DNA of 64,000 nt from Christensenellaceae bacterium (GTDB lineage Bacteria > Bacillota > Clostridia > Christensenellales > CAG-138): the NCBI GenBank assembly GCA_963675855.1, contig OY776633.1:172318-236317 (forward strand), read 5' to 3'. Under the pieces are notes generated by a model. The model saw only the letters and a list, made by a program, of their open reading frames with translations. It was not told the DNA's origin and did no database searches. Each line of letters opens with the position of its first letter. Position 1 is the first letter of the stretch. The position numbers and the translations under genes are program-made. Shown here one piece after another: positions 1 to 64,000 of this stretch.

Positions 1-2
1 AA

Positions 3-896
3 TCCAAGGCCGCCATAGACGCGCAGCTGGAGTGGGAAACGAAATACTGGGACCGGCTTGTAGCGCACGTGGACATCGGCGTGGACGAAAACGACGCGGA
101 GCTCTCCGCCGTGGACACCCGCGCGATGACCTATTACCGCGACCTGCGCCGCCCGCTGAGAGACCGCGTCATCGACGAGCGCCGCTGGGTCTACCTGCAC
201 TGGCCAACCATGGCCGACGCGCAGAAGGCCGGCATGTGCTACGACAATTTTTATGAGTTTTTCCTCTCCGCCGCGCTGGTCGATTACGAGCAGATGGGGC
301 GCGATATGGAGCCGCTCGTCGAACTCATGGAAAAAACCGACATGGTGCGCCTCCTCGGCCCCGGCACGGACCTGACGTTCTCGATCAAGGATATTCCCGT
401 CGTGCCCTGCAACGGCGAACTGAACATCCCCGACGGCGAAGTATACACCGCGCCCGTGCGCGAGAGCGCCAACGGCGTCGTGCAGTACAACACGCCCGCC
501 ATGCGCTACGGAAAGAAGTTTGACAACCCGCGGCTCGTCTTTAAAAACGGTCATATCGACGAGGCGGACTGCGACGGCGACGCCGCAGGCTTCAACGAGA
601 TGCTCAACGCCGACGAAGGCGCGCGCTACCTCGGCGAGTTCGCCATCGGCGTGAACAACGCGGTGACCAAATCCATCGGCAACACGCTCTACGACGAAAA
701 GATCGGCGGCTCGTTCCACCTCACGCCCGGCTGCGCGTACGCCGACGCGTTCAACGGAAACAAGAGCCAGCTGCACCTCGACATCGTCTGCATCCAGACG
801 AAGGCGTTCGGCGGCGGCGAGATCTGGTTCGACGGCAAGCTCGTGCGCAAGGACGGCGTGTTCCTGCCCGACTCGCTGAAAGGGCTGAATCCGTAA
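3..896 (+). CDS. M29-family aminopeptidase (AmpS/PepS-like); 5' end lies outside the window
   Basis: The frame is open from the window edge into ORF 69..896. The translation has M29-like motifs (NGELNIPDGEVYTAP, EGARYLGEFAIGVN, DEKIGGSFHLTPG). Confidence 0.8.
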   Translation, partial: SKAAIDAQLEWETKYWDRLVAHVDIGVDENDAELSAVDTRAMTYYRDLRRPLRDRVIDERRWVYLHWPTMADAQKAGMCYDNFYEFFLSAALVDYEQMGRDMEPLVELMEKTDMVRLLGPGTDLTFSIKDIPVVPCNGELNIPDGEVYTAPVRESANGVVQYNTPAMRYGKKFDNPRLVFKNGHIDEADCDGDAAGFNEMLNADEGARYLGEFAIGVNNAVTKSIGNTLYDEKIGGSFHLTPGCAYADAFNGNKSQLHLDIVCIQTKAFGGGEIWFDGKLVRKDGVFLPDSLKGLNP

Positions 897-962
897 GATT
901 GGGAGCGTTATTGCGCGGTGCCGCCCCGGCGCGCGCGGTTGCATGATAAGGTCGTGAAAAAG

Positions 963-1817
963 ATGAAACAATCCGCCCGCGTCTGGGCAGTCGATATTCT
1001 CCTGTTCGTGCTGGGCAGCGCGATGGTCGCCGCAGGGCTGGTGCTCTTTACCATACCCAACGACATCGCGCCCGGCGGCGTCTCCGGCCTGGCGACGGCT
1101 CTGGCCTACATATCACCCATATCGGTCGGCATATGGACGCTGCTGCTCAATATCCCGCTCATCGTGCTCGCCTGGTGGAAGCTCGGTTTCCGCCCGCTGA
1201 CAAAGACGATCCTGACTACGGTGCTGCTTTCGGGATTCATCGAGCTGTTTTTGCGTGTTCTGCCGTCGTATACGAACAACATCCTGCTTGCGTCCGTGCT
1301 CGGCGGCGTGCTCTGCGGCGCAGGCATGGGCGCGATCTTCGTGCGCGGCGCAACCACGGGCGGTACTGACCTGATCAGCCTGCTTCTTAACCGCATCTTC
1401 CCGAACACCTCGGTCGGTTCGCTGCTGCTCGTCGTGGACGCGATGGTCGTTGTGTTCGCCGTGTGCGTGTTCCGCAACATCGAGGTTGCGCTGTATTCTA
1501 TCGTAACCATCTTCGTAACAACCCGCACGATCGACGCGATCATGCAGGGCGTGGACCACGCCAAAGTCATCTACATCGTCACGGAGCGCGGGGACGATAT
1601 CCTCGCGCTGCTGGCGGAGGATCTGGGGCGCGGCGTGACCGTTTTGCAGGGACGCGGCGGCTATACGCGGCGGGACAAGCACGTGCTTATGCTCGTCGTG
1701 CGGCGCAACTCCTTTGCCCAGACGCTCAAGTCGATCAAGCAGATCGACAAGCAGGCGTTCATCTTCGTCACCGACGCGACGGAAGTGCATGGGGAAGGGT
1801 TTAAGCCGATGGAGTAA
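963..1817 (+). CDS. YitT-family membrane protein with C-terminal DUF2179-like domain
   Basis: ORF 918..1817. The ATG at 963 (MKQSARVW...) follows an AAGG-type RBS. Multi-TM N-terminal half (PNDIAPGGVSGLATALAY) and soluble C-terminus (GVTVLQGRGGYT) are typical of YitT. Confidence 0.8.
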   Translation: MKQSARVWAVDILLFVLGSAMVAAGLVLFTIPNDIAPGGVSGLATALAYISPISVGIWTLLLNIPLIVLAWWKLGFRPLTKTILTTVLLSGFIELFLRVLPSYTNNILLASVLGGVLCGAGMGAIFVRGATTGGTDLISLLLNRIFPNTSVGSLLLVVDAMVVVFAVCVFRNIEVALYSIVTIFVTTRTIDAIMQGVDHAKVIYIVTERGDDILALLAEDLGRGVTVLQGRGGYTRRDKHVLMLVVRRNSFAQTLKSIKQIDKQAFIFVTDATEVHGEGFKPME

Positions 1818-1833
1818 AGTTCTAAATAATAAA

Positions 1834-1860
1834 CCCTCCGATTTTATCGGAGGGCTTTAT
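1834..1860. terminator. bidirectional intrinsic terminator between yitT-like and gtrA-like genes
   Basis: 9-bp stem CCCTCCGAT/ATCGGAGGG with a 3-nt loop, flanked by T-rich tracts on both strands. Confidence 0.7.
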
Positions 1861-1871
1861 TTATATGCTGT

Positions 1872-2390
1872 CTACTCTTCCGCCTGCATCCGCGCAAGTT
1901 CCGCCTGACCCTGCTTATTGGTAAACATATGCTTGCGGTAGACGATAAAGCGGTACACGGAAAACTCTGTTACGAAGTTGATCACCATGGTGCCGAGCAG
2001 CACGACGTAATAATTCCAGCCGATGCGCGTCAGCGCCTCGCCCCACCAGGTGGACAGCGGCGTGAAGATCAGATAGTAGATGATGATCTGCGTCATCGCC
2101 AGCGGCACGTTCTTGGCGGACTTGAACGTGAACTTCCGGTTGACCGTAAAGTTATACAGCACCGAGAGCGTCAGCGCGATGAGGTAACTCGGCCAGTACG
2201 GCCAGTGGATCGTCTCGTTCATCAGCGTAAACGAAGCGAACTGAATCACGCCCGCCGAGGCGGAGAAGACGAGGAATTTTAATCCCTGAATGATATTCTG
2301 TTTCTTCGTGAGCTTCACCGGCGTTTTCCCGCTCGGTTCCTGCACAGGATTCTGTTCGTTCTGTTCCGTAGTCTTATCCTCCGATATCAT
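1872..2390 (-). CDS. GtrA-family membrane protein
   Basis: 172 aa with 4 predicted TM segments and the motif NRKFTFKS typical of GtrA-like proteins. Its start overlaps the upstream stop by 4 bp (ATGA). Confidence 0.75.
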   Translation of the reverse strand: MISEDKTTEQNEQNPVQEPSGKTPVKLTKKQNIIQGLKFLVFSASAGVIQFASFTLMNETIHWPYWPSYLIALTLSVLYNFTVNRKFTFKSAKNVPLAMTQIIIYYLIFTPLSTWWGEALTRIGWNYYVVLLGTMVINFVTEFSVYRFIVYRKHMFTNKQGQAELARMQAEE

Positions 2391-4297
2391 AATTTCTCGG
2401 TTTGTACGCCGTCTTCCGGCGTGTGTTTTTCCGGCGCGGAGAAAAACGAGATGGAGTTTTTGCCTTTTTGCTTCACCTGGTAGAGCGCCTTGTCCGCCGC
2501 CCGGTAGAGCTTTTCGAACGTATCGCCGTCCCGGTCGTAGATCGCCACGCCGACGCTGACCGATACCGTAATGCCGATCTTCCGGCTTAAATCCGCCATC
2601 TCGGTGCAGAGGGCTTCCGCCTTTTCCAGCGCGACGCCATCCTCTTCGATGTCCTTGAGAAACACCATATACTCGTCGCCTCCGGTGCGCGAAAGATAGT
2701 CTCCCGCCCTGAAGAGGCGCTTCATCCTTGCAGCGAAATCGGCGAGGAGTTTATCTCCGGTCGCGTGTCCGAGCGTATCGTTGACCGCCTTGAACCGGTC
2801 GAAATCCAGAAACAGGAGTGCGTGCTTTCCATTTTTCCCTTCGCCGGAAAGGAATTCTTTTACGCTGCGTTCAAGGGCTCCGCGGTTGAGCAGGTTTGTC
2901 AGCGGGTCGCTGTCCGCCTGCTGAATCAGTTTTTGCATGGATTTTTTCTGACGATGGATATCGGCGATTTTACCGACAAATTCCACCGCCTGCCCGTTCT
3001 GATCCAGCACGGCGAATATCTCCAACCGCTTCCAGCGAACCATTCCGCGCGAATCGACCATACGCAGCTCTTCGTATGCTTCGGTCGCGCCGTTGATGAG
3101 TCCTTGTATGGTGGCGCGAAAACGCATCCTGTCCTCCTGCAGGAACAACGAATAGCAGGCATCCATCTTTTCGATCGAGCACGCCGGCGGCGAAAAACCG
3201 AACATGGCGTCAAAATTTTCATTGAACAGCACTTCGCCGGATAAACGGTCGATGTGGAAGAATACCTCGTTGGAGAGCTGCGAAAGCAGTTGGTACCGCT
3301 GCGCGCTCTGCTGTAAAAGATCACGGTCTTTTTCGATCTTGCGCACCGTCGCGCGTTCGTGCAGGTAGGACTGTACGGAGAGCGAAATACCCACCACAAG
3401 CATGATGAACAACATGCCCGTCTGGTAGACGCTTACCTGATGCTGGATATAATCCGCCGTGCTTCCGGGCGCCATTGTGATGATATACCAGCCGCACACG
3501 CCGGTCGCTTCGCATATGGCGTGATATGTTTCTTCGTTGTAGTTGAAATGAAAACGAATCTGGCTTTGCCGGCCAAGGTCGCTCGTCAACTGCGCCAGCC
3601 GGTAATCCTTATCCAGCGTCTGGTCGTTGACCAATTCGAAAAGATTGGTGCCCGCTTGCAGGATATCCTCCTTGTCTTCCGAAAAGAGAACGGTTCCCTG
3701 CTCGTCCGTTACGAGCGAAAACGCTGTCCCATCGTATGCGTGCGTTGTTAGCAGCCTGGAAAAATACTTGTTGTCCAGCGTGATGAAAAGCACGCCGTCC
3801 TCGCCGGTTTTCGGATGCACAATCGCGGAGATAAGCACGTCCGTCAACCCGTCCCTCAGATTCATCGAGGCGGTCGTTATGACCGTTTCACCGCGGATGC
3901 TTCGCTGAAACCAATCACAATGCGCGACGCTGAACGTCTCTTTGTCGCTGTAAAACAAAATGCCTTTTTCGTTTGCATAACCGATCTCCGCGTCGTTAGC
4001 GTCGCCCAGCATCTCGGTTCGCAGCGCTTCGACCAGCGTGTTCGGGCCTGTATCGCTGTTGTAGTCGGCGACAAGCGTCACGCGCGTGGTCAGCAGATCA
4101 ACGTGCCGTTCGAGCGCGATGCGCTGGGTTCTTGTTGAATCCTGGAGTATTTGAAAGGTACCTTCGTGAATCTCGGATTCGATCTGGTATTTCGTTGCAA
4201 AAAAAGCGATGACAACGACGATAACCGCGAAAACCGGAAATCCAAAATATCGCATCAGTTCGGTTATGAATGAACGTGCGGATCCGCTCCGCTTCAT
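2387..4297 (-). CDS. sensor diguanylate cyclase (TM - Cache-like periplasmic domain - TM - PAS - GGDEF)
   Basis: C-terminal GGDEF domain with an RAGD (RxxD I-site) five residues before GGDEY. Contains a PAS-like segment and two TM segments. Start is taken at MKRSGSARS (4297); the ORF extends to 4357. Confidence 0.85.
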   Translation of the reverse strand: MKRSGSARSFITELMRYFGFPVFAVIVVVIAFFATKYQIESEIHEGTFQILQDSTRTQRIALERHVDLLTTRVTLVADYNSDTGPNTLVEALRTEMLGDANDAEIGYANEKGILFYSDKETFSVAHCDWFQRSIRGETVITTASMNLRDGLTDVLISAIVHPKTGEDGVLFITLDNKYFSRLLTTHAYDGTAFSLVTDEQGTVLFSEDKEDILQAGTNLFELVNDQTLDKDYRLAQLTSDLGRQSQIRFHFNYNEETYHAICEATGVCGWYIITMAPGSTADYIQHQVSVYQTGMLFIMLVVGISLSVQSYLHERATVRKIEKDRDLLQQSAQRYQLLSQLSNEVFFHIDRLSGEVLFNENFDAMFGFSPPACSIEKMDACYSLFLQEDRMRFRATIQGLINGATEAYEELRMVDSRGMVRWKRLEIFAVLDQNGQAVEFVGKIADIHRQKKSMQKLIQQADSDPLTNLLNRGALERSVKEFLSGEGKNGKHALLFLDFDRFKAVNDTLGHATGDKLLADFAARMKRLFRAGDYLSRTGGDEYMVFLKDIEEDGVALEKAEALCTEMADLSRKIGITVSVSVGVAIYDRDGDTFEKLYRAADKALYQVKQKGKNSISFFSAPEKHTPEDGVQTEKL

Positions 4298-4460
4298 AGA
4301 AACCGCCTTCCTGTTTCGCCGAAATTCCTTTCCGCATGTTAAACGGCGAATTACCATGTGATGTTACATTGCATTCTTTCAAGATTATATCGGGTAATCC
4401 GTAAATTGTCATCCAAAAAGAAAAAAACTCCCGTTTCATCGCTATTCTTCATGTGCTAAA

Positions 4461-4505
4461 ATAAAAAAAGCGGGCGGTTTCCATTTATAACGGAAACCGT
4501 CCGCT
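4461..4505 (-). terminator. intrinsic terminator downstream of the malic enzyme gene
   Basis: 14-bp stem (AGCGGGCGGTTTCC / GGAAACCGTCCGCT), followed on the minus strand by a T7 run. Confidence 0.8.
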
Positions 4506-4532
4506 TTGTCTTGTGAAAATCTCTTCGTTCGA

Positions 4533-5708
4533 TTAAATACGCGCAACCCCGCTCTTTCTGGCCGCCTCGGCGACAGCCGCCGCGACGGTCTTACCCACGC
4601 GCGGATCAAACGCCTTGGGTATGATGTAATCCGGCGAAAGATCCTCGGCGGAAATCAGCCCGGCCAGCGCGTACGCGGCGGCGATCTTCATCTCGTCGTT
4701 GATGTCGCGCGCGCGCACGTCGAACGTACCGCGGAAGATACCCGGAAACGCCAACACGTTGTTGATCTGGTTTGGAAAGTCGCTCCTGCCCGTCGCGATG
4801 ACTTTTGCGCCGCCTTCCTTCGCCTCGTCCGGAAAGATCTCCGGCGTGGGGTTGGCGCAGGCGAAGATGACCGCGTCCTTGTTCATGGTCTTTACCATGT
4901 CCACGCTGACCATCTTCGGCGCGGAGACGCCGAGGAACACGTCCGCGCCCTTGATCACGTCCGACAGCGACCCCTGCCGCTTTTCACGGTTGGTGACGAG
5001 CGCCATCTCCTCCTTGATCCAGTTCATGCCTTCTTTGCGCCCTTCGTAGATCGCGCCTTTGCGGTCGCACAGCGTCACGTCGGCAAACCCGTCGGACAGC
5101 AGCAGCTTTGTCACGCTGACGGCCGCCGCGCCCGCGCCGTTGATGACGATCTTCACGTCTTCCTTCTTTTTACCGACCACCTTCAACGCGTTGATCATCC
5201 CCGCGAGCGTAACCACCGCGGTGCCGTGCTGGTCGTCGTGGAAGATCGGAATATCGCATTTCTCTTTAAGCTTGCGCTCGATTTCGAAGCAGCGGGGCGC
5301 CGCGATATCCTCGAGGTTGATGCCGCCGAAGCTGCCGCTGATGAGATACACCGTGTTGACGATATCGTCCACTTCCTTGCTCTTGACGCAGAGCGGAAAA
5401 GCGTCCACGTCGCCAAACGCCTTGAAGAGCACGCACTTGCCCTCCATCACCGGCATGCCCGCCTCCGGGCCGATGTCGCCCAGGCCCAGCACGGCGGTTC
5501 CGTCGGTGACCACCGCGCAGAGGTTCCAGCGGCGCGTCAGGTCGTAACTGAGGTCTACATCCTTCTGAATCTCGAGGCAGGGCTGCGCGACCCCCGGCGT
5601 ATATGCCAGCGAGAGGTCTTCGCGCGTGGCGACCGGCACGGTCGCCACAACCTCGATTTTGCCTTTCCAGTCATAGTGCAGGCGGAGCGATTCCTTTGCG
5701 TAATCCAT
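4533..5708 (-). CDS. NAD(P)-dependent malic enzyme (short, MaeB N-terminal type)
   Basis: 391 aa. N-terminus LHYDWKGKIEV...LSLAYTPGVA and the NAD-binding GAGAAA motif are characteristic of bacterial malic enzymes. Confidence 0.9.
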   Translation of the reverse strand: MDYAKESLRLHYDWKGKIEVVATVPVATREDLSLAYTPGVAQPCLEIQKDVDLSYDLTRRWNLCAVVTDGTAVLGLGDIGPEAGMPVMEGKCVLFKAFGDVDAFPLCVKSKEVDDIVNTVYLISGSFGGINLEDIAAPRCFEIERKLKEKCDIPIFHDDQHGTAVVTLAGMINALKVVGKKKEDVKIVINGAGAAAVSVTKLLLSDGFADVTLCDRKGAIYEGRKEGMNWIKEEMALVTNREKRQGSLSDVIKGADVFLGVSAPKMVSVDMVKTMNKDAVIFACANPTPEIFPDEAKEGGAKVIATGRSDFPNQINNVLAFPGIFRGTFDVRARDINDEMKIAAAYALAGLISAEDLSPDYIIPKAFDPRVGKTVAAAVAEAARKSGVARI

Positions 5709-5741
5709 TGATGCGATTCTCCTTATTCTTAATATGAACCG

Positions 5742-6854
5742 TTACTGCTCAAACGGGAATTTGTAGGGCAGGTTCTTTTTGTCGCGGATTGCGATAAATT
5801 CCTTCTGCACCGCTTCGCCGACGGGTACGCCCTTGTCCTTGCGAATCTGCCAGACGTCCCATTCCTTCTCACCCGCGGTATAGATGCGGCTCTCACCCGG
5901 CGCTTTTTCGGAAGCGCGCAGCTCGCGCAGGATATCGCCCGCTATCTTTTTGAACGTATTCAATCCGCAGAACGCCTCGGGGTCGATCACGATGAAGAAA
6001 TGTCCGAGGTGGTAGGGCTTTTTGTTGCCGTTTTCGTCTACGTCGACGCACATCTTGAGGAAGCTGCCCGCCTGCAGCGCGGCGGAGAAAATCTCGACCA
6101 CGGTCGCGTAACCGTATCCTTTATAACCGGCCAGCTCTTCGCCGATGCCGCCAAGCGGCGCGAGCGCGGCGGTGCCGTTCGTGAGGCCCTTGAGGATAGC
6201 GGGACTGTCCGTCATGGCGCTGCCGTCGCGGCCGATGACCATGCCCGCGGGGGTGTCCTTTCCGGAGCGTGCGTAGTACTCGATCTTGCCGCGCTGGCTG
6301 ATGCTCGTTGCGCAGTCCAGCGTGAAGGGAAAGTCCTCGTCCGTCGGCAGGCCGTATGTCATCGGATTGGTGCCGAGCATGTTTTCCACGCCGAACGTCG
6401 GGGCGATGCTCGGGCGCGCGTTCGTGCCGGAAATGCCGATTAGTCCTTCGTTTACCGCCATGCTGGTCCAGTAGCCCGCAATGCCGTAGTGGGAGCTGTT
6501 GCGGATGGCCGCCATCGCCATGCCATATTTTTTGGCTTTTTCGATGATGGTTTTCATCGCCTTGTGGCTGGCGACCATGCCCATGCCGTCGTGCGCGTCC
6601 ACGACCAGCGTGGTCGGTGTGTCTTTTACCACCTCATACTCGGTAACGGGGTTGAGTATGCCTTTATCGATTCGGTCTAGGTAGATGGGCTTAAAGCGGT
6701 TGCAGCCATGGCTTTCGATGCCGCGGCGGTCGCTTTCGAGCAGCACGTCCGTGCAAATCTTAGCATCCTCCAGCGGCACGCCATAGGCGGTAAAGCTGTC
6801 GATCATGAAATTCTGAATCATATCCCACGGGATATACGGTCTTGTTTCTTCCAT
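5742..6854 (-). CDS. Ldh_2-family oxidoreductase (malate/L-lactate/sulfolactate dehydrogenase family 2)
   Basis: 370 aa with DRRGIESHGCNRF and NSSHYGIAGYW motifs typical of the Ldh_2 family. Sits 33 bp upstream of the malic enzyme gene. Confidence 0.8.
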   Translation of the reverse strand: MEETRPYIPWDMIQNFMIDSFTAYGVPLEDAKICTDVLLESDRRGIESHGCNRFKPIYLDRIDKGILNPVTEYEVVKDTPTTLVVDAHDGMGMVASHKAMKTIIEKAKKYGMAMAAIRNSSHYGIAGYWTSMAVNEGLIGISGTNARPSIAPTFGVENMLGTNPMTYGLPTDEDFPFTLDCATSISQRGKIEYYARSGKDTPAGMVIGRDGSAMTDSPAILKGLTNGTAALAPLGGIGEELAGYKGYGYATVVEIFSAALQAGSFLKMCVDVDENGNKKPYHLGHFFIVIDPEAFCGLNTFKKIAGDILRELRASEKAPGESRIYTAGEKEWDVWQIRKDKGVPVGEAVQKEFIAIRDKKNLPYKFPFEQ

Positions 6855-7139
6855 CAGTCAGTTCCTCCTGTTCAATTGTTCTGAAAATGATATCCTGTCG
6901 GACTGAAGCGATGTCTTTTTCCCGCTCTTTGCCTTCGAAATCGACAAGGGCATGAAAAAAGGAGCATACGCAAACAATCCCGTGCGCCGCTCCAAACTCC
7001 AAATCTCAGTGGAACTTTTGTACATGATTATCATATCCCCAAAAAAGTCGGCTGTCAAATCTGATTTTCATGTTTTTTCGTCTTCCCGCTTGCGCTTTTA
7101 AGCAAAGTTTCATATGCTAGTATCAAATTCGATTTATTA

Positions 7140-7727
7140 GTGAGGTCCGCCTTGCAGCACGCCGCACAACAACTCTATGAACAGCTTCAAGCCAACCCCG
7201 TCGCCGCCACCGCCGGAAACATGGAGGAACTCGCGCTCGCACTCGAATCCGACTGCCGCGTGGTGTTCCTGCTCATGGGAGACGTGCTCGACATCGGCGA
7301 CCTGACGCGCCGCGTCCACGAGCGCGGCAAGCTCTGCGTGATCCATCTCGACCTGATCGAAGGGTTCTCGAGCAAGGAGATCGCCGTGGACGCCGTTTGC
7401 GAACAAACGGGCGCAAACGGCATCATCAGCACGCGCGGCGCGCTGATCAAGCGGGCAAAGCAGCTCGGCATGGCCGCCATCCAACGCGGGTTTATGCTCG
7501 ACTCTCGCTCCCTCAATAGTTTCGAGCAGCAGATCCGGCAGAGCAGACCGGACTTCGTCGAGATTCTGCCGGGACTTTTACCCAAAGTGATCGCCACGCT
7601 GAAAGAACGCGTGGATGTACCCATCATCGCGGGCGGGTTCATCCACGAAAAGGAGGACGTCATCGCCGCCCTGCAGGCGGGCGCGCTCGCCGTATCCGCA
7701 TCCAGCCCGAATGTCTGGACGCTGTAA
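7140..7727 (+). CDS. glpP: glycerol-3-phosphate-responsive antiterminator GlpP
   Basis: 195 aa. VFLL.GD...L...V...GK.V.IHLDLIEG and ILPG..PK.I......PIIAGG are the GlpP signature. The start codon (GTG 7140) is uncertain. Confidence 0.75.
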   Translation: MRSALQHAAQQLYEQLQANPVAATAGNMEELALALESDCRVVFLLMGDVLDIGDLTRRVHERGKLCVIHLDLIEGFSSKEIAVDAVCEQTGANGIISTRGALIKRAKQLGMAAIQRGFMLDSRSLNSFEQQIRQSRPDFVEILPGLLPKVIATLKERVDVPIIAGGFIHEKEDVIAALQAGALAVSASSPNVWTL

Positions 7728-7756
7728 TGTCGCGGCAACACGTTGCGACATAATAA

Positions 7757-7782
7757 AAACCCGCCGTACGGCGGGTTTTTTG
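7757..7782. terminator. bidirectional intrinsic terminator (glpP / NAGPA-like gene)
   Basis: CCCGCC-GTAC-GGCGGG hairpin with an A-run before and a T-run after. Confidence 0.8.
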
Positions 7783-7804
7783 ATTCTGATAGAAGCAGCG
7801 AGCA

Positions 7805-10279
7805 TCAGCCATCGCCGTCGTTAATGATCGTGTCGTCTTCGGACGGCACCTGTTCGGAATAGCCCCATATAAGCCCGTCGGGAATGCGGCGCTGGTAGGT
7901 GTCCTCGATGGTGCCTACGTGCGTATTGCCGTGGCGGTTGAGCTGCTCGCCCATAAACAGCATGCAGGCCGAAACGCCGCCGTCGAGGTTGTACGCCTCC
8001 ACGCAGCCCTGTTCGATAAACAGTTCGCGAAACGCCGTAAGGCGCATGCCGTAGCTGTATTCTTTCTGCCGACCGTCCACGACGATCGCAACGAAATGCC
8101 CGGGTTCCACCATGCCGATGCCGGTGCGCGGGTTGGTCTCGTTTCCGATGCGGCGCGTGTGGTCGATGTCCTCGTCGGTAATCGCGCCGTCGCGAAGCAA
8201 GGTCGGCCCGAAGGAAAACGCGTCCCGTACGCCGTCCATGAGCAGTTCGTATGCGTTTGTTTCGCGCGGGGAGAAGATGCGCATCGTCATATCGGGGTAC
8301 ATGGCCAGCACGTCGCACTTGGCGCTGTTGAGAAACACCTTGCCCTCGCGGATGAGGATGCTCTTATACTGCGTGTCGCTTTCCACAAGGTTGTCGCCCG
8401 TGATCATAAGCACGGCCCTGCTGCGCCGCGCGAGAATCCACGGCTTGATCGCGCCCGCTCCGTTGCGGTTTACCGCCGCCTGCACGGTGCCGAAGCTGTT
8501 GACCTCCCGCATGCGGATGTGCGCCACGAAGTAGACGAGCGGATAGGTCTTGTCCGCATAGTTGACATACTCCGTTTCGACGCGGTCGATCATGATGGAG
8601 AGCGTGTCGGTGCGGTATTCCCAGTGTCCGTTCTCCCCGTCAATGATGATCACCTCGTCCGGGTCGTCCACCGAACGGTAATACTCGTCTTGTGCGGAGT
8701 CCGCAACAGGTTCCGGCTCCGGTTCGGGCGTCGGGGTCGGTTCGGGCGTGGGTTCCGGCGTCGGCGCTGCCGTCGCCGTGAGCGCGGGGGTTTCTTCAAC
8801 CGCCTCCTCCGCCTCGTCCTGCCCGCCGTAGTAGTACAGCGCGCCGGATGCGGCAAGGCAGATGAAAAACGGCAGCAGCGAGAGCACGACGGCTCCGCCG
8901 CGGCGCCTGCCGCGACGCTTTTTCAAGCCGTACGTAAGCAGCAGGAGCACGGTCAGGATCAGCCCCAGCGCGGACAATCCGGCAAGCAGCGGAAACGTAG
9001 GAATAAGCGTCTCATCTTCATTCGCCGGCGGTTCCGCCGCTGTCTGCGCCGCAGGTTCCTGCGTGGGTTCCGGCGTGGGTTCCGGCGTGGGCTCCGGCGT
9101 CGGCGTCGGTGTCGGCGTCGGGTCGATATAGCCGCTGAGCGAAAGTTTGTCGATGTTCTCAAACAGGTCGTTCCCGGCCGCGTCCTCGCCGATCTGGCTC
9201 TCCGCAAGCTGGAAAACGGACGCGGGGTTCAATTCGGTTTCATACACATGCCGCGTTGTGCAGAGCGTAAACGCATCCGCGGCGAGTTCCAAAACGCTCT
9301 TTCCCCCAAGGCCGTTGAGCGGAGTGGAGAAATCGAGCGCCGTCGTTCCAAGCTCGGACGCGAAGTAGATCTTCTGTACGCCGGTGTCCTCCGCCGCGCG
9401 GGCGGTGTATTCTCCCGTGAACTGCGCAGCGCCGTCCAGCGCCGTTTCGTCGTCGATATGCGTCACGATGACTTTCGGCGCAACTGCGGCGACGCACGCT
9501 TCGAGATAGTCCAGCGTCGGCCTCCTGCCCCATTCGTTTCGCACCATGGTATACGGCTCGTTGTTATCGCTGTGAAAACTGCCGAAAAACGGATAGTTCT
9601 CGCAGCCCGCGCGCCAGAGCGCCGCAAGCAGCTCACCCTGCGCTGCGCGGGTACCGCGGGACACGACGACCAGCGTCGTGGGAATGTCGTAGTTGCTTGC
9701 ATAGACCGCCATGACGCCGAAAAATTCATCGAGCGCGGTGACGGATGTGGACGCGACGACGAGAAGGTCCGCCGCCCCCGAAGGGCTCCACCGCTGAACG
9801 TCCCGCGGCAGTTCGCCCGCGCCGTAGACGGCAAGCGCGGAGAGCGACGTTTTGCCGAGCATCGTCACCACGACGCGAGACACGCCCTCGACAAGCGGAA
9901 AATACACGTTGACATAAGGTTTCGCAACGTCTTCCGACAGCGCCGTACCCGCCGCGTCGAGCTGGGTTACGGTATACTGCGTCGTGATATCGTACCACTC
10001 CAGATACAACCCCTGCGCGTCTAAAGGCAGGTCGATCTGTATCGTCTGTTCCTTCGTAAAGGACTGGTAACTCTCCACAAGGCCGTCGGTGATGCGGTAC
10101 TCTTTGCCGGTCAGTTCCTCCGGCAGCGTAATCGTGCATTCGTCCGTGATTGCGGCGGCCTGCTGCGTCGGAATGTCCGCGTCCTCTGCGTGCGCGGCGC
10201 TCTGCGGAACCAACCCGGCCAGCAGGAAAAGCGCGCATAAAACCGCCATGAGCCGGGAGCGAACATGTGTTTTTTTCAT
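7805..10279 (-). CDS. membrane-tethered two-domain exoprotein A: signal peptide, beta-sandwich + degenerate LmbE/PIG-L-like domain, P/T/E linker, 2-TM hairpin, P/T/E linker, phosphodiester glycosidase (NAGPA/DUF2233) domain
   Basis: The C-terminus (FGPTLLRDG...VEPGHFVAIVVDGR...AYNLDGGVS) matches DUF2233/NAGPA. Central region LLAGLSALGLILTVLLLLTYGLKKRRGRRRGGAVVLSLLPFFICLAASGALYY forms two TM helices. Paralogous to 15831..18308. Start at MKKTHVRSRL (10279) is uncertain; the ORF extends to 10342. Confidence 0.75.
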   Translation of the reverse strand: MKKTHVRSRLMAVLCALFLLAGLVPQSAAHAEDADIPTQQAAAITDECTITLPEELTGKEYRITDGLVESYQSFTKEQTIQIDLPLDAQGLYLEWYDITTQYTVTQLDAAGTALSEDVAKPYVNVYFPLVEGVSRVVVTMLGKTSLSALAVYGAGELPRDVQRWSPSGAADLLVVASTSVTALDEFFGVMAVYASNYDIPTTLVVVSRGTRAAQGELLAALWRAGCENYPFFGSFHSDNNEPYTMVRNEWGRRPTLDYLEACVAAVAPKVIVTHIDDETALDGAAQFTGEYTARAAEDTGVQKIYFASELGTTALDFSTPLNGLGGKSVLELAADAFTLCTTRHVYETELNPASVFQLAESQIGEDAAGNDLFENIDKLSLSGYIDPTPTPTPTPEPTPEPTPEPTQEPAAQTAAEPPANEDETLIPTFPLLAGLSALGLILTVLLLLTYGLKKRRGRRRGGAVVLSLLPFFICLAASGALYYYGGQDEAEEAVEETPALTATAAPTPEPTPEPTPTPEPEPEPVADSAQDEYYRSVDDPDEVIIIDGENGHWEYRTDTLSIMIDRVETEYVNYADKTYPLVYFVAHIRMREVNSFGTVQAAVNRNGAGAIKPWILARRSRAVLMITGDNLVESDTQYKSILIREGKVFLNSAKCDVLAMYPDMTMRIFSPRETNAYELLMDGVRDAFSFGPTLLRDGAITDEDIDHTRRIGNETNPRTGIGMVEPGHFVAIVVDGRQKEYSYGMRLTAFRELFIEQGCVEAYNLDGGVSACMLFMGEQLNRHGNTHVGTIEDTYQRRIPDGLIWGYSEQVPSEDDTIINDGDG

Positions 10280-10426
10280 TTGCGTGTACATGTTATCAGT
10301 ATACACAGACGGGGCCGTATAAGTCAAAACGATTGTAATCAAACACCAATTTTATTATAATTTATTCATACACGCTCGACCGGCTGCCGCGCGTGCCGCC
10401 TGATATGATGATAAGGAGTATATCCG

Positions 10427-11917
10427 ATGACATATAAAAAAGCCCTCTCCGCCGTCCTGTTGCTTGCGCTGATGTTTGCGTTCGGATGCACGGGCCAATC
10501 CCCGGCCGAACCCGCGGCGCCTGAAGGCACGGACATAACCGCGCTCGATCGCAGCAGCGCCGGACTGACCGACGCCGACCTTGCCGCGCTCTACGCCGAG
10601 ACGGAACTGATCTATCTCGACTTGCGCGGAAACGAGCTCTCGCCGGAGGCTGTCGGCGCGCTGACTGCCGCGCTGCCGAACTGCGTGATCCTCTGGAGCG
10701 TCCCGCTCGGTTCCGCGCGTTTCGACAGCGGCAGTGAAGAGATCGTTCTTCCCCCGGATACGGACGCGGCGGAGCTGGAACGCCTGAAGCTGTTTCCGAA
10801 TCTGACGCGCGTGGACGCGACCGCGCTTTCGGACGCGGCGGCAATCATGGCCGCCTCCGCCGAACTGCCGGACGTCGAATTCCTCTGGAACGTCGAAGTG
10901 CTCGGACAATCGTATCCTTCCACGACCGCCGAACTCGATCTGCGCGGCGCAGCAATCGGCGATATCGACGTGCTCGCCGAATCCCTCTCAGCGTTTTTGA
11001 ATCTGAAAACCGTCGACCTGACCGGGCAGACACTGCGTGACGAAGAGATGCTCGCGCTGACGCAGGCTCAGCCGGAGACGCTGTTTATTTGGGATGTAGA
11101 CCTCTTCGGCGTTTCCGTTTCCAGCAAAGAAATGGAGGCGGACATCAGCGATATGCCGGTGGACGACCTCGACGCGCTGCAGCGAAAGCTGATGCTTCTG
11201 CCAAGCCTGACACAGCTGGTCATGTGCAACTGCGGCCCGTCCGACGAAGAGATGGCGGCGCTTGCCGCGGCGGTTCCGGACGTGAAGTTCGTCTGGATGA
11301 TCCGCGTCGGGGGCTGGGAGATGCGCACGGACGTAAAGGCTTTCTCCAAGGGGAACCGCACGACCTTCGACGGCGGCGAGTTCGTCGGCGGAGTGACCAA
11401 CTTTTCCAGCGAAGACCTCGAACCGCTCAAATACTGCACCGACCTCGTCGCGCTCGACGTCGGCCACGGCAGCCGCATCACCGATCTGAGCGTTTTGCAG
11501 TATCTGCCGAAACTTCGTTTCCTGATCGTCGCGATGAACCGTATCGAGAGCATCGAGGACCTGAAGTACTGCCCCGAACTGGAATATCTGGAGATCTTCC
11601 AGAACTATATCTCCGACTGGTCGCCGCTGCTCTCGCTGCCGAAGCTGACGCACCTCAACTGCAGCACCAATTACGGCAGGACGGACGACGGGGACAAACA
11701 ATACCCCGACTACACCGTACTCATGCAGATGACGCAGCTGCAGCGCTTATGGGTCATACACGACAACCTCTCAAAAGCGCAGATGGAGGAACTCCGCGCC
11801 GCGCTGCCGAACGCCGTAATCAACAACATCGGAACCCACTCGACTTCCAACGACTGGCGGGATAACGACCTTTACCGGGAAATGCAGGAGCTGTTCAACC
11901 TGCCTTTTTCAGAATGA
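10427..11917 (+). CDS. leucine-rich-repeat lipoprotein
   Basis: AAGGAG RBS. Signal peptide with lipobox (LMFAFGC). Repeated LxxLxxLxL/NxI units (LPKLRFLIVAMNRIESIEDLKYCPELEYLEIFQNYISDWSPL). Confidence 0.75.
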   Translation: MTYKKALSAVLLLALMFAFGCTGQSPAEPAAPEGTDITALDRSSAGLTDADLAALYAETELIYLDLRGNELSPEAVGALTAALPNCVILWSVPLGSARFDSGSEEIVLPPDTDAAELERLKLFPNLTRVDATALSDAAAIMAASAELPDVEFLWNVEVLGQSYPSTTAELDLRGAAIGDIDVLAESLSAFLNLKTVDLTGQTLRDEEMLALTQAQPETLFIWDVDLFGVSVSSKEMEADISDMPVDDLDALQRKLMLLPSLTQLVMCNCGPSDEEMAALAAAVPDVKFVWMIRVGGWEMRTDVKAFSKGNRTTFDGGEFVGGVTNFSSEDLEPLKYCTDLVALDVGHGSRITDLSVLQYLPKLRFLIVAMNRIESIEDLKYCPELEYLEIFQNYISDWSPLLSLPKLTHLNCSTNYGRTDDGDKQYPDYTVLMQMTQLQRLWVIHDNLSKAQMEELRAALPNAVINNIGTHSTSNDWRDNDLYREMQELFNLPFSE

Positions 11918-11959
11918 ACGCAATCCCGTAACCCCAACGGACCACCATAGGAGTGACTC

Positions 11960-13255
11960 ATGTTTAACAAATTCGCCCTGACCCTCGTCCTCGCGCTGAG
12001 CCTGGCCGCGCTGTTCGCCGTTTCAGGCTGCGCGCCAGCCGTGGAAGCGCAGGAGCCGGCGCAGGAAACCGCCGTCCCGACGCAGGCTCCGACGCCGACG
12101 CCGACGGCCACGCCTTCCCCCACCCCGACGCCGGAACCGACCCCGACGGTCATCACCATCGGCGCCATCGGCGACATCATGATCATGCCCCCCCAGATCA
12201 GCGGCGCGTATATCGACGAAACGGGCGAGTATGACTTTTCTCGCAGCTTCCTCGGGGTCAAGAACCATTTCCTCTCGGTCGACCTCATGTGCGGCAACCT
12301 CGAAACCACCCTGTCCGGCGAGGAAGCCGGATATTCTAAAAAGAAACGCGAAGACGAGCCGGCCGACACCTTCAACGCGCCGGACGAAATCGTGGACGAC
12401 CTTATCGACATCGGATTCGATTTTTTAAGCACCGGCAACAACCACGTGCTCGACCGCAAAATGGAGGGGCTTCTGCGCACGCTTGACGTGCTGGACGAAA
12501 AGGGCGTTTACCACACCGGCACCGCACGCTCCAACGAGGAGCGCGATACGCCGCTGATCATCGATGTAAAAGGGATCAAGATCGGCTTCGTCGCTCCAAC
12601 GGAGATCATCAACAAGCGCGACCGCTATATGAACGACGAGGAGACGGAATATGCCGTCACCCGCCTGTATTCGCAGCAGGAGCGGCTGCTCGCCGAAGTC
12701 GCGGCCTGCAAGGAGGCGGGCGCGGATTTCGTCATCGCCTACCCGCACTGGGACAAGGAGCATCGGACAGCGGCGACGCAGCGTTCGCGCGATATGGCAA
12801 AGCTGCTGCTCGAAGCGGGCGCGGACGTGATCCTGGGTTCGCACCCGCACGTGGTGCAGGACATCGAATACGTGACCGTCGAACGCGACGGGCAGCCTTA
12901 TACGGGGCTCGTCGTCTACTCGATGGGCAACTTCATCTCCAACATGGCGGGAAAGACGGAGATCGACCCGCTCAAATACGGTCTGTACGTGCAGCTCTCG
13001 GTTGTGAAAGACGTTGACGGAACCGTTTCTTTGCAGAGCGCGTGCTATATGCCGCTGTTCGAGTTCTACCGCACCGTGGACGGAAAATACGTCCACCAGG
13101 TCGTCCCCGCGCTCGAGGACACCTCGCTGATCACCTCGTTTTCGGAACTGAACGCGAAGGAGATCAAGCGGGCCGGATACGCCCGGGAGTATGTAATCGA
13201 GCAGTGCACGACGGACGTGATCCCCGTGATGGACGACGCGGACTGGGTCAGATAG
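11960..13255 (+). CDS. CapA-family (PGA_cap, metallophosphoesterase-fold) lipoprotein, copy 1
   Basis: Lipobox AVSGC, PT-rich linker, then GDIM...GNLE...TGNNHVLD...HWDKEH...GSHPHVVQ...YSMGNFIS motifs typical of CapA-family proteins. Confidence 0.8.
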   Translation: MFNKFALTLVLALSLAALFAVSGCAPAVEAQEPAQETAVPTQAPTPTPTATPSPTPTPEPTPTVITIGAIGDIMIMPPQISGAYIDETGEYDFSRSFLGVKNHFLSVDLMCGNLETTLSGEEAGYSKKKREDEPADTFNAPDEIVDDLIDIGFDFLSTGNNHVLDRKMEGLLRTLDVLDEKGVYHTGTARSNEERDTPLIIDVKGIKIGFVAPTEIINKRDRYMNDEETEYAVTRLYSQQERLLAEVAACKEAGADFVIAYPHWDKEHRTAATQRSRDMAKLLLEAGADVILGSHPHVVQDIEYVTVERDGQPYTGLVVYSMGNFISNMAGKTEIDPLKYGLYVQLSVVKDVDGTVSLQSACYMPLFEFYRTVDGKYVHQVVPALEDTSLITSFSELNAKEIKRAGYAREYVIEQCTTDVIPVMDDADWVR

Positions 13256-13276
13256 CATAAACGCAACGATCAAAAA

Positions 13277-13302
13277 GCCACGGCAGACGCCGTGGTTTTT
13301 TA
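13277..13302. terminator. bidirectional intrinsic terminator (capA-like 1 / ligase-like gene)
   Basis: CCACGGC-AGAC-GCCGTGG hairpin with an A-run before and T6 after. Confidence 0.8.
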
Positions 13303-13346
13303 ATCGTTATAAATCAAATGTGTTAATATTTTGTCAAGCCGTCATG

Positions 13347-14831
13347 CTATTCCACCGGTTCGGTCTCCGGTATCGGTTCAGCTTTCAGAAAACGAAGGAC
13401 GAATCCCGCCGAAAACATGAACCAGATCCAAACCGTATTCACGCCGCCGTTGACAAACAGAAAATCCTCCATCATGCTTTCGCTCACCGTAAAGAGAAGC
13501 ATCGCGGGAAGCAGCCGGACGGCGAGCGTGTCCGCGTTTGTCAGACCGCCGAACGAGAACCTGACCGCCGCGACTGCAATGAGCACTAAAAATATCAACG
13601 CAAACAGCAATCCCACCACACCGAAGGAAACAAGCGCCCCAAGCAGCGAATTATGGAAGATGCCGACCGGCGACCCTTCCGGAAAATACGGTTTCATCAG
13701 GTCGCTGGCCACCGCGGGCCCGGTACCGATCGCCAGTATCTTCGGGTTTCCGGCAAGCCCCTTCAGCACGGCGGCCCAGATGTCGAGCCGGATGCGCATG
13801 CTTTCCATATCGGTGATGTCCCTCGCCGTCAGATCCGGCGTTTCATCGGCATCCTGCTGCAATGGCGTCAAAGCCTGCTCTTCCACGGGCGCCCCCGCCG
13901 CCGCGGCATAATCCGTTTCGGCAGAATAGGCGTCGTACGCGGAGCGAACCAGCCCCGTACCCAAATAGCACGCAGCGATCGCCAGGCACATCATCAAGGC
14001 GCTTATGGCGACACGCAGCGCGGCGCGCGCTTTTTTCATCCATGCGGCGCGGTTCAGCCAGACGTTGCTCAGCAGAAACGTTTCAAACCCGATCGCAACG
14101 CACGCGCCGATGATCGCCGTGCGGCTGTCCGTTAACACCAGCGCGGTAAAGCAGATCGCGCCGCCGATAGAAACGAGAATTCTGGGCAGGGCCTTTTTCA
14201 AACGAACCAGCAGATAAACCGTCAGTACGACGCCCGCCGCGCAGTAGGGCGCGCTTCTGTTCGGATTGCTGTCCAGCCACAGCCTGCCGCCATAAATACC
14301 GAATCCGGAAAACAACGCCGGCGCGCGTGTCTCGGCGTCCTTTACGAACACGGCGGTCAAGCCGACGGCGCTCAGCAGCGTCACCGCGGCGAGCGTCGTG
14401 ATCGCCAGTACCGTTAAAACGCGGGCCGCGCCTTTTTTTGAAAACGCATACGGAAACGAAAAGCATAGAAACGACGTCACGCAGACGCTGGCGAACCAAA
14501 GATAGGAATCTACGATATGCGCGCGTGAACGGTTCAGGACGACCGACGCGCACATCCAAAGGATGAAGAAAACCAGAAAGCGAATCTCCGGATATTTCAC
14601 ATAACGGCAGTCGTACGCAAGAAACGCGAAAACGATTACCGATGCCGGGAAAAACACATACAACAGCGGCGTTCCGTTGTCGAGCGGCACCAGATACTGG
14701 ATCGCGTCGAACGCGGCGCAGCAGGCAAGCGCCAACAGCGCCAGAAACCTCCAGGAGAGAACGCCCCCCCGGCAGAATGCGAGCGGATCCGCCGCGCGCT
14801 TGTTTTTTTCACCGGATTTTTTCTGAATCAT
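13347..14831 (-). CDS. O-antigen ligase / Wzy_C-like polytopic membrane protein
   Basis: 494 aa with about 10-12 TM segments and a larger loop (ETDYAAAAGAPVEEQALTPLQQDADETPDLTARD). Contains a TDSRTA motif as in Wzy_C-family proteins. Confidence 0.65.
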   Translation of the reverse strand: MIQKKSGEKNKRAADPLAFCRGGVLSWRFLALLALACCAAFDAIQYLVPLDNGTPLLYVFFPASVIVFAFLAYDCRYVKYPEIRFLVFFILWMCASVVLNRSRAHIVDSYLWFASVCVTSFLCFSFPYAFSKKGAARVLTVLAITTLAAVTLLSAVGLTAVFVKDAETRAPALFSGFGIYGGRLWLDSNPNRSAPYCAAGVVLTVYLLVRLKKALPRILVSIGGAICFTALVLTDSRTAIIGACVAIGFETFLLSNVWLNRAAWMKKARAALRVAISALMMCLAIAACYLGTGLVRSAYDAYSAETDYAAAAGAPVEEQALTPLQQDADETPDLTARDITDMESMRIRLDIWAAVLKGLAGNPKILAIGTGPAVASDLMKPYFPEGSPVGIFHNSLLGALVSFGVVGLLFALIFLVLIAVAAVRFSFGGLTNADTLAVRLLPAMLLFTVSESMMEDFLFVNGGVNTVWIWFMFSAGFVLRFLKAEPIPETEPVE

Positions 14832-14873
14832 ATCGGCCCCTCAACTGACCCGTGTTTCATGTTCGCAACCGTA

Positions 14874-15782
14874 TCATGCTCTGCGGCGTACATCTTCGGC
14901 GATGCGCATAATCACGTTTGCGTCGACCGATTCGTCAAATTTGCGCGCAAAGAGCATGCCGCTGTCCATCAGCATATCGAAGTCCGCGTCCTTCAGCGTG
15001 CGCGGGGACGCGCCGCCGCCCGTCCAGTCTACGTACCGCATGGTCGCGGCTTGTTCGTCGTCAAAACCCATGAACGCGCGTTTGTCCATAAACGGCGAAT
15101 TGTAAAGCGCCGTCTGGAGCCATATCTCGTCCGCGCAGGAGGAGTTTCTATAAAATCTGCGGTATGTTTTGATCTGTTCGAGCGCGTGGAGCGCGAACGC
15201 GTGCGTAATGGAAAACCAGACGCCGCCCTTTTGAAAAACGACGCCGCTGTTTCTAATCCGGTTCACGCCAAGCAGCTTTTGTATTCTGCCGCTCAGCGGC
15301 GAAAGGCGCCTGTGCAGCTTCAGGGCAAACGGATCGACCGGCCGCGTCCAGTGCCACAGCCCGATCCTGCCGAAGATGACTTCCGGCTTTGCCGTTTCCC
15401 GTTCGAAGGACACAAACTCCCGCCCCGCGTGTGCGTCGAAAAACGCGTGTATCTCACGCTGCGGTTTCAGGGGAAGGTCGACGCCGGAGAGCATATGGTA
15501 AAAGACATGCTCTTCTTCCGCCGCTTTTGCAAGCAGGGAGACGATCACGTCTATGAATACTTCGCTGCCCCAGCGCGCGTCCCGGCGCGGCACGAAGTAC
15601 ACGCGGCTGTTCGGCGCGGCGGCGCGCAGCGCATCCTCCGAAAAACCATCCGCTTTCCGGTCGATGTGCAGATAGATGTCGTTGCGGTCGTTATCGAGCA
15701 GGGCAATAAGGGTCAAAAGTTGATGCGGCTTATTGTGCGCCGCGATCAGATACGCATGTCGTCCGGCGTTCGTGCGTTCCAT
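14874..15782 (-). CDS. glycosyltransferase family 14-like (core-2/I-branching beta-1,6-GlcNAc-transferase family)
   Basis: 302 aa. N-terminus AYLIAAHNKPHQLLTLIALLDNDRNDIYLHIDRKA and later SGVDLPLK, WFS are typical of bacterial Branch/GT14 proteins. Confidence 0.7.
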   Translation of the reverse strand: MERTNAGRHAYLIAAHNKPHQLLTLIALLDNDRNDIYLHIDRKADGFSEDALRAAAPNSRVYFVPRRDARWGSEVFIDVIVSLLAKAAEEEHVFYHMLSGVDLPLKPQREIHAFFDAHAGREFVSFERETAKPEVIFGRIGLWHWTRPVDPFALKLHRRLSPLSGRIQKLLGVNRIRNSGVVFQKGGVWFSITHAFALHALEQIKTYRRFYRNSSCADEIWLQTALYNSPFMDKRAFMGFDDEQAATMRYVDWTGGGASPRTLKDADFDMLMDSGMLFARKFDESVDANVIMRIAEDVRRRA

Positions 15783-15830
15783 ACGCTGCTTCCTTTCCCG
15801 TTTGACGGAAACCTTCCTGTCGATCGCCTG

Positions 15831-18308
15831 TTAAGCTTCCGGCGACCAGCCCTGCGGCACGAGCCCGGCGTAAAGCCGCGGTTCGTCCTCGCCCGGAACC
15901 AGTTCCGAGTATCCCCACAGGAGCTGGTCCGGCACCGATCGGTAGTGGTTTTCCGCCCGGATGTTGATGTATTCGCCCATAAACACCATGGTTGCGGACG
16001 CGCCGCCGTCGAGATTATACGCCATCACGCAGCCTTCGTCCAGAAACATCTGCGCAAATTCCGGCAGCAGCACGCCGTGGCTGTAGCGCGGCAGCCGCCC
16101 GTCCACGACGATGGCTACGAAATGACCGGGTTCCACAAGCCCTAGCCCCGCCCGCGGATTGATGCGCGACACGCGGCTCTGTTCGATATCCGCGCTGATG
16201 ACGCCGTCCACGATCAGCGGCGGGCCGAAGGCGAACGTGTCGCGCGTGCCTTCTTCAATTTCGTTGAGCATGGTCTCGTCTTTTGCGGAATAGATGCGCA
16301 TGGAAAAGTCGTCCGTCAGCGCCATGGCCGACTGCTGCGTCATCGCCCTGAAAACGCGGCCGTCCCGTATCATCAGCCCGCGGTTGTAGTCCGAGTGAAG
16401 CAGGTTGTCGCCCGTTATACCGAACACCGCGCTGTAACGCCGCGCCATCGTACAGGCGTCGACCGGGTCGCGCCCGTTCTGCCGCGCCGAGCCGAAGCCG
16501 GAACGGTAGGAGTCAACATCACGCTCGTAGATGTGCGCCACATAGTACGCCAGCATCGGATCTGTACTCGTAATACGCCGAATTTCGATGCCGAGCGTAT
16601 CGTTGCGGTATTCGAAGACGCCGTTTTCATAGTCGAACACGACCACTTCCTCCGGCTCGCCCTCCTGTCTAAAATGCGCGGCGAACGGATCGGCTGTCGG
16701 CGTAGGTACGGGCGTCGGCGTCTCCTCGTGCACGGTGGCTGTCACCGTCGGCTGCGGCACAGGCGTAATCTCCGGTTCGGGCGTCGCAGCGGGCGTATTC
16801 GCGCGGAGGATCAGCGCCGCGCCGAAGAGAACGAGCAGTCCCCCGGCAACCGCGCCGGCGACCCGGAGCGACGTCCGTTTTTTCTCCGGTTCGCGGCCGC
16901 GCCTAAACAGGCAGAGCATGATAACGGCAATGCCGAGCGCGGTGAGCCCCGCGCCGATCGCGTAGCCCGTTTGGGAATACATCCAATCGTTCGCGATATC
17001 CGCGCTTTCGTTTTCATTTTCCCGCGCCTCGGCCGCGTCGGCCGTCGGCTGCGGTTCCGGCGTGGCGGTCGGCTCCGGCGTAACGGCGGCGCTTGGAAGC
17101 GCCTCCGGCCCGGAGAGCGAGGAAAGCAGCGCATAAAGCTCCTTTGCGCTCTCCGCCTCGGTCGCGGCGATATCCTCCGGGAACGTTTGGATAAAATACG
17201 GGGTGTCGGTTACCAGCGCGCGGAACACCTGGTACGTCGTGTAACGGTCGAACGCCTCCTGTGCAAGCTCCAGCGCGCTCATGCCGCCGAACGCGGAGAT
17301 CGGCGCGCCCGTATCGTACAGCGGGCAGCCGCCCGACTCGAGATGCTGATAGACCGCCCGCACCTGCCAAACGCCGTAAAGCCGCTCGCTGACATATTCC
17401 TTCGATTCGTCCGCCGCCTGCGCGGCGGCGAGCGGCACATGCGTCGCGGCGAGCAGGTGCATGCCGTCTCCGCCTTCGCCAAGCGCGGAGTGGGTGATCA
17501 GCGTGTCCGGCCGGTAGCGGCGCAGCAGCTGGATGAGCCAGTTGGACAGGTCGGCCTTATCGATCAATCCATACATTCTTTTCACTTCAAGCACGGTCCG
17601 GTAATATTGGAAATTTCCGAATACCGGCTGTGTGCGCGAGCCGAGCGCGTACAGGTTTTCGATGGCCTGCTGCTGCGCCTGCCTGCTCTCCGAGGAGAGA
17701 AACACGATCGCCGCGTCGCCGCCGCAGAAGAACGGAAGCAGGCTGCCGAAGTCGTACGCCTCGTCGCTTGTATGCGCGGCGATGAGCATCGCCTTGGGCT
17801 GCGTCTGCTGCGCGGCCATGACGCACAGATTCTCCGGCGGGGCCGCGGCGTCGAACACGCGCAGTTCGCATACGGAGAACGCCTTGTCCCCGGCGATGCG
17901 CACGGCGGCGCATCCTTGTGGCAGCGCGAAATACTCGTTGAGCAGATCGGCATTGGCAGCCTTGCTTTCCAGCACCGCGCCTGCTTTGTCCAGCGTTTCG
18001 ATTCGCGCGGACTCCGGATATTCGTACCAGGCGACGTAGAGCCCCTCCGCCCCGTCGGCGAGGGCGATTTCGATCGCCTCTTCTTTTTTAAACGAAATGC
18101 GGGAGTTGTACCGCCCGTCCGTCAGGCGCGCGTCAAACGCCATTGATCGCTCCGGCAGGACGAAGGCGCATGCTCCCGTCAGGTCGGCGGCCTCTTCTCC
18201 GCCTTCGGCGCGCGCCGCGCCAAAGACAGGCAGTAAAAGGCAAATCAACAACAAAAAAGCGGCCGCGCTCCGAAAAAACTTCGAATGGTAGACGCTTTTT
18301 TGATTCAT
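15831..18308 (-). CDS. membrane-tethered two-domain exoprotein B: signal peptide, beta-sandwich + LmbE/PIG-L-like domain (AHTSDE motif retained), linker, 2-TM hairpin, linker, phosphodiester glycosidase (NAGPA/DUF2233) domain
   Basis: Paralog of 7805..10279 with an identical VEPGHFVAIVVDGR segment. LIAAHTSDEAYDFG and HSALGEGGDGMH resemble the LmbE AHPDDE/HPDH motifs. AGGAG RBS before the ATG at 18308 (MNQKSVYH). Confidence 0.75.
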   Translation of the reverse strand: MNQKSVYHSKFFRSAAAFLLLICLLLPVFGAARAEGGEEAADLTGACAFVLPERSMAFDARLTDGRYNSRISFKKEEAIEIALADGAEGLYVAWYEYPESARIETLDKAGAVLESKAANADLLNEYFALPQGCAAVRIAGDKAFSVCELRVFDAAAPPENLCVMAAQQTQPKAMLIAAHTSDEAYDFGSLLPFFCGGDAAIVFLSSESRQAQQQAIENLYALGSRTQPVFGNFQYYRTVLEVKRMYGLIDKADLSNWLIQLLRRYRPDTLITHSALGEGGDGMHLLAATHVPLAAAQAADESKEYVSERLYGVWQVRAVYQHLESGGCPLYDTGAPISAFGGMSALELAQEAFDRYTTYQVFRALVTDTPYFIQTFPEDIAATEAESAKELYALLSSLSGPEALPSAAVTPEPTATPEPQPTADAAEARENENESADIANDWMYSQTGYAIGAGLTALGIAVIMLCLFRRGREPEKKRTSLRVAGAVAGGLLVLFGAALILRANTPAATPEPEITPVPQPTVTATVHEETPTPVPTPTADPFAAHFRQEGEPEEVVVFDYENGVFEYRNDTLGIEIRRITSTDPMLAYYVAHIYERDVDSYRSGFGSARQNGRDPVDACTMARRYSAVFGITGDNLLHSDYNRGLMIRDGRVFRAMTQQSAMALTDDFSMRIYSAKDETMLNEIEEGTRDTFAFGPPLIVDGVISADIEQSRVSRINPRAGLGLVEPGHFVAIVVDGRLPRYSHGVLLPEFAQMFLDEGCVMAYNLDGGASATMVFMGEYINIRAENHYRSVPDQLLWGYSELVPGEDEPRLYAGLVPQGWSPEA

Positions 18309-18404
18309 GCTGTTTTGCTCCTGTCGCGCCGCGCGCAATCCGCGGCTGATTAGTTTATTGATTAAATATCTCCTCCGCGCCCGAATGCGCGAACTGTAGA
18401 ATGT

Positions 18405-19745
18405 TTAAGTTTCCGGAACCGCCACCGTCTCGGGGTGGAACGTGTAGACGTTTTCCGCCGCGTCCGTGCCGATGCGCTTGAGCATCTTATCGTACGCCGC
18501 CTGGAAGCGGTCCAGCGCGTAGCGCGTGCGCGGATCCACGATGGAGAAATCCGCAAGCGCCTGCTGCAGCGGTACGACGGAATACGACATGATCTTCTCT
18601 TCGTTGTAGAAGTTATAGGTGTAGGTCAGCAGGTAGCTCGCGTCGATGGACGCGAGTCTGTCCCGGTCCCAGTCGTAGGTAAAGCTGAGGTTGAGGATGA
18701 TGTTGTTCAGGCTCTCCGTATGGATTGCGCTCGACATAAAGTTGCCCAGGCCGTAGGCGATGAACACCGTCTTTTCCGCACCGTCCACGGTTACGGTACG
18801 CTTCTCCATGCTTTGGAGGGAATGCGTATGGCTCATGACGACCGCGTCCACGCCGAGCGCCGCCGCGTCGTTCGCCGCCGTGAGCTGGCGCCTGCTCGGT
18901 TCGTCGTCCTTCTCCGTACCGTCGTGCAGGTACATGACGATCACCTTCGCGCCGGACGCGCGGGCGGCGGTTACGTCCTTTTCGAGACGTTCGGCGGAGT
19001 AGTAGTTCATCGTCCACTTCGCGTCCTCGCCGTCGAGCGCTAGCTTATATTTGTTCGTAAAACCCGTATACGCCAGGATGGCGACCGGAACGCCGTTGAC
19101 GTCGCGAATGTAAACTTCGTCCACGGCTTCCTTCGCGGCGTTGGTGCCGAGCGCGGTGAATCCCATGTTTTGCAGCTTTTCCGCCGTTTCAAACGCGCCC
19201 TCTACGAGGAAGTCCATCGCGTGGTTGTTGGCGGTAAACAGCACGTCGAACCCGTCGTTTTTGAGTTCCTCGGCGTAGGATACCGGCGCGTTGAAGCCTT
19301 CGATGGAGCCGTTGAGCGGCGCGCCGTCGTACATGCAGGCTTCGAAGTTGCCTAACAGCACGTCCGCACCCGCAAGTTCGTCCCTGATCTGGGCGAAGTG
19401 CTTGGAAAAATCATACGTGCCGTCTTGTTGCAGTGCGTCCTCCATCTGCCCGTCGCAGCACATCAGGTCTCCGACAAAGCGCATTGAAAACTCCTGCGTC
19501 CCGGTCTTCTTTTCCGGTTCGGGCTGCGGCGTATCCGTCGGCAGGGGCGTTTCCGCCGGCGCGGACGTGTCCGCCTGCTGACCGGCCGTTTCTTCCGCAT
19601 CGGCCACGGCCTGCGCCTGTTCCGGCGCGGCGGCAGGCCTGCCGCCCGTGACGAGAAGGTTGATCGCAATCACGATTGCAAGCACGAGCAGCACCGCGTT
19701 GACGATCACCACTTTTTTCAGTTGATTCGGTCCTAGTTTCTTCAT
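18405..19745 (-). CDS. CapA-family (PGA_cap) membrane-anchored protein, copy 2
   Basis: N-terminal TM anchor, P/T/E-rich linker, then GDLM...GNFE...TANNHAMDF...MYLHDGTE...MSHTHSLQ...YGLGNFMS. Heads a minus-strand gene string running 19745 to 13347. Confidence 0.8.
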   Translation of the reverse strand: MKKLGPNQLKKVVIVNAVLLVLAIVIAINLLVTGGRPAAAPEQAQAVADAEETAGQQADTSAPAETPLPTDTPQPEPEKKTGTQEFSMRFVGDLMCCDGQMEDALQQDGTYDFSKHFAQIRDELAGADVLLGNFEACMYDGAPLNGSIEGFNAPVSYAEELKNDGFDVLFTANNHAMDFLVEGAFETAEKLQNMGFTALGTNAAKEAVDEVYIRDVNGVPVAILAYTGFTNKYKLALDGEDAKWTMNYYSAERLEKDVTAARASGAKVIVMYLHDGTEKDDEPSRRQLTAANDAAALGVDAVVMSHTHSLQSMEKRTVTVDGAEKTVFIAYGLGNFMSSAIHTESLNNIILNLSFTYDWDRDRLASIDASYLLTYTYNFYNEEKIMSYSVVPLQQALADFSIVDPRTRYALDRFQAAYDKMLKRIGTDAAENVYTFHPETVAVPET

Positions 19746-19965
19746 AAATTTCCTCAGTGTTTATGATAGAGACAAGCGCCGTAATTGTCAAACCCGCGCG
19801 CCAAAATGCCGCATGTTGTTCACATCCGGTTCTATAAGCATATATGGTTGACCGCCCGAAAGAGAGCGCCGCCCGAATTGCAGATGTTTTCGGGCGGCTT
19901 TGCCCAATTTCCGCTTTTATCGTATAATACCAGGTATCAATCGATCGAGCGAGGACTCTAATATC

Positions 19966-21330
19966 ATGATTCGAGCGCTGTCTCTTCTGTTAGCCGCCGT
20001 TATGCTGCTGCCCGCCTCCGCCGACGTCGGCACCGCCCCGCCGGACGCGGACATCATCGCGCCTTATTATATCGTCGCGGACGCAAACGACCCGTCCGTC
20101 GTGTTTTATGAACGCGACCCGGACGAGCGCTGCATCCCCGCCAGCACGATGAAGATCATGACCTGCATCCTGACGCTGGAACTGGTGGAAGACCTTGAGG
20201 AGACCGTCGTCGTCACGAAGCAGGCCGCGGGCATGTCCGAACGAAATTCGCTCATGCACGTCGTGGCGGGCGAAACGCTGACCGTGCGCCAGCTGCTCTA
20301 CGGGCTTATGCTCAATTCGGGCAACGACGCGGCGTTGCTGCTGGCGAACTATGTCGCAGGCAGCGTAAGCGATTTTTGCGACCTGGCCAACGCAAAGGCG
20401 GCAGAGCTCGGCATGGCGGACACGCATTTTCTCAACGCAAGCGGCGCGTACCGCGGCGGGCAGTATTCGACCGCGCGTGATATGGCGGTTCTGACCGCCT
20501 ACGCGCTGAAAAACGACATGTTCCGCACCCTGATCGGCACGGCGCGCTATACGATCGAGGCCAACGACGTACGCAAAGAACCCATGGAGATGGTCAACTC
20601 CAACCGCCTGATCTCGGACGACCCGGACAGCGACTGCTACAGCGATCTCTGCATCGGCGGGAAGACCGGCAGCACGACGGTCGGCGGCCAATGCCTGATC
20701 GCAGTCGGTCAGCTCGACGGCGCGGAGGTAATCGTCGTGCTCATCGGCGCGGACGACTACACACACCGCGACGCGAACAAGCGTATGCCGCGCGTGTTCC
20801 AAAACGCGAAACTCTTCATCGAATACACGCTGCAAAACGACTATGCGTTTGTCTCTGCCGAAACGCTAGGTTACGCGTACTCCACCGACGTAACGGTGGA
20901 AGGCCTCGTCGAACCGGTCGGCATCGCCGCTAAGTTTGAAGAGGACGCGGGCGTCCGCCTGCCGAAGACGATTGTCGATCCGGCGTTTTCGGACGTCTCG
21001 CTGCTCGAGACCGAAACGCAGGTGACCGCCGCCCTCTCGTCCGCCGAGGCGGGGGACGTCGTAGGCACCATCTCCTGCTCCTACGCCGGATACGCGCTGT
21101 TTGCAGGCGAACTTGTTGCCGAAACGAGCGCGGTTCCCGTGCCGACGCCCAGCCCCGTCCCGCCGGAACCCACGCCGGAACCCGAGGAAAAGCCGGCATT
21201 GTCCGATCTGTTTTCAAACACCGGCACGGGTTTTCTGATCTTTGCCGGGGTCAGTCTTGTGCTTCTGATCAGCCTGATCAGCCTGACCGCGGCTTACGCG
21301 CGCCGCACGGTGCGCCGGAGGAGACGGTAA
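19966..21330 (+). CDS. serine-type D-Ala-D-Ala carboxypeptidase (PBP5/S11-like) with C-terminal PT linker and TM anchor
   Basis: SxxK (ASTMKIMT), SGN (NSGNDAA) and KTG (GGKTGST) motifs. GAGGA RBS before the ATG at 19966. The C-terminus PVPTPSPVPPEPTPEPEE is followed by a TM segment and an RRRRR tail. Confidence 0.85.
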   Translation: MIRALSLLLAAVMLLPASADVGTAPPDADIIAPYYIVADANDPSVVFYERDPDERCIPASTMKIMTCILTLELVEDLEETVVVTKQAAGMSERNSLMHVVAGETLTVRQLLYGLMLNSGNDAALLLANYVAGSVSDFCDLANAKAAELGMADTHFLNASGAYRGGQYSTARDMAVLTAYALKNDMFRTLIGTARYTIEANDVRKEPMEMVNSNRLISDDPDSDCYSDLCIGGKTGSTTVGGQCLIAVGQLDGAEVIVVLIGADDYTHRDANKRMPRVFQNAKLFIEYTLQNDYAFVSAETLGYAYSTDVTVEGLVEPVGIAAKFEEDAGVRLPKTIVDPAFSDVSLLETETQVTAALSSAEAGDVVGTISCSYAGYALFAGELVAETSAVPVPTPSPVPPEPTPEPEEKPALSDLFSNTGTGFLIFAGVSLVLLISLISLTAAYARRTVRRRRR

Positions 21331-21374
21331 CGCCCCATTTGCTTTTATAACATGACCTGCGGGCGTGCAAATAA

Positions 21375-21402
21375 AAACGCCATCCGACGGATGGCGTTTT
21401 TC
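21375..21402. terminator. bidirectional intrinsic terminator
   Basis: CGCCATCC-GAC-GGATGGCG hairpin flanked by A5 and T5. Confidence 0.8.
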
Positions 21403-21415
21403 GTTGAAAGCGTTA

Positions 21416-21847
21416 TCACAGATCGGCAAAGCCGGATTGCGCATAGTCGCGGTCTTCCTTATCGGCAATCGCTTCGCATGCAGCCAGACCCAGCCGTTTA
21501 TTTTCCTCCAACAGCGCTTGATCTCCAAGCGCTTTATACGCGCGCGCGACCGCCTCGTAACCAAAAGCAAGGTCGAAATCGCCGATCCCGTTTTCCAGGC
21601 AGATTGTGAGCGAATATGCGCCGTGCAGCAGCGCGAGCCGCCCTTCGCCCAGCAGGCTGTACACGTGCGAAACCTGCCATTCGCCGCGCGCATTGTTAAT
21701 GGGACTGTCCGCCGCACGCCAGAGATAGCAGGATGTGTGCGCCTTATGCAGCATGTCGGCGTTTTCCGCATCCGTGCGATCCGGCTTGTCGATGAGGTCC
21801 CATGTTTCGTTGAAAAGCTTTTTTGCAAGATCGAGAGTTGTGCTCAT
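21416..21847 (-). CDS. hypothetical all-helical protein (~143 aa)
   Basis: GAAGGAGAA RBS before MSTTLDLAKKLFNETW. I recognise no family, and the upstream extension of the ORF lacks an RBS. Confidence 0.6.
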   Translation of the reverse strand: MSTTLDLAKKLFNETWDLIDKPDRTDAENADMLHKAHTSCYLWRAADSPINNARGEWQVSHVYSLLGEGRLALLHGAYSLTICLENGIGDFDLAFGYEAVARAYKALGDQALLEENKRLGLAACEAIADKEDRDYAQSGFADL

Positions 21848-21952
21848 GTTTTCTCCTTCATCAACCGTATAGCGTAATCCGGCTTTTGTGCCGGTCGAGA
21901 GAATCAACCCGCGTATCAAAAAAGGCGGCGCGTCAGGCACCGCCTTTTTTGC

Positions 21953-22507
21953 TTATCGAACCGTTGTCGTTTGAGTTGGCGTGTCCCTGTCTGCCTGCAA
22001 AACGCCCCAGAGCGTAAACGCTCCGTCGACGAGCAGGCTGATTCCCGCAATAACGGTCGCAACCTTGACCGCCGTAAACGGGTTGAACAATAGAAGGATG
22101 CCGAACGCCAGTGTAACGAGCGAAGTGATGAGCAGGACAAGCCAGTTTTTCAGCCCCGCATGTCTAAAGTTGAGCGCGATCTGCAGCCGCAGCACGCTGT
22201 CCACGATGACCGCGACGCCGATGATGGCGGCGAGCAGCGCGACGACCGTATTCGCCTTCACAACGAGAAACAGGCCCAGCAGCACGCAGGCGATGCCGAG
22301 CGCGACACCGATTTGGACGGTTCCGCTCAAATGCTCTTTCCGCATGAAGAAATCCACGATGCGGTAGCCACCGTAGAGAAGCGCCGCCGCGCCGATGGCG
22401 TAGATGACGATCTGCCGCGCAACGTCCGGCCATATGATCAGAAGAAGGCCGATCACGATGTACACGGCGGACGTGACGAGCAACGTTTTTTGTAACGGCT
22501 TTTTCAT
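21953..22507 (-). CDS. HdeD/DUF308-family membrane protein
   Basis: GGAGGGG RBS before MKKPLQKTLL. Six TM segments with the repeated GxxxxxxG pattern typical of DUF308. Confidence 0.7.
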   Translation of the reverse strand: MKKPLQKTLLVTSAVYIVIGLLLIIWPDVARQIVIYAIGAAALLYGGYRIVDFFMRKEHLSGTVQIGVALGIACVLLGLFLVVKANTVVALLAAIIGVAVIVDSVLRLQIALNFRHAGLKNWLVLLITSLVTLAFGILLLFNPFTAVKVATVIAGISLLVDGAFTLWGVLQADRDTPTQTTTVR

Positions 22508-22589
22508 GTTTTTCCCCTCCATATTAACATCATCATATCAGCGTTCATTTTCGTTTGCAAGAGCCGCTAAACGCGAAAAAAACGCGTTT

Positions 22590-23555
22590 TTACTTCCCGG
22601 GTTCACGACGCTCGATCACGCTGTTTTCCAGCAGGAAATCCGTTACGGTTTTCCGGTAAACGCCGTTGTCCGACCGGTAGCATCCCGCGTGGTCCGCGCC
22701 GGCAACGGTCAGCATCTTTTTTATACCGGCTTTCGCTTCGTAGTTTTCTTTCAGCATCGAAAACGGCACGAGATCGTCAGCGTCCCCGTGGACGAAAAGC
22801 ATCGGTACGTGCGCGCACGCCCTGAGCGCGTCCTTTGGAACCACGCTGCCGAAGGACACGCCGCCGCGCAGGCGTGACAGCAGGCTCGCAACCGGCAGCG
22901 CCGGATAAGCGGGTACGTGGTACTGGCGGCGCATCGCATGCCGCATCTCGGCATTCAGATCGCTGTAGCCGCAGTCCTCGACGGCGAACGCAAGCCGTTC
23001 GTCCTGCGCCGCATGGAGCATGACCGTCGCCGCGCCCATTGACTCGCCGTGCGTGCCGATCAGCGCGTCCCCGCCGAAGCGTTCGCGCGCCCATGCGCAG
23101 ACGACGGCGAGATCCTTCGCCTCGTAAAATCCCATCGTGGTCGGCGCGCGGCCGGAAAGGCCGTGGTTGCGGTGGTCGTACAGCACGCAATCAAACCCGA
23201 GGCCGTGGAAGATCGAGGCGTATTTCACGCCGCCGAGCAGACAGTAGGTATAGCCGTGCGCGAACACCGCGACGCGGCGTTTCCCGTCCGCAAACGGTTC
23301 TCCTTCCCCGCGCGGCCAGAGCGCGCAGTGCAGATCGTAGCCAAACGGCGAACAAATCGTAAATTCCTCCAACCGGACGTTTTCGTCGTACCAGGCGCGT
23401 GTGAAATTGCCGCGCTCCACTTCTTTATCGACGACGGTATCGTACGCATGCGCCCTGGGATGCAGGATCATGGTGGACACCCTTAACCCGCCGATCAACG
23501 CATACGCCGCCGCGACTGAAATCAGCGCAATCGCGATAATCCAGACCATCGCCAT
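22590..23555 (-). CDS. alpha/beta hydrolase with N-terminal TM anchor
   Basis: AGGAGG RBS before MAMVWIIAI. Nucleophile elbow GESMGAAT, HGDADDLVPF, and a terminal His region. Confidence 0.8.
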   Translation of the reverse strand: MAMVWIIAIALISVAAAYALIGGLRVSTMILHPRAHAYDTVVDKEVERGNFTRAWYDENVRLEEFTICSPFGYDLHCALWPRGEGEPFADGKRRVAVFAHGYTYCLLGGVKYASIFHGLGFDCVLYDHRNHGLSGRAPTTMGFYEAKDLAVVCAWARERFGGDALIGTHGESMGAATVMLHAAQDERLAFAVEDCGYSDLNAEMRHAMRRQYHVPAYPALPVASLLSRLRGGVSFGSVVPKDALRACAHVPMLFVHGDADDLVPFSMLKENYEAKAGIKKMLTVAGADHAGCYRSDNGVYRKTVTDFLLENSVIERREPGK

Positions 23556-23747
23556 ATATACGCCTCCTATATCATTGCGCACGGAAAAATACTGCCGCGC
23601 GGCTTACCTGTATTATACATGATTTGTGCGTAAAAAGCACTTTTCACGCGGAACGAACGCCTTCAAACGCAAACATTTTTGTGTACTTGGGCAGGTTTAG
23701 TGCGGCAGAATAATTTTAATTTTTTATGGATCATAGATAAGCAGCTA

Positions 23748-24680
23748 TTATAAGCGCTGACGCAAAAATCCCGATTTTATTTTTTCGTATTGCTTATGAA
23801 AGAAAACACACTCTTTGATACATACGGTGCACCCATAGTTCTTTGAAAAGGGAACGGCGCATTTTCTATAGTCTATACATTGTTTTGACCCGTCTTTCAT
23901 TACTTCACTCTGCTGATAAATAGCGCCAACCGGGCATTCCCTTACGCACCTGTTGCACTGATCACAAAATGCGTCAATCCAAGCGTGTTTGTTATGATCG
24001 CTGAATGGTAAGTTTTCGATATCCGTATATACAGCGGCAAGTCTCAATGACGGGCCAAATTCCCGATCGGTAATCAGCAATCCGTGTTTTCCTACCGCTC
24101 CCATTCCGGCCTTTTGTGCAAGCAGCGGATAATTTACCTCTCCTCCAAGTGCGGGGCCGGCCTGCGCACGATAACCTCTGCTGTTAAGAAATTCTTTTAT
24201 TTCATTCACTGAATGATTGAGCTCATAATATGTTCGAAATATCTCTTTCTCGGCTTGCTTGGATGGTGCCGTTTGAATTATTTCAGTATCCATCTTCATT
24301 AAAATTACGATCGCATTCTTGTAGAGAATCTTTTGGTTACTGAAAATATACGAAGTGTCTACTTCCGTAAATCCGATATCGTCGATGGCCAACTCTTCAA
24401 CAAAAGATTCTAAATCCGATAAATCCTTATCTGAAATGATCCCGTTCGGGTTTTCGGGTTGATGGTACAGGCTATGGTATGTCTTTCTGAGTTCCAATAT
24501 ACATTTGACCATATAGCGGCCGAGTCTTGGTATTGATCTTATTTTTGACTTTATACTTCCGAATTGAAAAACAATTTCAGGCACATTCAATCCAAGGTGA
24601 GCGTTATTGTCCGGCTCAACATATTCGAAATCTGCTTTGATATGTTTGTTGATGCCTGGCAAGATTCTTTTTATATCCAT
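23748..24680 (-). CDS. Fe-S protein of the epoxyqueuosine-reductase / reductive-dehalogenase-like superfamily
   Basis: 310 aa. C-terminal CDQCNRCVRECP (CxxCxxCxxxCP) plus CTVCIKEC. The gene and its flanks are markedly AT-rich (about 40% GC on sampled lines) compared with neighbours. Confidence 0.65.
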   Translation of the reverse strand: MDIKRILPGINKHIKADFEYVEPDNNAHLGLNVPEIVFQFGSIKSKIRSIPRLGRYMVKCILELRKTYHSLYHQPENPNGIISDKDLSDLESFVEELAIDDIGFTEVDTSYIFSNQKILYKNAIVILMKMDTEIIQTAPSKQAEKEIFRTYYELNHSVNEIKEFLNSRGYRAQAGPALGGEVNYPLLAQKAGMGAVGKHGLLITDREFGPSLRLAAVYTDIENLPFSDHNKHAWIDAFCDQCNRCVRECPVGAIYQQSEVMKDGSKQCIDYRKCAVPFSKNYGCTVCIKECVFFHKQYEKIKSGFLRQRL

Positions 24681-24832
24681 TCCGATTTACCAACTTTGTT
24701 TTTGTTAATTATATCACAGGAGAAAAATCAGAATTGAAGACGATTACCGTCTTTGGCTTACGGTGCTAAGGACAAATAAAAAACCCGTCCTGCATATCAG
24801 TACAGAAACGGGTTTTTACGCATCATCCCGGG

Positions 24833-25096
24833 TCAGGATTTCAGCGCGCGTTCGAGGACGTTCTTCACGTCCGTCTTTTCCGCATGGCCTTCATGGATCT
24901 TCTCCTGCCCCATATAGAAGCAGGGTACGTACCAGTAATCGTACTTGGCGGCGAGCGCTTTCTGCGCGGATTCGTCGATACGCTCGATTTCGACGCCTTT
25001 ATAGCGGTCGTCCTCCGAGCATAGCTCCTCAATGCATCGCGCGGCGAGCCTGCAGTGCGGGCAGCTCGGCAGATAGAAATAGGTCAGTTTAGCCAT
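24833..25096 (-). CDS. thioredoxin-fold / glutaredoxin-like small protein
   Basis: 87 aa with a CPHC active-site-like motif near the N-terminus (YLPSCPHCRLA). Confidence 0.65.
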   Translation of the reverse strand: MAKLTYFYLPSCPHCRLAARCIEELCSEDDRYKGVEIERIDESAQKALAAKYDYWYVPCFYMGQEKIHEGHAEKTDVKNVLERALKS

Positions 25097-25133
25097 GGTG
25101 AATCCTCCGTTTCGTTATGATTGATACTCGTTT

Positions 25134-25934
25134 TCACATCAGCGTTTGAAATATCCGCAGCAGCGCCCCGGGAGGAAGCGCCTCGGCGCGCGCGTCCGCG
25201 GGAAAACCAAGCGCAGAAAGCGCGGCGGGCAATCGCCCGTCTTTGTCCAGATTGTTAAAAAGCGTCTTGCGCCGCATGGAGAACGCCCGCTTTAAAAAAG
25301 ATAGAAACGCCGCGCCGTCCTGCATGGGTTCGCTGTTGCGAAAGAGGCGGACGACCACGGAATCCACCTCCGGCGCGGGCCGGAAACAGCCCCGCGGCGC
25401 CTGCGCGGCCACTTGTGCATCGTAGAGACAGGCTGTGGCGGCGGCTAACGGGCCGTACACGCGGTCTTTCGGCCGGGCGAAAAACCGCTGAGCCGCTTCC
25501 GCCTGCACCATAAGCGTCATGCTTTCGGGCAGGAGCGATAACAGCCGCAGTACGATCGGCGTTGTGGCATAGTACGGCAGATTGCCAACGGCGTGCCATG
25601 GCCGGGATCCCATCAGCGCTGGAATGTCCGCGTCGAGCGCGTCCGCGTGCAAGAGGGTCAGCTTTTCGCCGAAACGCTTCCTAAGAACATCACAGAGCCG
25701 CCCGTCTTTTTCCACGGCAACAAGGAACGACGCCCGTTTCAGCAACCCCTCCGTCAGCGCGCCCGCGCCGGGGCCTATTTCGAGCACGCGTTTTCCCTCG
25801 ATCCGCGCCGCGTCGAGAACCGCCCCGATCACGTTGGCGTCGGCCAGAAAATTCTGCCCCAGCGCCTTGTTCGGCACAAAGCCTTCGGGTACGGTATTCG
25901 ATTGGGTGCCGTTGCCTGCCATAGTATGTATCAT
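25134..25934 (-). CDS. rsmA: 16S rRNA (adenine1518/1519-N6)-dimethyltransferase
   Basis: LGQNFL...VLEIGPGAGALT SAM motif and overall KsgA layout. Confidence 0.9.
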   Translation of the reverse strand: MIHTMAGNGTQSNTVPEGFVPNKALGQNFLADANVIGAVLDAARIEGKRVLEIGPGAGALTEGLLKRASFLVAVEKDGRLCDVLRKRFGEKLTLLHADALDADIPALMGSRPWHAVGNLPYYATTPIVLRLLSLLPESMTLMVQAEAAQRFFARPKDRVYGPLAAATACLYDAQVAAQAPRGCFRPAPEVDSVVVRLFRNSEPMQDGAAFLSFLKRAFSMRRKTLFNNLDKDGRLPAALSALGFPADARAEALPPGALLRIFQTLM

Positions 25935-26144
25935 AGACCGGCTTACCCAAAAAAGAAAGTAAGAATGTTACAAATAAGTTCTTCATGCGCAATGATTTTC
26001 TCCAGCAATATCCGAACGCGTGTTGATGAGCGCAGGAGAGTGTGCCATAATAATACTGGTTTCAGCGTTTAAAACAGCACGTATGCACACCGCTTCATCT
26101 TATTATTTATCTCTGTAAAACCGCATCGAAAGGAATCTGCCATC

Positions 26145-27644
26145 ATGCCGAAATACCTTCTCGCCCTCGACCAGGGCACGACGAGTTCGCGCGCCATCCT
26201 CTTTGACCTTGCCGGGAAGATCGTTTCCAGCGCACAGTACGAATTCCGCCAGATCTATCCCGGTGCGGGATACGTCGAGCACGATCCGTTCGACATCCTT
26301 GAAACGCAGAAACAGGCGGTGGCGGACGTGCTCCGGCGCGAAAACGTCAAACCCGGCGACGTCGCGGCCGCAGGCGTAACGAACCAGCGCGAAACCACGA
26401 TCGTCTGGGAAAAAGCGACGGGGCATCCCGTGTATAACGCCATCGTCTGGCAGTGCCGCCGCACCGCGCCGCTGTGTGAAACGCTGATCGCCGAAGGTTG
26501 GGGCGGCCATGTGCAGAAAACCACGGGGCTGCTCATCGACGCGTATTTCTCCGGCACAAAGATCCGCTATATTCTCGACCAGATCGAAAACGGTCAGCAG
26601 CGCGCGGAAAACGGCGAGCTATTGTTCGGCACGGTGGATACCTGGCTCATCTGGAACCTCACCGGCGAACATGTGACGGACTACTCCAACGCCTCGCGTA
26701 CGATGCTCTTCGATATCCATAACCTCGATTACGACGATAAACTGCTCGGGCGGCTGAATATCCCGCGCTGCATGCTGCCAAAGGCCTTGCCTTCGAGCCA
26801 CGTTTACGGCAGCATTCAACCGCACCTCTTGGGTCTGGAGCCGCTCGGCGGCGTGCCGCTCGCGGGCGCGGCGGGAGACCAGCAGGCGGCGCTCTTCGGG
26901 CAGGCCTGCTTTGAAAAGGGCATGGCCAAATGCACCTACGGCACGGGCGGCTTTTTGATGATGAATACGGGCACGACCCCCATCGAGAGCAAAAACCGGC
27001 TTCTGACCACCATCGCGTGGGGAGTAGGCGGTCGCGTGGAGTACGCGCTGGAGGGCAGCATCTTCAACGCGGGCAGTGCGATCAAGTGGCTTCGCGACGA
27101 CCTCGGCCTCATCTCCAGCGCGCGCGAGATCGACGTATTGGCGGAATCCGTACCGGATGCGGGTGGAGCGTACTTCGTCTCCGCGTTTACCGGCCTCGGT
27201 GCGCCGCACTGGGACATGTACGCGCGCGGCGCGATGCTGGGGCTTACCCGCGCAACGACAAAAGCGCATTTTGCGCGCGCCGTTTTGGAGGGTATCGCCT
27301 ACCAGGTGCGCGACCTCGGCGAAACGATGGAAAAGGACGCGGGGGTGCCGCTGGCTGAGCTGCGGGTTGACGGCGGAGCTTCCGTCTCCAACATCATGAT
27401 GCAGATCCAGGCGGACCTTCTCGACGCGCAGGTCAACCGCCCGAAGTGCGTGGAATCCACGGCGCTCGGCGCTGCCTGCCTCGCCGGCCTGGCCGTCGGC
27501 GTGTTCAAAAGTACGAAGGATATCGCCGCGCAATGGCAGAGCGAGCGGGTCTTTGCTCCGCAGATCGACGCCGTGGAGCGCGAAGCCCGCTTGCGCGGTT
27601 GGCGCCGGGCGCTGCAGCGCGCCATGGCCTGGGAAGAGAAATAG
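26145..27644 (+). CDS. glpK: glycerol kinase
   Basis: 499 aa. YLLALDQGTTSSRAILFD, GVTNQRETTIVW and FGTVDTWLIWNLTG are classic GlpK motifs. Confidence 0.95.
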   Translation: MPKYLLALDQGTTSSRAILFDLAGKIVSSAQYEFRQIYPGAGYVEHDPFDILETQKQAVADVLRRENVKPGDVAAAGVTNQRETTIVWEKATGHPVYNAIVWQCRRTAPLCETLIAEGWGGHVQKTTGLLIDAYFSGTKIRYILDQIENGQQRAENGELLFGTVDTWLIWNLTGEHVTDYSNASRTMLFDIHNLDYDDKLLGRLNIPRCMLPKALPSSHVYGSIQPHLLGLEPLGGVPLAGAAGDQQAALFGQACFEKGMAKCTYGTGGFLMMNTGTTPIESKNRLLTTIAWGVGGRVEYALEGSIFNAGSAIKWLRDDLGLISSAREIDVLAESVPDAGGAYFVSAFTGLGAPHWDMYARGAMLGLTRATTKAHFARAVLEGIAYQVRDLGETMEKDAGVPLAELRVDGGASVSNIMMQIQADLLDAQVNRPKCVESTALGAACLAGLAVGVFKSTKDIAAQWQSERVFAPQIDAVEREARLRGWRRALQRAMAWEEK

Positions 27645-27736
27645 CCTGAAAAAAGCACGTAAGATAAGCATTTACGTGTTATTTAAGGAACTGTATTTTG
27701 CGTTAAAAAGCCCGTCGCGCCACACGATTTGGGATG

Positions 27737-27765
27737 TTGACTTTTTTTGGCAAAGCCTATAGAAT
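27737..27765 (+). promoter_or_regulatory. sigma-A-type promoter candidate for the tRNA-Gly/tuf unit
   Basis: TTGACT (27737-27742), 17-nt spacer, TAGAAT (27760-27765). Confidence 0.55.
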
Positions 27766-27921
27766 AAGGGATGCTACCGTGGCGGAGCATGGGTAACGCT
27801 TGACTTCTTCACGGTGGTTTCGATGCGGATTTCCTGCCTGTCACAACGAGTTAAAAAGGGAAGCCTGCACGAAGCGATCCGCCGCCGTCCGCTCCTGCGG
27901 CGGAGGGGATGCGGCCGTTGC

Positions 27922-27995
27922 GCGGGTGTAGCTCAGTGGCAGAGCTCCAGCTTCCCAAGCTGGCTATGTGGGTTCGATTCCCATCACCCGCTCCA
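27922..27995 (+). tRNA. tRNA-Gly (anticodon CCC), CCA encoded
   Basis: Manual fold: acceptor GCGGGTG/CACCCGC, D-arm GCTC-AGTGGCA-GAGC, anticodon stem CCAGC/GCTGG with loop TTCCCAA, T-arm GTGGG-TTCGATT-CCCAT, then discriminator T + CCA. Confidence 0.9.
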
Positions 27996-28089
27996 GCATC
28001 CAAAAAAGGTGCACAACATATTTTGCCCGCTGCCGTTACAAATTCCGCATGCGGGTAACAACAGACGATTTTTAGGAGGAATGGTTGTA

Positions 28090-29301
<1,212 letters not shown>

Positions 29302-29314
29302 ACTAATAACAAAA

Positions 29315-29341
29315 AAGGCCCGCATTTGCGGGCCTTTTTAT
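29315..29341 (+). terminator. intrinsic terminator of tuf
   Basis: GGCCCGC-ATTT-GCGGGCC followed by T5. Confidence 0.85.
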
Positions 29342-29366
29342 TACCAAAACATCAAAATTCTTTTGC

Positions 29367-29391
29367 TTACTTTTCTTTCAAGAAAAGTAAG
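29367..29391 (-). terminator. hairpin downstream of the PP-loop ATPase gene
   Basis: 10-bp stem CTTACTTTTC/GAAAAGTAAG. The T-run on the minus strand is weak. Confidence 0.5.
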
Positions 29392-29399
29392 AGAATAAA

Positions 29400-30146
29400 C
29401 TATCTCTTATGTTTCTCGTCGTCCTTGAGGCGCATGCGGTCCCATAGGCCGTAGGTTTCCGTCGTGGAGAGCGCGTGCATAAACTTCTCCTCAAAGTCCG
29501 GCACCAACCCCGTGATATGCTGCACAAGCCGCTTTGCCTCGTCGCGCTTGGTGCTCCCGGAAATATCGCATTGCGGCGGCAGAACGGGCAGGTTTCGCGC
29601 GCGCGCGACGGAAATCGCATATTTCTCCGGCAAAAATACCAGCGGGCGGATCACGGTCACGTCCCTGCGTGAAAGATACGTCACCGGCGCGAAGGTATTG
29701 ATGCGCCCTTCGTAGAGCATGCTCATAAAGAACGTCTGAATCACGTCCTCGCGGTTGTGGCCGAGTGCGACCTTGTTACAGCCGTGCTCCACGGCAAACG
29801 TGTTCAGCGCGCCGCGCCGGAGCTTCGCGCAGAGCGCGCAGGGGCTGCGCTCCTGCCGGTACTCGAACACGACCTTGCCGATATCGGTCTTTTCGATATG
29901 CAGTTCGATGCCGATGCGCTCGGCGAACGCCTCGACGCCGGACGTGTCGTGGTTCTTCAGTCCCAGATCGAGCATAACAGCGATCACGTCGAATTTCGTA
30001 TAGGAAAACCGCTGATAGAGTTTGAGCGCCTCCATCAACAAGAGGGAGTCCTTTCCGCCGGAAACGCCTACGCAGACTTTGTCCCCGTCCCCGATCATGT
30101 GATACCGCTCGTCCGCGCGGCGGATGCTGCCTAATACCCGTTTCAT
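29400..30146 (-). CDS. PP-loop ATPase, TtcA-like tRNA 2-thiocytidine synthetase family
   Basis: 248 aa. PP-loop VGVSGGKDS, CALCAKLRRG cysteine motif, and a size typical of TtcA-like proteins. Confidence 0.7.
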   Translation of the reverse strand: MKRVLGSIRRADERYHMIGDGDKVCVGVSGGKDSLLLMEALKLYQRFSYTKFDVIAVMLDLGLKNHDTSGVEAFAERIGIELHIEKTDIGKVVFEYRQERSPCALCAKLRRGALNTFAVEHGCNKVALGHNREDVIQTFFMSMLYEGRINTFAPVTYLSRRDVTVIRPLVFLPEKYAISVARARNLPVLPPQCDISGSTKRDEAKRLVQHITGLVPDFEEKFMHALSTTETYGLWDRMRLKDDEKHKR

Positions 30147-30211
30147 GAGGGTTATTATAGGTGGTCGAGCGGCGCATATGCAAGCTTTTTACGGCTAACT
30201 GTTTCATATAA

Positions 30212-30240
30212 CAAAAATAAGGCGGTGTTAACCGCCTTAT
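30212..30240 (-). terminator. second minus-strand intrinsic terminator downstream of the ABC operon
   Basis: TAAGGCGGT-GTTA-ACCGCCTTA hairpin, followed on the minus strand by TTTTTG. Confidence 0.7.
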
Positions 30241-30252
30241 TATGCGATACCC

Positions 30253-30359
30253 TTATTGTAGGTTCAGGTTCTTTCTGAGGATTAAGCTTTCCAACATAAA
30301 AGCCGGCACATGCCGGCTTTTGTGTTTTATTATTGCAGGTTCAGGTTCTTTCTGAGGAT
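30253..30359. repeat. direct duplication (29/30 nt) of the 3' end of the ABC-2 permease gene, copies at 30253-30282 and 30330-30359
   Basis: TTATTGTAGGTTCAGGTTCTTTCTGAGGAT versus TTATTGCAGGTTCAGGTTCTTTCTGAGGAT. Both encode ...ILRKNLNLQ* on the minus strand, and a terminator hairpin lies between them. Confidence 0.9.
30297..30322 (-). terminator. intrinsic terminator directly after the ABC-2 permease stop
   Basis: AGCCGGCA-CA-TGCCGGCT hairpin, followed on the minus strand by TTTTAT. Confidence 0.75.
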
Positions 30360-31202
30360 CGAGCGCGATACGAGGAAGAACAACGCGCACAAGCCAACGG
30401 AAAGCAGCCCGTACCAACCAACCGTGCTGGTCATAAACCTGCTGATCTCCGGCGCGCCGGTCAGCGTCATGGGAACCATGTACTCGCCAAGGGACACCAC
30501 CGAGAGGAACGTTGAACTGACGATGCCAACGCCCATATTGATGAGCAGGTACATGCCGATTGCCGCGAGGATGCGGTGCTTCTTGGCCACCTGCCCGCCG
30601 ACGATGATGGCGAAGTAGAGCTGCAACAGCTGCGCCGCCAGCCCGACGATGCCGAGAACGACGGCTTCCGCGATTACGAGGGGAACGTTCATGAAGTCCT
30701 TTGCCTGCGGCAGCAGGTCGGTGAAGAAATAGCGGAACCCCTGCAGGACATCCATGTTGACCAGCGAATTGGTGGTCGTGCCGAAGACCGAGTAGATCAG
30801 AAGCGCGACCATGACCACGACGCCGTTGATCAGCACCCAGAACATACCCGTAAAGAGCTTGCTCCACAGCAGTTTGGACGTGGAAACCGGTAGCGTGAAC
30901 GTCAGGTACCCTTCGTCCGAAAGGAAGCTGCGGTAAAAGTGGTAGCAGATCAGAATCAGCGTAACGAACATCGACGCCATGATCGCGACGCCGATGAGAA
31001 TAGCCGTCGAGATCGAAATACCCATGATCAGCGCCTTGAACAGCGAAGAGCCGTGTTCCGCCGCCCAGGATGCGTCGCTCATGCGGATGGACAGCGCGGA
31101 GAGCAGCGTCGCCACCAGTCCGCCGCCGAGGATACCGATCTGCAGCGGGAAAAGCGTGCGCGAAAGCGCGCGGAAATCGTGTTTCATCAATTTGCCTAGC
31201 AT
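30330..31202 (-). CDS. ABC-2-type transporter permease
   Basis: 290 aa with about 6-7 TM segments. Overlaps the stop of the upstream ATPase gene by 7 bp. Confidence 0.7.
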   Translation of the reverse strand: MLGKLMKHDFRALSRTLFPLQIGILGGGLVATLLSALSIRMSDASWAAEHGSSLFKALIMGISISTAILIGVAIMASMFVTLILICYHFYRSFLSDEGYLTFTLPVSTSKLLWSKLFTGMFWVLINGVVVMVALLIYSVFGTTTNSLVNMDVLQGFRYFFTDLLPQAKDFMNVPLVIAEAVVLGIVGLAAQLLQLYFAIIVGGQVAKKHRILAAIGMYLLINMGVGIVSSTFLSVVSLGEYMVPMTLTGAPEISRFMTSTVGWYGLLSVGLCALFFLVSRSILRKNLNLQ

Positions 31203-31894
31203 CTGAATACCTCCCTGAACAGTTCGTCCAGCGACTTGCCCTGCGATTCACGGACGTTGTCCATCGTATCGTGCATCGTGATAACGCCTTCCTTGAGGAA
31301 GAGGAACTCGTCGAGCACCTTTTCCACATCCGCGATCAGATGCGTGGAGATGAGGATCGTCGCTTCGTTGTCATAGTTACTGATGATCGTGTCGAGGATA
31401 TAATCCCGCGTCGCGGGATCCACGCCGCCGATCGGTTCGTCCAGCAGGTAGAGCTTCGCTCTGCGGGACATGACCAGCACGAGCTGCATCTTTTCGCGCG
31501 TGCCTTTGCTCAGCTGCTTCATCCGCTTTTTCGCCGGTACGTTGAGCCGCGAAAGCATATCCCGCGCCCTGTCGGTGTCGAAGTCCGCATAGAAGTCCGT
31601 GAAATAATCGAGGCAGTCCTCAACCGTCATCCAGTCCGGCAGGTATGTGTTCTCCGGCAGAAACGAGATCATCGACTTTGTCGCTTCGCCCACCGGCTGC
31701 CCTTCTACGAGCACGGTGCCCGTCGTCGGCGTCAACAGCCCCGCTACGATCTTGAGCAGCGTGGTCTTGCCGCTGCCGTTCGGCCCGAGCAGGCCGACGA
31801 TCTTTCCCTTCGGCAGGGAGATGTCCACGTTTTCGAGCGCGAGCGTCGTTCCGTACCGCTTGGTCAGCGTCCTTGTTTCAAGAATGGATTGCAT
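31196..31894 (-). CDS. ABC transporter ATP-binding protein
   Basis: Walker A GPNGSGKTT, signature LSKGTREK, Walker B LYLLDEP. Confidence 0.9.
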   Translation of the reverse strand: MQSILETRTLTKRYGTTLALENVDISLPKGKIVGLLGPNGSGKTTLLKIVAGLLTPTTGTVLVEGQPVGEATKSMISFLPENTYLPDWMTVEDCLDYFTDFYADFDTDRARDMLSRLNVPAKKRMKQLSKGTREKMQLVLVMSRRAKLYLLDEPIGGVDPATRDYILDTIISNYDNEATILISTHLIADVEKVLDEFLFLKEGVITMHDTMDNVRESQGKSLDELFREVFRC

Positions 31895-32264
31895 GTTCCC
31901 CCTCCTTGTGTTCCCCTTTGGCGAGACGCTCGAGCACCTCTTTGCGGCTCAAGCCAAGCGCCTTCATCTGCATCAGAAACGTCTCGGCGAGCAGGTCCGC
32001 TTTTGCGTCCCGCGCGCGGGAGACGGCCGATTTGTCCGTCGTCACCGTTCGTCCGGTGTTTCTCTGTGTCGTAATCAATCCCATTTCCTCCAATTGAGCG
32101 AGCGCGCGCTGCATCGTGTTCGGGTTGACTGCCGCCTGTATCGCCAGATCGCGTACGCTGGGCAGCCGCATTCCCATCTCATAGGTGCCGTTGAGAATGC
32201 GCAATTCGATCTCGTCTACAATCTGCTGGTAGATCGGCTGGTTCGACGTAAATTGCCATGCCAA
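31878..32264 (-). CDS. GntR-family (YhcF-like) transcriptional regulator
   Basis: GGAGGAAGG RBS before a TTG start (MAWQFTSNQPIYQQI...). Winged-helix segment LPSVRDLAIQAAVNPNTMQRAL. The longer upstream ORF has no support. Confidence 0.75.
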   Translation of the reverse strand: MAWQFTSNQPIYQQIVDEIELRILNGTYEMGMRLPSVRDLAIQAAVNPNTMQRALAQLEEMGLITTQRNTGRTVTTDKSAVSRARDAKADLLAETFLMQMKALGLSRKEVLERLAKGEHKEGEHAIHS

Positions 32265-32523
32265 TGCGCCTTCCTCCTTCCGTGTGTTACTGTACTGTTG
32301 TACTAATTGCTTAATACAGTTATACATTCGGAAATGCGGTTTGTCAAGGGTTTCGGAAAAATATATTTTCAATTGAACCGTTTTGCTCAATTTCCCGTTA
32401 AACGGCGCGGTTTTATCAAAACGCGCTAAAATACCGCCGCAAAACACGAAACATCTTGTCCTTTTCCCCAAATGGGTTGTATAATAACTTGTTTTCGTAT
32501 TGAGAAAGAAGGTACTGTATACC

Positions 32524-34344
32524 ATGGATATTCGAAATGTCGCCATCATCGCGCACGTCGACCACGGCAAAACGACGCTGGTCGATCAAATGCTGCGCGA
32601 TGCGGGCGTACTGCGCAGGGGCGAACAGGACGTCGAGCGCATTATGGACTCCAACGATCTCGAGCGCGAGCGCGGGATTACGATCCTGTCCAAAAACACG
32701 GCGGTCGTCTACGGCGGAACGCGCATCAATATCGTCGACACGCCGGGCCACGCGGACTTCGGCGGCGAGGTGGAGCGCATCCTCCAGATGGTGGACGGTG
32801 TGCTGCTGCTCGTGGACGCGTTCGAAGGCTGCATGCCGCAGACGCGGTTCGTGCTTCGAAAGTCGCTCGAACTCAACAAGATCCCGATCCTCGTGGTCAA
32901 CAAGGTCGACCGTCCCGGCGCGCGCTCCGCGGAAGTCGTGGATCAGGCGCTGGAGCTCTTCATCGAGCTCGGCGCGGACGCCGATCAGCTCGATTTCCCC
33001 GTTGTGTACGCCAGCGCAAGGGACAATTTAAGCGGCATGTCGCCGGACGGAATGCAGGAAGGCATGCGCCCTCTTTTCGAAACGATACTCAGCGCGATCC
33101 CCGCGCCGAAATACGAGCCGGACGCGCCGCTGCAGATTCTGTTTTCCTCGATCGACTACGACGAATACGTCGGCCGCATCGGCGTAGGCCGCATCGAACG
33201 CGGCACCGCGAAAAAGGGCATGCCGGTCGTTATATGCGGCGGCGAGGACAACCGGCGCGCGGACACAAAGATCACGCGGCTTTACCGCTTCGAAGGGCTT
33301 AAGCGCATCGAGGTGGACGAGGCGCCCTGCGGCGACATCATCTGCGTGGCTGGCATGGAAGGCCTCAACGTCGGCGAAACGGTCTGCGATCCGAACTGCA
33401 TCGAACCTCTGCCGTTCGTGCACATCGACGAACCCACCGTGAGCATGATGTTCATGCTCAACGACAGCCCGTTCGCCGGGCGCGAGGGCAAGTACGTCAC
33501 GGGGCGCAACCTGCGCGACCGCCTCTTTACCGAGGTGAAGACCAACATCTCCATGCGCGTGGAGGAAACGGAAACCACCGATTCCTTTCAGGTGAGCGGG
33601 CGCGGCGAACTGCACCTTTCGATCCTGATCGAAACCATGCGCCGCCAGGGATACGAGTTTGCGGTCTCCCGCCCGAAGGTCATCTTCCACAAGGATAAAA
33701 ACGGCAACACGACCGAACCGGTCGAGGAACTGACCATCGACGTACCGGGCGAGTATGTCGGCGCGGTTATGGAAAAGCTCGGCCAGCGCAAGGCGGAGCT
33801 CACGGACATGACCAACCAGGGTGAAAACAGCGTGCGGCTGCAGTTTTTAGTACCCGCGCGCGGCCTGATGGGATACCGTTCGGAGCTTTTGACCGATACG
33901 CGCGGCAACGGCGTGATGAGCCATATCTTCCACGATTACGAACCCTACAAGGGCCCGATTGAGGAACGCAAAACCGGCTCGCTCGTCGCGCACGAGACGG
34001 GCGACACCACGAGCTACGGCCTGTACAATACGCAGGACCGCGGAAAGCTCTTCGTCGGCCCGGGCGTACCCGTTTACGAAGGGCAGATCGTCGGCGAAAA
34101 CGCGCGCGCGGAGGACATCGTGGTCAACGTGTGCAAGAAAAAACACGTAACCAACATGCGCGCGTCCGGCTCTGACGAGGCCCTGCGACTTACGCCCGCC
34201 GTAACGCTCTCGCTCGAGCAGTGCCTTGAATTCATCGCGGACGACGAACTCGTTGAAATCACGCCCAAGAACATCCGCATGCGCAAGCGGATTTTAAAAA
34301 AAGAGCTGCGCATGAAATACGCCAAGCAGCAGGAAGCGCTGTGA
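32524..34344 (+). CDS. typA: translational GTPase TypA/BipA
   Basis: [43 protein letters not shown]; length about 606 aa. Confidence 0.95.
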   Translation: MDIRNVAIIAHVDHGKTTLVDQMLRDAGVLRRGEQDVERIMDSNDLERERGITILSKNTAVVYGGTRINIVDTPGHADFGGEVERILQMVDGVLLLVDAFEGCMPQTRFVLRKSLELNKIPILVVNKVDRPGARSAEVVDQALELFIELGADADQLDFPVVYASARDNLSGMSPDGMQEGMRPLFETILSAIPAPKYEPDAPLQILFSSIDYDEYVGRIGVGRIERGTAKKGMPVVICGGEDNRRADTKITRLYRFEGLKRIEVDEAPCGDIICVAGMEGLNVGETVCDPNCIEPLPFVHIDEPTVSMMFMLNDSPFAGREGKYVTGRNLRDRLFTEVKTNISMRVEETETTDSFQVSGRGELHLSILIETMRRQGYEFAVSRPKVIFHKDKNGNTTEPVEELTIDVPGEYVGAVMEKLGQRKAELTDMTNQGENSVRLQFLVPARGLMGYRSELLTDTRGNGVMSHIFHDYEPYKGPIEERKTGSLVAHETGDTTSYGLYNTQDRGKLFVGPGVPVYEGQIVGENARAEDIVVNVCKKKHVTNMRASGSDEALRLTPAVTLSLEQCLEFIADDELVEITPKNIRMRKRILKKELRMKYAKQQEAL

Positions 34345-34802
34345 CGCAGGAGGGTACGGTTATGCTCCATCTTGCCGAAATCGACCGCTATAATTTCCGT
34401 TCCGTACTGGAGCTTTCCGTTGCACCGGAACAGAAATCCTTTGTCGCGTCCAACCAGTATTCGCTCGCGCAGGCATACGCCCAGCCGGAGTGCGTGCCGC
34501 TCGCGCTCTATATTGAAAATACGCCGGTCGGCTTTGCGATGTACTGCCTCGATCCGGACGACCGGCAGTATTGGATCTACCGGCTCATGATCGACATGCG
34601 CTACCAGGGCAAGGGATACGGGCGGGACGCGATGCGCCTCATCATCGAGCGCATCCGCGCGCTTGCGGGCGATCATCACAAGTATATCTACATCAGCTTC
34701 GAACCGGAAAACGCCGCCGCAAGATCGCTCTACGAAAGCCTCGGCTTCCTGCCCGACGGGCGGATGGTCGACGGCGAAACCGTATATCGGCTGGAACTGT
34801 AG
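34341..34802 (+). CDS. GNAT-family N-acetyltransferase
   Basis: 153 aa. YRLMIDMRYQGKGYGRDAM (acetyl-CoA motif A) and LYESLGF. GTG overlaps the typA stop; an ATG at 34362 is an alternative start. Confidence 0.75.
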   Translation: MTQEGTVMLHLAEIDRYNFRSVLELSVAPEQKSFVASNQYSLAQAYAQPECVPLALYIENTPVGFAMYCLDPDDRQYWIYRLMIDMRYQGKGYGRDAMRLIIERIRALAGDHHKYIYISFEPENAAARSLYESLGFLPDGRMVDGETVYRLEL

Positions 34803-34834
34803 ATAGCGCTTTCTCAACAATATACCGAAATAAA

Positions 34835-34866
34835 AAATGCCATCCCGAACTGGATGGCATTTTTTG
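34835..34866. terminator. bidirectional intrinsic terminator
   Basis: ATGCCATCC-CGAACT-GGATGGCAT flanked by A6 and T5. Confidence 0.8.
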
Positions 34867-34882
34867 TTGTTATTGATCGGCT

Positions 34883-36322
34883 TTACAGTTTTCTCATCAG
34901 CCGCAGGTAAAACTGCACTGTTTTAACGATATTCTCCACACGGATACGCTCGTCGTTGCCGTGAATTCCGGCGCGGTCTTCCTTGCTCAACGCCATCGCC
35001 GAGAATCGGTAGACGTAGTCCGAAATCGCACAGTAATGCCGCGAGTCCGAAGCCGCAAACATCAGATACGGCGCAATCAGCGTATCCGGCCAGGTTTCGG
35101 CGATCGCCGCCGTAAGTTTCTGCCAGCCGTACCCCGTTGTTTCGGAGATCTTGCTCGGATCGGTGCCATGGATAATGTCCGCCTGAATACCGCCGTCGTC
35201 GAGCCGCTCTCTCAACACTCTCAGCGTCTTTTCGCAGGTGCTGCCGCTGATGATGCGGAGGTTGGCTACCATGCGCGCCCGCGGAGGAAGAACGTTGCTG
35301 GCTTTGCTGCCCTCCGCCATGGTGAACGCGCATGTGGTACGCATCATGGCGTTGAGTTCGCCGCCGGATTTTTTACAAATGGCGTCCAGCAGCGGCGCAA
35401 AGCACCAGAGGTTGGCGAAAATCAGCCGATAGGCAAACGACGAACTGCGGCCCAGCGTATCGAACATCTCCGCGACGGGTTTTGTCAGCACACGCGGGAA
35501 GGGATTGTTTTCGATGCGCGTCACCGCGCGGGCCAGCCTGCCGATGCCTGTATGCGGCGGAGGCGAAGATGCGTGGCCGCCGGCGCCCTCGATAACGAAC
35601 TGCGCGTCCATGAGCCCTTTTTCCGCGATGCCGATCAGCGCGCAGGGCTCGGAAACACCCGGAAAGACGCCCTCAACCACCGCGCCGCCCTCGTCCACGA
35701 CAATTGCGGGCTCGATGCCGCGCGCGCGCAGTGTTTCCACGATTACGGGCTGCGACTTGCCCGCGATCTCTTCGTCCCCCCCGAACGCAAAATACATGTC
35801 GTTTTCGGGCACGAAGCCTTCTTTGAGCAGCTGCTCCGCCGACTCCATCACCCCCAAAAGAGTGCACTTCGTGTCCAGCGTGCCACGGCCCCAGAGGAAA
35901 CCGTCCTCGACGATGCCTTCAAACGCTGGTCTCGACCACTGCTCTTCGTTGACGGGTACAACGTCATAATGAGACATGAACACGGCGGGCTTCTGAGCAC
36001 TCTTACCCTTGAGCGAAAAGAGTATACCGCTCGGTCCGAGTTCTTCATACGTACATCTGGAAAACACAGTCGGATAGAGCGTCTTCAGCATCGAGCGAAA
36101 TTTCACAAATTCCGCTTTGTCGATCTTCTCGTCCTCGTAATATGACACCGTCTTGCAGCGGATCATCTGCGCCAGATGTTCGACGACCGTGCGCTCGTCC
36201 ACAACCGCCTCGCTTGGAACCGGGGTCACGACCGGCTTGGGCCGGAACGCCAGCGCACGCACGACGATTGCCGCAAGAAACAACAGGAACAGCGCGGCCA
36301 GCGCACTCCAGAAATAAAGCAT
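34883..36322 (-). CDS. M20/M25/M40-family metallopeptidase with N-terminal TM anchor
   Basis: 479 aa. SHYDVVP, GRGTLDTK, GGDEEI and VDEGG motifs (M20 metal ligands). Confidence 0.8.
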   Translation of the reverse strand: MLYFWSALAALFLLFLAAIVVRALAFRPKPVVTPVPSEAVVDERTVVEHLAQMIRCKTVSYYEDEKIDKAEFVKFRSMLKTLYPTVFSRCTYEELGPSGILFSLKGKSAQKPAVFMSHYDVVPVNEEQWSRPAFEGIVEDGFLWGRGTLDTKCTLLGVMESAEQLLKEGFVPENDMYFAFGGDEEIAGKSQPVIVETLRARGIEPAIVVDEGGAVVEGVFPGVSEPCALIGIAEKGLMDAQFVIEGAGGHASSPPPHTGIGRLARAVTRIENNPFPRVLTKPVAEMFDTLGRSSSFAYRLIFANLWCFAPLLDAICKKSGGELNAMMRTTCAFTMAEGSKASNVLPPRARMVANLRIISGSTCEKTLRVLRERLDDGGIQADIIHGTDPSKISETTGYGWQKLTAAIAETWPDTLIAPYLMFAASDSRHYCAISDYVYRFSAMALSKEDRAGIHGNDERIRVENIVKTVQFYLRLMRKL

Positions 36323-36358
36323 ATTCGATTTCTCCTATCTGGCTTTTATAAAAAGCTG

Positions 36359-37021
36359 TTACAGCATTCCTTTTTTATACAGAATCCGTGCTACACCGAT
36401 GGCAATCAGCGCGCCGACCGGAACGAGGATGCCCACCGCGCTGGCGAGCGACGGAACGAGTAAAAACAACGCGATCATGACAACGAGCGGCGCGATTGCG
36501 ATCTTCCAGTCCTTGGAGATGAACACAACGCCGAGCGCGCCGAAGAGCGCGGGCAATATATTTGCAAAAGCGGGCTGGAGCGTCTCGCTCTCCAGCACGG
36601 GCGCAATCTGCGAAAGCAGCAGTACGCCGAGCGCGATGATAAGCGTGGTCACGATGGCGCTCGTGGCGATCGCAATGGTTGAAATGATCTCCCCTTCTTC
36701 CGTTCCGGGCTGTACGCCCGCGCGGTCCATGGCGTTCAAAGCGCACGGCACCTTTAGGTTGGCGAGATTGCCGGTAACGAACCCAAGGTACGACCCGCCG
36801 GTGCCGAGCATGGGCACATAGGTGAACACCTCGATGACGCCGACCGTCCAGAAGATGGGTGCGACGCTTAAAAAGCCTTTGAGCAAACCGTCGACCGGCG
36901 GCCACGCGTCGTAGTAGACGCAGATAGCAGCCGGAACGGCGAGCAGCAGCGCAAGCGCGCTGAAAATCCAAACCCTGCCCATTCTATGTACGCTGTCGCG
37001 ATAAGAAATGTCTTTTTTCAT
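36359..37021 (-). CDS. uncharacterised polytopic membrane protein (about 6 TM)
   Basis: 220 aa, hydrophobic throughout. Lies 15 bp downstream of the DUF5058-like gene and 36 bp upstream of the M20 gene. Confidence 0.6.
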   Translation of the reverse strand: MKKDISYRDSVHRMGRVWIFSALALLLAVPAAICVYYDAWPPVDGLLKGFLSVAPIFWTVGVIEVFTYVPMLGTGGSYLGFVTGNLANLKVPCALNAMDRAGVQPGTEEGEIISTIAIATSAIVTTLIIALGVLLLSQIAPVLESETLQPAFANILPALFGALGVVFISKDWKIAIAPLVVMIALFLLVPSLASAVGILVPVGALIAIGVARILYKKGML

Positions 37022-37036
37022 GCTGCGCCTCCCCTC

Positions 37037-37771
37037 TTAACCCGCTATGCCCTGCACCAGCTGCGTGATCGGTATGGACAGCGCCATACCGCCGAGCAGG
37101 CTGATCGGCAGAGCATAATCCTCAATCCATTTCGCTTTGAACGCTTTGCGGAACAGGCCGCAGATCATCATGAGCACCGCGCTGGCCAGCATGACGAACA
37201 CCGGAATCCAGCCGGTCAACCCCTCGGTCACGTGCGCGAACACGAGGCCGAGAAACGCGGAGATCATGCCGAGAAACAGACCGGAGAGAAAGATCTTCCC
37301 CCAACGCGAATCCTTGCTGTTGATGCGGCTGACGCCGTTTTCGATCTTTTTACCAAGAAGCGGAACGAGCAAAAGCCCCGGTATGATTCCAAACGTCATG
37401 ACCCATGCGATGGCGGCGAAGATCTTCGGATCCGTCACCTTCTGCGCCAGCGACGAGCCAACCCCCGTCGCCGCGGCCGCAGCCGCCGTCGCTTCGTAGG
37501 TCAGCGAACCGATGACCGAGAGTCTCAGCCACGGCAGCGGAAAGCCGAGCGCGTTGCTCAGCGCGATCACGCCGAGCAGAATCGCGATCGCCGGCGCGAT
37601 GGTGAACACGGCGGACGAACCGACCGTTTTTTTCATCGCCTTGCTGTCCATGCCGAGCGCCTTGCCGCGCTTCCACGCCTTGATCAGAAAGACGACGGAC
37701 TGCAGCATGACAAACAGTATCACGATTGCGACGATGACGTACATAAAGCCGCTGTTAGAGTTAAATTCCAT
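37037..37771 (-). CDS. DUF5058-like polytopic membrane protein
   Basis: 244 aa with a GAAGGGAGAAG RBS. The assignment rests on my recollection of DUF5058 N-terminal features (MEFNSNSGFMYVIVAI...KAWKRGKALGM). Confidence 0.55.
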   Translation of the reverse strand: MEFNSNSGFMYVIVAIVILFVMLQSVVFLIKAWKRGKALGMDSKAMKKTVGSSAVFTIAPAIAILLGVIALSNALGFPLPWLRLSVIGSLTYEATAAAAAATGVGSSLAQKVTDPKIFAAIAWVMTFGIIPGLLLVPLLGKKIENGVSRINSKDSRWGKIFLSGLFLGMISAFLGLVFAHVTEGLTGWIPVFVMLASAVLMMICGLFRKAFKAKWIEDYALPISLLGGMALSIPITQLVQGIAG

Positions 37772-37832
37772 CCCACTTCTCCCTTCAGATATGACGGTAA
37801 CGATTCTGCCTGAAATTATCGAATTTCTTATT

Positions 37833-37862
37833 ATTATAACAGGGTTCTGTTTTTTTATTCAA
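37833..37862 (-). promoter_or_regulatory. sigma-A-type promoter candidate for the membrane-protein/M20 operon
   Basis: On the minus strand: TTGAAT, 18-nt spacer, TATAAT, about 60 nt upstream of the start at 37771. Confidence 0.5.
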
Positions 37863-37903
37863 TGCTGTTATCATTATTTATGTTTATTTTCCGGCAACGT
37901 GTT

Positions 37904-37935
37904 AAAAAAAGACGGACGCTGCCCGCTGCGCCCGT
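37904..37935 (-). terminator. intrinsic terminator of the PH-domain gene
   Basis: On the minus strand: ACGGGCGC-AGCGGGCA-GCGTCCGT (8 bp including one G-U pair), followed by T7. Confidence 0.7.
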
Positions 37936-37959
37936 TTGTGTTTCATTCCGTTCCGATTA

Positions 37960-38343
37960 TCAATTGACGCCGTCCTCGTCGTCTTCCATATCGCCGTATC
38001 CCATGAATTCGCGCGCGGCGATCCGCTTTTCGTAGCGTTCGCGCTCGATCATGTCCGAAAGCATCTCCTTGGTCTGCTTCGCGTTTTTAATCCGCTTGAT
38101 TTCAAGATCCGGAGTGGTTTTGTCCGCCGTGTTCAGGCGGATTGTGCCTAACCCCCAGATGCGCTGGTGCAGAGGACGGTAGAGCGTGATATCGAGAATG
38201 CGGTAGAGACGAACCTCGTCTTCCCTGCGGCTGAGAAAGCCTTTGTCGACGATCAGTTTTTCCTGCGTCAGGGAATACCGCGTAAACGTCCACGGCAAAC
38301 CGAATATGATGCGTTTGCGATCCTTCCAAACGACGTCCGCCAT
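37960..38343 (-). CDS. bacterial PH-domain (bPH_2/DUF304) protein
   Basis: GLPWTFTRYSLTQEKLIVDKGFLSRREDEVRLYRILDITL...GLGTIRL is the bPH_2 pattern. Start taken at MADVVW. Confidence 0.75.
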   Translation of the reverse strand: MADVVWKDRKRIIFGLPWTFTRYSLTQEKLIVDKGFLSRREDEVRLYRILDITLYRPLHQRIWGLGTIRLNTADKTTPDLEIKRIKNAKQTKEMLSDMIERERYEKRIAAREFMGYGDMEDDEDGVN

Positions 38344-38536
38344 CGTGAGGCCCTCCGTAATTGATGTTGGTGGCATTATACCATACCTGTCATCGCGTGG
38401 ATAGCGCGTTTTTCGGCAAATCCGTTGCGGATATTACAAAATATCTTCCGCTTCGTTTTTTTGCGAAATTACTGGATTGACGCGCCTCGATTCGTTTCCT
38501 CTGGTATAATAGACCGCGTAGGCAGAACCCGTACTT

Positions 38537-39670
38537 TTGGAGGAGACCTTGCACGAGAAACGTACCCGCTTCATTGCGTATTTAATTTTTATATTGTTAT
38601 GTTTGTCGATCGGCTTCTGGATATACGCCTGGCTTTCCGGCGCGCTGCAATACTGGGGCCTTGGCGCGATTGCCGGCCGCTTGCTCGGCGCGGCAGGCGC
38701 CGTTTGCGCGATGGCTGCGTTTTTGGTACGCCCGATCCCGGTCAAGGTGCGCACCATCGCGGCGCTCTACGTCTTTTTGTTCAGCCTGCTTGCGTTTGTT
38801 TTAAGCGAATTGTTTGCTTTGGTCTGGCCCGCCGCGGCCAATCTGCGCTGGCTGTGGGAGGGCGGCGCCGCCGCGCTTGCAACAAGCGCGGGCATGCTCG
38901 TTTACGGATTTTTCCACGGAAAGCGCATCGTACTGAAGAAATATTTCATCGAAACGGATCTTCCCGTTCCAAACGGAGCGCTCAAGATCGCGCTGATCTC
39001 CGACGTGCACATGGGCCTGACGATCGACGAAACCCGGCTTCAAATGCAGATGAATCTCCTCTCAGCGGAACAACCCGACCTGCTCATCATCGCCGGCGAT
39101 CTGGTGGACGACCAAACCAGCCCGGAGCTGATGCGATCCGCCTGCAGAATCGTCGGCGGCGTGCCGGCAACGCACGGCACGTTCTTTGCCTACGGCAATC
39201 ATGATCTCGCCAGCCACGGCCCCAGGCCGCCGTATACGAAGGACGAGCTCGACGCGGCGCTGTCCGGCGCCGGAATCCGCGTGCTGGACGATCAAAGCCT
39301 ATCGGTTGCGGGCGTGACGCTGATTGGCAGGCATGACGCGGGATTTTCCCGCAAACCCGGGCGCGCGCCTCTTGCGGTGCTTCTTGAAGACACCGACTGG
39401 AACAAACCTGTTATATTGGTCGACCATCAACCCCGCGAGCGGAAGGAAGCCGCCGGTCTTGGCGTCGCCCTGCATCTTTCAGGCCACACGCACGCCGGGC
39501 AGGTCTGGCCGATGAGCTGGCTGAGCCGGTTATCCGGCGCGGCTTACGGCTACAAACGCATCGGCGGCATGCACGCGATCATATCCGCCGGCATGGGAAA
39601 CCGCGGATCGACTCTGCGCAGCGGCTGTACTGCGGAGATGGTGCTCATCCGGCTGTCCGGCCGCCGCTGA
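38537..39670 (+). CDS. membrane-anchored metallophosphoesterase (YkuE-like)
   Basis: Four N-terminal TM segments, then ISDVHMG, GDLVDD, GNHD and GHTHAGQ motifs. The TTG start is uncertain. Confidence 0.8.
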   Translation: MEETLHEKRTRFIAYLIFILLCLSIGFWIYAWLSGALQYWGLGAIAGRLLGAAGAVCAMAAFLVRPIPVKVRTIAALYVFLFSLLAFVLSELFALVWPAAANLRWLWEGGAAALATSAGMLVYGFFHGKRIVLKKYFIETDLPVPNGALKIALISDVHMGLTIDETRLQMQMNLLSAEQPDLLIIAGDLVDDQTSPELMRSACRIVGGVPATHGTFFAYGNHDLASHGPRPPYTKDELDAALSGAGIRVLDDQSLSVAGVTLIGRHDAGFSRKPGRAPLAVLLEDTDWNKPVILVDHQPRERKEAAGLGVALHLSGHTHAGQVWPMSWLSRLSGAAYGYKRIGGMHAIISAGMGNRGSTLRSGCTAEMVLIRLSGRR

Positions 39671-39861
39671 CCGGACTTTCAACTGTATTTCAGCATTGGA
39701 CACCCTGCGGCCAAAAATCAAACCGTCCGTGGAATTTCTTCCATGGACGGTTTTCCGTTCGCTCCGCTAATGCCCGCTGATTGTGCGGGATCCTTACGTG
39801 TTACATTGTAACACGCGGCTCCTGTGAACGCAACCTTTTCTTGTCACTTCCGGCGCACGTC

Positions 39862-40290
39862 TCAACGGTACATTGCTTTTTTCTTTAAAACAACGGTTTT
39901 AAACGACCACCCGCGCTCTTTCGCGGCGGTTTTAACGGCCTTTGCGATGGCGCCGATGTCAAAATCGTACTCGAACACCTTTCCTTCCGGCCCGTACTGC
40001 ACGCTCTTGACCTTGCGAAACAGCGTGCTTCCGCTCTGGAACGTCGATTCCCCGCTCGAACCGAACGACATGCCCGCGCCGGTCTCGGTCGTCTTTTCGT
40101 ACATCCTGACGGCTTTGGCCGCTTCGTCGAGCAGTATCATCGATTCATAGCGGATCTTCTTCTTGCCGGTGGAAAACTTCGCGTCCAGCAGCTCCGCATC
40201 GATGCTCAGGTCGGTTTTGCCGCCTTTCGTTACGGATATACCCATCGCCGAAAACTGTTTTTCGATCTCCTGCATCAGTTCGTTTTTCAT
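39862..40290 (-). CDS. hypothetical soluble protein (142 aa)
   Basis: GGGGAGGG RBS before MKNELMQEIEKQF. I recognise no family; the longer ORF to 40509 overlaps uvrB and is unsupported. Confidence 0.55.
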   Translation of the reverse strand: MKNELMQEIEKQFSAMGISVTKGGKTDLSIDAELLDAKFSTGKKKIRYESMILLDEAAKAVRMYEKTTETGAGMSFGSSGESTFQSGSTLFRKVKSVQYGPEGKVFEYDFDIGAIAKAVKTAAKERGWSFKTVVLKKKAMYR

Positions 40291-40399
40291 AATAACCCTC
40301 CCCGTCAAATTTGATTTATTACGCTTATTATACGTGTTTGATTCATGATGCTCAAATACACCGCTCGGATTTTCCGGTTGAATCCTTCGCATATTCAGC

Positions 40400-42423
<2,024 letters not shown>

Positions 42424-42427
<4 letters not shown>

Positions 42428-42714
42428 GGTATTTCGTAGACCACGGTCTTGCCGTCCGTGCGGTGCGCATAGATGTATTCGCGCGCCTCCTCGTGCGCCG
42501 GGTGTTTGTCGTACGCCGCGATGGCGTCGAGGTCGGCAAACGTGCACGTCAGCGCAAGGTCGTAGCTTCGTTCTCCGTTGTGCCATACGTCCGCGCCGGT
42601 CTCCATCGACAGGATTTCGGGAATCTTGCCGACCATGCCGTGCAGTTTTTCTATGACGGTCGGCAGGCATTCCTCCGGGTCGCGGAACTTAAAGAGTACG
42701 ATGTATTTCAGCAT
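42424..42714 (-). CDS. Dabb-family (stress-responsive alpha/beta barrel) protein, copy 1
   Basis: 96 aa. [10 protein letters not shown]...HPAHEEA pattern. Its stop overlaps the uvrB start (ATGA). Confidence 0.75.
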
Positions 42715-42735
42715 GAATTCGCTCCTTATCCCGGT

Positions 42736-43020
42736 TTAAAACTCGAAATCGACCGTCGCTGTCGCCGTGCGGTGCGCCTTGATGTAGGCGCGCGCCTTCT
42801 CGTGCTCGGAATGGCGGTCGTAAATTGCGAGATCGTCTTTCGTGTCGAAGGTGACGATGAGCGCAAGATCGAAGCTGCGCTCACTGTGCTTGAAGTCGCG
42901 CCCGGTTTCGATGGTACGAATCTCGGGAATTTTATCTTTCAGCGCGCGCAGCATTTCGCTGGCAACCGGTGCCTGTTCGTCCGGGTTTTCGAATTTGGTG
43001 AATACGATGTGCTTGATCAA
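42736..43020 (-). CDS. Dabb-family protein, copy 2
   Basis: 94 aa. MIKHIVFTKF...HSEHEKA. Clear paralog of the adjacent gene. Confidence 0.75.
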   Translation of the reverse strand: MIKHIVFTKFENPDEQAPVASEMLRALKDKIPEIRTIETGRDFKHSERSFDLALIVTFDTKDDLAIYDRHSEHEKARAYIKAHRTATATVDFEF

Positions 43021-43054
43021 AATAATTACCCCCTTTATTAAAAACGTTATTTAA

Positions 43055-44032
43055 TTAAAAGTTCTGCTGGCAGGCAAGCATCAGAGAATCTTCGGCCTTT
43101 GCAAGCCCCTGTTTCTGCTTCCACTCCACCGCGATAAAATCGTCCAGCATATTCAGCAGTTGTTCGTAGCTGCGCTTTTTCGCGCTGGCAACCGCTTTTT
43201 TCGCGGGATACGCTTTTATGCCCAGTATCTTTGCTATCTGCGCCTCGTTTTTGCCCTGCGCAGCCAGCTGCTTGGCGTTCAGCACGCCGCGTACGTTCCG
43301 CTCGCAAAGCGTCGCGAGCCCGATCGCGCTTTCGGACGGATCGTTCAGGAGTGTGGCGAGTATCCGCAGTCCCCCGCGTTTGTTGCCGGTCCAGAGCGCG
43401 TCCATGATCTCATACACCTTGTATTCGCTCGAAGGCCTGACGCAGGCGTCCACCGCTTTTGCGGTCACGCGGTTGCCGAACCCGACATATGCGCCGAGCT
43501 GCAGCAGCGTGTTTTCCAGCGCGCCGAGGTCCGATCCGAGATACTGCACGAGCCGTACCGCCGCCATGTCGTCCAGCGGAATGCCGTTCTCCTGCGCGCG
43601 CTTTTGCAAAAACGCCTGCGCCTGATTAGGCTCGAGCGGGTCGAACGACACCGCGCGCTCCAGCGCGTCGATCGCCTTGTACAGCGGGTTCGCCTTCGGC
43701 GGTTTGCCGGGCCGCACGAACAGCAGCGCCGTGGTTTTTGGCACCGTCCTGGCGTATTCTTCCAGCGCGTTGGCGGTATCCGCGTCAAACTCCTGCACCA
43801 CCACCACCCTCAGCTCGTCAAAAAACGGCAGCGTCTCCGCCGCTTCTAGCACCTGCGCGGGCGCCGGCGTTTTTAAAAACGTCGTGTTCATCTCCCGCAT
43901 GCCGGGATCCGTGCGGCTGACAACCGCCTGTACGCCCTTGTTGAGGCTGTACGCATCTTCCCCGCAGAGATAATACGCGCCGCCCACGCTCGCGCCGTCT
44001 AAAATTGATCTGACAAATGCAAGTCCTTCCAT
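43055..44032 (-). CDS. holA: DNA polymerase III delta subunit
   Basis: 325 aa. YYLCGEDAYSLNK near the N-terminus, and the position next to comEC as in other Firmicutes. Confidence 0.8.
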   Translation of the reverse strand: MEGLAFVRSILDGASVGGAYYLCGEDAYSLNKGVQAVVSRTDPGMREMNTTFLKTPAPAQVLEAAETLPFFDELRVVVVQEFDADTANALEEYARTVPKTTALLFVRPGKPPKANPLYKAIDALERAVSFDPLEPNQAQAFLQKRAQENGIPLDDMAAVRLVQYLGSDLGALENTLLQLGAYVGFGNRVTAKAVDACVRPSSEYKVYEIMDALWTGNKRGGLRILATLLNDPSESAIGLATLCERNVRGVLNAKQLAAQGKNEAQIAKILGIKAYPAKKAVASAKKRSYEQLLNMLDDFIAVEWKQKQGLAKAEDSLMLACQQNF

Positions 44033-44148
44033 AGGCGTTATTATATCATCCTCCTCGCGTCTTGCAAACGATTGTTCTCAAAAACGTCGATTATTCCTAC
44101 TTTATAAAGAAATAAGCCATGTAATAACCGGCCATTTGCGTCCACAAA

Positions 44149-44295
44149 GTTTTCCACACTCTGGGGATAACTCTGTGGAAAACCACGCAAAACCCGACAG
44201 CCAAACACGTAAATCATCCAAAAAAGCCCTTTTTTCGATGAATAATCTGTGACCGGACCAAACGCTTGTTCACCGCGTTTTCAAAGTTATCCACA
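44149..44295. promoter_or_regulatory. DnaA-box cluster in the comEC-holA intergenic region
   Basis: TTTTCCACA (44150-44158), TGGGGATAA (reverse complement TTATCCCCA, 44162-44170), TGTGGAAAA (44174-44182), and a perfect TTATCCACA (44287-44295). GTTTTCCACA and TGTGGAAAAC form a 10-nt inverted repeat. Confidence 0.55.
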
Positions 44296-44319
44296 GCCCG
44301 CGTTCGCACGGAAAATCCG

Positions 44320-45846
44320 TCACCGAAGCAGCGCCCAAAGCGCGGCGGCTGCGGCGAACAGCGTTCCGGCATAAATCGCGCGCCGCTTCGCGCTGTGCAG
44401 GCACAGCCGCGAGGCAAACAGCATCGCGGCCAGCCAGAGCAGATACGCGATCGCCGGCGGCGGCAGGGTCAGCGAGATGCTGCCGCCGAAGCGTGCGATA
44501 GAGAGAATGACGTCCAGCGCCGCGCGCGCAATGCCGCAGACGAAGGTGCCAAGCGGAAACGACACATAGGAAAGCAGCACGCCGAGGAACGCGGGTACCA
44601 GAAACACCCCGGCAAACGGGATGACGAACAGATTGGTCACGATCGAGAGCAACTGCGCCTGTCCGAAGAACAGCGCGCTCGTGGGCAGCGTTCCGACCAC
44701 GACCGCCGCGCTCGCGCCGATCAGCCCTGAAGCCGTTGACCCGAGCCGCATCAGCGGTTTTTGAAACAGCGGCGCAAGCAAAACCAACGACAGCACCGCG
44801 ACGAACGAAAGCTGAAACCCCGCGCTCCAGAGCGCGTAAGGGTTAAACAGCAAAATCAACACAAACGCGGCGGATAGCGCGCTCGGCGGATCCAACCGCC
44901 GCCGGAGCGGAAACGCCAGCAGGCCGATGGTCACCATGATGCCGCTGCGCACCACCGAAGGAGAAAACGCCGTGATCGCCGCATACAGCGCGCAGAACGA
45001 CGCGACCGCGAAAAAACGCACCCAAGCGCTGCGGCGAAAGAGCAGCGAAAACGCCGCCGCCAGCAGGGAAACGTGCAGGCCGGACACCGCGAGCAGATGC
45101 GCGATGCCCGTATTGCGAAAAGCGGTCAGCGTTTCGTCGCCGATGTCCGACGTGTCCCCGAGCATCATGCCCTTGGCTTCGCCCGGCGCGTTCGGAAAGA
45201 GCGATTCGATCCGCCCGCCGATCGCCTCGCGAATCTCAAGCAGCGTTCCGTATGCGTCCTGCGGCGACTGATCTATTACTTCCGCCTCGCCATCTGCAAA
45301 CGCCGTGGCAAAAACGCCCTGATAACGATCGTAAAAGAGATATTCTTCGTTCGAGGGAACCACGTCCGCCTCGGCGGAGACGATCTGCCCGTAGGCGGGC
45401 GCTTCGGCAAAGCGTGCGAAAAGCTTGAGTTTTCCCGGTAACGATTCGCCGGAAAGAGTCGCGCGGTCGAGCTGCACGCGCCAGCTTCCGTCCTCCCGCG
45501 CTTCCGGCGTTTCGCAGACGCGCCCGGCAACGACGCCCGTGCCGGCGGAGATATGCGCCGGCGCAGCGAGCGCGACGCGCAAAACCCCGGCCGCCATGCA
45601 TACGAGAAATACGGCCCACATCGCTTTTTTTAAGAGCTTCGCGCTCAGTGCGGCAAGCAGCAGCACGAAAACGGCGACGGCGGCGGACAACAGCGCCATC
45701 CCGTCCCCGATCAGCAGGCCAAGCAGCAGCCCCGCGGCGGCGACGGCGAACGGGCGCGTGTGAAACAGCGGCGCGCGGATGCATCCCGCCGAAACGGCGG
45801 AGCGTGTTTTTTCTGTCGTGTTTTTAACCGGGATTTGTTTTGGCAT
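44320..45846 (-). CDS. comEC: ComEC/Rec2-family DNA-uptake channel protein (no C-terminal metallo-beta-lactamase domain)
   Basis: 508 aa. N-terminal OB/DUF4131-like part, then a polytopic competence domain with the LLAVSGLHVSLL motif. The protein ends after the last TM segment. Confidence 0.75.
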   Translation of the reverse strand: MPKQIPVKNTTEKTRSAVSAGCIRAPLFHTRPFAVAAAGLLLGLLIGDGMALLSAAVAVFVLLLAALSAKLLKKAMWAVFLVCMAAGVLRVALAAPAHISAGTGVVAGRVCETPEAREDGSWRVQLDRATLSGESLPGKLKLFARFAEAPAYGQIVSAEADVVPSNEEYLFYDRYQGVFATAFADGEAEVIDQSPQDAYGTLLEIREAIGGRIESLFPNAPGEAKGMMLGDTSDIGDETLTAFRNTGIAHLLAVSGLHVSLLAAAFSLLFRRSAWVRFFAVASFCALYAAITAFSPSVVRSGIMVTIGLLAFPLRRRLDPPSALSAAFVLILLFNPYALWSAGFQLSFVAVLSLVLLAPLFQKPLMRLGSTASGLIGASAAVVVGTLPTSALFFGQAQLLSIVTNLFVIPFAGVFLVPAFLGVLLSYVSFPLGTFVCGIARAALDVILSIARFGGSISLTLPPPAIAYLLWLAAMLFASRLCLHSAKRRAIYAGTLFAAAAALWALLR

Positions 45847-45990
45847 CGGTTCGAGTTAATCATACGCCGCGGGGTTTGTCAATCGCGCAAAACGCGTTTG
45901 GTTGTGCGAACGCGCGGGCGGGTGTTATACTGACTACGGTACCGCGGTTTTCCGCACGAAATACACGGAAACGAACAGGAAACAGACACT

Positions 45991-46953
45991 ATGAAATGGC
46001 TGGAAATCAGCGTCTATACGACCGATGCGGGATTGGACGCGGTGACGCTCGCGTTTTCCAACGCAGGTCTCGACCAGGTGAATATCGAAGAAAGCCACGA
46101 ACGCGCGATGGCGTTTTTAAACGAACGCGCTCTTTATTGGGATTTTGCCGACGCGGATACGGTCGGCGTGGACGAACCGTGCGTCAAAGCGTACGTGGCG
46201 GACGTGCCGCAAAGCACGCCGGTGGTAGATAGCGTCAAGCGCGAAATCGCGCGGCTGCGGCAATCGGATCTCGGATTCGACGCGGGTTCGCTTTCGGTCG
46301 CGGTCAGCCGCATGGACGACGCGGACTGGGAAAACAACTGGAAAGCCTATTATAAACCGCTCAACATCGGAAAGCGGCTGTATGTGCTGCCCTGCTGGCT
46401 GGACGAGCCCGCGCCGGAAAGCAGGGTCACGCTGAAGCTCGATCCCGGCGTGGCGTTCGGCACCGGCGAACACCAGACCACGCGCATGTGCCTCGAGCTG
46501 CTCGAAACCGTGGTAAAGCCGGGCGATCGTATGCTCGATCTCGGCTGCGGCAGCGGCATCCTCTCCGTCGCCTCCGTGCTGCTCGGCGCAAAGCACGCCG
46601 TCGCGGTGGATATCGACCCCGTGGCGGAGCACGTCGCGCGCGAAAACGCCGCTATGAACGGCGTGGACGAAGCGCAGTACGACGTGCGCATCGGCGACCT
46701 TCTGGAGAACGAATCCCTGCGAGCAGGCATCCGGCGGGAGTACGACGTCGTCGCGGCGAACATCGTAGCGGGGGTGATTATCGCGCTTTCTCCGTTTGCA
46801 AAAACCTGCTGTAAAAAAGGCGCGCCGTTTATCGTCTCCGGTATCATCGACGAGCGGGAAGACGAAGTGAAAGCGGCGCTTGAACGCGACGGATTCACCA
46901 TGCAACGGATTTTGCGCAGCGACGGGTGGGTTGCCATGCTCTTCAGCGCGTAA
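45991..46953 (+). CDS. prmA: ribosomal protein L11 methyltransferase
   Basis: MKWLEISVYT..., WENNWKAYYKP, FGTGEHQTT, LDLGCGSGIL. Confidence 0.9.
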   Translation: MKWLEISVYTTDAGLDAVTLAFSNAGLDQVNIEESHERAMAFLNERALYWDFADADTVGVDEPCVKAYVADVPQSTPVVDSVKREIARLRQSDLGFDAGSLSVAVSRMDDADWENNWKAYYKPLNIGKRLYVLPCWLDEPAPESRVTLKLDPGVAFGTGEHQTTRMCLELLETVVKPGDRMLDLGCGSGILSVASVLLGAKHAVAVDIDPVAEHVARENAAMNGVDEAQYDVRIGDLLENESLRAGIRREYDVVAANIVAGVIIALSPFAKTCCKKGAPFIVSGIIDEREDEVKAALERDGFTMQRILRSDGWVAMLFSA

Positions 46954-46966
46954 AGGAGCCAAATAG

Positions 46967-47686
46967 ATGCGTCGGTTTTTCTGCGACAACATAACAGGCC
47001 GTACCGCGACCATCGCGGGCGACGACGCGCACCATATCTTCCGGGTGCTCCGCATGAAGGCGGGGGATGCGCTCTCGATCTGCGACGGGTCGGGTTATGA
47101 ATACGACGCGTCGATCACGTCCGTTTCGGCGGAGGCGGTCGTCTGCGCGCTCGGCGAGCAGCGTAAAAGCGGCGTGGAAAGCGCCGTGCAGGTGACGCTT
47201 TTCCAGTGCCTGCCCAAAACAGGCAAGATGGAAACCATCGTGCAAAAATGTACGGAACTGGGGGTGTTCGCCGTCGTTCCCGTGCTCTCCGCGCGCTGCG
47301 TGGTCGTGCCGAATAAAGATTTTGAGAAGAAGCGCGTCCGCTACGCGCGCGTCGCGCTGGAGGCGGCCAAGCAGAGCCGCCGCGCGCTTGTGCCGCAGAT
47401 ACTGCCGCTTACGCAATTCAAGCAGATCGACGTTAAGCAGTTCGACCTGTTTTTAATCGCCTACGAAGAGGAGACCGCGCGCACGCTGAAGCAGGCGCTG
47501 CGCGCCGCGCCGCCGTCGAAGCGCGTCGCCTTGCTGATCGGCCCGGAGGGCGGGCTGGAGGAGAGCGAAGTTTCGCATTTGACAAAATCGGGCGCGGTAA
47601 GCGTCTCCCTCGGAAGGCGCATCCTCCGTGCCGAAACCGCGGGCATGGCGATGCTCGCGCAGGTGCTCTACGAGGTGGATTCATGA
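46967..47686 (+). CDS. rsmE: 16S rRNA (uracil1498-N3)-methyltransferase
   Basis: MRRFF...HHIFRVLRMKAGD, C-terminal LIGPEGGLEESEV...LGRRILRAETA. Confidence 0.9.
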   Translation: MRRFFCDNITGRTATIAGDDAHHIFRVLRMKAGDALSICDGSGYEYDASITSVSAEAVVCALGEQRKSGVESAVQVTLFQCLPKTGKMETIVQKCTELGVFAVVPVLSARCVVVPNKDFEKKRVRYARVALEAAKQSRRALVPQILPLTQFKQIDVKQFDLFLIAYEEETARTLKQALRAAPPSKRVALLIGPEGGLEESEVSHLTKSGAVSVSLGRRILRAETAGMAMLAQVLYEVDS

Positions 47687-47732
47687 AATCGATGACGAAA
47701 ATACTTGTAAATGCGCGCAATGGGGTAATAAA

Positions 47733-49004
47733 ATGAGGGCCGCGTTAACCACGCTCGGCTGCAAGGTGAACCATTACGAAACCGAAGCCATGCGCGAGCT
47801 CTTCGCACAAGCCGGCTGGGAGATCGTGGATTTTTCCGACGCGGCGGACGTGTACGTGGTGAACACCTGCACCGTCACGCAGACGAGCGACACGAAATCG
47901 CGCCAGATGATCGCGCGCGCGCACCGGAAAAACCCGGACGCGCTGGTCGTCGCCGTCGGCTGCTACGCGCAGACCGCGCCGGAGCGCGTCTCCGCGCTGG
48001 AGGGCGTGGGTCTCGTTCTCGGCACCGACGGAAGAAGCGAGATCGTTTCCCGCGTCAAAGACGCGCTGCGTGCAAAGTCAGGCGAATCATTCGTCAATCC
48101 GATCTATGAAATGCGGACCTTCGAACCGCTCTCCGCCGTGCGCGACTCGCGCACGCGCGCCACGCTGAAAATTCAGGACGGCTGCGTCAACTTCTGCTCC
48201 TACTGCATCATCCCCTACGCGCGCGGTCCGCTGCGTTCGCGGCCGCCGGAAGACATCTCAAAGGAAGTCGCGCTCCTTGCGAACGAAGGTTACAAAGAGA
48301 TCGTACTCACGGGCATCCATCTGGCAAGCTACGGTCGCGATCTTGACGGCGAATTAACGCTGCCCGACGCGATCGAACGCGCGAGCGAGCCTGACGGCAT
48401 CCGCCGCGTCCGGCTCGGTTCGCTCGAACCGCTGTTCGTCACGAAAGAGGTGGCAAAGGCGCTTTCTCAAAATCCAAAGATCTGCCGCCAGTTCCACCTC
48501 TCGCTCCAGAGCGGGTCGGACACGGTGCTCAGACGCATGAACCGGCGCTATACGGCGCAGGAATATCTAGACGCCATCGGACTCCTTCGGTTGTACATGC
48601 CCTCCTGCGCTGTCACCACGGACGTGATCGCGGGCTTTCCAGGCGAAACGGAAGATGAGCACAAAGAGACGCTCGCGCTTTGCGGGCGGGCGGCGTTTGC
48701 GCGGATGCACGTGTTTCCCTTTTCGCTGCGAAAGGGCACCAGGGCGGAACAGCTTTCCGGACAGCTGCCCAAGGTAATCAAGGAGGCGCGCGCAAAGGAG
48801 CTGCTTGGGCTTGGCAAACGATTGACAAAAGCGTATCTGGATTCTCAGATCGGCAGCGTGGTCGAAGTGCTATCCGAAAGCGACGGCGCGGGCTATAGCG
48901 GCAACTACATCCGCGTGCGCACCGCCGCGCCGGAGGGCGAAATCGTACGCATCCGGCTCGACGGGTTCGAAGAAGAGACGGCGCACGGAACACAATTGGA
49001 TTGA
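47733..49004 (+). CDS. mtaB: tRNA (t6A37) methylthiotransferase MtaB (MiaB-like radical SAM)
   Basis: LGCKVNHYETEAM N-terminal UPF0004 domain, radical-SAM CVNFCSYCIIPYARG, and the position after prmA-rsmE. Confidence 0.85.
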   Translation: MRAALTTLGCKVNHYETEAMRELFAQAGWEIVDFSDAADVYVVNTCTVTQTSDTKSRQMIARAHRKNPDALVVAVGCYAQTAPERVSALEGVGLVLGTDGRSEIVSRVKDALRAKSGESFVNPIYEMRTFEPLSAVRDSRTRATLKIQDGCVNFCSYCIIPYARGPLRSRPPEDISKEVALLANEGYKEIVLTGIHLASYGRDLDGELTLPDAIERASEPDGIRRVRLGSLEPLFVTKEVAKALSQNPKICRQFHLSLQSGSDTVLRRMNRRYTAQEYLDAIGLLRLYMPSCAVTTDVIAGFPGETEDEHKETLALCGRAAFARMHVFPFSLRKGTRAEQLSGQLPKVIKEARAKELLGLGKRLTKAYLDSQIGSVVEVLSESDGAGYSGNYIRVRTAAPEGEIVRIRLDGFEEETAHGTQLD

Positions 49005-49053
49005 ACTGAACCCTGCTGCCGGAGTACAATAGACAAAAGGAGTTGAAACATCC

Positions 49054-49398
49054 ATGAGCAACTGCATCTTTTGCAAGGTAGTCGCGGGGGAACTTCCCTC
49101 GAATAAGGTCTATGAGGACGATCTGGTCGTCGCGATCCGCGATATTGAGCCGCAGGCTCCCGTACATGTGCTCGTTATTCCGAAAAAGCACATTCTTGGC
49201 GTCAACGAGCTCGCCGCGGAGGACGAAGCCATCGTCGGCCACGCGTTTTCCGTCGTCAGTAAACTCGTTAAGGAGCTCGGTGTGGACGAAACGGGTTATC
49301 GCGTCGTCGTCAACAGCGGCCGTGACGGGCAGCAGAGCGTCCCGCACCTGCACTTCCATATACTCGGCGGAAGAATGCTTGCCTGGCCTCCGGGTTGA
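49054..49398 (+). CDS. HIT-family (histidine triad) nucleotide-binding protein
   Basis: CIFCKVVAGELP and the histidine triad HLHFHILGG, ending ...GGRMLAWPPG*. Confidence 0.9.
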   Translation: MSNCIFCKVVAGELPSNKVYEDDLVVAIRDIEPQAPVHVLVIPKKHILGVNELAAEDEAIVGHAFSVVSKLVKELGVDETGYRVVVNSGRDGQQSVPHLHFHILGGRMLAWPPG

Positions 49399-49645
49399 TT
49401 TCAGGTTTTTTTCGTCGAAACGAAAGAGATCGTTTCGGCGGTCGCCTGTCTGCCCGGCCCCCGGGTTGATTTCAGGTTTTTTTCGTCGAAACGAAAGAAA
49501 TCGTTTCAGCGGTCGCCTGTCTGCCCGGCCCCCGGGTTGATTTCAGTTTTTTTCGTCGAAACGAAAGAGATCGTTTCGGCGGTCGCCTGTCTGCCCGGCC
49601 TCCGGGTTGATTTGATTTCTTTCGACGAAAGAAAACGATTTTATA
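49364..49645 (+). repeat. tandem repeat, four units of about 71 bp (period 71, 71, 70; last unit diverged); unit 1 is the 3' end of the HIT gene
   Basis: The TC(G/A)GCGG anchor recurs at 49364, 49435, 49506 and 49576. CCGGGTTGA recurs at 49390, 49461, 49532 and 49602. Units 1-3 contain the 11-bp-stem hairpin CGTCGAAACGA-AAGAGA-TCGTTTCGGCG (one T-G pair); the diverged unit 4 carries TTTCTTTCG/CGAAAGAAA instead. Confidence 0.95.
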
Positions 49646-49677
49646 AGAGAAGAGTTTCTCTCTTCTCTTCATTTTTG
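49646..49677 (+). terminator. intrinsic terminator after the repeat array
   Basis: AGAGAAGAG-TTTCT-CTCTTCTCT followed by TCATTTTTG. Confidence 0.7.
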
Positions 49678-49763
49678 TTGAAAACTCATTTTACCGGATT
49701 TCGCTTTACGGCGGGTAAAATGTGTTACTATACTGGTATCGACTACGAGAGGAATCCTCCCGC

Positions 49764-50672
49764 ATGACACTTGGCCTAGGAACACGACTGCTCAAAGCGC
49801 AGCTTAAGCTGGCAAAACCACTGGAACGTTTCACCGATTTCAACACCATGCGCATCGCGCAGGACCAGCTCGGGCGCATGACCGCGGCGATATTGAAAAC
49901 GAAAGTCGGCTTCGATCCCGTCGCGTTCGACGATTTCCCGGCGTGTTACGCGGTTTCGCACGCGTGCGAATCGCCATGCGACCGCGTTGTCCTCTACCTG
50001 CACGGCGGCGGATATACGGCGGGCGGCCTGGATTACGCGAAGGGTTTCGGCGCGCTTCTGGCTTCACAGGCCGGATTGGCCGTGTTCTGCGCGGCGTACC
50101 GCCTCGCGCCGGAGCACCCGTTCCCCGCTGCGCAGGATGACGCGCTTAGTGCATACCGCTTTCTGCTCGATCAGGGCTATGCGCCTGGCCGCATCGCCGT
50201 CGTCGGGGAAAGCGCAGGCGGCGGGCTTACGTTCAGTCTGATCATGCGCCTGCGGGACGAGGGTTTGCCGCTTCCGGCATGCGCCGTGGCGATTTCCCCG
50301 TGGGCGGACCTCGCGCTGGCAGGCCCGTCCTACCAGAACAATGCGCAGCGCGACCCGACGCTGCTTCTCGAGGTGCTGGAGCACTGCGCCCAGGCTTACG
50401 CCGCCGGACGCGAACGCGAAGCGTATGTTTCGCCGGTATTCGGCGACGTAACCGGGTTTCCGCCCTGCCTGCTGTTTGCAGGAAGCGACGAAATATTGCT
50501 TTCGGACGCGGTGACCATGCAGAATCACCTCACGCAAGCGGGCATACGAAGCACGCTCGTGGTGGAAGAAGGCATGTGGCATGTATACCCGCTCTACGGC
50601 ACGCCGGAGAGCAAAAAAGCGCTGGAGGAGATGACCCTGTTTATCCGCACGGAACTGGGGCTCGAAGTTTGA
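49764..50672 (+). CDS. alpha/beta hydrolase, esterase/lipase (HSL-like, Abhydrolase_3)
   Basis: GAGAGGA RBS before MTLGLG. Oxyanion LYLHGGGYTAGG, nucleophile GESAGGGL. Confidence 0.85.
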   Translation: MTLGLGTRLLKAQLKLAKPLERFTDFNTMRIAQDQLGRMTAAILKTKVGFDPVAFDDFPACYAVSHACESPCDRVVLYLHGGGYTAGGLDYAKGFGALLASQAGLAVFCAAYRLAPEHPFPAAQDDALSAYRFLLDQGYAPGRIAVVGESAGGGLTFSLIMRLRDEGLPLPACAVAISPWADLALAGPSYQNNAQRDPTLLLEVLEHCAQAYAAGREREAYVSPVFGDVTGFPPCLLFAGSDEILLSDAVTMQNHLTQAGIRSTLVVEEGMWHVYPLYGTPESKKALEEMTLFIRTELGLEV

Positions 50673-50703
50673 CACGCCAGCCGATATCGTAAGGAAACGG
50701 ATT

Positions 50704-51993
50704 ATGCCGAAGACAAAAAACCCGAAGAAATGGATGAAGCTCGACAACGCGGCCCTCATCTATCCCGCGACGATGAACCGCAACTGGACGGCGCTCTTCC
50801 GGCTCTCGGCGACGCTGACCGAACCCATCGACGAGGACATCCTCGAAGTCGCGCAGAAACGCACGCTGCGCCGCCTGCCCTGGTTTGCCTACAAGCTCAA
50901 GCGCGGGCTTTTCTGGTTTTACCTTGAGCACAGCGACGACCTGCCGCGTATCGAAGAGGACGTCGCCAATCCCTGCGTGCGTATGCGCCTCGAAGAGAAC
51001 GACGGTTTCTGCATGCGCGTTCGTTATTACCACAGCCGCATCGCGGTGGAGTTTTTCCATGTGCTGACCGACGGCGCGGGCGGGCAGGTGTTTTTGCAGA
51101 CGCTCGTGGCGGAATACCTGCGGTTAAAATACGGCGCGAATATTCCAAGAAGCGACAAGATACTCGACTGCGCCGAAGCGCCGGGCTCCGACGAGGCCGA
51201 GGACAGCTTCTCCGTCCATTCGGGCAAGGTGACCCAATCGCGTAAAGAAGTCAAGGCCTACCATATCAAGGGAACGGACGAACGCAGCGGGTTCGTGCAT
51301 ATCATCACAGGTACCATGAACGCCGAGGACGTGCGGGCAAAAGCGCGCGAAAAAGGCGTGAGCATCACCGAATACCTCACGGCCGCGCTGATTCTCTCGA
51401 TCGACGCGATCCAGCGCAGGGAAATCCCGCAGGTACACAAATACAAGCCCGTGAAAATCACGGTACCGGTCAACCTGCGCAACGTTTTTCCGAGCAAAAC
51501 GCTTCGAAATTTCGCCAACTATGTCAACCCGGGCATCGACCCGCGCCTCGGAGAATACTCGTTTGACGAAACGCTCAACATCGTGCACCACTTCATGGCG
51601 ATGGAGGTCACAAAAAAACTCCTCAACGTGAGGATCACGACCAACGTCCGCTCCGAGCGCAATAAAGCGCTGCGGCTCATGCCGTTGTTTATCAAAAACG
51701 TCGCGCTCAAATATGTCTATTCCCAGGTAGGCGACGCGCTCTCTTCCACGACGCTGAGCAACCTCGGCGTAGCAAAGCTGCCCGAGCAGATGGCAATTTA
51801 CGTCCGGAGGATGGATTTTATACTCGGCCCGCTTGCCAACAACCGCGTCTGCTCCGCCGCGCTGACCTACAACGGCAGGCTACGCATCAACTTTACACGC
51901 ACCATCGTAGAACCGTTGCTGGAGCGCGAGTTTTTCACGCGTCTCGTCAAGCTCGGCATCCCCGTGAAGGTGGAGAGCAACCAGAAAGATTAA
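50704..51993 (+). CDS. HxxxD acyltransferase of the condensation / alcohol-acetyltransferase-like superfamily
   Basis: 429 aa. N-terminal KLDNAALIYPA and catalytic-type FHVLTDGAGG (HxxxDG). Confidence 0.65.
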   Translation: MPKTKNPKKWMKLDNAALIYPATMNRNWTALFRLSATLTEPIDEDILEVAQKRTLRRLPWFAYKLKRGLFWFYLEHSDDLPRIEEDVANPCVRMRLEENDGFCMRVRYYHSRIAVEFFHVLTDGAGGQVFLQTLVAEYLRLKYGANIPRSDKILDCAEAPGSDEAEDSFSVHSGKVTQSRKEVKAYHIKGTDERSGFVHIITGTMNAEDVRAKAREKGVSITEYLTAALILSIDAIQRREIPQVHKYKPVKITVPVNLRNVFPSKTLRNFANYVNPGIDPRLGEYSFDETLNIVHHFMAMEVTKKLLNVRITTNVRSERNKALRLMPLFIKNVALKYVYSQVGDALSSTTLSNLGVAKLPEQMAIYVRRMDFILGPLANNRVCSAALTYNGRLRINFTRTIVEPLLEREFFTRLVKLGIPVKVESNQKD

Positions 51994-52050
51994 CGCGCGT
52001 TTGTATTTTCTGTTGGATTATAATCGCACAGTACCGGAGGTGCATATACC

Positions 52051-52761
52051 ATGAGTTATTGCGTCAACTGCGGCGTCGAGCTGCAAAAGAGCGAGCCGCG
52101 GTGCCCGCTTTGCGGAACCGAAGTCGTCAACCCAAACGATGCGCCGGAAGAAAAGCCGCTCCGCCCGTATCCGAGCCATGTGGAGCATCTGGACAGAAGC
52201 GTGGACAGGCGCTATATCGCCTCGTTCGTTTCGCTGCTGCTGCTTATCCCGCTGTTTACCACGATGCTGGCAAACCTCCTCGTTGACAAGCAGTTTTCCT
52301 GGAGTTTTTACGTGCTCGGCGGAGAGCTGGTCATATTTTCAATCTTTCTGCTACCAATGATCGCGCGCATGCCGAAGATTCTGTACGTGCTCATCGACGC
52401 GGTCGCGGTCGGCGTGCTACTGCTGCTCATCCGCGTCATCGCGCAGAGCAGCTGGGACTGGTATTTGCTGCTCGGCCTGCCCATCACCGGACTGAACGCG
52501 CTGATGTCCTGGTTTTTCTCCGCGCTGGCTTCAAAAAAATGCCGCGTCGCGCTGTTGATACGCCTTACGTTCGCGTTGACCTGCGTCGGCTTGCTGGTCG
52601 TCGCTATCGACTTCTTTATCGGTCTGTACAACCATCACGTTACCTGGCCGACGTGGTCGCTCTACGTGCTCTTCCCGTGCCTCGTGCTCGCCAGCTCGCT
52701 GTTGCTTCTCAACCGCCGCAAGAGCGTGAAGGAGGAGATCAGAAAGAGATTTTACTTTTAG
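52051..52761 (+). CDS. zinc-ribbon + polytopic membrane protein (DUF6320-like)
   Basis: N-terminal CVNCGVELQKSEPRCPLCG (CxxC...CxxC), followed by about 6 TM segments. Confidence 0.65.
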   Translation: MSYCVNCGVELQKSEPRCPLCGTEVVNPNDAPEEKPLRPYPSHVEHLDRSVDRRYIASFVSLLLLIPLFTTMLANLLVDKQFSWSFYVLGGELVIFSIFLLPMIARMPKILYVLIDAVAVGVLLLLIRVIAQSSWDWYLLLGLPITGLNALMSWFFSALASKKCRVALLIRLTFALTCVGLLVVAIDFFIGLYNHHVTWPTWSLYVLFPCLVLASSLLLLNRRKSVKEEIRKRFYF

Positions 52762-52791
52762 ATTCGACCAAACCGTTTAATAATTGAATCG

Positions 52792-52842
52792 CCTTTCCGG
52801 TATAGCGGCATAAACGCTTCTATCCTGCCGGAAAGGTTTTTT
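52792..52842 (+). terminator. intrinsic terminator (long-loop hairpin)
   Basis: CCTTTCCGG ... CCGGAAAGG followed by T6. The 27-nt loop has an inner AGCG/CGCT stem. Confidence 0.6.
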
Positions 52843-53093
52843 ATATAGCGTCATTTCTCATCCGTCTTACAGGCAGTTTTCGTGTCGCTCATGCCGCAGG
52901 CTGAGGTCCATTATCTGTAACAGAGCCCTACAGCTCCGTTTTTCACAATTTCTCCACGCACAATTCAAACGTTCGTTCGGTATAATGAGTATAACAAGCC
53001 GGTTTTATCGGCGGCGCGTTTTCCGGGCGGGAAGCGGCCGACCTCTTCAACCGCGCGTATCAGTACGAGCTTGATAAGCAAGAACTGAACCGC

Positions 53094-53894
53094 ATGGATG
53101 CGTCAATTTTACCCCCTTTACAAAAGAGGATTCTGCGTGGAGAATTAGAGAAGAAGCTGGATGATTTGAAGGCGAAGGCGGAAAAAACAAAGACTCCCTC
53201 ACCTCAGCCTACGCCGAATCCGGATAAGACCCCATTACCGCAGCTGGGGCCCGGTATACCGGTTCTGACCCCTGTTCCCTACCCAAAAAACGGAGAAGTT
53301 GCATATATTTTTTACACAGATAATCCTGATGCGGATTTCTCCAAGCAAGCCGAATATCAGAAAAAGCAGCTCGAAAAACAAGGATATGAAGCGAAGCTGG
53401 TATGTACAAACGATGTAACGGCATTTTCGGATGCTTGGAACAGCATGAGTCCTAAAACCGGTGCGGCAGTCATCATTAGCCATAGTAACGGTATGTCATT
53501 AATTTTCGAGCATAATTCGACAACCAATGCGATCAGTGCGACGGGATTAGGCAGTAAAAACAACATTCTACCCTCAATAGGAGATTTACATGGCCCCGAC
53601 GTAGGAATACTATATCTCTATGCATGCAATGCGGGACATGAGGAACTCTTTCAAGAAAAAGGTATCAATGTCGCTGCCGCATTCAGTGATCTATCAACCG
53701 TTGACACGGTCTTTGCGTATGATGGCAGCGTTGGGTTCGGAATCCCAATTCTCCGAGATATTTTCCCAGATTTCTTTCTGGACCCAAGGCTGGCAAGCGA
53801 CCAGGATAGCTACTATGATATTTACAAGAAATTTGGCTTATCCAGCGAGATAGGTACGCCTTCGGGGTTAATCGAATATACTGACGATGATTAA
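53094..53894 (+). CDS. island ORF1: helical KKLDDLKAKA segment, Pro-rich linker, domain with clan-CD-like His/Cys dyad (hypothetical)
   Basis: 266 aa from the first ATG. The frame is open upstream to 52995 without an ATG. Motifs AAVIISHSNG and GILYLYACNAGH lie 48 residues apart. The coding sequence is AT-rich (about 37-45% GC on sampled lines). Confidence 0.55.
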   Translation: MDASILPPLQKRILRGELEKKLDDLKAKAEKTKTPSPQPTPNPDKTPLPQLGPGIPVLTPVPYPKNGEVAYIFYTDNPDADFSKQAEYQKKQLEKQGYEAKLVCTNDVTAFSDAWNSMSPKTGAAVIISHSNGMSLIFEHNSTTNAISATGLGSKNNILPSIGDLHGPDVGILYLYACNAGHEELFQEKGINVAAAFSDLSTVDTVFAYDGSVGFGIPILRDIFPDFFLDPRLASDQDSYYDIYKKFGLSSEIGTPSGLIEYTDDD

Positions 53895-53901
53895 GGAGAC
53901 A

Positions 53902-54492
53902 ATGATGCGCTTTCAAAGGAATAGGCGGATACTGCTCGCGATCGTTTTTACCTTGTTTATGATTATTGCAATAATCATAGTCATTGAGAATTATAACCAA
54001 CCATTCTCAGGTTATAATCGCAAATCCAGATATTTATCTTCAAACGGTTATGCAGCTGTACTTGGATGTAAAGAATTTTATGAGGAAGAGATTCTTACAC
54101 AGTGTGGTGAACCAGAAAGCCGTATTCGATGGGTTGATTCTGAAAAAAACGATAGAACCTTAATTCTGGATCAATACGAAAAATTCGACGTACTGTACTT
54201 ATATACCGATTGGTACAAAGGCGAACCATATAACACGCTTCTTTATGTTGTCTTCAAGCATGAATCGCTGCGGTTTGGCAGGATGAAAATCGGGATCGGC
54301 AGCACGAAGGACGAAGTGCATCAAGCCTACGCGGAAGAGCCGATGATCGATGCGGAAGAACTTGCATACAGCGCCGAGGATTATCCTGATGTGGACGAAG
54401 GGTTTTACGGCGAAGATTGGAGCCGAATCCTATTCTGCTATGATGATGCGGGTAGAGTCATATCGATGGCGTATGAGCCGCCTGCGTTTTGA
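53902..54492 (+). CDS. island ORF2: small membrane-anchored protein (hypothetical)
   Basis: AAGGAG RBS before ATGATG at 53902 (the ORF-track start at 53887 overlaps the ORF1 stop). N-terminal TM segment ILLAIVFTLFMIIAIIIVI, then a soluble domain of about 165 aa. Confidence 0.6.
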   Translation: MMRFQRNRRILLAIVFTLFMIIAIIIVIENYNQPFSGYNRKSRYLSSNGYAAVLGCKEFYEEEILTQCGEPESRIRWVDSEKNDRTLILDQYEKFDVLYLYTDWYKGEPYNTLLYVVFKHESLRFGRMKIGIGSTKDEVHQAYAEEPMIDAEELAYSAEDYPDVDEGFYGEDWSRILFCYDDAGRVISMAYEPPAF

Positions 54493-54649
54493 AGCGTTAT
54501 TTAAAACATGTTTGCGATCCTCTGATTGTTGGCACATCAGGATTGCTTGAATACGACAATGAAGATTGAGGAGTTATCTTTCATAAAAGCATAAACCCTT
54601 CCCTTTATTAACACGAACACTCCTTTTAACTACACTTGGAGTAATTCTA

Positions 54650-54898
54650 TTGTGCCTGATCTACTTCTGCTTTGAAGGGTTTTTTCTGGATTATATCAAT
54701 CGTTCGAACCATCAGGCGGTTTATCTTTCTACTTTAGGGCATGCCGATGCTTTAGGATTGGATCGTTTTACGTATGATGCTTTTAAGAGCTTACGGAAAG
54801 CCGGATTCCATACAGCCTGGGTTGATCCAGAATTTTCCGACCGTGAATTGTTACACCCTTATCGGAACTTTGACGTCCTCTATGAAGAAGCTGGATGA
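54650..54898 (+). pseudogene. truncated paralog of island ORF2
   Basis: Aligns with the N-terminal part of ORF2: YLSTLGHADALG versus YLSSNGYAAVLG, and WVDPEFSDRELLHPYRNFDVLY versus WVDSEKNDRTLILDQYEKFDVLY. It stops 4 codons after FDVLY, and the N-terminal TM segment is degenerate. Confidence 0.6.
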
Positions 54899-55007
54899 TT
54901 TAAAGGCGCGAGCGGGGCGCCTGAAAGCCGAGATTCCCGAAGCAACTTCCGAAATCCGTTCTTCAAACTATATTTTTCACGCATACCGGTTTTTGCCGCT
55001 GGAATGA
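54882..55007 (+). other. 41-codon ORF repeating the KKLDDLKA(K/R)A start of island ORF1 (module remnant)
   Basis: GAAGAAGCTGGATGATTT at 54884 is identical to 53150-53167 (28/32 over the longer match). Translation: MKKLDDLKARAGRLKAE... Confidence 0.4.
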
Positions 55008-55015
55008 GCTAAATT

Positions 55016-55046
55016 AAACCGCCGGTCAATCCGGCGGTTTTATATT
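55016..55046. terminator. bidirectional intrinsic terminator (island / lgt)
   Basis: AAACCGCCGG-TCAAT-CCGGCGGTTT with T-rich flanks on both strands. Confidence 0.8.
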
Positions 55047-55053
55047 GTTTTGT

Positions 55054-56025
55054 CTATTCTTTTGTTTCCGGTTTTTCTTTCGGCTTCGCCTTGGGTTTCG
55101 CTGGTTTTTTCGGTTTAACGGGTGTTTCCGGTTTCGCCGGCGCTTCCGCTGCCTCCGGCTTTGGTTCTTCCGGGACCGCGGGCGTATCCGCCTGCGATTC
55201 ATCCTGCGCTTCGGACTTCTTCTTTTTCTTTTTCAGCTCTTCCTCCACCGGAATCGGCAGGTCGAGCACCGTCTTTTTCAATACGCCCGTTTTGGTCAGC
55301 ACGAGCAGCGCGATGCCGCCGAGAACGAGGAATATGCTGATGAACTGACTCGTGGACAGCGCGCCGACGAACCCGCGCTCGTCGTTGCGGAAGAATTCGA
55401 TGCCGAACCGCCACGCGCCGTAGAGCACCATGTACCACGCGGTGATGGTGCCGAACGGTTTCTTTTTGCTCAAAACCAGCACAAGAAATGCGCAGAGCAG
55501 GAATAAAAACCCGCTTTCGAGCAGCTGCGTCGGAATCAGCGGTACGCCGGCCGGCGCCAACCCGCCCGCGGGAAACGTGATGGAAATCGGCGTTTCGCAG
55601 GCGATGCCGTAGCAGCAGCCAGCAAAGAAGCAGCCGATGCGCCCGAACGCGTGTCCGAGCACGAGCGCGGGAACGAAATAGTCCGTCAGTGAAAAGAACG
55701 GGAACTTATGCTTCAGCGCGTAGACGGCTACGCCGCCGAGTCCGCCGATGAACGCGCCGTAGAACACGAACCCCTCGCGCAGGGTTTGTATCAGATAGCG
55801 CGGGTCGGCTGCGATCTGCCTCCATTCGACGATCCAGTAGAGGATCTTTGCGCCGAGGAAGCCCAGGATGATGGCCCAGAGCGCCGCTGAAAGCGCCTGA
55901 TCTTCCGAAAACCGGGTGTGCCTGCGCGTGAGCCACAAAAGAACAAACGCCGAGAGCATGCCGGTGGCGGACATGATGCCGTACATGGGCAGTGTCAGCC
56001 CGAAAACGTTGATGTATGGTAACAT
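55054..56025 (-). CDS. lgt: prolipoprotein diacylglyceryl transferase with K/P/E-rich C-terminal tail
   Basis: Polytopic membrane protein. HAFGRIGCFFAGCCYG matches the Lgt GR.G motif region. The last 75 aa or so are KKKKKKSEAQ...PKPEAAEAPAKPETPVKPKKPAKPKAKPKEKPETKE. Confidence 0.8.
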   Translation of the reverse strand: MLPYINVFGLTLPMYGIMSATGMLSAFVLLWLTRRHTRFSEDQALSAALWAIILGFLGAKILYWIVEWRQIAADPRYLIQTLREGFVFYGAFIGGLGGVAVYALKHKFPFFSLTDYFVPALVLGHAFGRIGCFFAGCCYGIACETPISITFPAGGLAPAGVPLIPTQLLESGFLFLLCAFLVLVLSKKKPFGTITAWYMVLYGAWRFGIEFFRNDERGFVGALSTSQFISIFLVLGGIALLVLTKTGVLKKTVLDLPIPVEEELKKKKKKSEAQDESQADTPAVPEEPKPEAAEAPAKPETPVKPKKPAKPKAKPKEKPETKE

Positions 56026-56086
56026 AGTTCTCCTTCAGTTTGGTCGAATTTGCCGCTGAACGAACGCCGCCGTTTTTTGAGCCAAA

Positions 56087-56428
56087 CTACATGATTTCCG
56101 GCAGGATGACATAGCGCCAGATACCTGTAGCCGAAAAGACGACAAATACCACGATCAGGACAAAACAGATCAGCGCGATAATGCCGGAGATCAGCCCGAC
56201 TACGCTGGTGACATAGCCGGCGGTGTTCATGCTGTTTTCCTTAAACCCGTTCGCCGCGGCGAACTTGCGGTTTGAACTGCTCACGGACAGGCCGACGATG
56301 GCGAGCACGAGGCCGACGATCGGAAACCAGGTGACGACCAGGCTCACGATGCCGAGCACCATCGCAGTGACGGATGATTTGTTGTGGGATTGCTGTTCGG
56401 GGGTCAACGGTGTTGAATTCTGTTCCAT
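56087..56428 (-). CDS. DUF4190-like small membrane protein
   Basis: 113 aa with two hydrophobic hairpins (MVLGIVSLVVTWFPIVGLVLAIVGL...). Confidence 0.6.
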   Translation of the reverse strand: MEQNSTPLTPEQQSHNKSSVTAMVLGIVSLVVTWFPIVGLVLAIVGLSVSSSNRKFAAANGFKENSMNTAGYVTSVVGLISGIIALICFVLIVVFVVFSATGIWRYVILPEIM

Positions 56429-56561
56429 AGCTGCGCCTCCTTATCGGATCGATGAGTGATGAATGATACCGGTGCGTCCAGGGCGTTTTAACGCCTGCTG
56501 GAACGGATACGATTGTATCACGATTTTTCTGCGGCGTAAAGCGAACCGTTGTTGTGCTTGA

Positions 56562-56590
56562 TTGACAAACCCATGCAAAAAAGATATCCT
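56562..56590 (+). promoter_or_regulatory. promoter candidate for leuS
   Basis: TTGACA (56562-56567), 17-nt spacer, TATCCT. Lies about 35 nt upstream of the leuS RBS. Confidence 0.4.
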
Positions 56591-56623
56591 ACATATTTAG
56601 ATAGTTTCGGAGGAAAGTGTACC

Positions 56624-59032
56624 ATGCAGGAGCGATACGACCCACAGGCAATCGAGACCAAATGGCAGAAAATCTGGACAGAAAGCCGTTGTTTCGAGGC
56701 GAAAACCGATCCAAAGCAAACGAAGTATTACCCGTTGATCGAGTTCCCATACCCGTCCGGGCAGGGGCTTCACGTCGGCCACCCGCGCCCGTTTACGGCG
56801 ATGGACGTCATCGCGCGCAAGCGCCGCATGGAGGGCTACAACGTGCTCTACCCTATCGGCTACGACGCCTTCGGCCTGCCGACGGAGAACTACGCCATCA
56901 AGACCGGCATCCATCCGGCCAAAGTAACGCACGACAACATCATACGCTTCAGAAGCCAGCTTCAACGGCTGGGCTATTCGTTCGACTATTCGCGCGAGGT
57001 CAACACCTCCGACCCGAATTACTATAAATGGACGCAGTGGATCTTTTTAAAATTCTACGAAAAAGGGCTTGCCTACAAGGCGGAGATTCCGATTAACTTC
57101 TGCACGAGCTGCAAGGTCGGCCTTGCCAACGAGGAGGTCGTTGACGGCGTTTGCGAGCGCTGCGGCGGCGAAGTCGTGCGCATGGTGCGCTCCCAGTGGA
57201 TGCTAAAGATCACGGCGTACGCCCAGCGGCTCATCGACGACCTCGATACCGTGGACTACCTCGAGAAGATCCGCGCGCAGCAGATCAACTGGATCGGCCG
57301 CAGCGAGGGCGCGCTGGTCGATTTTTCCATCGCCGGAACCGGCGACAAACTCACGGTCTACACCACGCGCCCGGACACGCTCTTCGGCGCGACGTATATG
57401 GTGGTCTCGCCCGAGCACCCGATGATAGAGCAGTATGCGGATAAAATCAAGAACCTCGACGCCGTGCGCGCGTATCAGAAAGCCGCCGCCGTGAAAAGCG
57501 ACTTCGAACGCAGCGAGCTGGTCAAGGACAAAACCGGCGTGCCGCTCGAGGGCGTGTTCGCCGTCAACCCCGTCAACAACGAAGAGATACCGGTCTGGAC
57601 GAGCGATTACGTACTCATGGGCTACGGCACCGGCGCGATCATGGCGGTTCCCGGGCACGACGAGCGCGATTACGCGTTTGCAAAGACGTTCGATTTGCCG
57701 ATCGTCGAGGTCGTCGCGGGCGGCGACATCGAATGTGAAGCGTATACCGACTGCGACAGCGGAACAATGGTCAACTCCGGCTTCCTCAACGGCATGGAAG
57801 TATCCGAGGCGATCCCGGCGACCATCGATTTTCTCGCCAAAGAAGGCGTCGGCGAGCGCAAGGTGAACTATAAACTGCGCGACTGGGTCTTCTCCCGCCA
57901 GCGCTACTGGGGCGAGCCCATCCCGCTGGTCTACTGTGAAAAATGCGGCTGGGTGCCGATTCCCTACGAGCAGCTGCCGCTGGAGCTGCCGATGCTAGAC
58001 GATTTTTCGCCCACCGACGACGGCAGCAGCTGCCTTGCCCGCGCAAAAAACTGGCTCCACACCACCTGCCCCAAGTGCGGCGGCGAAGCGACCCGCGAGG
58101 CGGACACCATGCCCAACTGGGCCGGTTCGAGCTGGTATTTTCTGCGCTACGCGGACGCGCACAACGACAAGGAATTCGCCTCACGCGAAGCGCTGGATTA
58201 CTGGACGCCCATCGACTGGTACAACGGAGGCATGGAGCACACCACGCTGCACCTTCTCTACTCGCGCTTCTGGCATAAGTTTTTGTTCGACCTCGGCCTC
58301 GTGCCGACAAGCGAGCCGTATATGAAGCGCACGAGCCACGGCATGGTGCTCGGCAGCAACGGCGAGAAGATGAGCAAATCCCGCGGCAACGTGGTCAACC
58401 CGGACGATTATATCCCCGTGTTCGGCGCAGACAGCTTCCGCACCTACATCATGTTCATGGGCGCGTTCGACCAGCCGATCCCCTGGAACGAGCAGGGCAC
58501 CCGCGGCTGCCGCCGCTTCCTCGACCGCGTCTGGGCGCTGCAGGGCATGGCGTCCGGCGAGGGCGATACCGACGCGGAGATGAAGAAAAAAATCCACGCG
58601 ACCATCAAGAAGGTCGGCGAGGACTACGAACGCATGAAGTTCAACACCGCCATCGCCGCCATGATGGCGCTGACCAACGATTTCTACGCCAAGGGTACGC
58701 TGACAAAAGAGGAACTGCACACGCTCGTGCTGCTGCTCGCTCCCGTCGCGCCGCACATCTCGGAAGAGATCAGCGAGGCGCTCGGCTACGGGCCGGTGCA
58801 CCACGCGCCCTGGCCGGTTTACGACGAGGCTGCGCTCGTCGAGGACGAGGTGGAATACGGCGTGCAGGTCAACGGAAAAGTACGCGCGCGCATAACGCTT
58901 TCCACGGTGCTGGACGTCAAAGAAATCGAAGCCGCCGCGCTCGCTTGTCAAGAGGTGCAGCCGTACCTGTCCGGCAAAACCGTGCGCAAGGTCATTGTCG
59001 TTAGAAACATCGTCAACATCGTCATCGGGTAA
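56624..59032 (+). CDS. leuS: leucine--tRNA ligase
   Basis: GGAGGAAAG RBS. MQERYDPQAIETKWQKIW, the HVGH (HIGH) motif and KMSKS are present; 802 aa. Confidence 0.97.
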   Translation: MQERYDPQAIETKWQKIWTESRCFEAKTDPKQTKYYPLIEFPYPSGQGLHVGHPRPFTAMDVIARKRRMEGYNVLYPIGYDAFGLPTENYAIKTGIHPAKVTHDNIIRFRSQLQRLGYSFDYSREVNTSDPNYYKWTQWIFLKFYEKGLAYKAEIPINFCTSCKVGLANEEVVDGVCERCGGEVVRMVRSQWMLKITAYAQRLIDDLDTVDYLEKIRAQQINWIGRSEGALVDFSIAGTGDKLTVYTTRPDTLFGATYMVVSPEHPMIEQYADKIKNLDAVRAYQKAAAVKSDFERSELVKDKTGVPLEGVFAVNPVNNEEIPVWTSDYVLMGYGTGAIMAVPGHDERDYAFAKTFDLPIVEVVAGGDIECEAYTDCDSGTMVNSGFLNGMEVSEAIPATIDFLAKEGVGERKVNYKLRDWVFSRQRYWGEPIPLVYCEKCGWVPIPYEQLPLELPMLDDFSPTDDGSSCLARAKNWLHTTCPKCGGEATREADTMPNWAGSSWYFLRYADAHNDKEFASREALDYWTPIDWYNGGMEHTTLHLLYSRFWHKFLFDLGLVPTSEPYMKRTSHGMVLGSNGEKMSKSRGNVVNPDDYIPVFGADSFRTYIMFMGAFDQPIPWNEQGTRGCRRFLDRVWALQGMASGEGDTDAEMKKKIHATIKKVGEDYERMKFNTAIAAMMALTNDFYAKGTLTKEELHTLVLLLAPVAPHISEEISEALGYGPVHHAPWPVYDEAALVEDEVEYGVQVNGKVRARITLSTVLDVKEIEAAALACQEVQPYLSGKTVRKVIVVRNIVNIVIG

Positions 59033-59050
59033 GCAAAAAGAAAGCAATAT

Positions 59051-59083
59051 AAAAACGGCGCGGATTTCTCCGCGCCGTTTCGG
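59051..59083. terminator. bidirectional intrinsic terminator (leuS / MFS gene)
   Basis: AAACGGCGCGGA-TTTC-TCCGCGCCGTTT. Confidence 0.8.
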
Positions 59084-59096
59084 TTGGCTTGTTTCG

Positions 59097-60284
59097 CTAT
59101 GCCGCAGCGGTCTCTTTCTTTCCGAATCCCGTCCTTCGGTTGCAGATCAGAATGCTCGCATACAGCGCGATAAGGCACGCCAGCAGATAATAAGGAAATC
59201 CGCCGAATCCGGCCCCCTGCCCGACCCAGCCGACGAGCGGCGGCATCACCGTGCTGCCGATATAGGCCGACGCCATCTGAAGGCCGATGACCGCCTGTGA
59301 ATACCCCCTGCCGAAGCGTTTCGGCGTGATATGCAGCAGGTTGGGGAAGATCGGCGCGCACCCGAGGCCGAAGAGCAGAAGCCCCGCAAGCGCGAATCCC
59401 TGCGGCAGCGGCAGCGCAAGCAGACCCGCCCCGAGCGCCGCCAGCAGGATGCCGGAAAAGATGAGCGCGCGTTCTTTGATCCGCATCGCCAGAATGCCGG
59501 AGACCATGCGCCCGCCCATGATGCCGAGGAAAAACAGCGAACCCCATCCCGCGGCGACGCCGGGCTCGACGCTGCGCGCGCTGACGAAGTATGTCGCCGC
59601 CCAGAGCCCGACGGATGCTTCCGCCGCGCAGTAAAAGAAGAGCGACAGCACCGCGAAGAGAGCGCCGCGTTGTTTCATCGCCGCGCGGTTGCTCACGACG
59701 ACCGGCTCGCCGATCAGTTCGTCCGGCCCGGCGCGTGATACCTTCGCCCAGAGCGGCAGCGTTATTATCATCACGAGCGCGAGTGAAAACTGAATGATGG
59801 ATACCGTGCGGAATCCGCCGTGCCAGTTGTTGCCCCGCATCAGATAATACGATACGATCAGCGGGCTGACGCTCGCGCCGACGCCCCAGAAGCCGTGCAA
59901 AAAGCTCATATGGCTCGCCTTGTAATGCAGGGCGACGTAGTTGTTCAGCGCCGCGTCGATCGCGCCGCCGCCGAGCCCCAGCGGAAGAGCAAGCAGCAAA
60001 ATCGCAGCGAAACTGCCGGTAAACGAAATACCGAGCAGCGCGCTCGCGGTCAGCAGCACGCACGCGGCGGTTACACGCCCCGTGCCGAAGCGGCGGATCA
60101 CGCGCACCGAAACGAGGCTCGAGATCACCGTTCCGGTCGTGACGACGACGGACACGATCCCCGCAAAGGAGATTGGAACGCCGAGCTGTGCATAGGCCGC
60201 GGGCCACACCGCCCCGAGCATGGAGTCCGGCAAGCCGAGGCTGATGAACGCCAGATAGATGATAACGAGTAAAACAGTAGCCAT
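59097..60284 (-). CDS. MFS transporter
   Basis: 395 aa, 12 TM segments, with a G..RRFG.GR-like loop between TM2 and TM3 (VIRRFGTGR). Confidence 0.8.
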   Translation of the reverse strand: MATVLLVIIYLAFISLGLPDSMLGAVWPAAYAQLGVPISFAGIVSVVVTTGTVISSLVSVRVIRRFGTGRVTAACVLLTASALLGISFTGSFAAILLLALPLGLGGGAIDAALNNYVALHYKASHMSFLHGFWGVGASVSPLIVSYYLMRGNNWHGGFRTVSIIQFSLALVMIITLPLWAKVSRAGPDELIGEPVVVSNRAAMKQRGALFAVLSLFFYCAAEASVGLWAATYFVSARSVEPGVAAGWGSLFFLGIMGGRMVSGILAMRIKERALIFSGILLAALGAGLLALPLPQGFALAGLLLFGLGCAPIFPNLLHITPKRFGRGYSQAVIGLQMASAYIGSTVMPPLVGWVGQGAGFGGFPYYLLACLIALYASILICNRRTGFGKKETAAA

Positions 60285-60453
60285 GCGCGTATTTTAACGG
60301 GTTTTAACGCGTTTGAAAAGAGCGGCGTATTACATCGGCGCGATAGTGCTGAAAACGGATGGAATCGTTTTAAAACGGGCCACCCTCGCGCTTTCACAAA
60401 AAAGTTGCCTTTCACGCGTGGTTTTTCCGCCGCGCGTGCGGTATACTCGCACT

Positions 60454-61254
60454 ATGCATCAGAAGCCTCCGAAACAATCCGCCCCGCCTGCGACAAAGGG
60501 CAAAAAAATCGCAGCTATCGTGTCGGTCGCGGTGTTTTTCATCGTGCTCGCGCTGCTGACCATCTTCGTCGGCGGGCCGATCGTAAAGACGCTCGGCGAT
60601 CCGGCGTCTTTCCGCGCCTGGGTGGACGAACGCGGCGCGTGGGGGCGCGTGCTGTTCGTGGGCGTCATGGCGCTGCAGGTGATCATCGCGTTCATCCCCG
60701 CCGAGCCGCTGGAGCTCGCCGCGGGTTATGCGTTCGGCACGCTCTGGGGCACGCTTCTTGTTTGGATCGGGCTCGTAATCGGCACCACGATCGTCTTTGT
60801 CTTCGTACGCAAGATCGGCGTGAAAGCCGTCGAGGTATTCTTTCCGCGCGAGAAGATCGATTCGGTGAAATACCTCAACAACGAAAAAGCGCTCAACGCC
60901 ACAGCGTTCGTACTGTTTCTGATCCCCGGCACGCCGAAGGACCTGTTGACCTATGTCGCGGGGCTGACGAAGATACGGCTTATGCCCTGGATCGTGCTCA
61001 CGAGCGTCGCGCGGATCCCGTCCGTGCTGACCTCCACCATCAGCGGCAACGCTCTGGGACTTGAAAAATACGGACTGGCCATCATCGTGTTCGCCGCGAC
61101 CGGCCTGGTCTCCGGCGTGGCGTTCCTGCTCTACCGCCGCAATCAGCGGCGCCGCGCACTCAAAACAGCGGGAGAGAAGCTGGCTTCAGAGCCGCTTCGT
61201 GAAGCCCCTTCCGCCGACGGCGGCGAACAGGACCGTTCGGAAAAACAAGACTAG
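60454..61254 (+). CDS. TVP38/TMEM64 (DedA-related) family membrane protein
   Basis: FIPAEPLELAAGYAFG and LIPGTPKDLLTYVAG motifs. The first in-frame ATG after the upstream GTG is at 60454, with TATACT 6 nt upstream and no Shine-Dalgarno sequence. Confidence 0.75.
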   Translation: MHQKPPKQSAPPATKGKKIAAIVSVAVFFIVLALLTIFVGGPIVKTLGDPASFRAWVDERGAWGRVLFVGVMALQVIIAFIPAEPLELAAGYAFGTLWGTLLVWIGLVIGTTIVFVFVRKIGVKAVEVFFPREKIDSVKYLNNEKALNATAFVLFLIPGTPKDLLTYVAGLTKIRLMPWIVLTSVARIPSVLTSTISGNALGLEKYGLAIIVFAATGLVSGVAFLLYRRNQRRRALKTAGEKLASEPLREAPSADGGEQDRSEKQD

Positions 61255-61274
61255 CGGATATTGCGTCCGTCGAA

Positions 61275-61299
61275 CGCCCGCGTCAGCGGGTATTTTTTT
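61275..61299 (+). terminator. intrinsic terminator of the TVP38-family gene
   Basis: CCCGC-GTCA-GCGGG followed by TATTTTTTT. Confidence 0.7.
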
Positions 61300-61434
61300 C
61301 GCGCCAAACGCGTTTTCGGCAAATTTGCGCCGCTTTTTTTGCAATCAATACCGCCGCATCATGCAGCGCGTCAAAGCATTCGCACGATTTCGGTTGTATA
61401 GATATTCCGCGTTCGATCGTGCATATTCACGTTT

Positions 61435-61506
61435 CTATCCACATCATCCACATACTTATCCACATTTAATATCGTTATTTTACGCGCTTTTGATCAGTTT
61501 TCCACA
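61435..61506. promoter_or_regulatory. cluster of four same-orientation DnaA boxes between convergent terminators
   Basis: CTATCCACA (61435-61443), TCATCCACA (61444-61452), a perfect TTATCCACA (61456-61464), and TTTTCCACA (61498-61506). Confidence 0.6.
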
Positions 61507-61683
61507 TTTTACATATTGAATACAAATCGTTTTTTTAGGTGTGATGTTATGAAATTTATACTCCGAACACACATGGACTATGCAAATATGTCAAAACTGT
61601 GTCGCCTTCATTTTGCAAGATCGGCTGTAAAACCGTACAACACCGCGTGTGTTTTTCTGCGGAACCCGTCTCCTTCTTCATGT

Positions 61684-61714
61684 AAAAAAAGCGCCGCGGC
61701 TTTCGCCGTGCGCC
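61684..61714 (-). terminator. intrinsic terminator of tsaD
   Basis: On the minus strand: a GC-rich imperfect hairpin (GCGCACGGC-GAAA-GCCGCGGCGC) followed by T7. Confidence 0.6.
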
Positions 61715-61742
61715 CCTGTTTTCCTCTTCCAGTACCGGAATA

Positions 61743-62834
61743 TTACGAAATCCCGGTTTCCTCTTCGATCGAAAGGTACGGCACGGCGTTGAGCGAAAAA
61801 TCGTCCGTCTGGCCGCGCACCAGTTTTGCGTACGCCGCGCTGCCGACCATGGCGGCGTTGTCCGTGCAGTACGCCATATCCGGGCAGTAGAACGAAATGT
61901 TTTCCTCATTCGCACGCTTCTCCAGCGCGGCGCGGAGCGCGCGGTTGGCGGAAACGCCGCCCGCGAGCGCGATCTTCTTTGCCGCTTCGCCTTTCTGCAT
62001 CTGCGCCGCGCGAATCGTCTTGTCCGTAAGGATATCCACGACGGTCTTTTGAAACGACGCGGCCAGGTCGGCCCGGTCGATGGATTCTCCTGCCTGTTCG
62101 GCGTTATGCAGGCGGTTGACAAGCGCGGTTTTGATTCCCGAAAAGCTGAAATCAAACCTGTCGCCTTCGTTGAACGCGGAATGGAAGCGGTAACGGTCCG
62201 GATCCCCATCCCGCGCGAGCCGTTCAAGGTTCGGTCCGCCGGGATAGGGCAGGCCGAGCACGCGCGCGACCTTGTCGAACGCCTCGCCCGCCGCGTCGTC
62301 GCGCGTGCGACCGATCAGGCGGTAACGCCCGTAGTCCTCGACGACGATGATATGGCTGTGCCCGCCGGACGCCACGAGGCAGGTAAACGGCGGCTCCAGC
62401 TCTGGAAAGCTCAGATAGTTCGCCGCGATGTGCGAGGCGATGTGGTTTACGCCCAGAAACGGCAGACCGGCGGCATACGCAAGCCCTTTTGCGTAGCTCA
62501 GCCCCACGAGCAGCGCGCCGACGAGCCCCGGCCCGTTGGTCACGGCGACCGCATCCATGTCGACGAGCGAAACGTCCGCTTCGTCCAGCGCGCGGCGCAC
62601 GACAGGGCCGATCTTCTGCACATGGCTGCGCGAAGCGATCTCAGGCACGACGCCGCCGTAAGGCGCGTGCAGCGCGATCTGCGTATGCACCACGCTGCTG
62701 ATCACCTGCCGCCCGTTTTTCACGACCGCGGCGGCGGTTTCGTCGCACGATGTTTCGATCGCGAGGATACGCACGTCCGGCTTTTGCCGGATGTTATTCA
62801 GTTTTTCCCGCGCGGCGCGTTCGTAACGTGTCAT
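61743..62834 (-). CDS. tsaD: tRNA N6-adenosine threonylcarbamoyltransferase
   Basis: ILAIETSCDETAAAVV, HIASHI (His metal-ligand region), LASGGHSHI. The N-terminus is about 20 aa longer than usual, so the start is uncertain. Confidence 0.9.
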   Translation of the reverse strand: MTRYERAAREKLNNIRQKPDVRILAIETSCDETAAAVVKNGRQVISSVVHTQIALHAPYGGVVPEIASRSHVQKIGPVVRRALDEADVSLVDMDAVAVTNGPGLVGALLVGLSYAKGLAYAAGLPFLGVNHIASHIAANYLSFPELEPPFTCLVASGGHSHIIVVEDYGRYRLIGRTRDDAAGEAFDKVARVLGLPYPGGPNLERLARDGDPDRYRFHSAFNEGDRFDFSFSGIKTALVNRLHNAEQAGESIDRADLAASFQKTVVDILTDKTIRAAQMQKGEAAKKIALAGGVSANRALRAALEKRANEENISFYCPDMAYCTDNAAMVGSAAYAKLVRGQTDDFSLNAVPYLSIEEETGIS

Positions 62835-62876
62835 ATCGCCAGTCCCAACCCGGTTCCGTTCGCGGCAGCCGAACGG

Positions 62877-63983
62877 TCAGTCGTCCAGAAACCCCGTGTC
62901 GTCATGAATGTTTGCTTTTTTCTTCTCCGGTTTTTCCGCGGTCTTTACGCTGCGTTTCACAGGTTTTCTCTGCCCGGAAGGCGCGCTCCGTTCCGGCTTT
63001 GCCGCGCGCCGTGCGCGCGGCGCGTCCTGCACCGATGCCTGCGTCTTTATCTCCTGCTCCGCCGCCGACTTTGCCGCGGCGCGTTTCTTTGCTCGTTTTT
63101 CCTCACGGAGGCGTTCCTGCTCCGCCGCCGCCGCCGCTTCGGCATCGGCGCGTCTGCGCGCTTTGGCAGCCTGGATACGCGCGTGTTTCTGGGCCAGGCA
63201 CTTTTCCTCCTCCAGCACGCGCTTGGCGTCCGCCCGCGCTTTTCTGCGTGAAGACACCGCTTCGTCCCTTGCTTTTTTGCGGGCCAGCGCGATCGCGCGG
63301 CGGCGTTTGTGCCCGTCCGAGGAGAGCACGAGCGCGACGACGCTCAGGACGATGAGCGCGACGATCACCGCACCGGCGTAGATGCCGACGCGCGCGATGA
63401 TGTCGGCGAAGATCTGCTCGGGCAGCATGTTGATCATGCGGCTTTGCGTCCCGTCGAACAGCCACAGGTCGTTCCAGAAGAGCATCTGATGGAAAAACGT
63501 CCAGAAGTTCGAAAAGTCCAGCGCGGCCCACGTACCTAAAAAGCCGAAGATCAGCAAAAACACGAACGATCCGGAAAGATACCCCTGTGCAAGGTGCTGC
63601 GGCGCTTTGCGGAAATGGATGACCGCCGCAAACAAAAACAAAATGAGCATGACCAGCACGCCCACGTCGCGGTAGGAGGCGATGGACATGTAGATCTGGC
63701 GCACGTCCGCCATGTGTTCGGCTTCCTGCGGATAGTCGAACATCATCTTGCTTTCGCCGTCGATCGTAACCTCGACGTCGATATTATCCGCGTCGCCCTG
63801 CATGTAGGACACCAGCCGGTCGAACGACGTCACAAGGTCGGTATTGGATATGCCCATCTTCGAGCTGATGGCGAGTTTTGTAAATTCGTTGTTGATAAAC
63901 GTCTGGTCGTCCACCACGAGCCCGATCGAAGTGAACACCAAAATCAGGATCAGCAGTATTGAGGCGATACTCGCCATACTCAC
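62877..63983 (-). CDS. TIGR01906/DUF1461-like integral membrane protein with a ~150-aa K/R/A/E-rich C-terminal tail
   Basis: N-terminal TM segment, extracytoplasmic segment (FDYPQEAEHMADV), three further TM segments, FFHQMLFWNDLW motif. The frame is still open at the window edge, so the true start may be the GTG at 63983, the ATG at 63977, or beyond 64000. Confidence 0.65.
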   Translation of the reverse strand: MSMASIASILLILILVFTSIGLVVDDQTFINNEFTKLAISSKMGISNTDLVTSFDRLVSYMQGDADNIDVEVTIDGESKMMFDYPQEAEHMADVRQIYMSIASYRDVGVLVMLILFLFAAVIHFRKAPQHLAQGYLSGSFVFLLIFGFLGTWAALDFSNFWTFFHQMLFWNDLWLFDGTQSRMINMLPEQIFADIIARVGIYAGAVIVALIVLSVVALVLSSDGHKRRRAIALARKKARDEAVSSRRKARADAKRVLEEEKCLAQKHARIQAAKARRRADAEAAAAAEQERLREEKRAKKRAAAKSAAEQEIKTQASVQDAPRARRAAKPERSAPSGQRKPVKRSVKTAEKPEKKKANIHDDTGFLDD

Positions 63984-64000
63984 GGACAGGAATTTTCTCA

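Follow-up and report, generated by a model that had tools for sequence, protein, structure and literature searches.

A clade-specific envelope locus in Christensenellaceae-like Clostridia that probably trims or recycles a GlcNAc-bearing wall polymer

What purpose is served by two large NAGPA-like exoproteins encoded beside two CapA-like proteins, a glycosyltransferase and an O-antigen-ligase-like membrane protein? A sequence-only reading of the 64,000-nucleotide stretch of DNA that carries these genes (the window) had proposed a system that builds or trims a sugar-1-phosphate-linked surface polymer or glycoprotein. Our analysis identifies a clade-specific locus of the cell envelope in Christensenellaceae-like Clostridia, acting mostly on the external side of the membrane. 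It probably does not build a sugar-phosphate capsule but trims or recycles a cell-wall polymer that bears GlcNAc. The seven genes of the sequence-only reading were borne out as open reading frames with their coordinates, Pfam families and both paralogies (Table 1), and the NAGPA/DUF2233, PGA_cap, GT14 and Wzy_C domains were all recovered in Pfam-A searches, each above the gathering score. Because the domains were all recovered and the genes are co-localised in many related genomes, the proposal of an envelope locus trimming a surface glycan stands; its specific sugar-1-phosphate chemistry lost ground, and each of its three family labels weakens.

Table 1. Coordinates of genes and putative regulatory features of the locus, numbered within the window
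Feature	Coordinates	Strand	Basis
GC-rich hairpin AAAAACCCGCCGTACGGCGGGTTTTTT, A and T runs on either side	7755..7781	.	Read from intergenic sequence
NAGPA_A, 824 aa	7805..10279	-	Pfam NAGPA/PF09992, 90 bits (cut-off 25)
Divergent promoter region, NAGPA_A versus LRR-CapA1 unit	10280..10426	.	Consensus scan
LRR lipoprotein, 496 aa	10427..11917	+	Pfam LRR_4
CapA1, PGA_cap-family lipoprotein, 431 aa	11960..13255	+	Pfam PGA_cap/PF09587, 213 bits
Hairpin CCACGGCAGACGCCGTGG, A and T runs on either side	13275..13300	.	Between convergent CapA1 and Wzy_C
Wzy_C / O-antigen-ligase-like polytopic membrane protein, 494 aa	13347..14831	-	Pfam, 48.9 bits versus 31.7
GT14 (Branch-family) glycosyltransferase, 302 aa	14874..15782	-	Pfam Branch, 56.3 bits versus 23.4
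NAGPA_B, 825 aa	15831..18308	-	Pfam NAGPA/PF09992, 88.6 bits (cut-off 25)
CapA2, PGA_cap family, N-terminal membrane anchor, 446 aa	18405..19745	-	Pfam PGA_cap/PF09587, 174 bits
Promoter-like site TTGACA-17-TATCAT	19763..19791	-	18 nt upstream of capA2; 11/12 consensus matches
S11 D-Ala-D-Ala carboxypeptidase	19966..21330 (ORF 19900/19966-21330)	+	Pfam Peptidase_S11, 152 bits

The locus comprises three transcription units, and six of its eight proteins are exported and membrane-tethered according to sequence-based topology. The minus-strand string described earlier, capA2, NAGPA_B, GT14 and Wzy_C, was seen in that order, opening with capA2 and closing with the Wzy_C gene, with intergenic gaps of 96, 48 and 42 nt and a candidate promoter upstream. 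The divergent promoter region contains -35/-10-like sites for NAGPA_A (10327-10298, minus strand) and for the LRR-CapA1 unit (10333-10361, plus strand), each with 10 of 12 consensus matches, which is a consensus match alone and not proof; NAGPA_A is apparently monocistronic. Both hairpins are likely to be bidirectional terminators, the first between a GlpP-like gene and NAGPA_A and the second for CapA1 and Wzy_C.

The sequence-only reading had tied its proposal to conserved co-localisation of these genes in relatives. About 20 species-level Clostridia MAGs, with protein identities of only 58-76%, share the order S11 - [CapA2] - NAGPA_B - GT14 - [Wzy_C] - CapA1 - [LRR] - NAGPA_A. Since these are independent species-level genomes, the co-localisation goes far beyond chance, and the locus is a real gene cluster, conserved in uncultured Christensenellaceae-like bacteria from guts and digesters. 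Its steadiest pairing is that of GT14 with NAGPA_B, which adjoin each other in 27 of 31 loci overall and in all 22 of the main group. CapA1 occurs in 20 of 22 related loci, the LRR lipoprotein in 13 of 21 and the Wzy_C protein, which is optional, in 13 of 22. The description of a duplicated gene pair is correct in that both paralogies are real, but CapA2 is intact in only six of 20 relatives and survives as fragments in four. At least 18 relatives also carry nagA (TIGR00221, 283.8 bits versus a cut-off of 225.65) and nagB directly downstream of NAGPA_A and co-directional with it; the pair is absent from the window and from its closest relative (L036). All syntenic loci belong to a single family-level clade, and vertical inheritance could account for part of the synteny. 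Taken to its extreme, this would mean that unrelated envelope genes without a common function stay together only because they were inherited together in one bacterial family. Accessory genes have been gained and lost, and GT14 homologues at 45-49% identity occur in other contexts without NAGPA genes, as such a functionless adjacency would predict. We nevertheless regard it as highly improbable: gene order survives divergence to 58% protein identity despite changes in the NAGPA_A-side flank and insertions and losses within the cluster, the closely spaced capA2-to-Wzy_C genes are bracketed by a single promoter-like and terminator-like pair, and the LmbE and NAGPA modules are found both fused and split.

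The two exoproteins of about 825 residues are, as had been noted, paralogs with a common multi-domain layout, and they can be aligned over their whole length (33% identity, 834 columns, E = 2e-116). Each has a signal peptide, a CBM32-like lectin, an LmbE-fold domain, a PT linker, a TM hairpin, a second PT linker and a NAGPA-fold domain, so that two heads, lectin plus LmbE-fold on one side and NAGPA-fold on the other, hang on PT-rich linkers from the central hairpin. In NAGPA_A the signal peptide (~1-31) is followed by the CBM32-like beta-sandwich and the LmbE-fold domain, with PT linkers at 387-409 and 503-524 and the hairpin at ~424-484 between them; in NAGPA_B the signal peptide covers 1-34, the lectin ~36-160, the LmbE-fold domain ~170-400, the hairpin ~447-506 with a PT linker on each side, and the NAGPA-fold domain 540-825 (topology from hydropathy in both). 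The identical stretch VEPGHFVAIVVDGR was confirmed at residues 724-737 of NAGPA_A and 725-738 of NAGPA_B, where the DNA agrees at 38 of 42 positions. Because the two genes reach 76% DNA identity in a single 165-nt stretch only, VEPGHFVAIVVDGR has been kept by selection, and recent gene conversion was rejected.

Confident AF2 models of NAGPA_B (pLDDT 94 and 80) find fold matches in Foldseek only among LmbE deacetylases and CBM32/fucolectin modules, and among NAGPA/DUF2233 structures. Residues ~170-400 of both proteins match the LmbE/PIG-L GlcNAc deacetylases (MshB, 1q74; BshB, 6p2t; diacetylchitobiose deacetylase, 4xm0) at E ~1e-8. The label LmbE-like holds for the fold only, which Foldseek and homologues show; the window proteins have no Pfam PIG-L match. 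Unlike those deacetylases, the domains of the locus are extracytoplasmic and lack catalytic residues, and their putative zinc ligands vary even between close orthologues. NAGPA_A has lost all catalytic motif residues (ASTSVT, 176-181), NAGPA_B is degenerate (AHTSDE, 178-183; GDGMH, 280-284), and every fused protein has lost the general-base Asp and the first His of HxxH. Neighbouring stand-alone homologues (P0063-P0066) keep AH(P/C)DD(D/E) and GHxxH, and match MshB by sequence (E = 1.7e-9). Two loci (L047 and L054) have a split arrangement of LmbE-like genes followed by a NAGPA-only gene, which, set beside the fused forms, constitutes a Rosetta-stone link between both modules.

The NAGPA-fold domains resemble the mannose-6-phosphate "uncovering enzyme" NAGPA and bacterial DUF2233 proteins (PF09992; PDB 6pku, 6pki, 3ohg) with Foldseek E ~1e-11 and TM 0.60-0.69. 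Like human NAGPA they are membrane-tethered on a stalk or linker and keep the fold, the catalytic Asp, the loop Ser and a downstream Arg; D767, S771 and R790 (NAGPA_B numbering) are invariant. Unlike it, they are joined through the TM hairpin to a lectin and a dead LmbE domain, and their loop reads DGGVS in NAGPA_A (residues 766-770, nt 7984-7970) and DGGAS in NAGPA_B (residues 767-771, nt 16010-15996) instead of DGGGS. In the human enzyme the third Gly of this phosphate-cradling loop binds phosphate through its amide; every orthologue here carries Ala (B) or Val (A) at that position. The replacement extends across a large bacterial subfamily: among the nearest 150 cluster representatives 137 proteins bear the motif, and 131 of these carry A, V, S, Q, I, L or others. 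According to a 2026 paper on human NAGPA (PMC13474241), the DGGGS motif is invariant and G289A inactivates the enzyme. Because G289A abolishes the activity of the human enzyme, the domains here could, by analogy, be inactive. With the leaving-group pocket altered, a phosphate aglycone therefore cannot be assumed.

A wholly non-catalytic role would make NAGPA_A and NAGPA_B double-headed, membrane-anchored lectins (two pseudoenzymes plus a CBM) that hold membrane and wall together or organise the CapA and LRR lipoproteins. The dead LmbE domains with their drifting zinc ligands are consistent with this, as are the inactivating residue at the G289 position and the tether-like architecture of long PT linkers and hairpin. 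We consider it quite unlikely, however, as active-site-type polar residues (D, S, R, H, N, a further R and D) are near-invariant across 150 diverse representatives, and loop position 4 does not drift but stays constant in each group of orthologues, A in B-type and V in A-type. The NAGPA domain is moreover better conserved than the dead LmbE domain; among B orthologues it is 71-84% identical versus 54-68% for the N-terminal module, which reaches 80% in the closest homologue (P0002).

CapA1 and CapA2 were correctly described as paralogs (31% identity over 340 columns, E = 6e-43). CapA is a membrane-anchored, extracytoplasmic protein, as are CapA1, with its VSGC lipobox and PT linker, and CapA2. 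Both match PGA_cap over its full length, like CapA/PgsA of poly-gamma-glutamate synthesis and the lasso-peptide epimerase MslH (PF09587; 8gq9), the latter a Ca-dependent enzyme that binds one Ca and is the only solved PGA_cap-type relative in our PDB search (profile E = 1e-8). Equivalents of MslH E44, N87, H88, D91, H259 and H295, which include the catalytic-dyad residues, are invariant in CapA1, CapA2 and 15 orthologues, and both proteins keep the full metal and catalytic set; the H261 position is Asp in CapA1 and Gly in CapA2. In CapA1 the invariant residues are D72, N113, E115, N160, N161, H162, D165, H263, E267, H295 and H297. The name CapA-like phosphoesterase describes a fold; the sole biochemically characterised relative that we found is the peptide epimerase MslH, and no PGA_cap protein with demonstrated phosphoesterase activity came to light. 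Unlike CapA/PgsA and MslH, these proteins are paired with NAGPA-like proteins, and CapB/CapC (PgsB/PgsC) and lasso-peptide genes are absent nearby.

These data bear on a specific form of the sequence-only model. In it a polymer or glycoprotein linked through sugar-1-phosphate would be "covered" and "uncovered": the NAGPA domains would cleave GlcNAc from GlcNAc-1-P diesters, for instance in the linkage unit GlcNAc-1-P-MurNAc of wall polymers or in a chain of teichoic-acid type, and the CapA-like proteins would then act as phosphoesterases on the bared phosphate. The retained NAGPA fold with its Asp, Ser and Arg is compatible with it, as is the calcineurin-like fold of PGA_cap proteins with their weak matches to 2',3'-cyclic-nucleotide phosphodiesterases and YfkN. 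A further parallel comes from Bacillus subtilis ShfP, an extracellular calcineurin-like phosphoesterase whose proposed substrate is lipoteichoic acid and some of whose family members are fused to NAGPA, and from PhoD, of a clade related to ShfP, which degrades teichoic-acid phosphodiester bonds. All are surface proteins of calcineurin-like fold, and ShfP-NAGPA fusions parallel the CapA and NAGPA gene pairing seen here. Unlike ShfP and PhoD (Metallophos / PhoD families), the CapA proteins belong to PGA_cap, lack the DxH of canonical metallophosphoesterase motif I (GDIM / GDLM) and are linked to NAGPA by gene neighbourhood, not fusion. This absence, the epimerase activity of MslH, the replaced phosphate-cradling Gly and the lack of Stealth, LCP or other sugar-1-P transferase genes in the window (~50 larger ORFs scanned) together make the model unlikely.

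Might the CapA proteins instead edit peptides? They would then be extracytoplasmic MslH/CapA-type epimerases acting with the S11 enzyme on stem peptides or a poly-amino-acid wall polymer, the large proteins mainly targeting them to glycan strands. The conserved MslH residues point this way, CapA itself has been proposed to be a PGA epimerase, and M14/PG_binding_1/LysM, Ddl and Mur-ligase genes lie near distant homologues. The S11 gene, which does diverge from the cluster as had been noted, encodes a protein with a signal peptide, PT linker and C-terminal anchor (NCBIfam matches are DacA/PBP4-like, below cut-offs) and is a constant neighbour in 12 of 14 loci. However, the gene is also part of a conserved block of housekeeping genes (EF-Tu, KsgA, FGGY), so its position beside the cluster may reflect nothing more than synteny, and its part in the system is uncertain. 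Peptide editing would also leave unexplained the tight NAGPA_B-GT14 coupling and the nagA/nagB adjacency; CapA2 is being lost in many relatives, and the window contains no PgsB/PgsC-like genes. We therefore judge it rather improbable.

The GT14 protein has no signal peptide or TM segment by hydropathy and is therefore taken to be cytoplasmic. The Branch/GT14 call supports the earlier assignment, but the family is not confined to GlcNAc transfer; the best solved match of this protein is xylosyltransferase 1 (6ej7, E = 7e-7, residues 5-292). The polytopic Wzy_C protein, with about ten hydrophobic segments, lies beside a glycosyltransferase as in Wzx/Wzy and O-glycosylation loci (Wzy polymerase, WaaL ligase, PglL-type oligosaccharyltransferases). 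Unlike those, this locus has a single glycosyltransferase and no chain-length regulator, and we agree with the sequence-only reading that the ~50 larger ORFs of the window include no Wzx flippase, priming phosphoglycosyltransferase or nucleotide-sugar gene. With Wzy_C dispensable in nine of 22 loci, the suggestion that the locus builds a polymer fares poorly.

We tentatively favour, at somewhat less than an even chance, a module at the cell surface that both binds a GlcNAc-bearing wall glycan and trims it, and that is coupled to a cytoplasmic decorating transferase. GT14, with Wzy_C where present, would attach a GlcNAc-type sugar to a lipid-linked precursor of the wall glycan for outward hand-over. 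Outside, the lectin and dead-deacetylase modules would dock NAGPA_A and NAGPA_B on a wall polymer that bears GlcNAc, either peptidoglycan or an attached polymer, from which the NAGPA-like domain might remove a terminal GlcNAc-type residue. The freed amino sugar could be salvaged through NagA and NagB in most relatives, and the CapA-family enzymes may act, in a vaguer role, on the same polymer. This reading draws on the domain calls, topology and fold matches, on the catalytic losses of the fused LmbE domains, on the invariant residues and higher conservation of the NAGPA domain, on the conserved gene order with its GT14-NAGPA_B pairing, on the nagA-nagB adjacency and on the split LmbE and NAGPA genes. 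It also draws on the neighbours of distant family members, whose genes encode M14/PG_binding_1/LysM carboxypeptidases, Ddl/Mur ligase, a CE4 deacetylase and S41/S11 peptidases. Counting against it are the missing nagA-nagB pair here and in L036, the G289A precedent, the single-clade synteny and a GT14/Wzy_C pathway with no flippase or priming transferase nearby to complete it. The LRR lipoprotein, with an AFGC lipobox and internalin-like LRR_4 repeats, is a probable scaffold or partner protein, and LRR genes also flank distant LmbE-like homologues.

The locus is best filed as a variant cell-envelope glycan-processing locus, in which each gene is a member of a known family and the combination has no characterised precedent that we could find; the sequence-only reading knew of no characterised system with these genes, and a literature search likewise found none. 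An ORF check reproduced all seven gene positions of that reading, and Pfam recovered every one of its family calls above curated thresholds; NCBIfam has no specific model for the two NAGPA-like proteins (A and B) or for the GT14 protein. Both proposed paralogies also held: the alignment of A with B spans their full length (33% identity, E = 2e-116), and two PGA_cap-family proteins, CapA1 and CapA2, are 31% identical (E = 6e-43). Gene conversion between A and B was ruled out, since their DNA is 76% identical over one 165-nt stretch only, and the stretch VEPGHFVAIVVDGR common to both proteins therefore reflects selection.

Features of the locus, the basis of each call, and occurrence among related loci with enough flank
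Feature	Position	Strand	Basis	Occurrence
Second predicted bidirectional terminator	3' of A		sequence-based only	
A (NAGPA)	7805-10279	-	Pfam	19/21
Divergent promoter-like sites	between A and LRR gene		consensus match only	
LRR lipoprotein (LRR_4)	10427-11917	+	Pfam	13/21
CapA1 (PGA_cap)	11960-13255	+	Pfam	20/22
Strong hairpin bordered by A and T runs	between Wzy_C and convergent CapA1		sequence-based only	
Wzy_C	13347-14831	-	Pfam	13/22
GT14 (Branch/GT14)	14874-15782	-	Pfam	main group 22/22; all 33 distinct B loci 27/31
B (NAGPA)	15831-18308	-	Pfam	
CapA2 (PGA_cap)	18405-19745	-	Pfam	intact 6/20; fragments 4/20
Candidate promoter, TTGACA-17-TATCAT	18 nt upstream of capA2		consensus match only	
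S11 DD-carboxypeptidase (Peptidase_S11)	from 19966	+	Pfam	12/14

Close homologues of B number 66, all from uncultured Clostridia, and scanning one genome per species gave 47 loci, many of which carry the label Christensenellaceae or Christensenella. When the eight window proteins were mapped onto these loci by phmmer, the arrangement S11 - [CapA2] - NAGPA_B - [LRR] - GT14 - [Wzy_C] - CapA1 - [LRR] - NAGPA_A was found to recur, and it appears very unlikely that such synteny is without functional meaning. At the capA2 position we also observed short ORFs with 28-32 bits to CapA2 (L001:9645-9899, L004:9484-9837, L015:2433-2738 and L016:9529-9837), and from these sequences CapA2 appears to be on its way to becoming a pseudogene in more than one lineage, namely several. 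A broader coupling of GT14 to NAGPA genes was rejected: GT14 homologues at 45-49% identity sit elsewhere, after thyX-like genes and without NAGPA genes, and the coupling is therefore clade-specific.

Immediately 3' of NAGPA_A, and on its strand, at least 18 relatives carry nagA (TIGR00221 above cut-off) and nagB, often with a gene for a CBM9 protein between them. For example, the block nagA - [CBM9_2 protein] - nagB - 458-aa protein was seen at L003:18089-22153, L004:19578-22484, L042:6262-10239 and at least 15 other loci. It is missing from the window and from its closest relative, L036; in its place the window has a GlpP-like gene, Ldh_2 and malic enzyme. The GlpP-like (glycerol-uptake antiterminator-like) ORF at 7140-7727(+), which abuts NAGPA_A, was identified by eye, without Pfam or NCBIfam confirmation.

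Further afield, B, LRR and GT14 persist in one more distant group, together with extra LmbE-NAGPA paralogues, and in another group B and LRR are linked to CotH/VTC/DUF4956 and a dockerin-bearing NAGPA protein. At L002:14119-21939 (on the same contig as L032, with L043 similar), B and LRR are followed by a 1105-aa CotH protein (LTD, CHB_HEX_C_1, Fn3_assoc) and then by VTC, DUF4956, the dockerin-bearing NAGPA protein and a cohesin protein, which hints at cellulosome-like display of a NAGPA enzyme. Beside B-type genes at L002:6159-9811 and L010:3815-7487 lie two Pfam-less polytopic proteins of ~550 and 606-642 aa, GT-C-like in look and homologous between the loci (52% and 27% identity). The neighbours of distant A-like genes include an M3-like peptidase, an M14 carboxypeptidase with PG_binding_1 and LysM domains, Ddl with a Mur ligase, an intact LmbE-like gene with a CE4 deacetylase, and an S41 peptidase. 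A conserved partner upstream of the distant LmbE/NAGPA genes was rejected, as the ORFs found there (lipoprotein, M3-like peptidase, GT-C-like polytopic proteins) are mutually unrelated and none occurs in the window.

Hydropathy and sequence inspection gave A and B one layout, consisting of a signal peptide, an N-terminal module of ~400 aa, a PT-rich linker, two TM helices with a short basic loop between them, another PT linker and, last, the NAGPA domain. This topology predicts that the two heads lie outside the cell. The same analysis marks CapA1 and the LRR protein as lipoproteins and finds a membrane anchor at the N terminus of CapA2 and at the C terminus of the S11 peptidase. The Wzy_C protein (O-antigen ligase/polymerase, PF04932; 48.9 bits vs a cut-off of 31.7) has ~10 hydrophobic/membrane segments by hydropathy, and the GT14 protein, which has none, would be cytoplasmic.

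An AlphaFold (AF2) model of B 36-400 (pLDDT 94) has two parts: a beta-sandwich like CBM32 and fucose-lectin modules by Foldseek, and an LmbE Rossmann-like fold (Foldseek 4xm0, 2ixd, 6p2t and 1q74, E ~1e-8 to 1e-7). The LmbE/PIG-L structural matches comprise diacetylchitobiose deacetylase, BshB and MshB. PF02585 (LmbE/PIG-L) has no match in A or B at E <= 0.01; it is precomputed for a few fused homologues (P0057 flagged faint) and for the stand-alone P0063-P0066. A and B share the fold of LmbE/PIG-L deacetylases but fail both motif tests. In AHPDD(E) we take the roles to be those of MshB, with His and Asp as zinc ligands and a further Asp as general base. Both AH(P/C)DD(D/E) and GHxxH are retained in P0063-P0066 and in genes of L006, L044, L046-L048 and L054, and stand-alone homologues of the N-terminal module match MshB by sequence. 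B has AHTSDE and GDGMH, the general-base Asp and first His of HxxH being gone, and A, with ASTSVT and no HxxH, has lost every LmbE motif residue. The general base is missing in all 60+ NAGPA-fused homologues, the first His of HxxH is likewise lost in every protein fusing the module to a NAGPA domain, and zinc-ligand positions differ between close orthologues (AMTADE, SYPSDE, GMA, GMS). The LmbE domain of A and B is therefore a degenerate enzyme, whose most plausible remaining role is to bind GlcNAc glycans. Among the nearest 150 cluster representatives the fused P0194 and P0295 seem to keep the LmbE motifs intact, and L047 and L054 have an unfused layout of LmbE-like genes followed by a NAGPA-only gene.

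The C-terminal head scores 90 bits in A and 88.6 in B against PF09992 (cut-off 25). An AF2 model of B 540-825 (pLDDT 80) has the three-subdomain alpha/beta NAGPA/DUF2233 fold, and its significant Foldseek matches are NAGPA/DUF2233-type structures only (6pki, 6pkg, 6u11, 6pku, 6pky and 3ohg at E ~1e-11 and TM 0.6-0.69; 5h3k and 6ozd weaker). Compared with human NAGPA, A and B thus keep the fold and profile match but fail one defining test, the DGGGS loop. This motif was reported in 2026 to be strictly invariant in NAGPA from bacteria to man, its glycine amides cradling the phosphate, and the human mutants D286A, G288A, G289A and S290A are inactive (PMC13474241). It is present in all solved homologues. 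A has DGGVS (766-770) and B DGGAS (767-771), the third Gly being replaced by Val in all A orthologues and by Ala in all B orthologues, and 92 of 93 motifs in the fetched related loci lack it. An exhaustive HMMER search with the NAGPA domain of B returned 6072 cluster representatives at E <= 1e-3, of which 170 reached E <= 1e-30. Within the best 150 the third Gly is absent from 131 of the 137 motif-bearing proteins, loop position 4 being V, S, A, Q, I, L, R or others and Gly in six only. About half of this DGGxS subfamily (the 170 clusters at E <= 1e-30), as judged from the nearest 150, are long fused proteins of 650-900 aa, with one of 1225 aa.

Near-invariant in the domain are the Asp and Ser of the loop (human D286 and S290), several other polar residues and an Arg ~20 residues downstream (B R790), which pairs in the alignment with a conserved Arg of 6ozd and would be the equivalent of phosphate-binding human R316. 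Among B orthologues the NAGPA domain is 71-84% identical vs 54-68% for the LmbE module; the closest homologue, P0002, has 80% identity in the N-terminal module. Because of the near-invariant polar residues and this higher conservation, we read the NAGPA-like domains of A and B as putative active enzymes with a reshaped leaving-group pocket, and the DGGxS subfamily probably differs from DGGGS enzymes in leaving-group specificity. The alternative that A and B are non-catalytic tethers appears unlikely. The sequence-only reading had proposed a builder or trimmer of a sugar-1-phosphate-linked surface polymer or glycoprotein, and to its specific form, in which a sugar-1-phosphate is covered and uncovered, we give a minor chance: ShfP-NAGPA fusions are reported in B. 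subtilis relatives, but the phosphate loop is altered in A and B and the CapA family has an epimerase precedent.

That precedent is MslH (8gq9), the sole solved PGA_cap-type relative found, which was deposited under a 'poly-gamma-glutamate synthesis protein' name. MslH epimerises the C-terminal Trp of a peptide in a Ca(II)-dependent reaction, binds one Ca(II) and has a calcineurin-like fold (PMC10406935), and its discoverers proposed CapA itself as an epimerase of PGA synthesis (PMC8179263). PF09587 matches CapA1 with 213 bits over profile positions 1-254/255 and CapA2 with 174 bits. The equivalents of the MslH metal and catalytic residues E44, N87, H88, D91, H259 and H295 (E115, N161, H162, D165, H263 and H297 of CapA1) are invariant in 17 sequences, namely CapA1, CapA2 and 15 orthologues; the H261 position is not conserved (Asp in CapA1, Gly in CapA2), and the D11 equivalent in CapA1 is, by motif alone, D72 (GD72). 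Metallophosphoesterase motif I, D-x-H, is absent, with GDIM in CapA1 and GDLM in CapA2. The earlier term 'CapA-like phosphoesterase' is thus correct for family and fold, but as an activity it is unsupported because DxH is missing and the solved relative is an epimerase. A locus for peptide editing, centred on CapA-type epimerases and the DD-carboxypeptidase, is given a low probability. A poly-gamma-glutamate locus was rejected, as no PgsB/CapB or PgsC/CapC was found within the 64-kb window. Elsewhere in the window, the ORF at 38537-39670(+) codes for a calcineurin-like phosphoesterase of the canonical kind (Metallophos, E = 1e-12).

The GT14 protein (Branch, PF02485; 56.3 bits vs 23.4) has a GT-A catalytic domain homologous to C2GnT/XylT, and its best solved match, over residues 5-292 and hence its whole length, is human xylosyltransferase 1 (6ej7, E = 7e-7). 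The GT14 family also holds xylosyl- and glucuronosyl-transferases. The family call stands, but the GlcNAc transfer attached to it cannot be assumed, since the best solved match is a xylosyltransferase. The locus also differs from Wzx/Wzy-dependent polysaccharide loci in its partners: Pfam scans of the other larger window ORFs agree that flippase, priming phosphoglycosyltransferase and nucleotide-sugar genes are missing, and a classic capsule or O-antigen locus was rejected on this ground. No LCP enzyme was found among these ORFs, which include housekeeping genes instead. At 1872-2390(-), 5 kb from the locus, lies the gene of a small GtrA-like membrane protein, which shares 4 nt with the end of a gene for a dCache-PAS-GGDEF diguanylate cyclase (2387-4357(-)). 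GtrA proteins are linked to polyprenyl-phosphate-sugar handling, and this one could be relevant to the missing flippase.

Our leading reading, which we hold tentatively, is an outer-face module that trims a wall polymer bearing GlcNAc. A and B would be docked on this polymer by their lectin and dead-deacetylase modules, the NAGPA-like head would remove a terminal GlcNAc-type residue with CapA-family enzymes and LRR lipoproteins working beside it, NagA and NagB would recover the released sugar in most relatives, and decoration would be supplied from inside by GT14, with Wzy_C where present. Dedicated enzymes that release wall polymers by cutting at the linkage unit are not known to us. A bolder and, as a whole, very unlikely possibility is that the variant NAGPA-like heads and CapA enzymes form an undescribed extracytoplasmic 'reverse-LCP' or wall-polymer release system; a GlcNAc-1-P-type linkage unit, or other GlcNAc cap anchoring secondary polymers to peptidoglycan, would be cut, the remnant processed, the sugar fed to NagA/NagB, and the polymer re-capped from inside by GT14.

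Literature searches on PGA_cap/CapA-family functions, Christensenella wall chemistry and NAGPA enzymes of bacteria turned up the MslH and ShfP papers as the only specific sources, and no paper was found on Christensenellaceae envelope chemistry. Christensenellaceae are prominent in gut and anaerobic-digester communities, and the locus offers a clade marker for their envelope biology and a defined eight-gene set for genetics in cultured relatives. There are three by-products. First, a large NAGPA subfamily of bacteria lacks the 'invariant' glycine, and its systematically altered DGGGS loop calls for caution when the annotation 'phosphodiester glycosidase' is carried over. Second, nature offers here an LmbE deacetylase that has become a likely glycan-binding pseudoenzyme upon fusion. 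Third, PGA_cap proteins, a family in which a peptide epimerase is now known, occur in a cell-wall setting that has no PGA synthetase genes.

Three transcription units are predicted for the locus, and in the one that runs capA2 - B - GT14 - Wzy_C the successive gaps measure 96, 48 and 42 nt. Rfam found no regulatory RNA in the locus, its single find being a tRNA at 27922-27992(+) (69 bits). Several ORFs of 200-420 aa, among them 58948-60207(-), 53094-54492(+) and 36359-37813, have no Pfam family at E <= 1e-3, and some may be mechanical ORFs, not genes. An FGGY-family sugar/glycerol kinase is encoded at 26145-27644(+), 5 kb past the S11 gene. The tRNA lies within the 5' extension of the mechanical ORF 27814-29301, and the true EF-Tu start is therefore downstream of it; EF-Tu of relatives has 404 aa.
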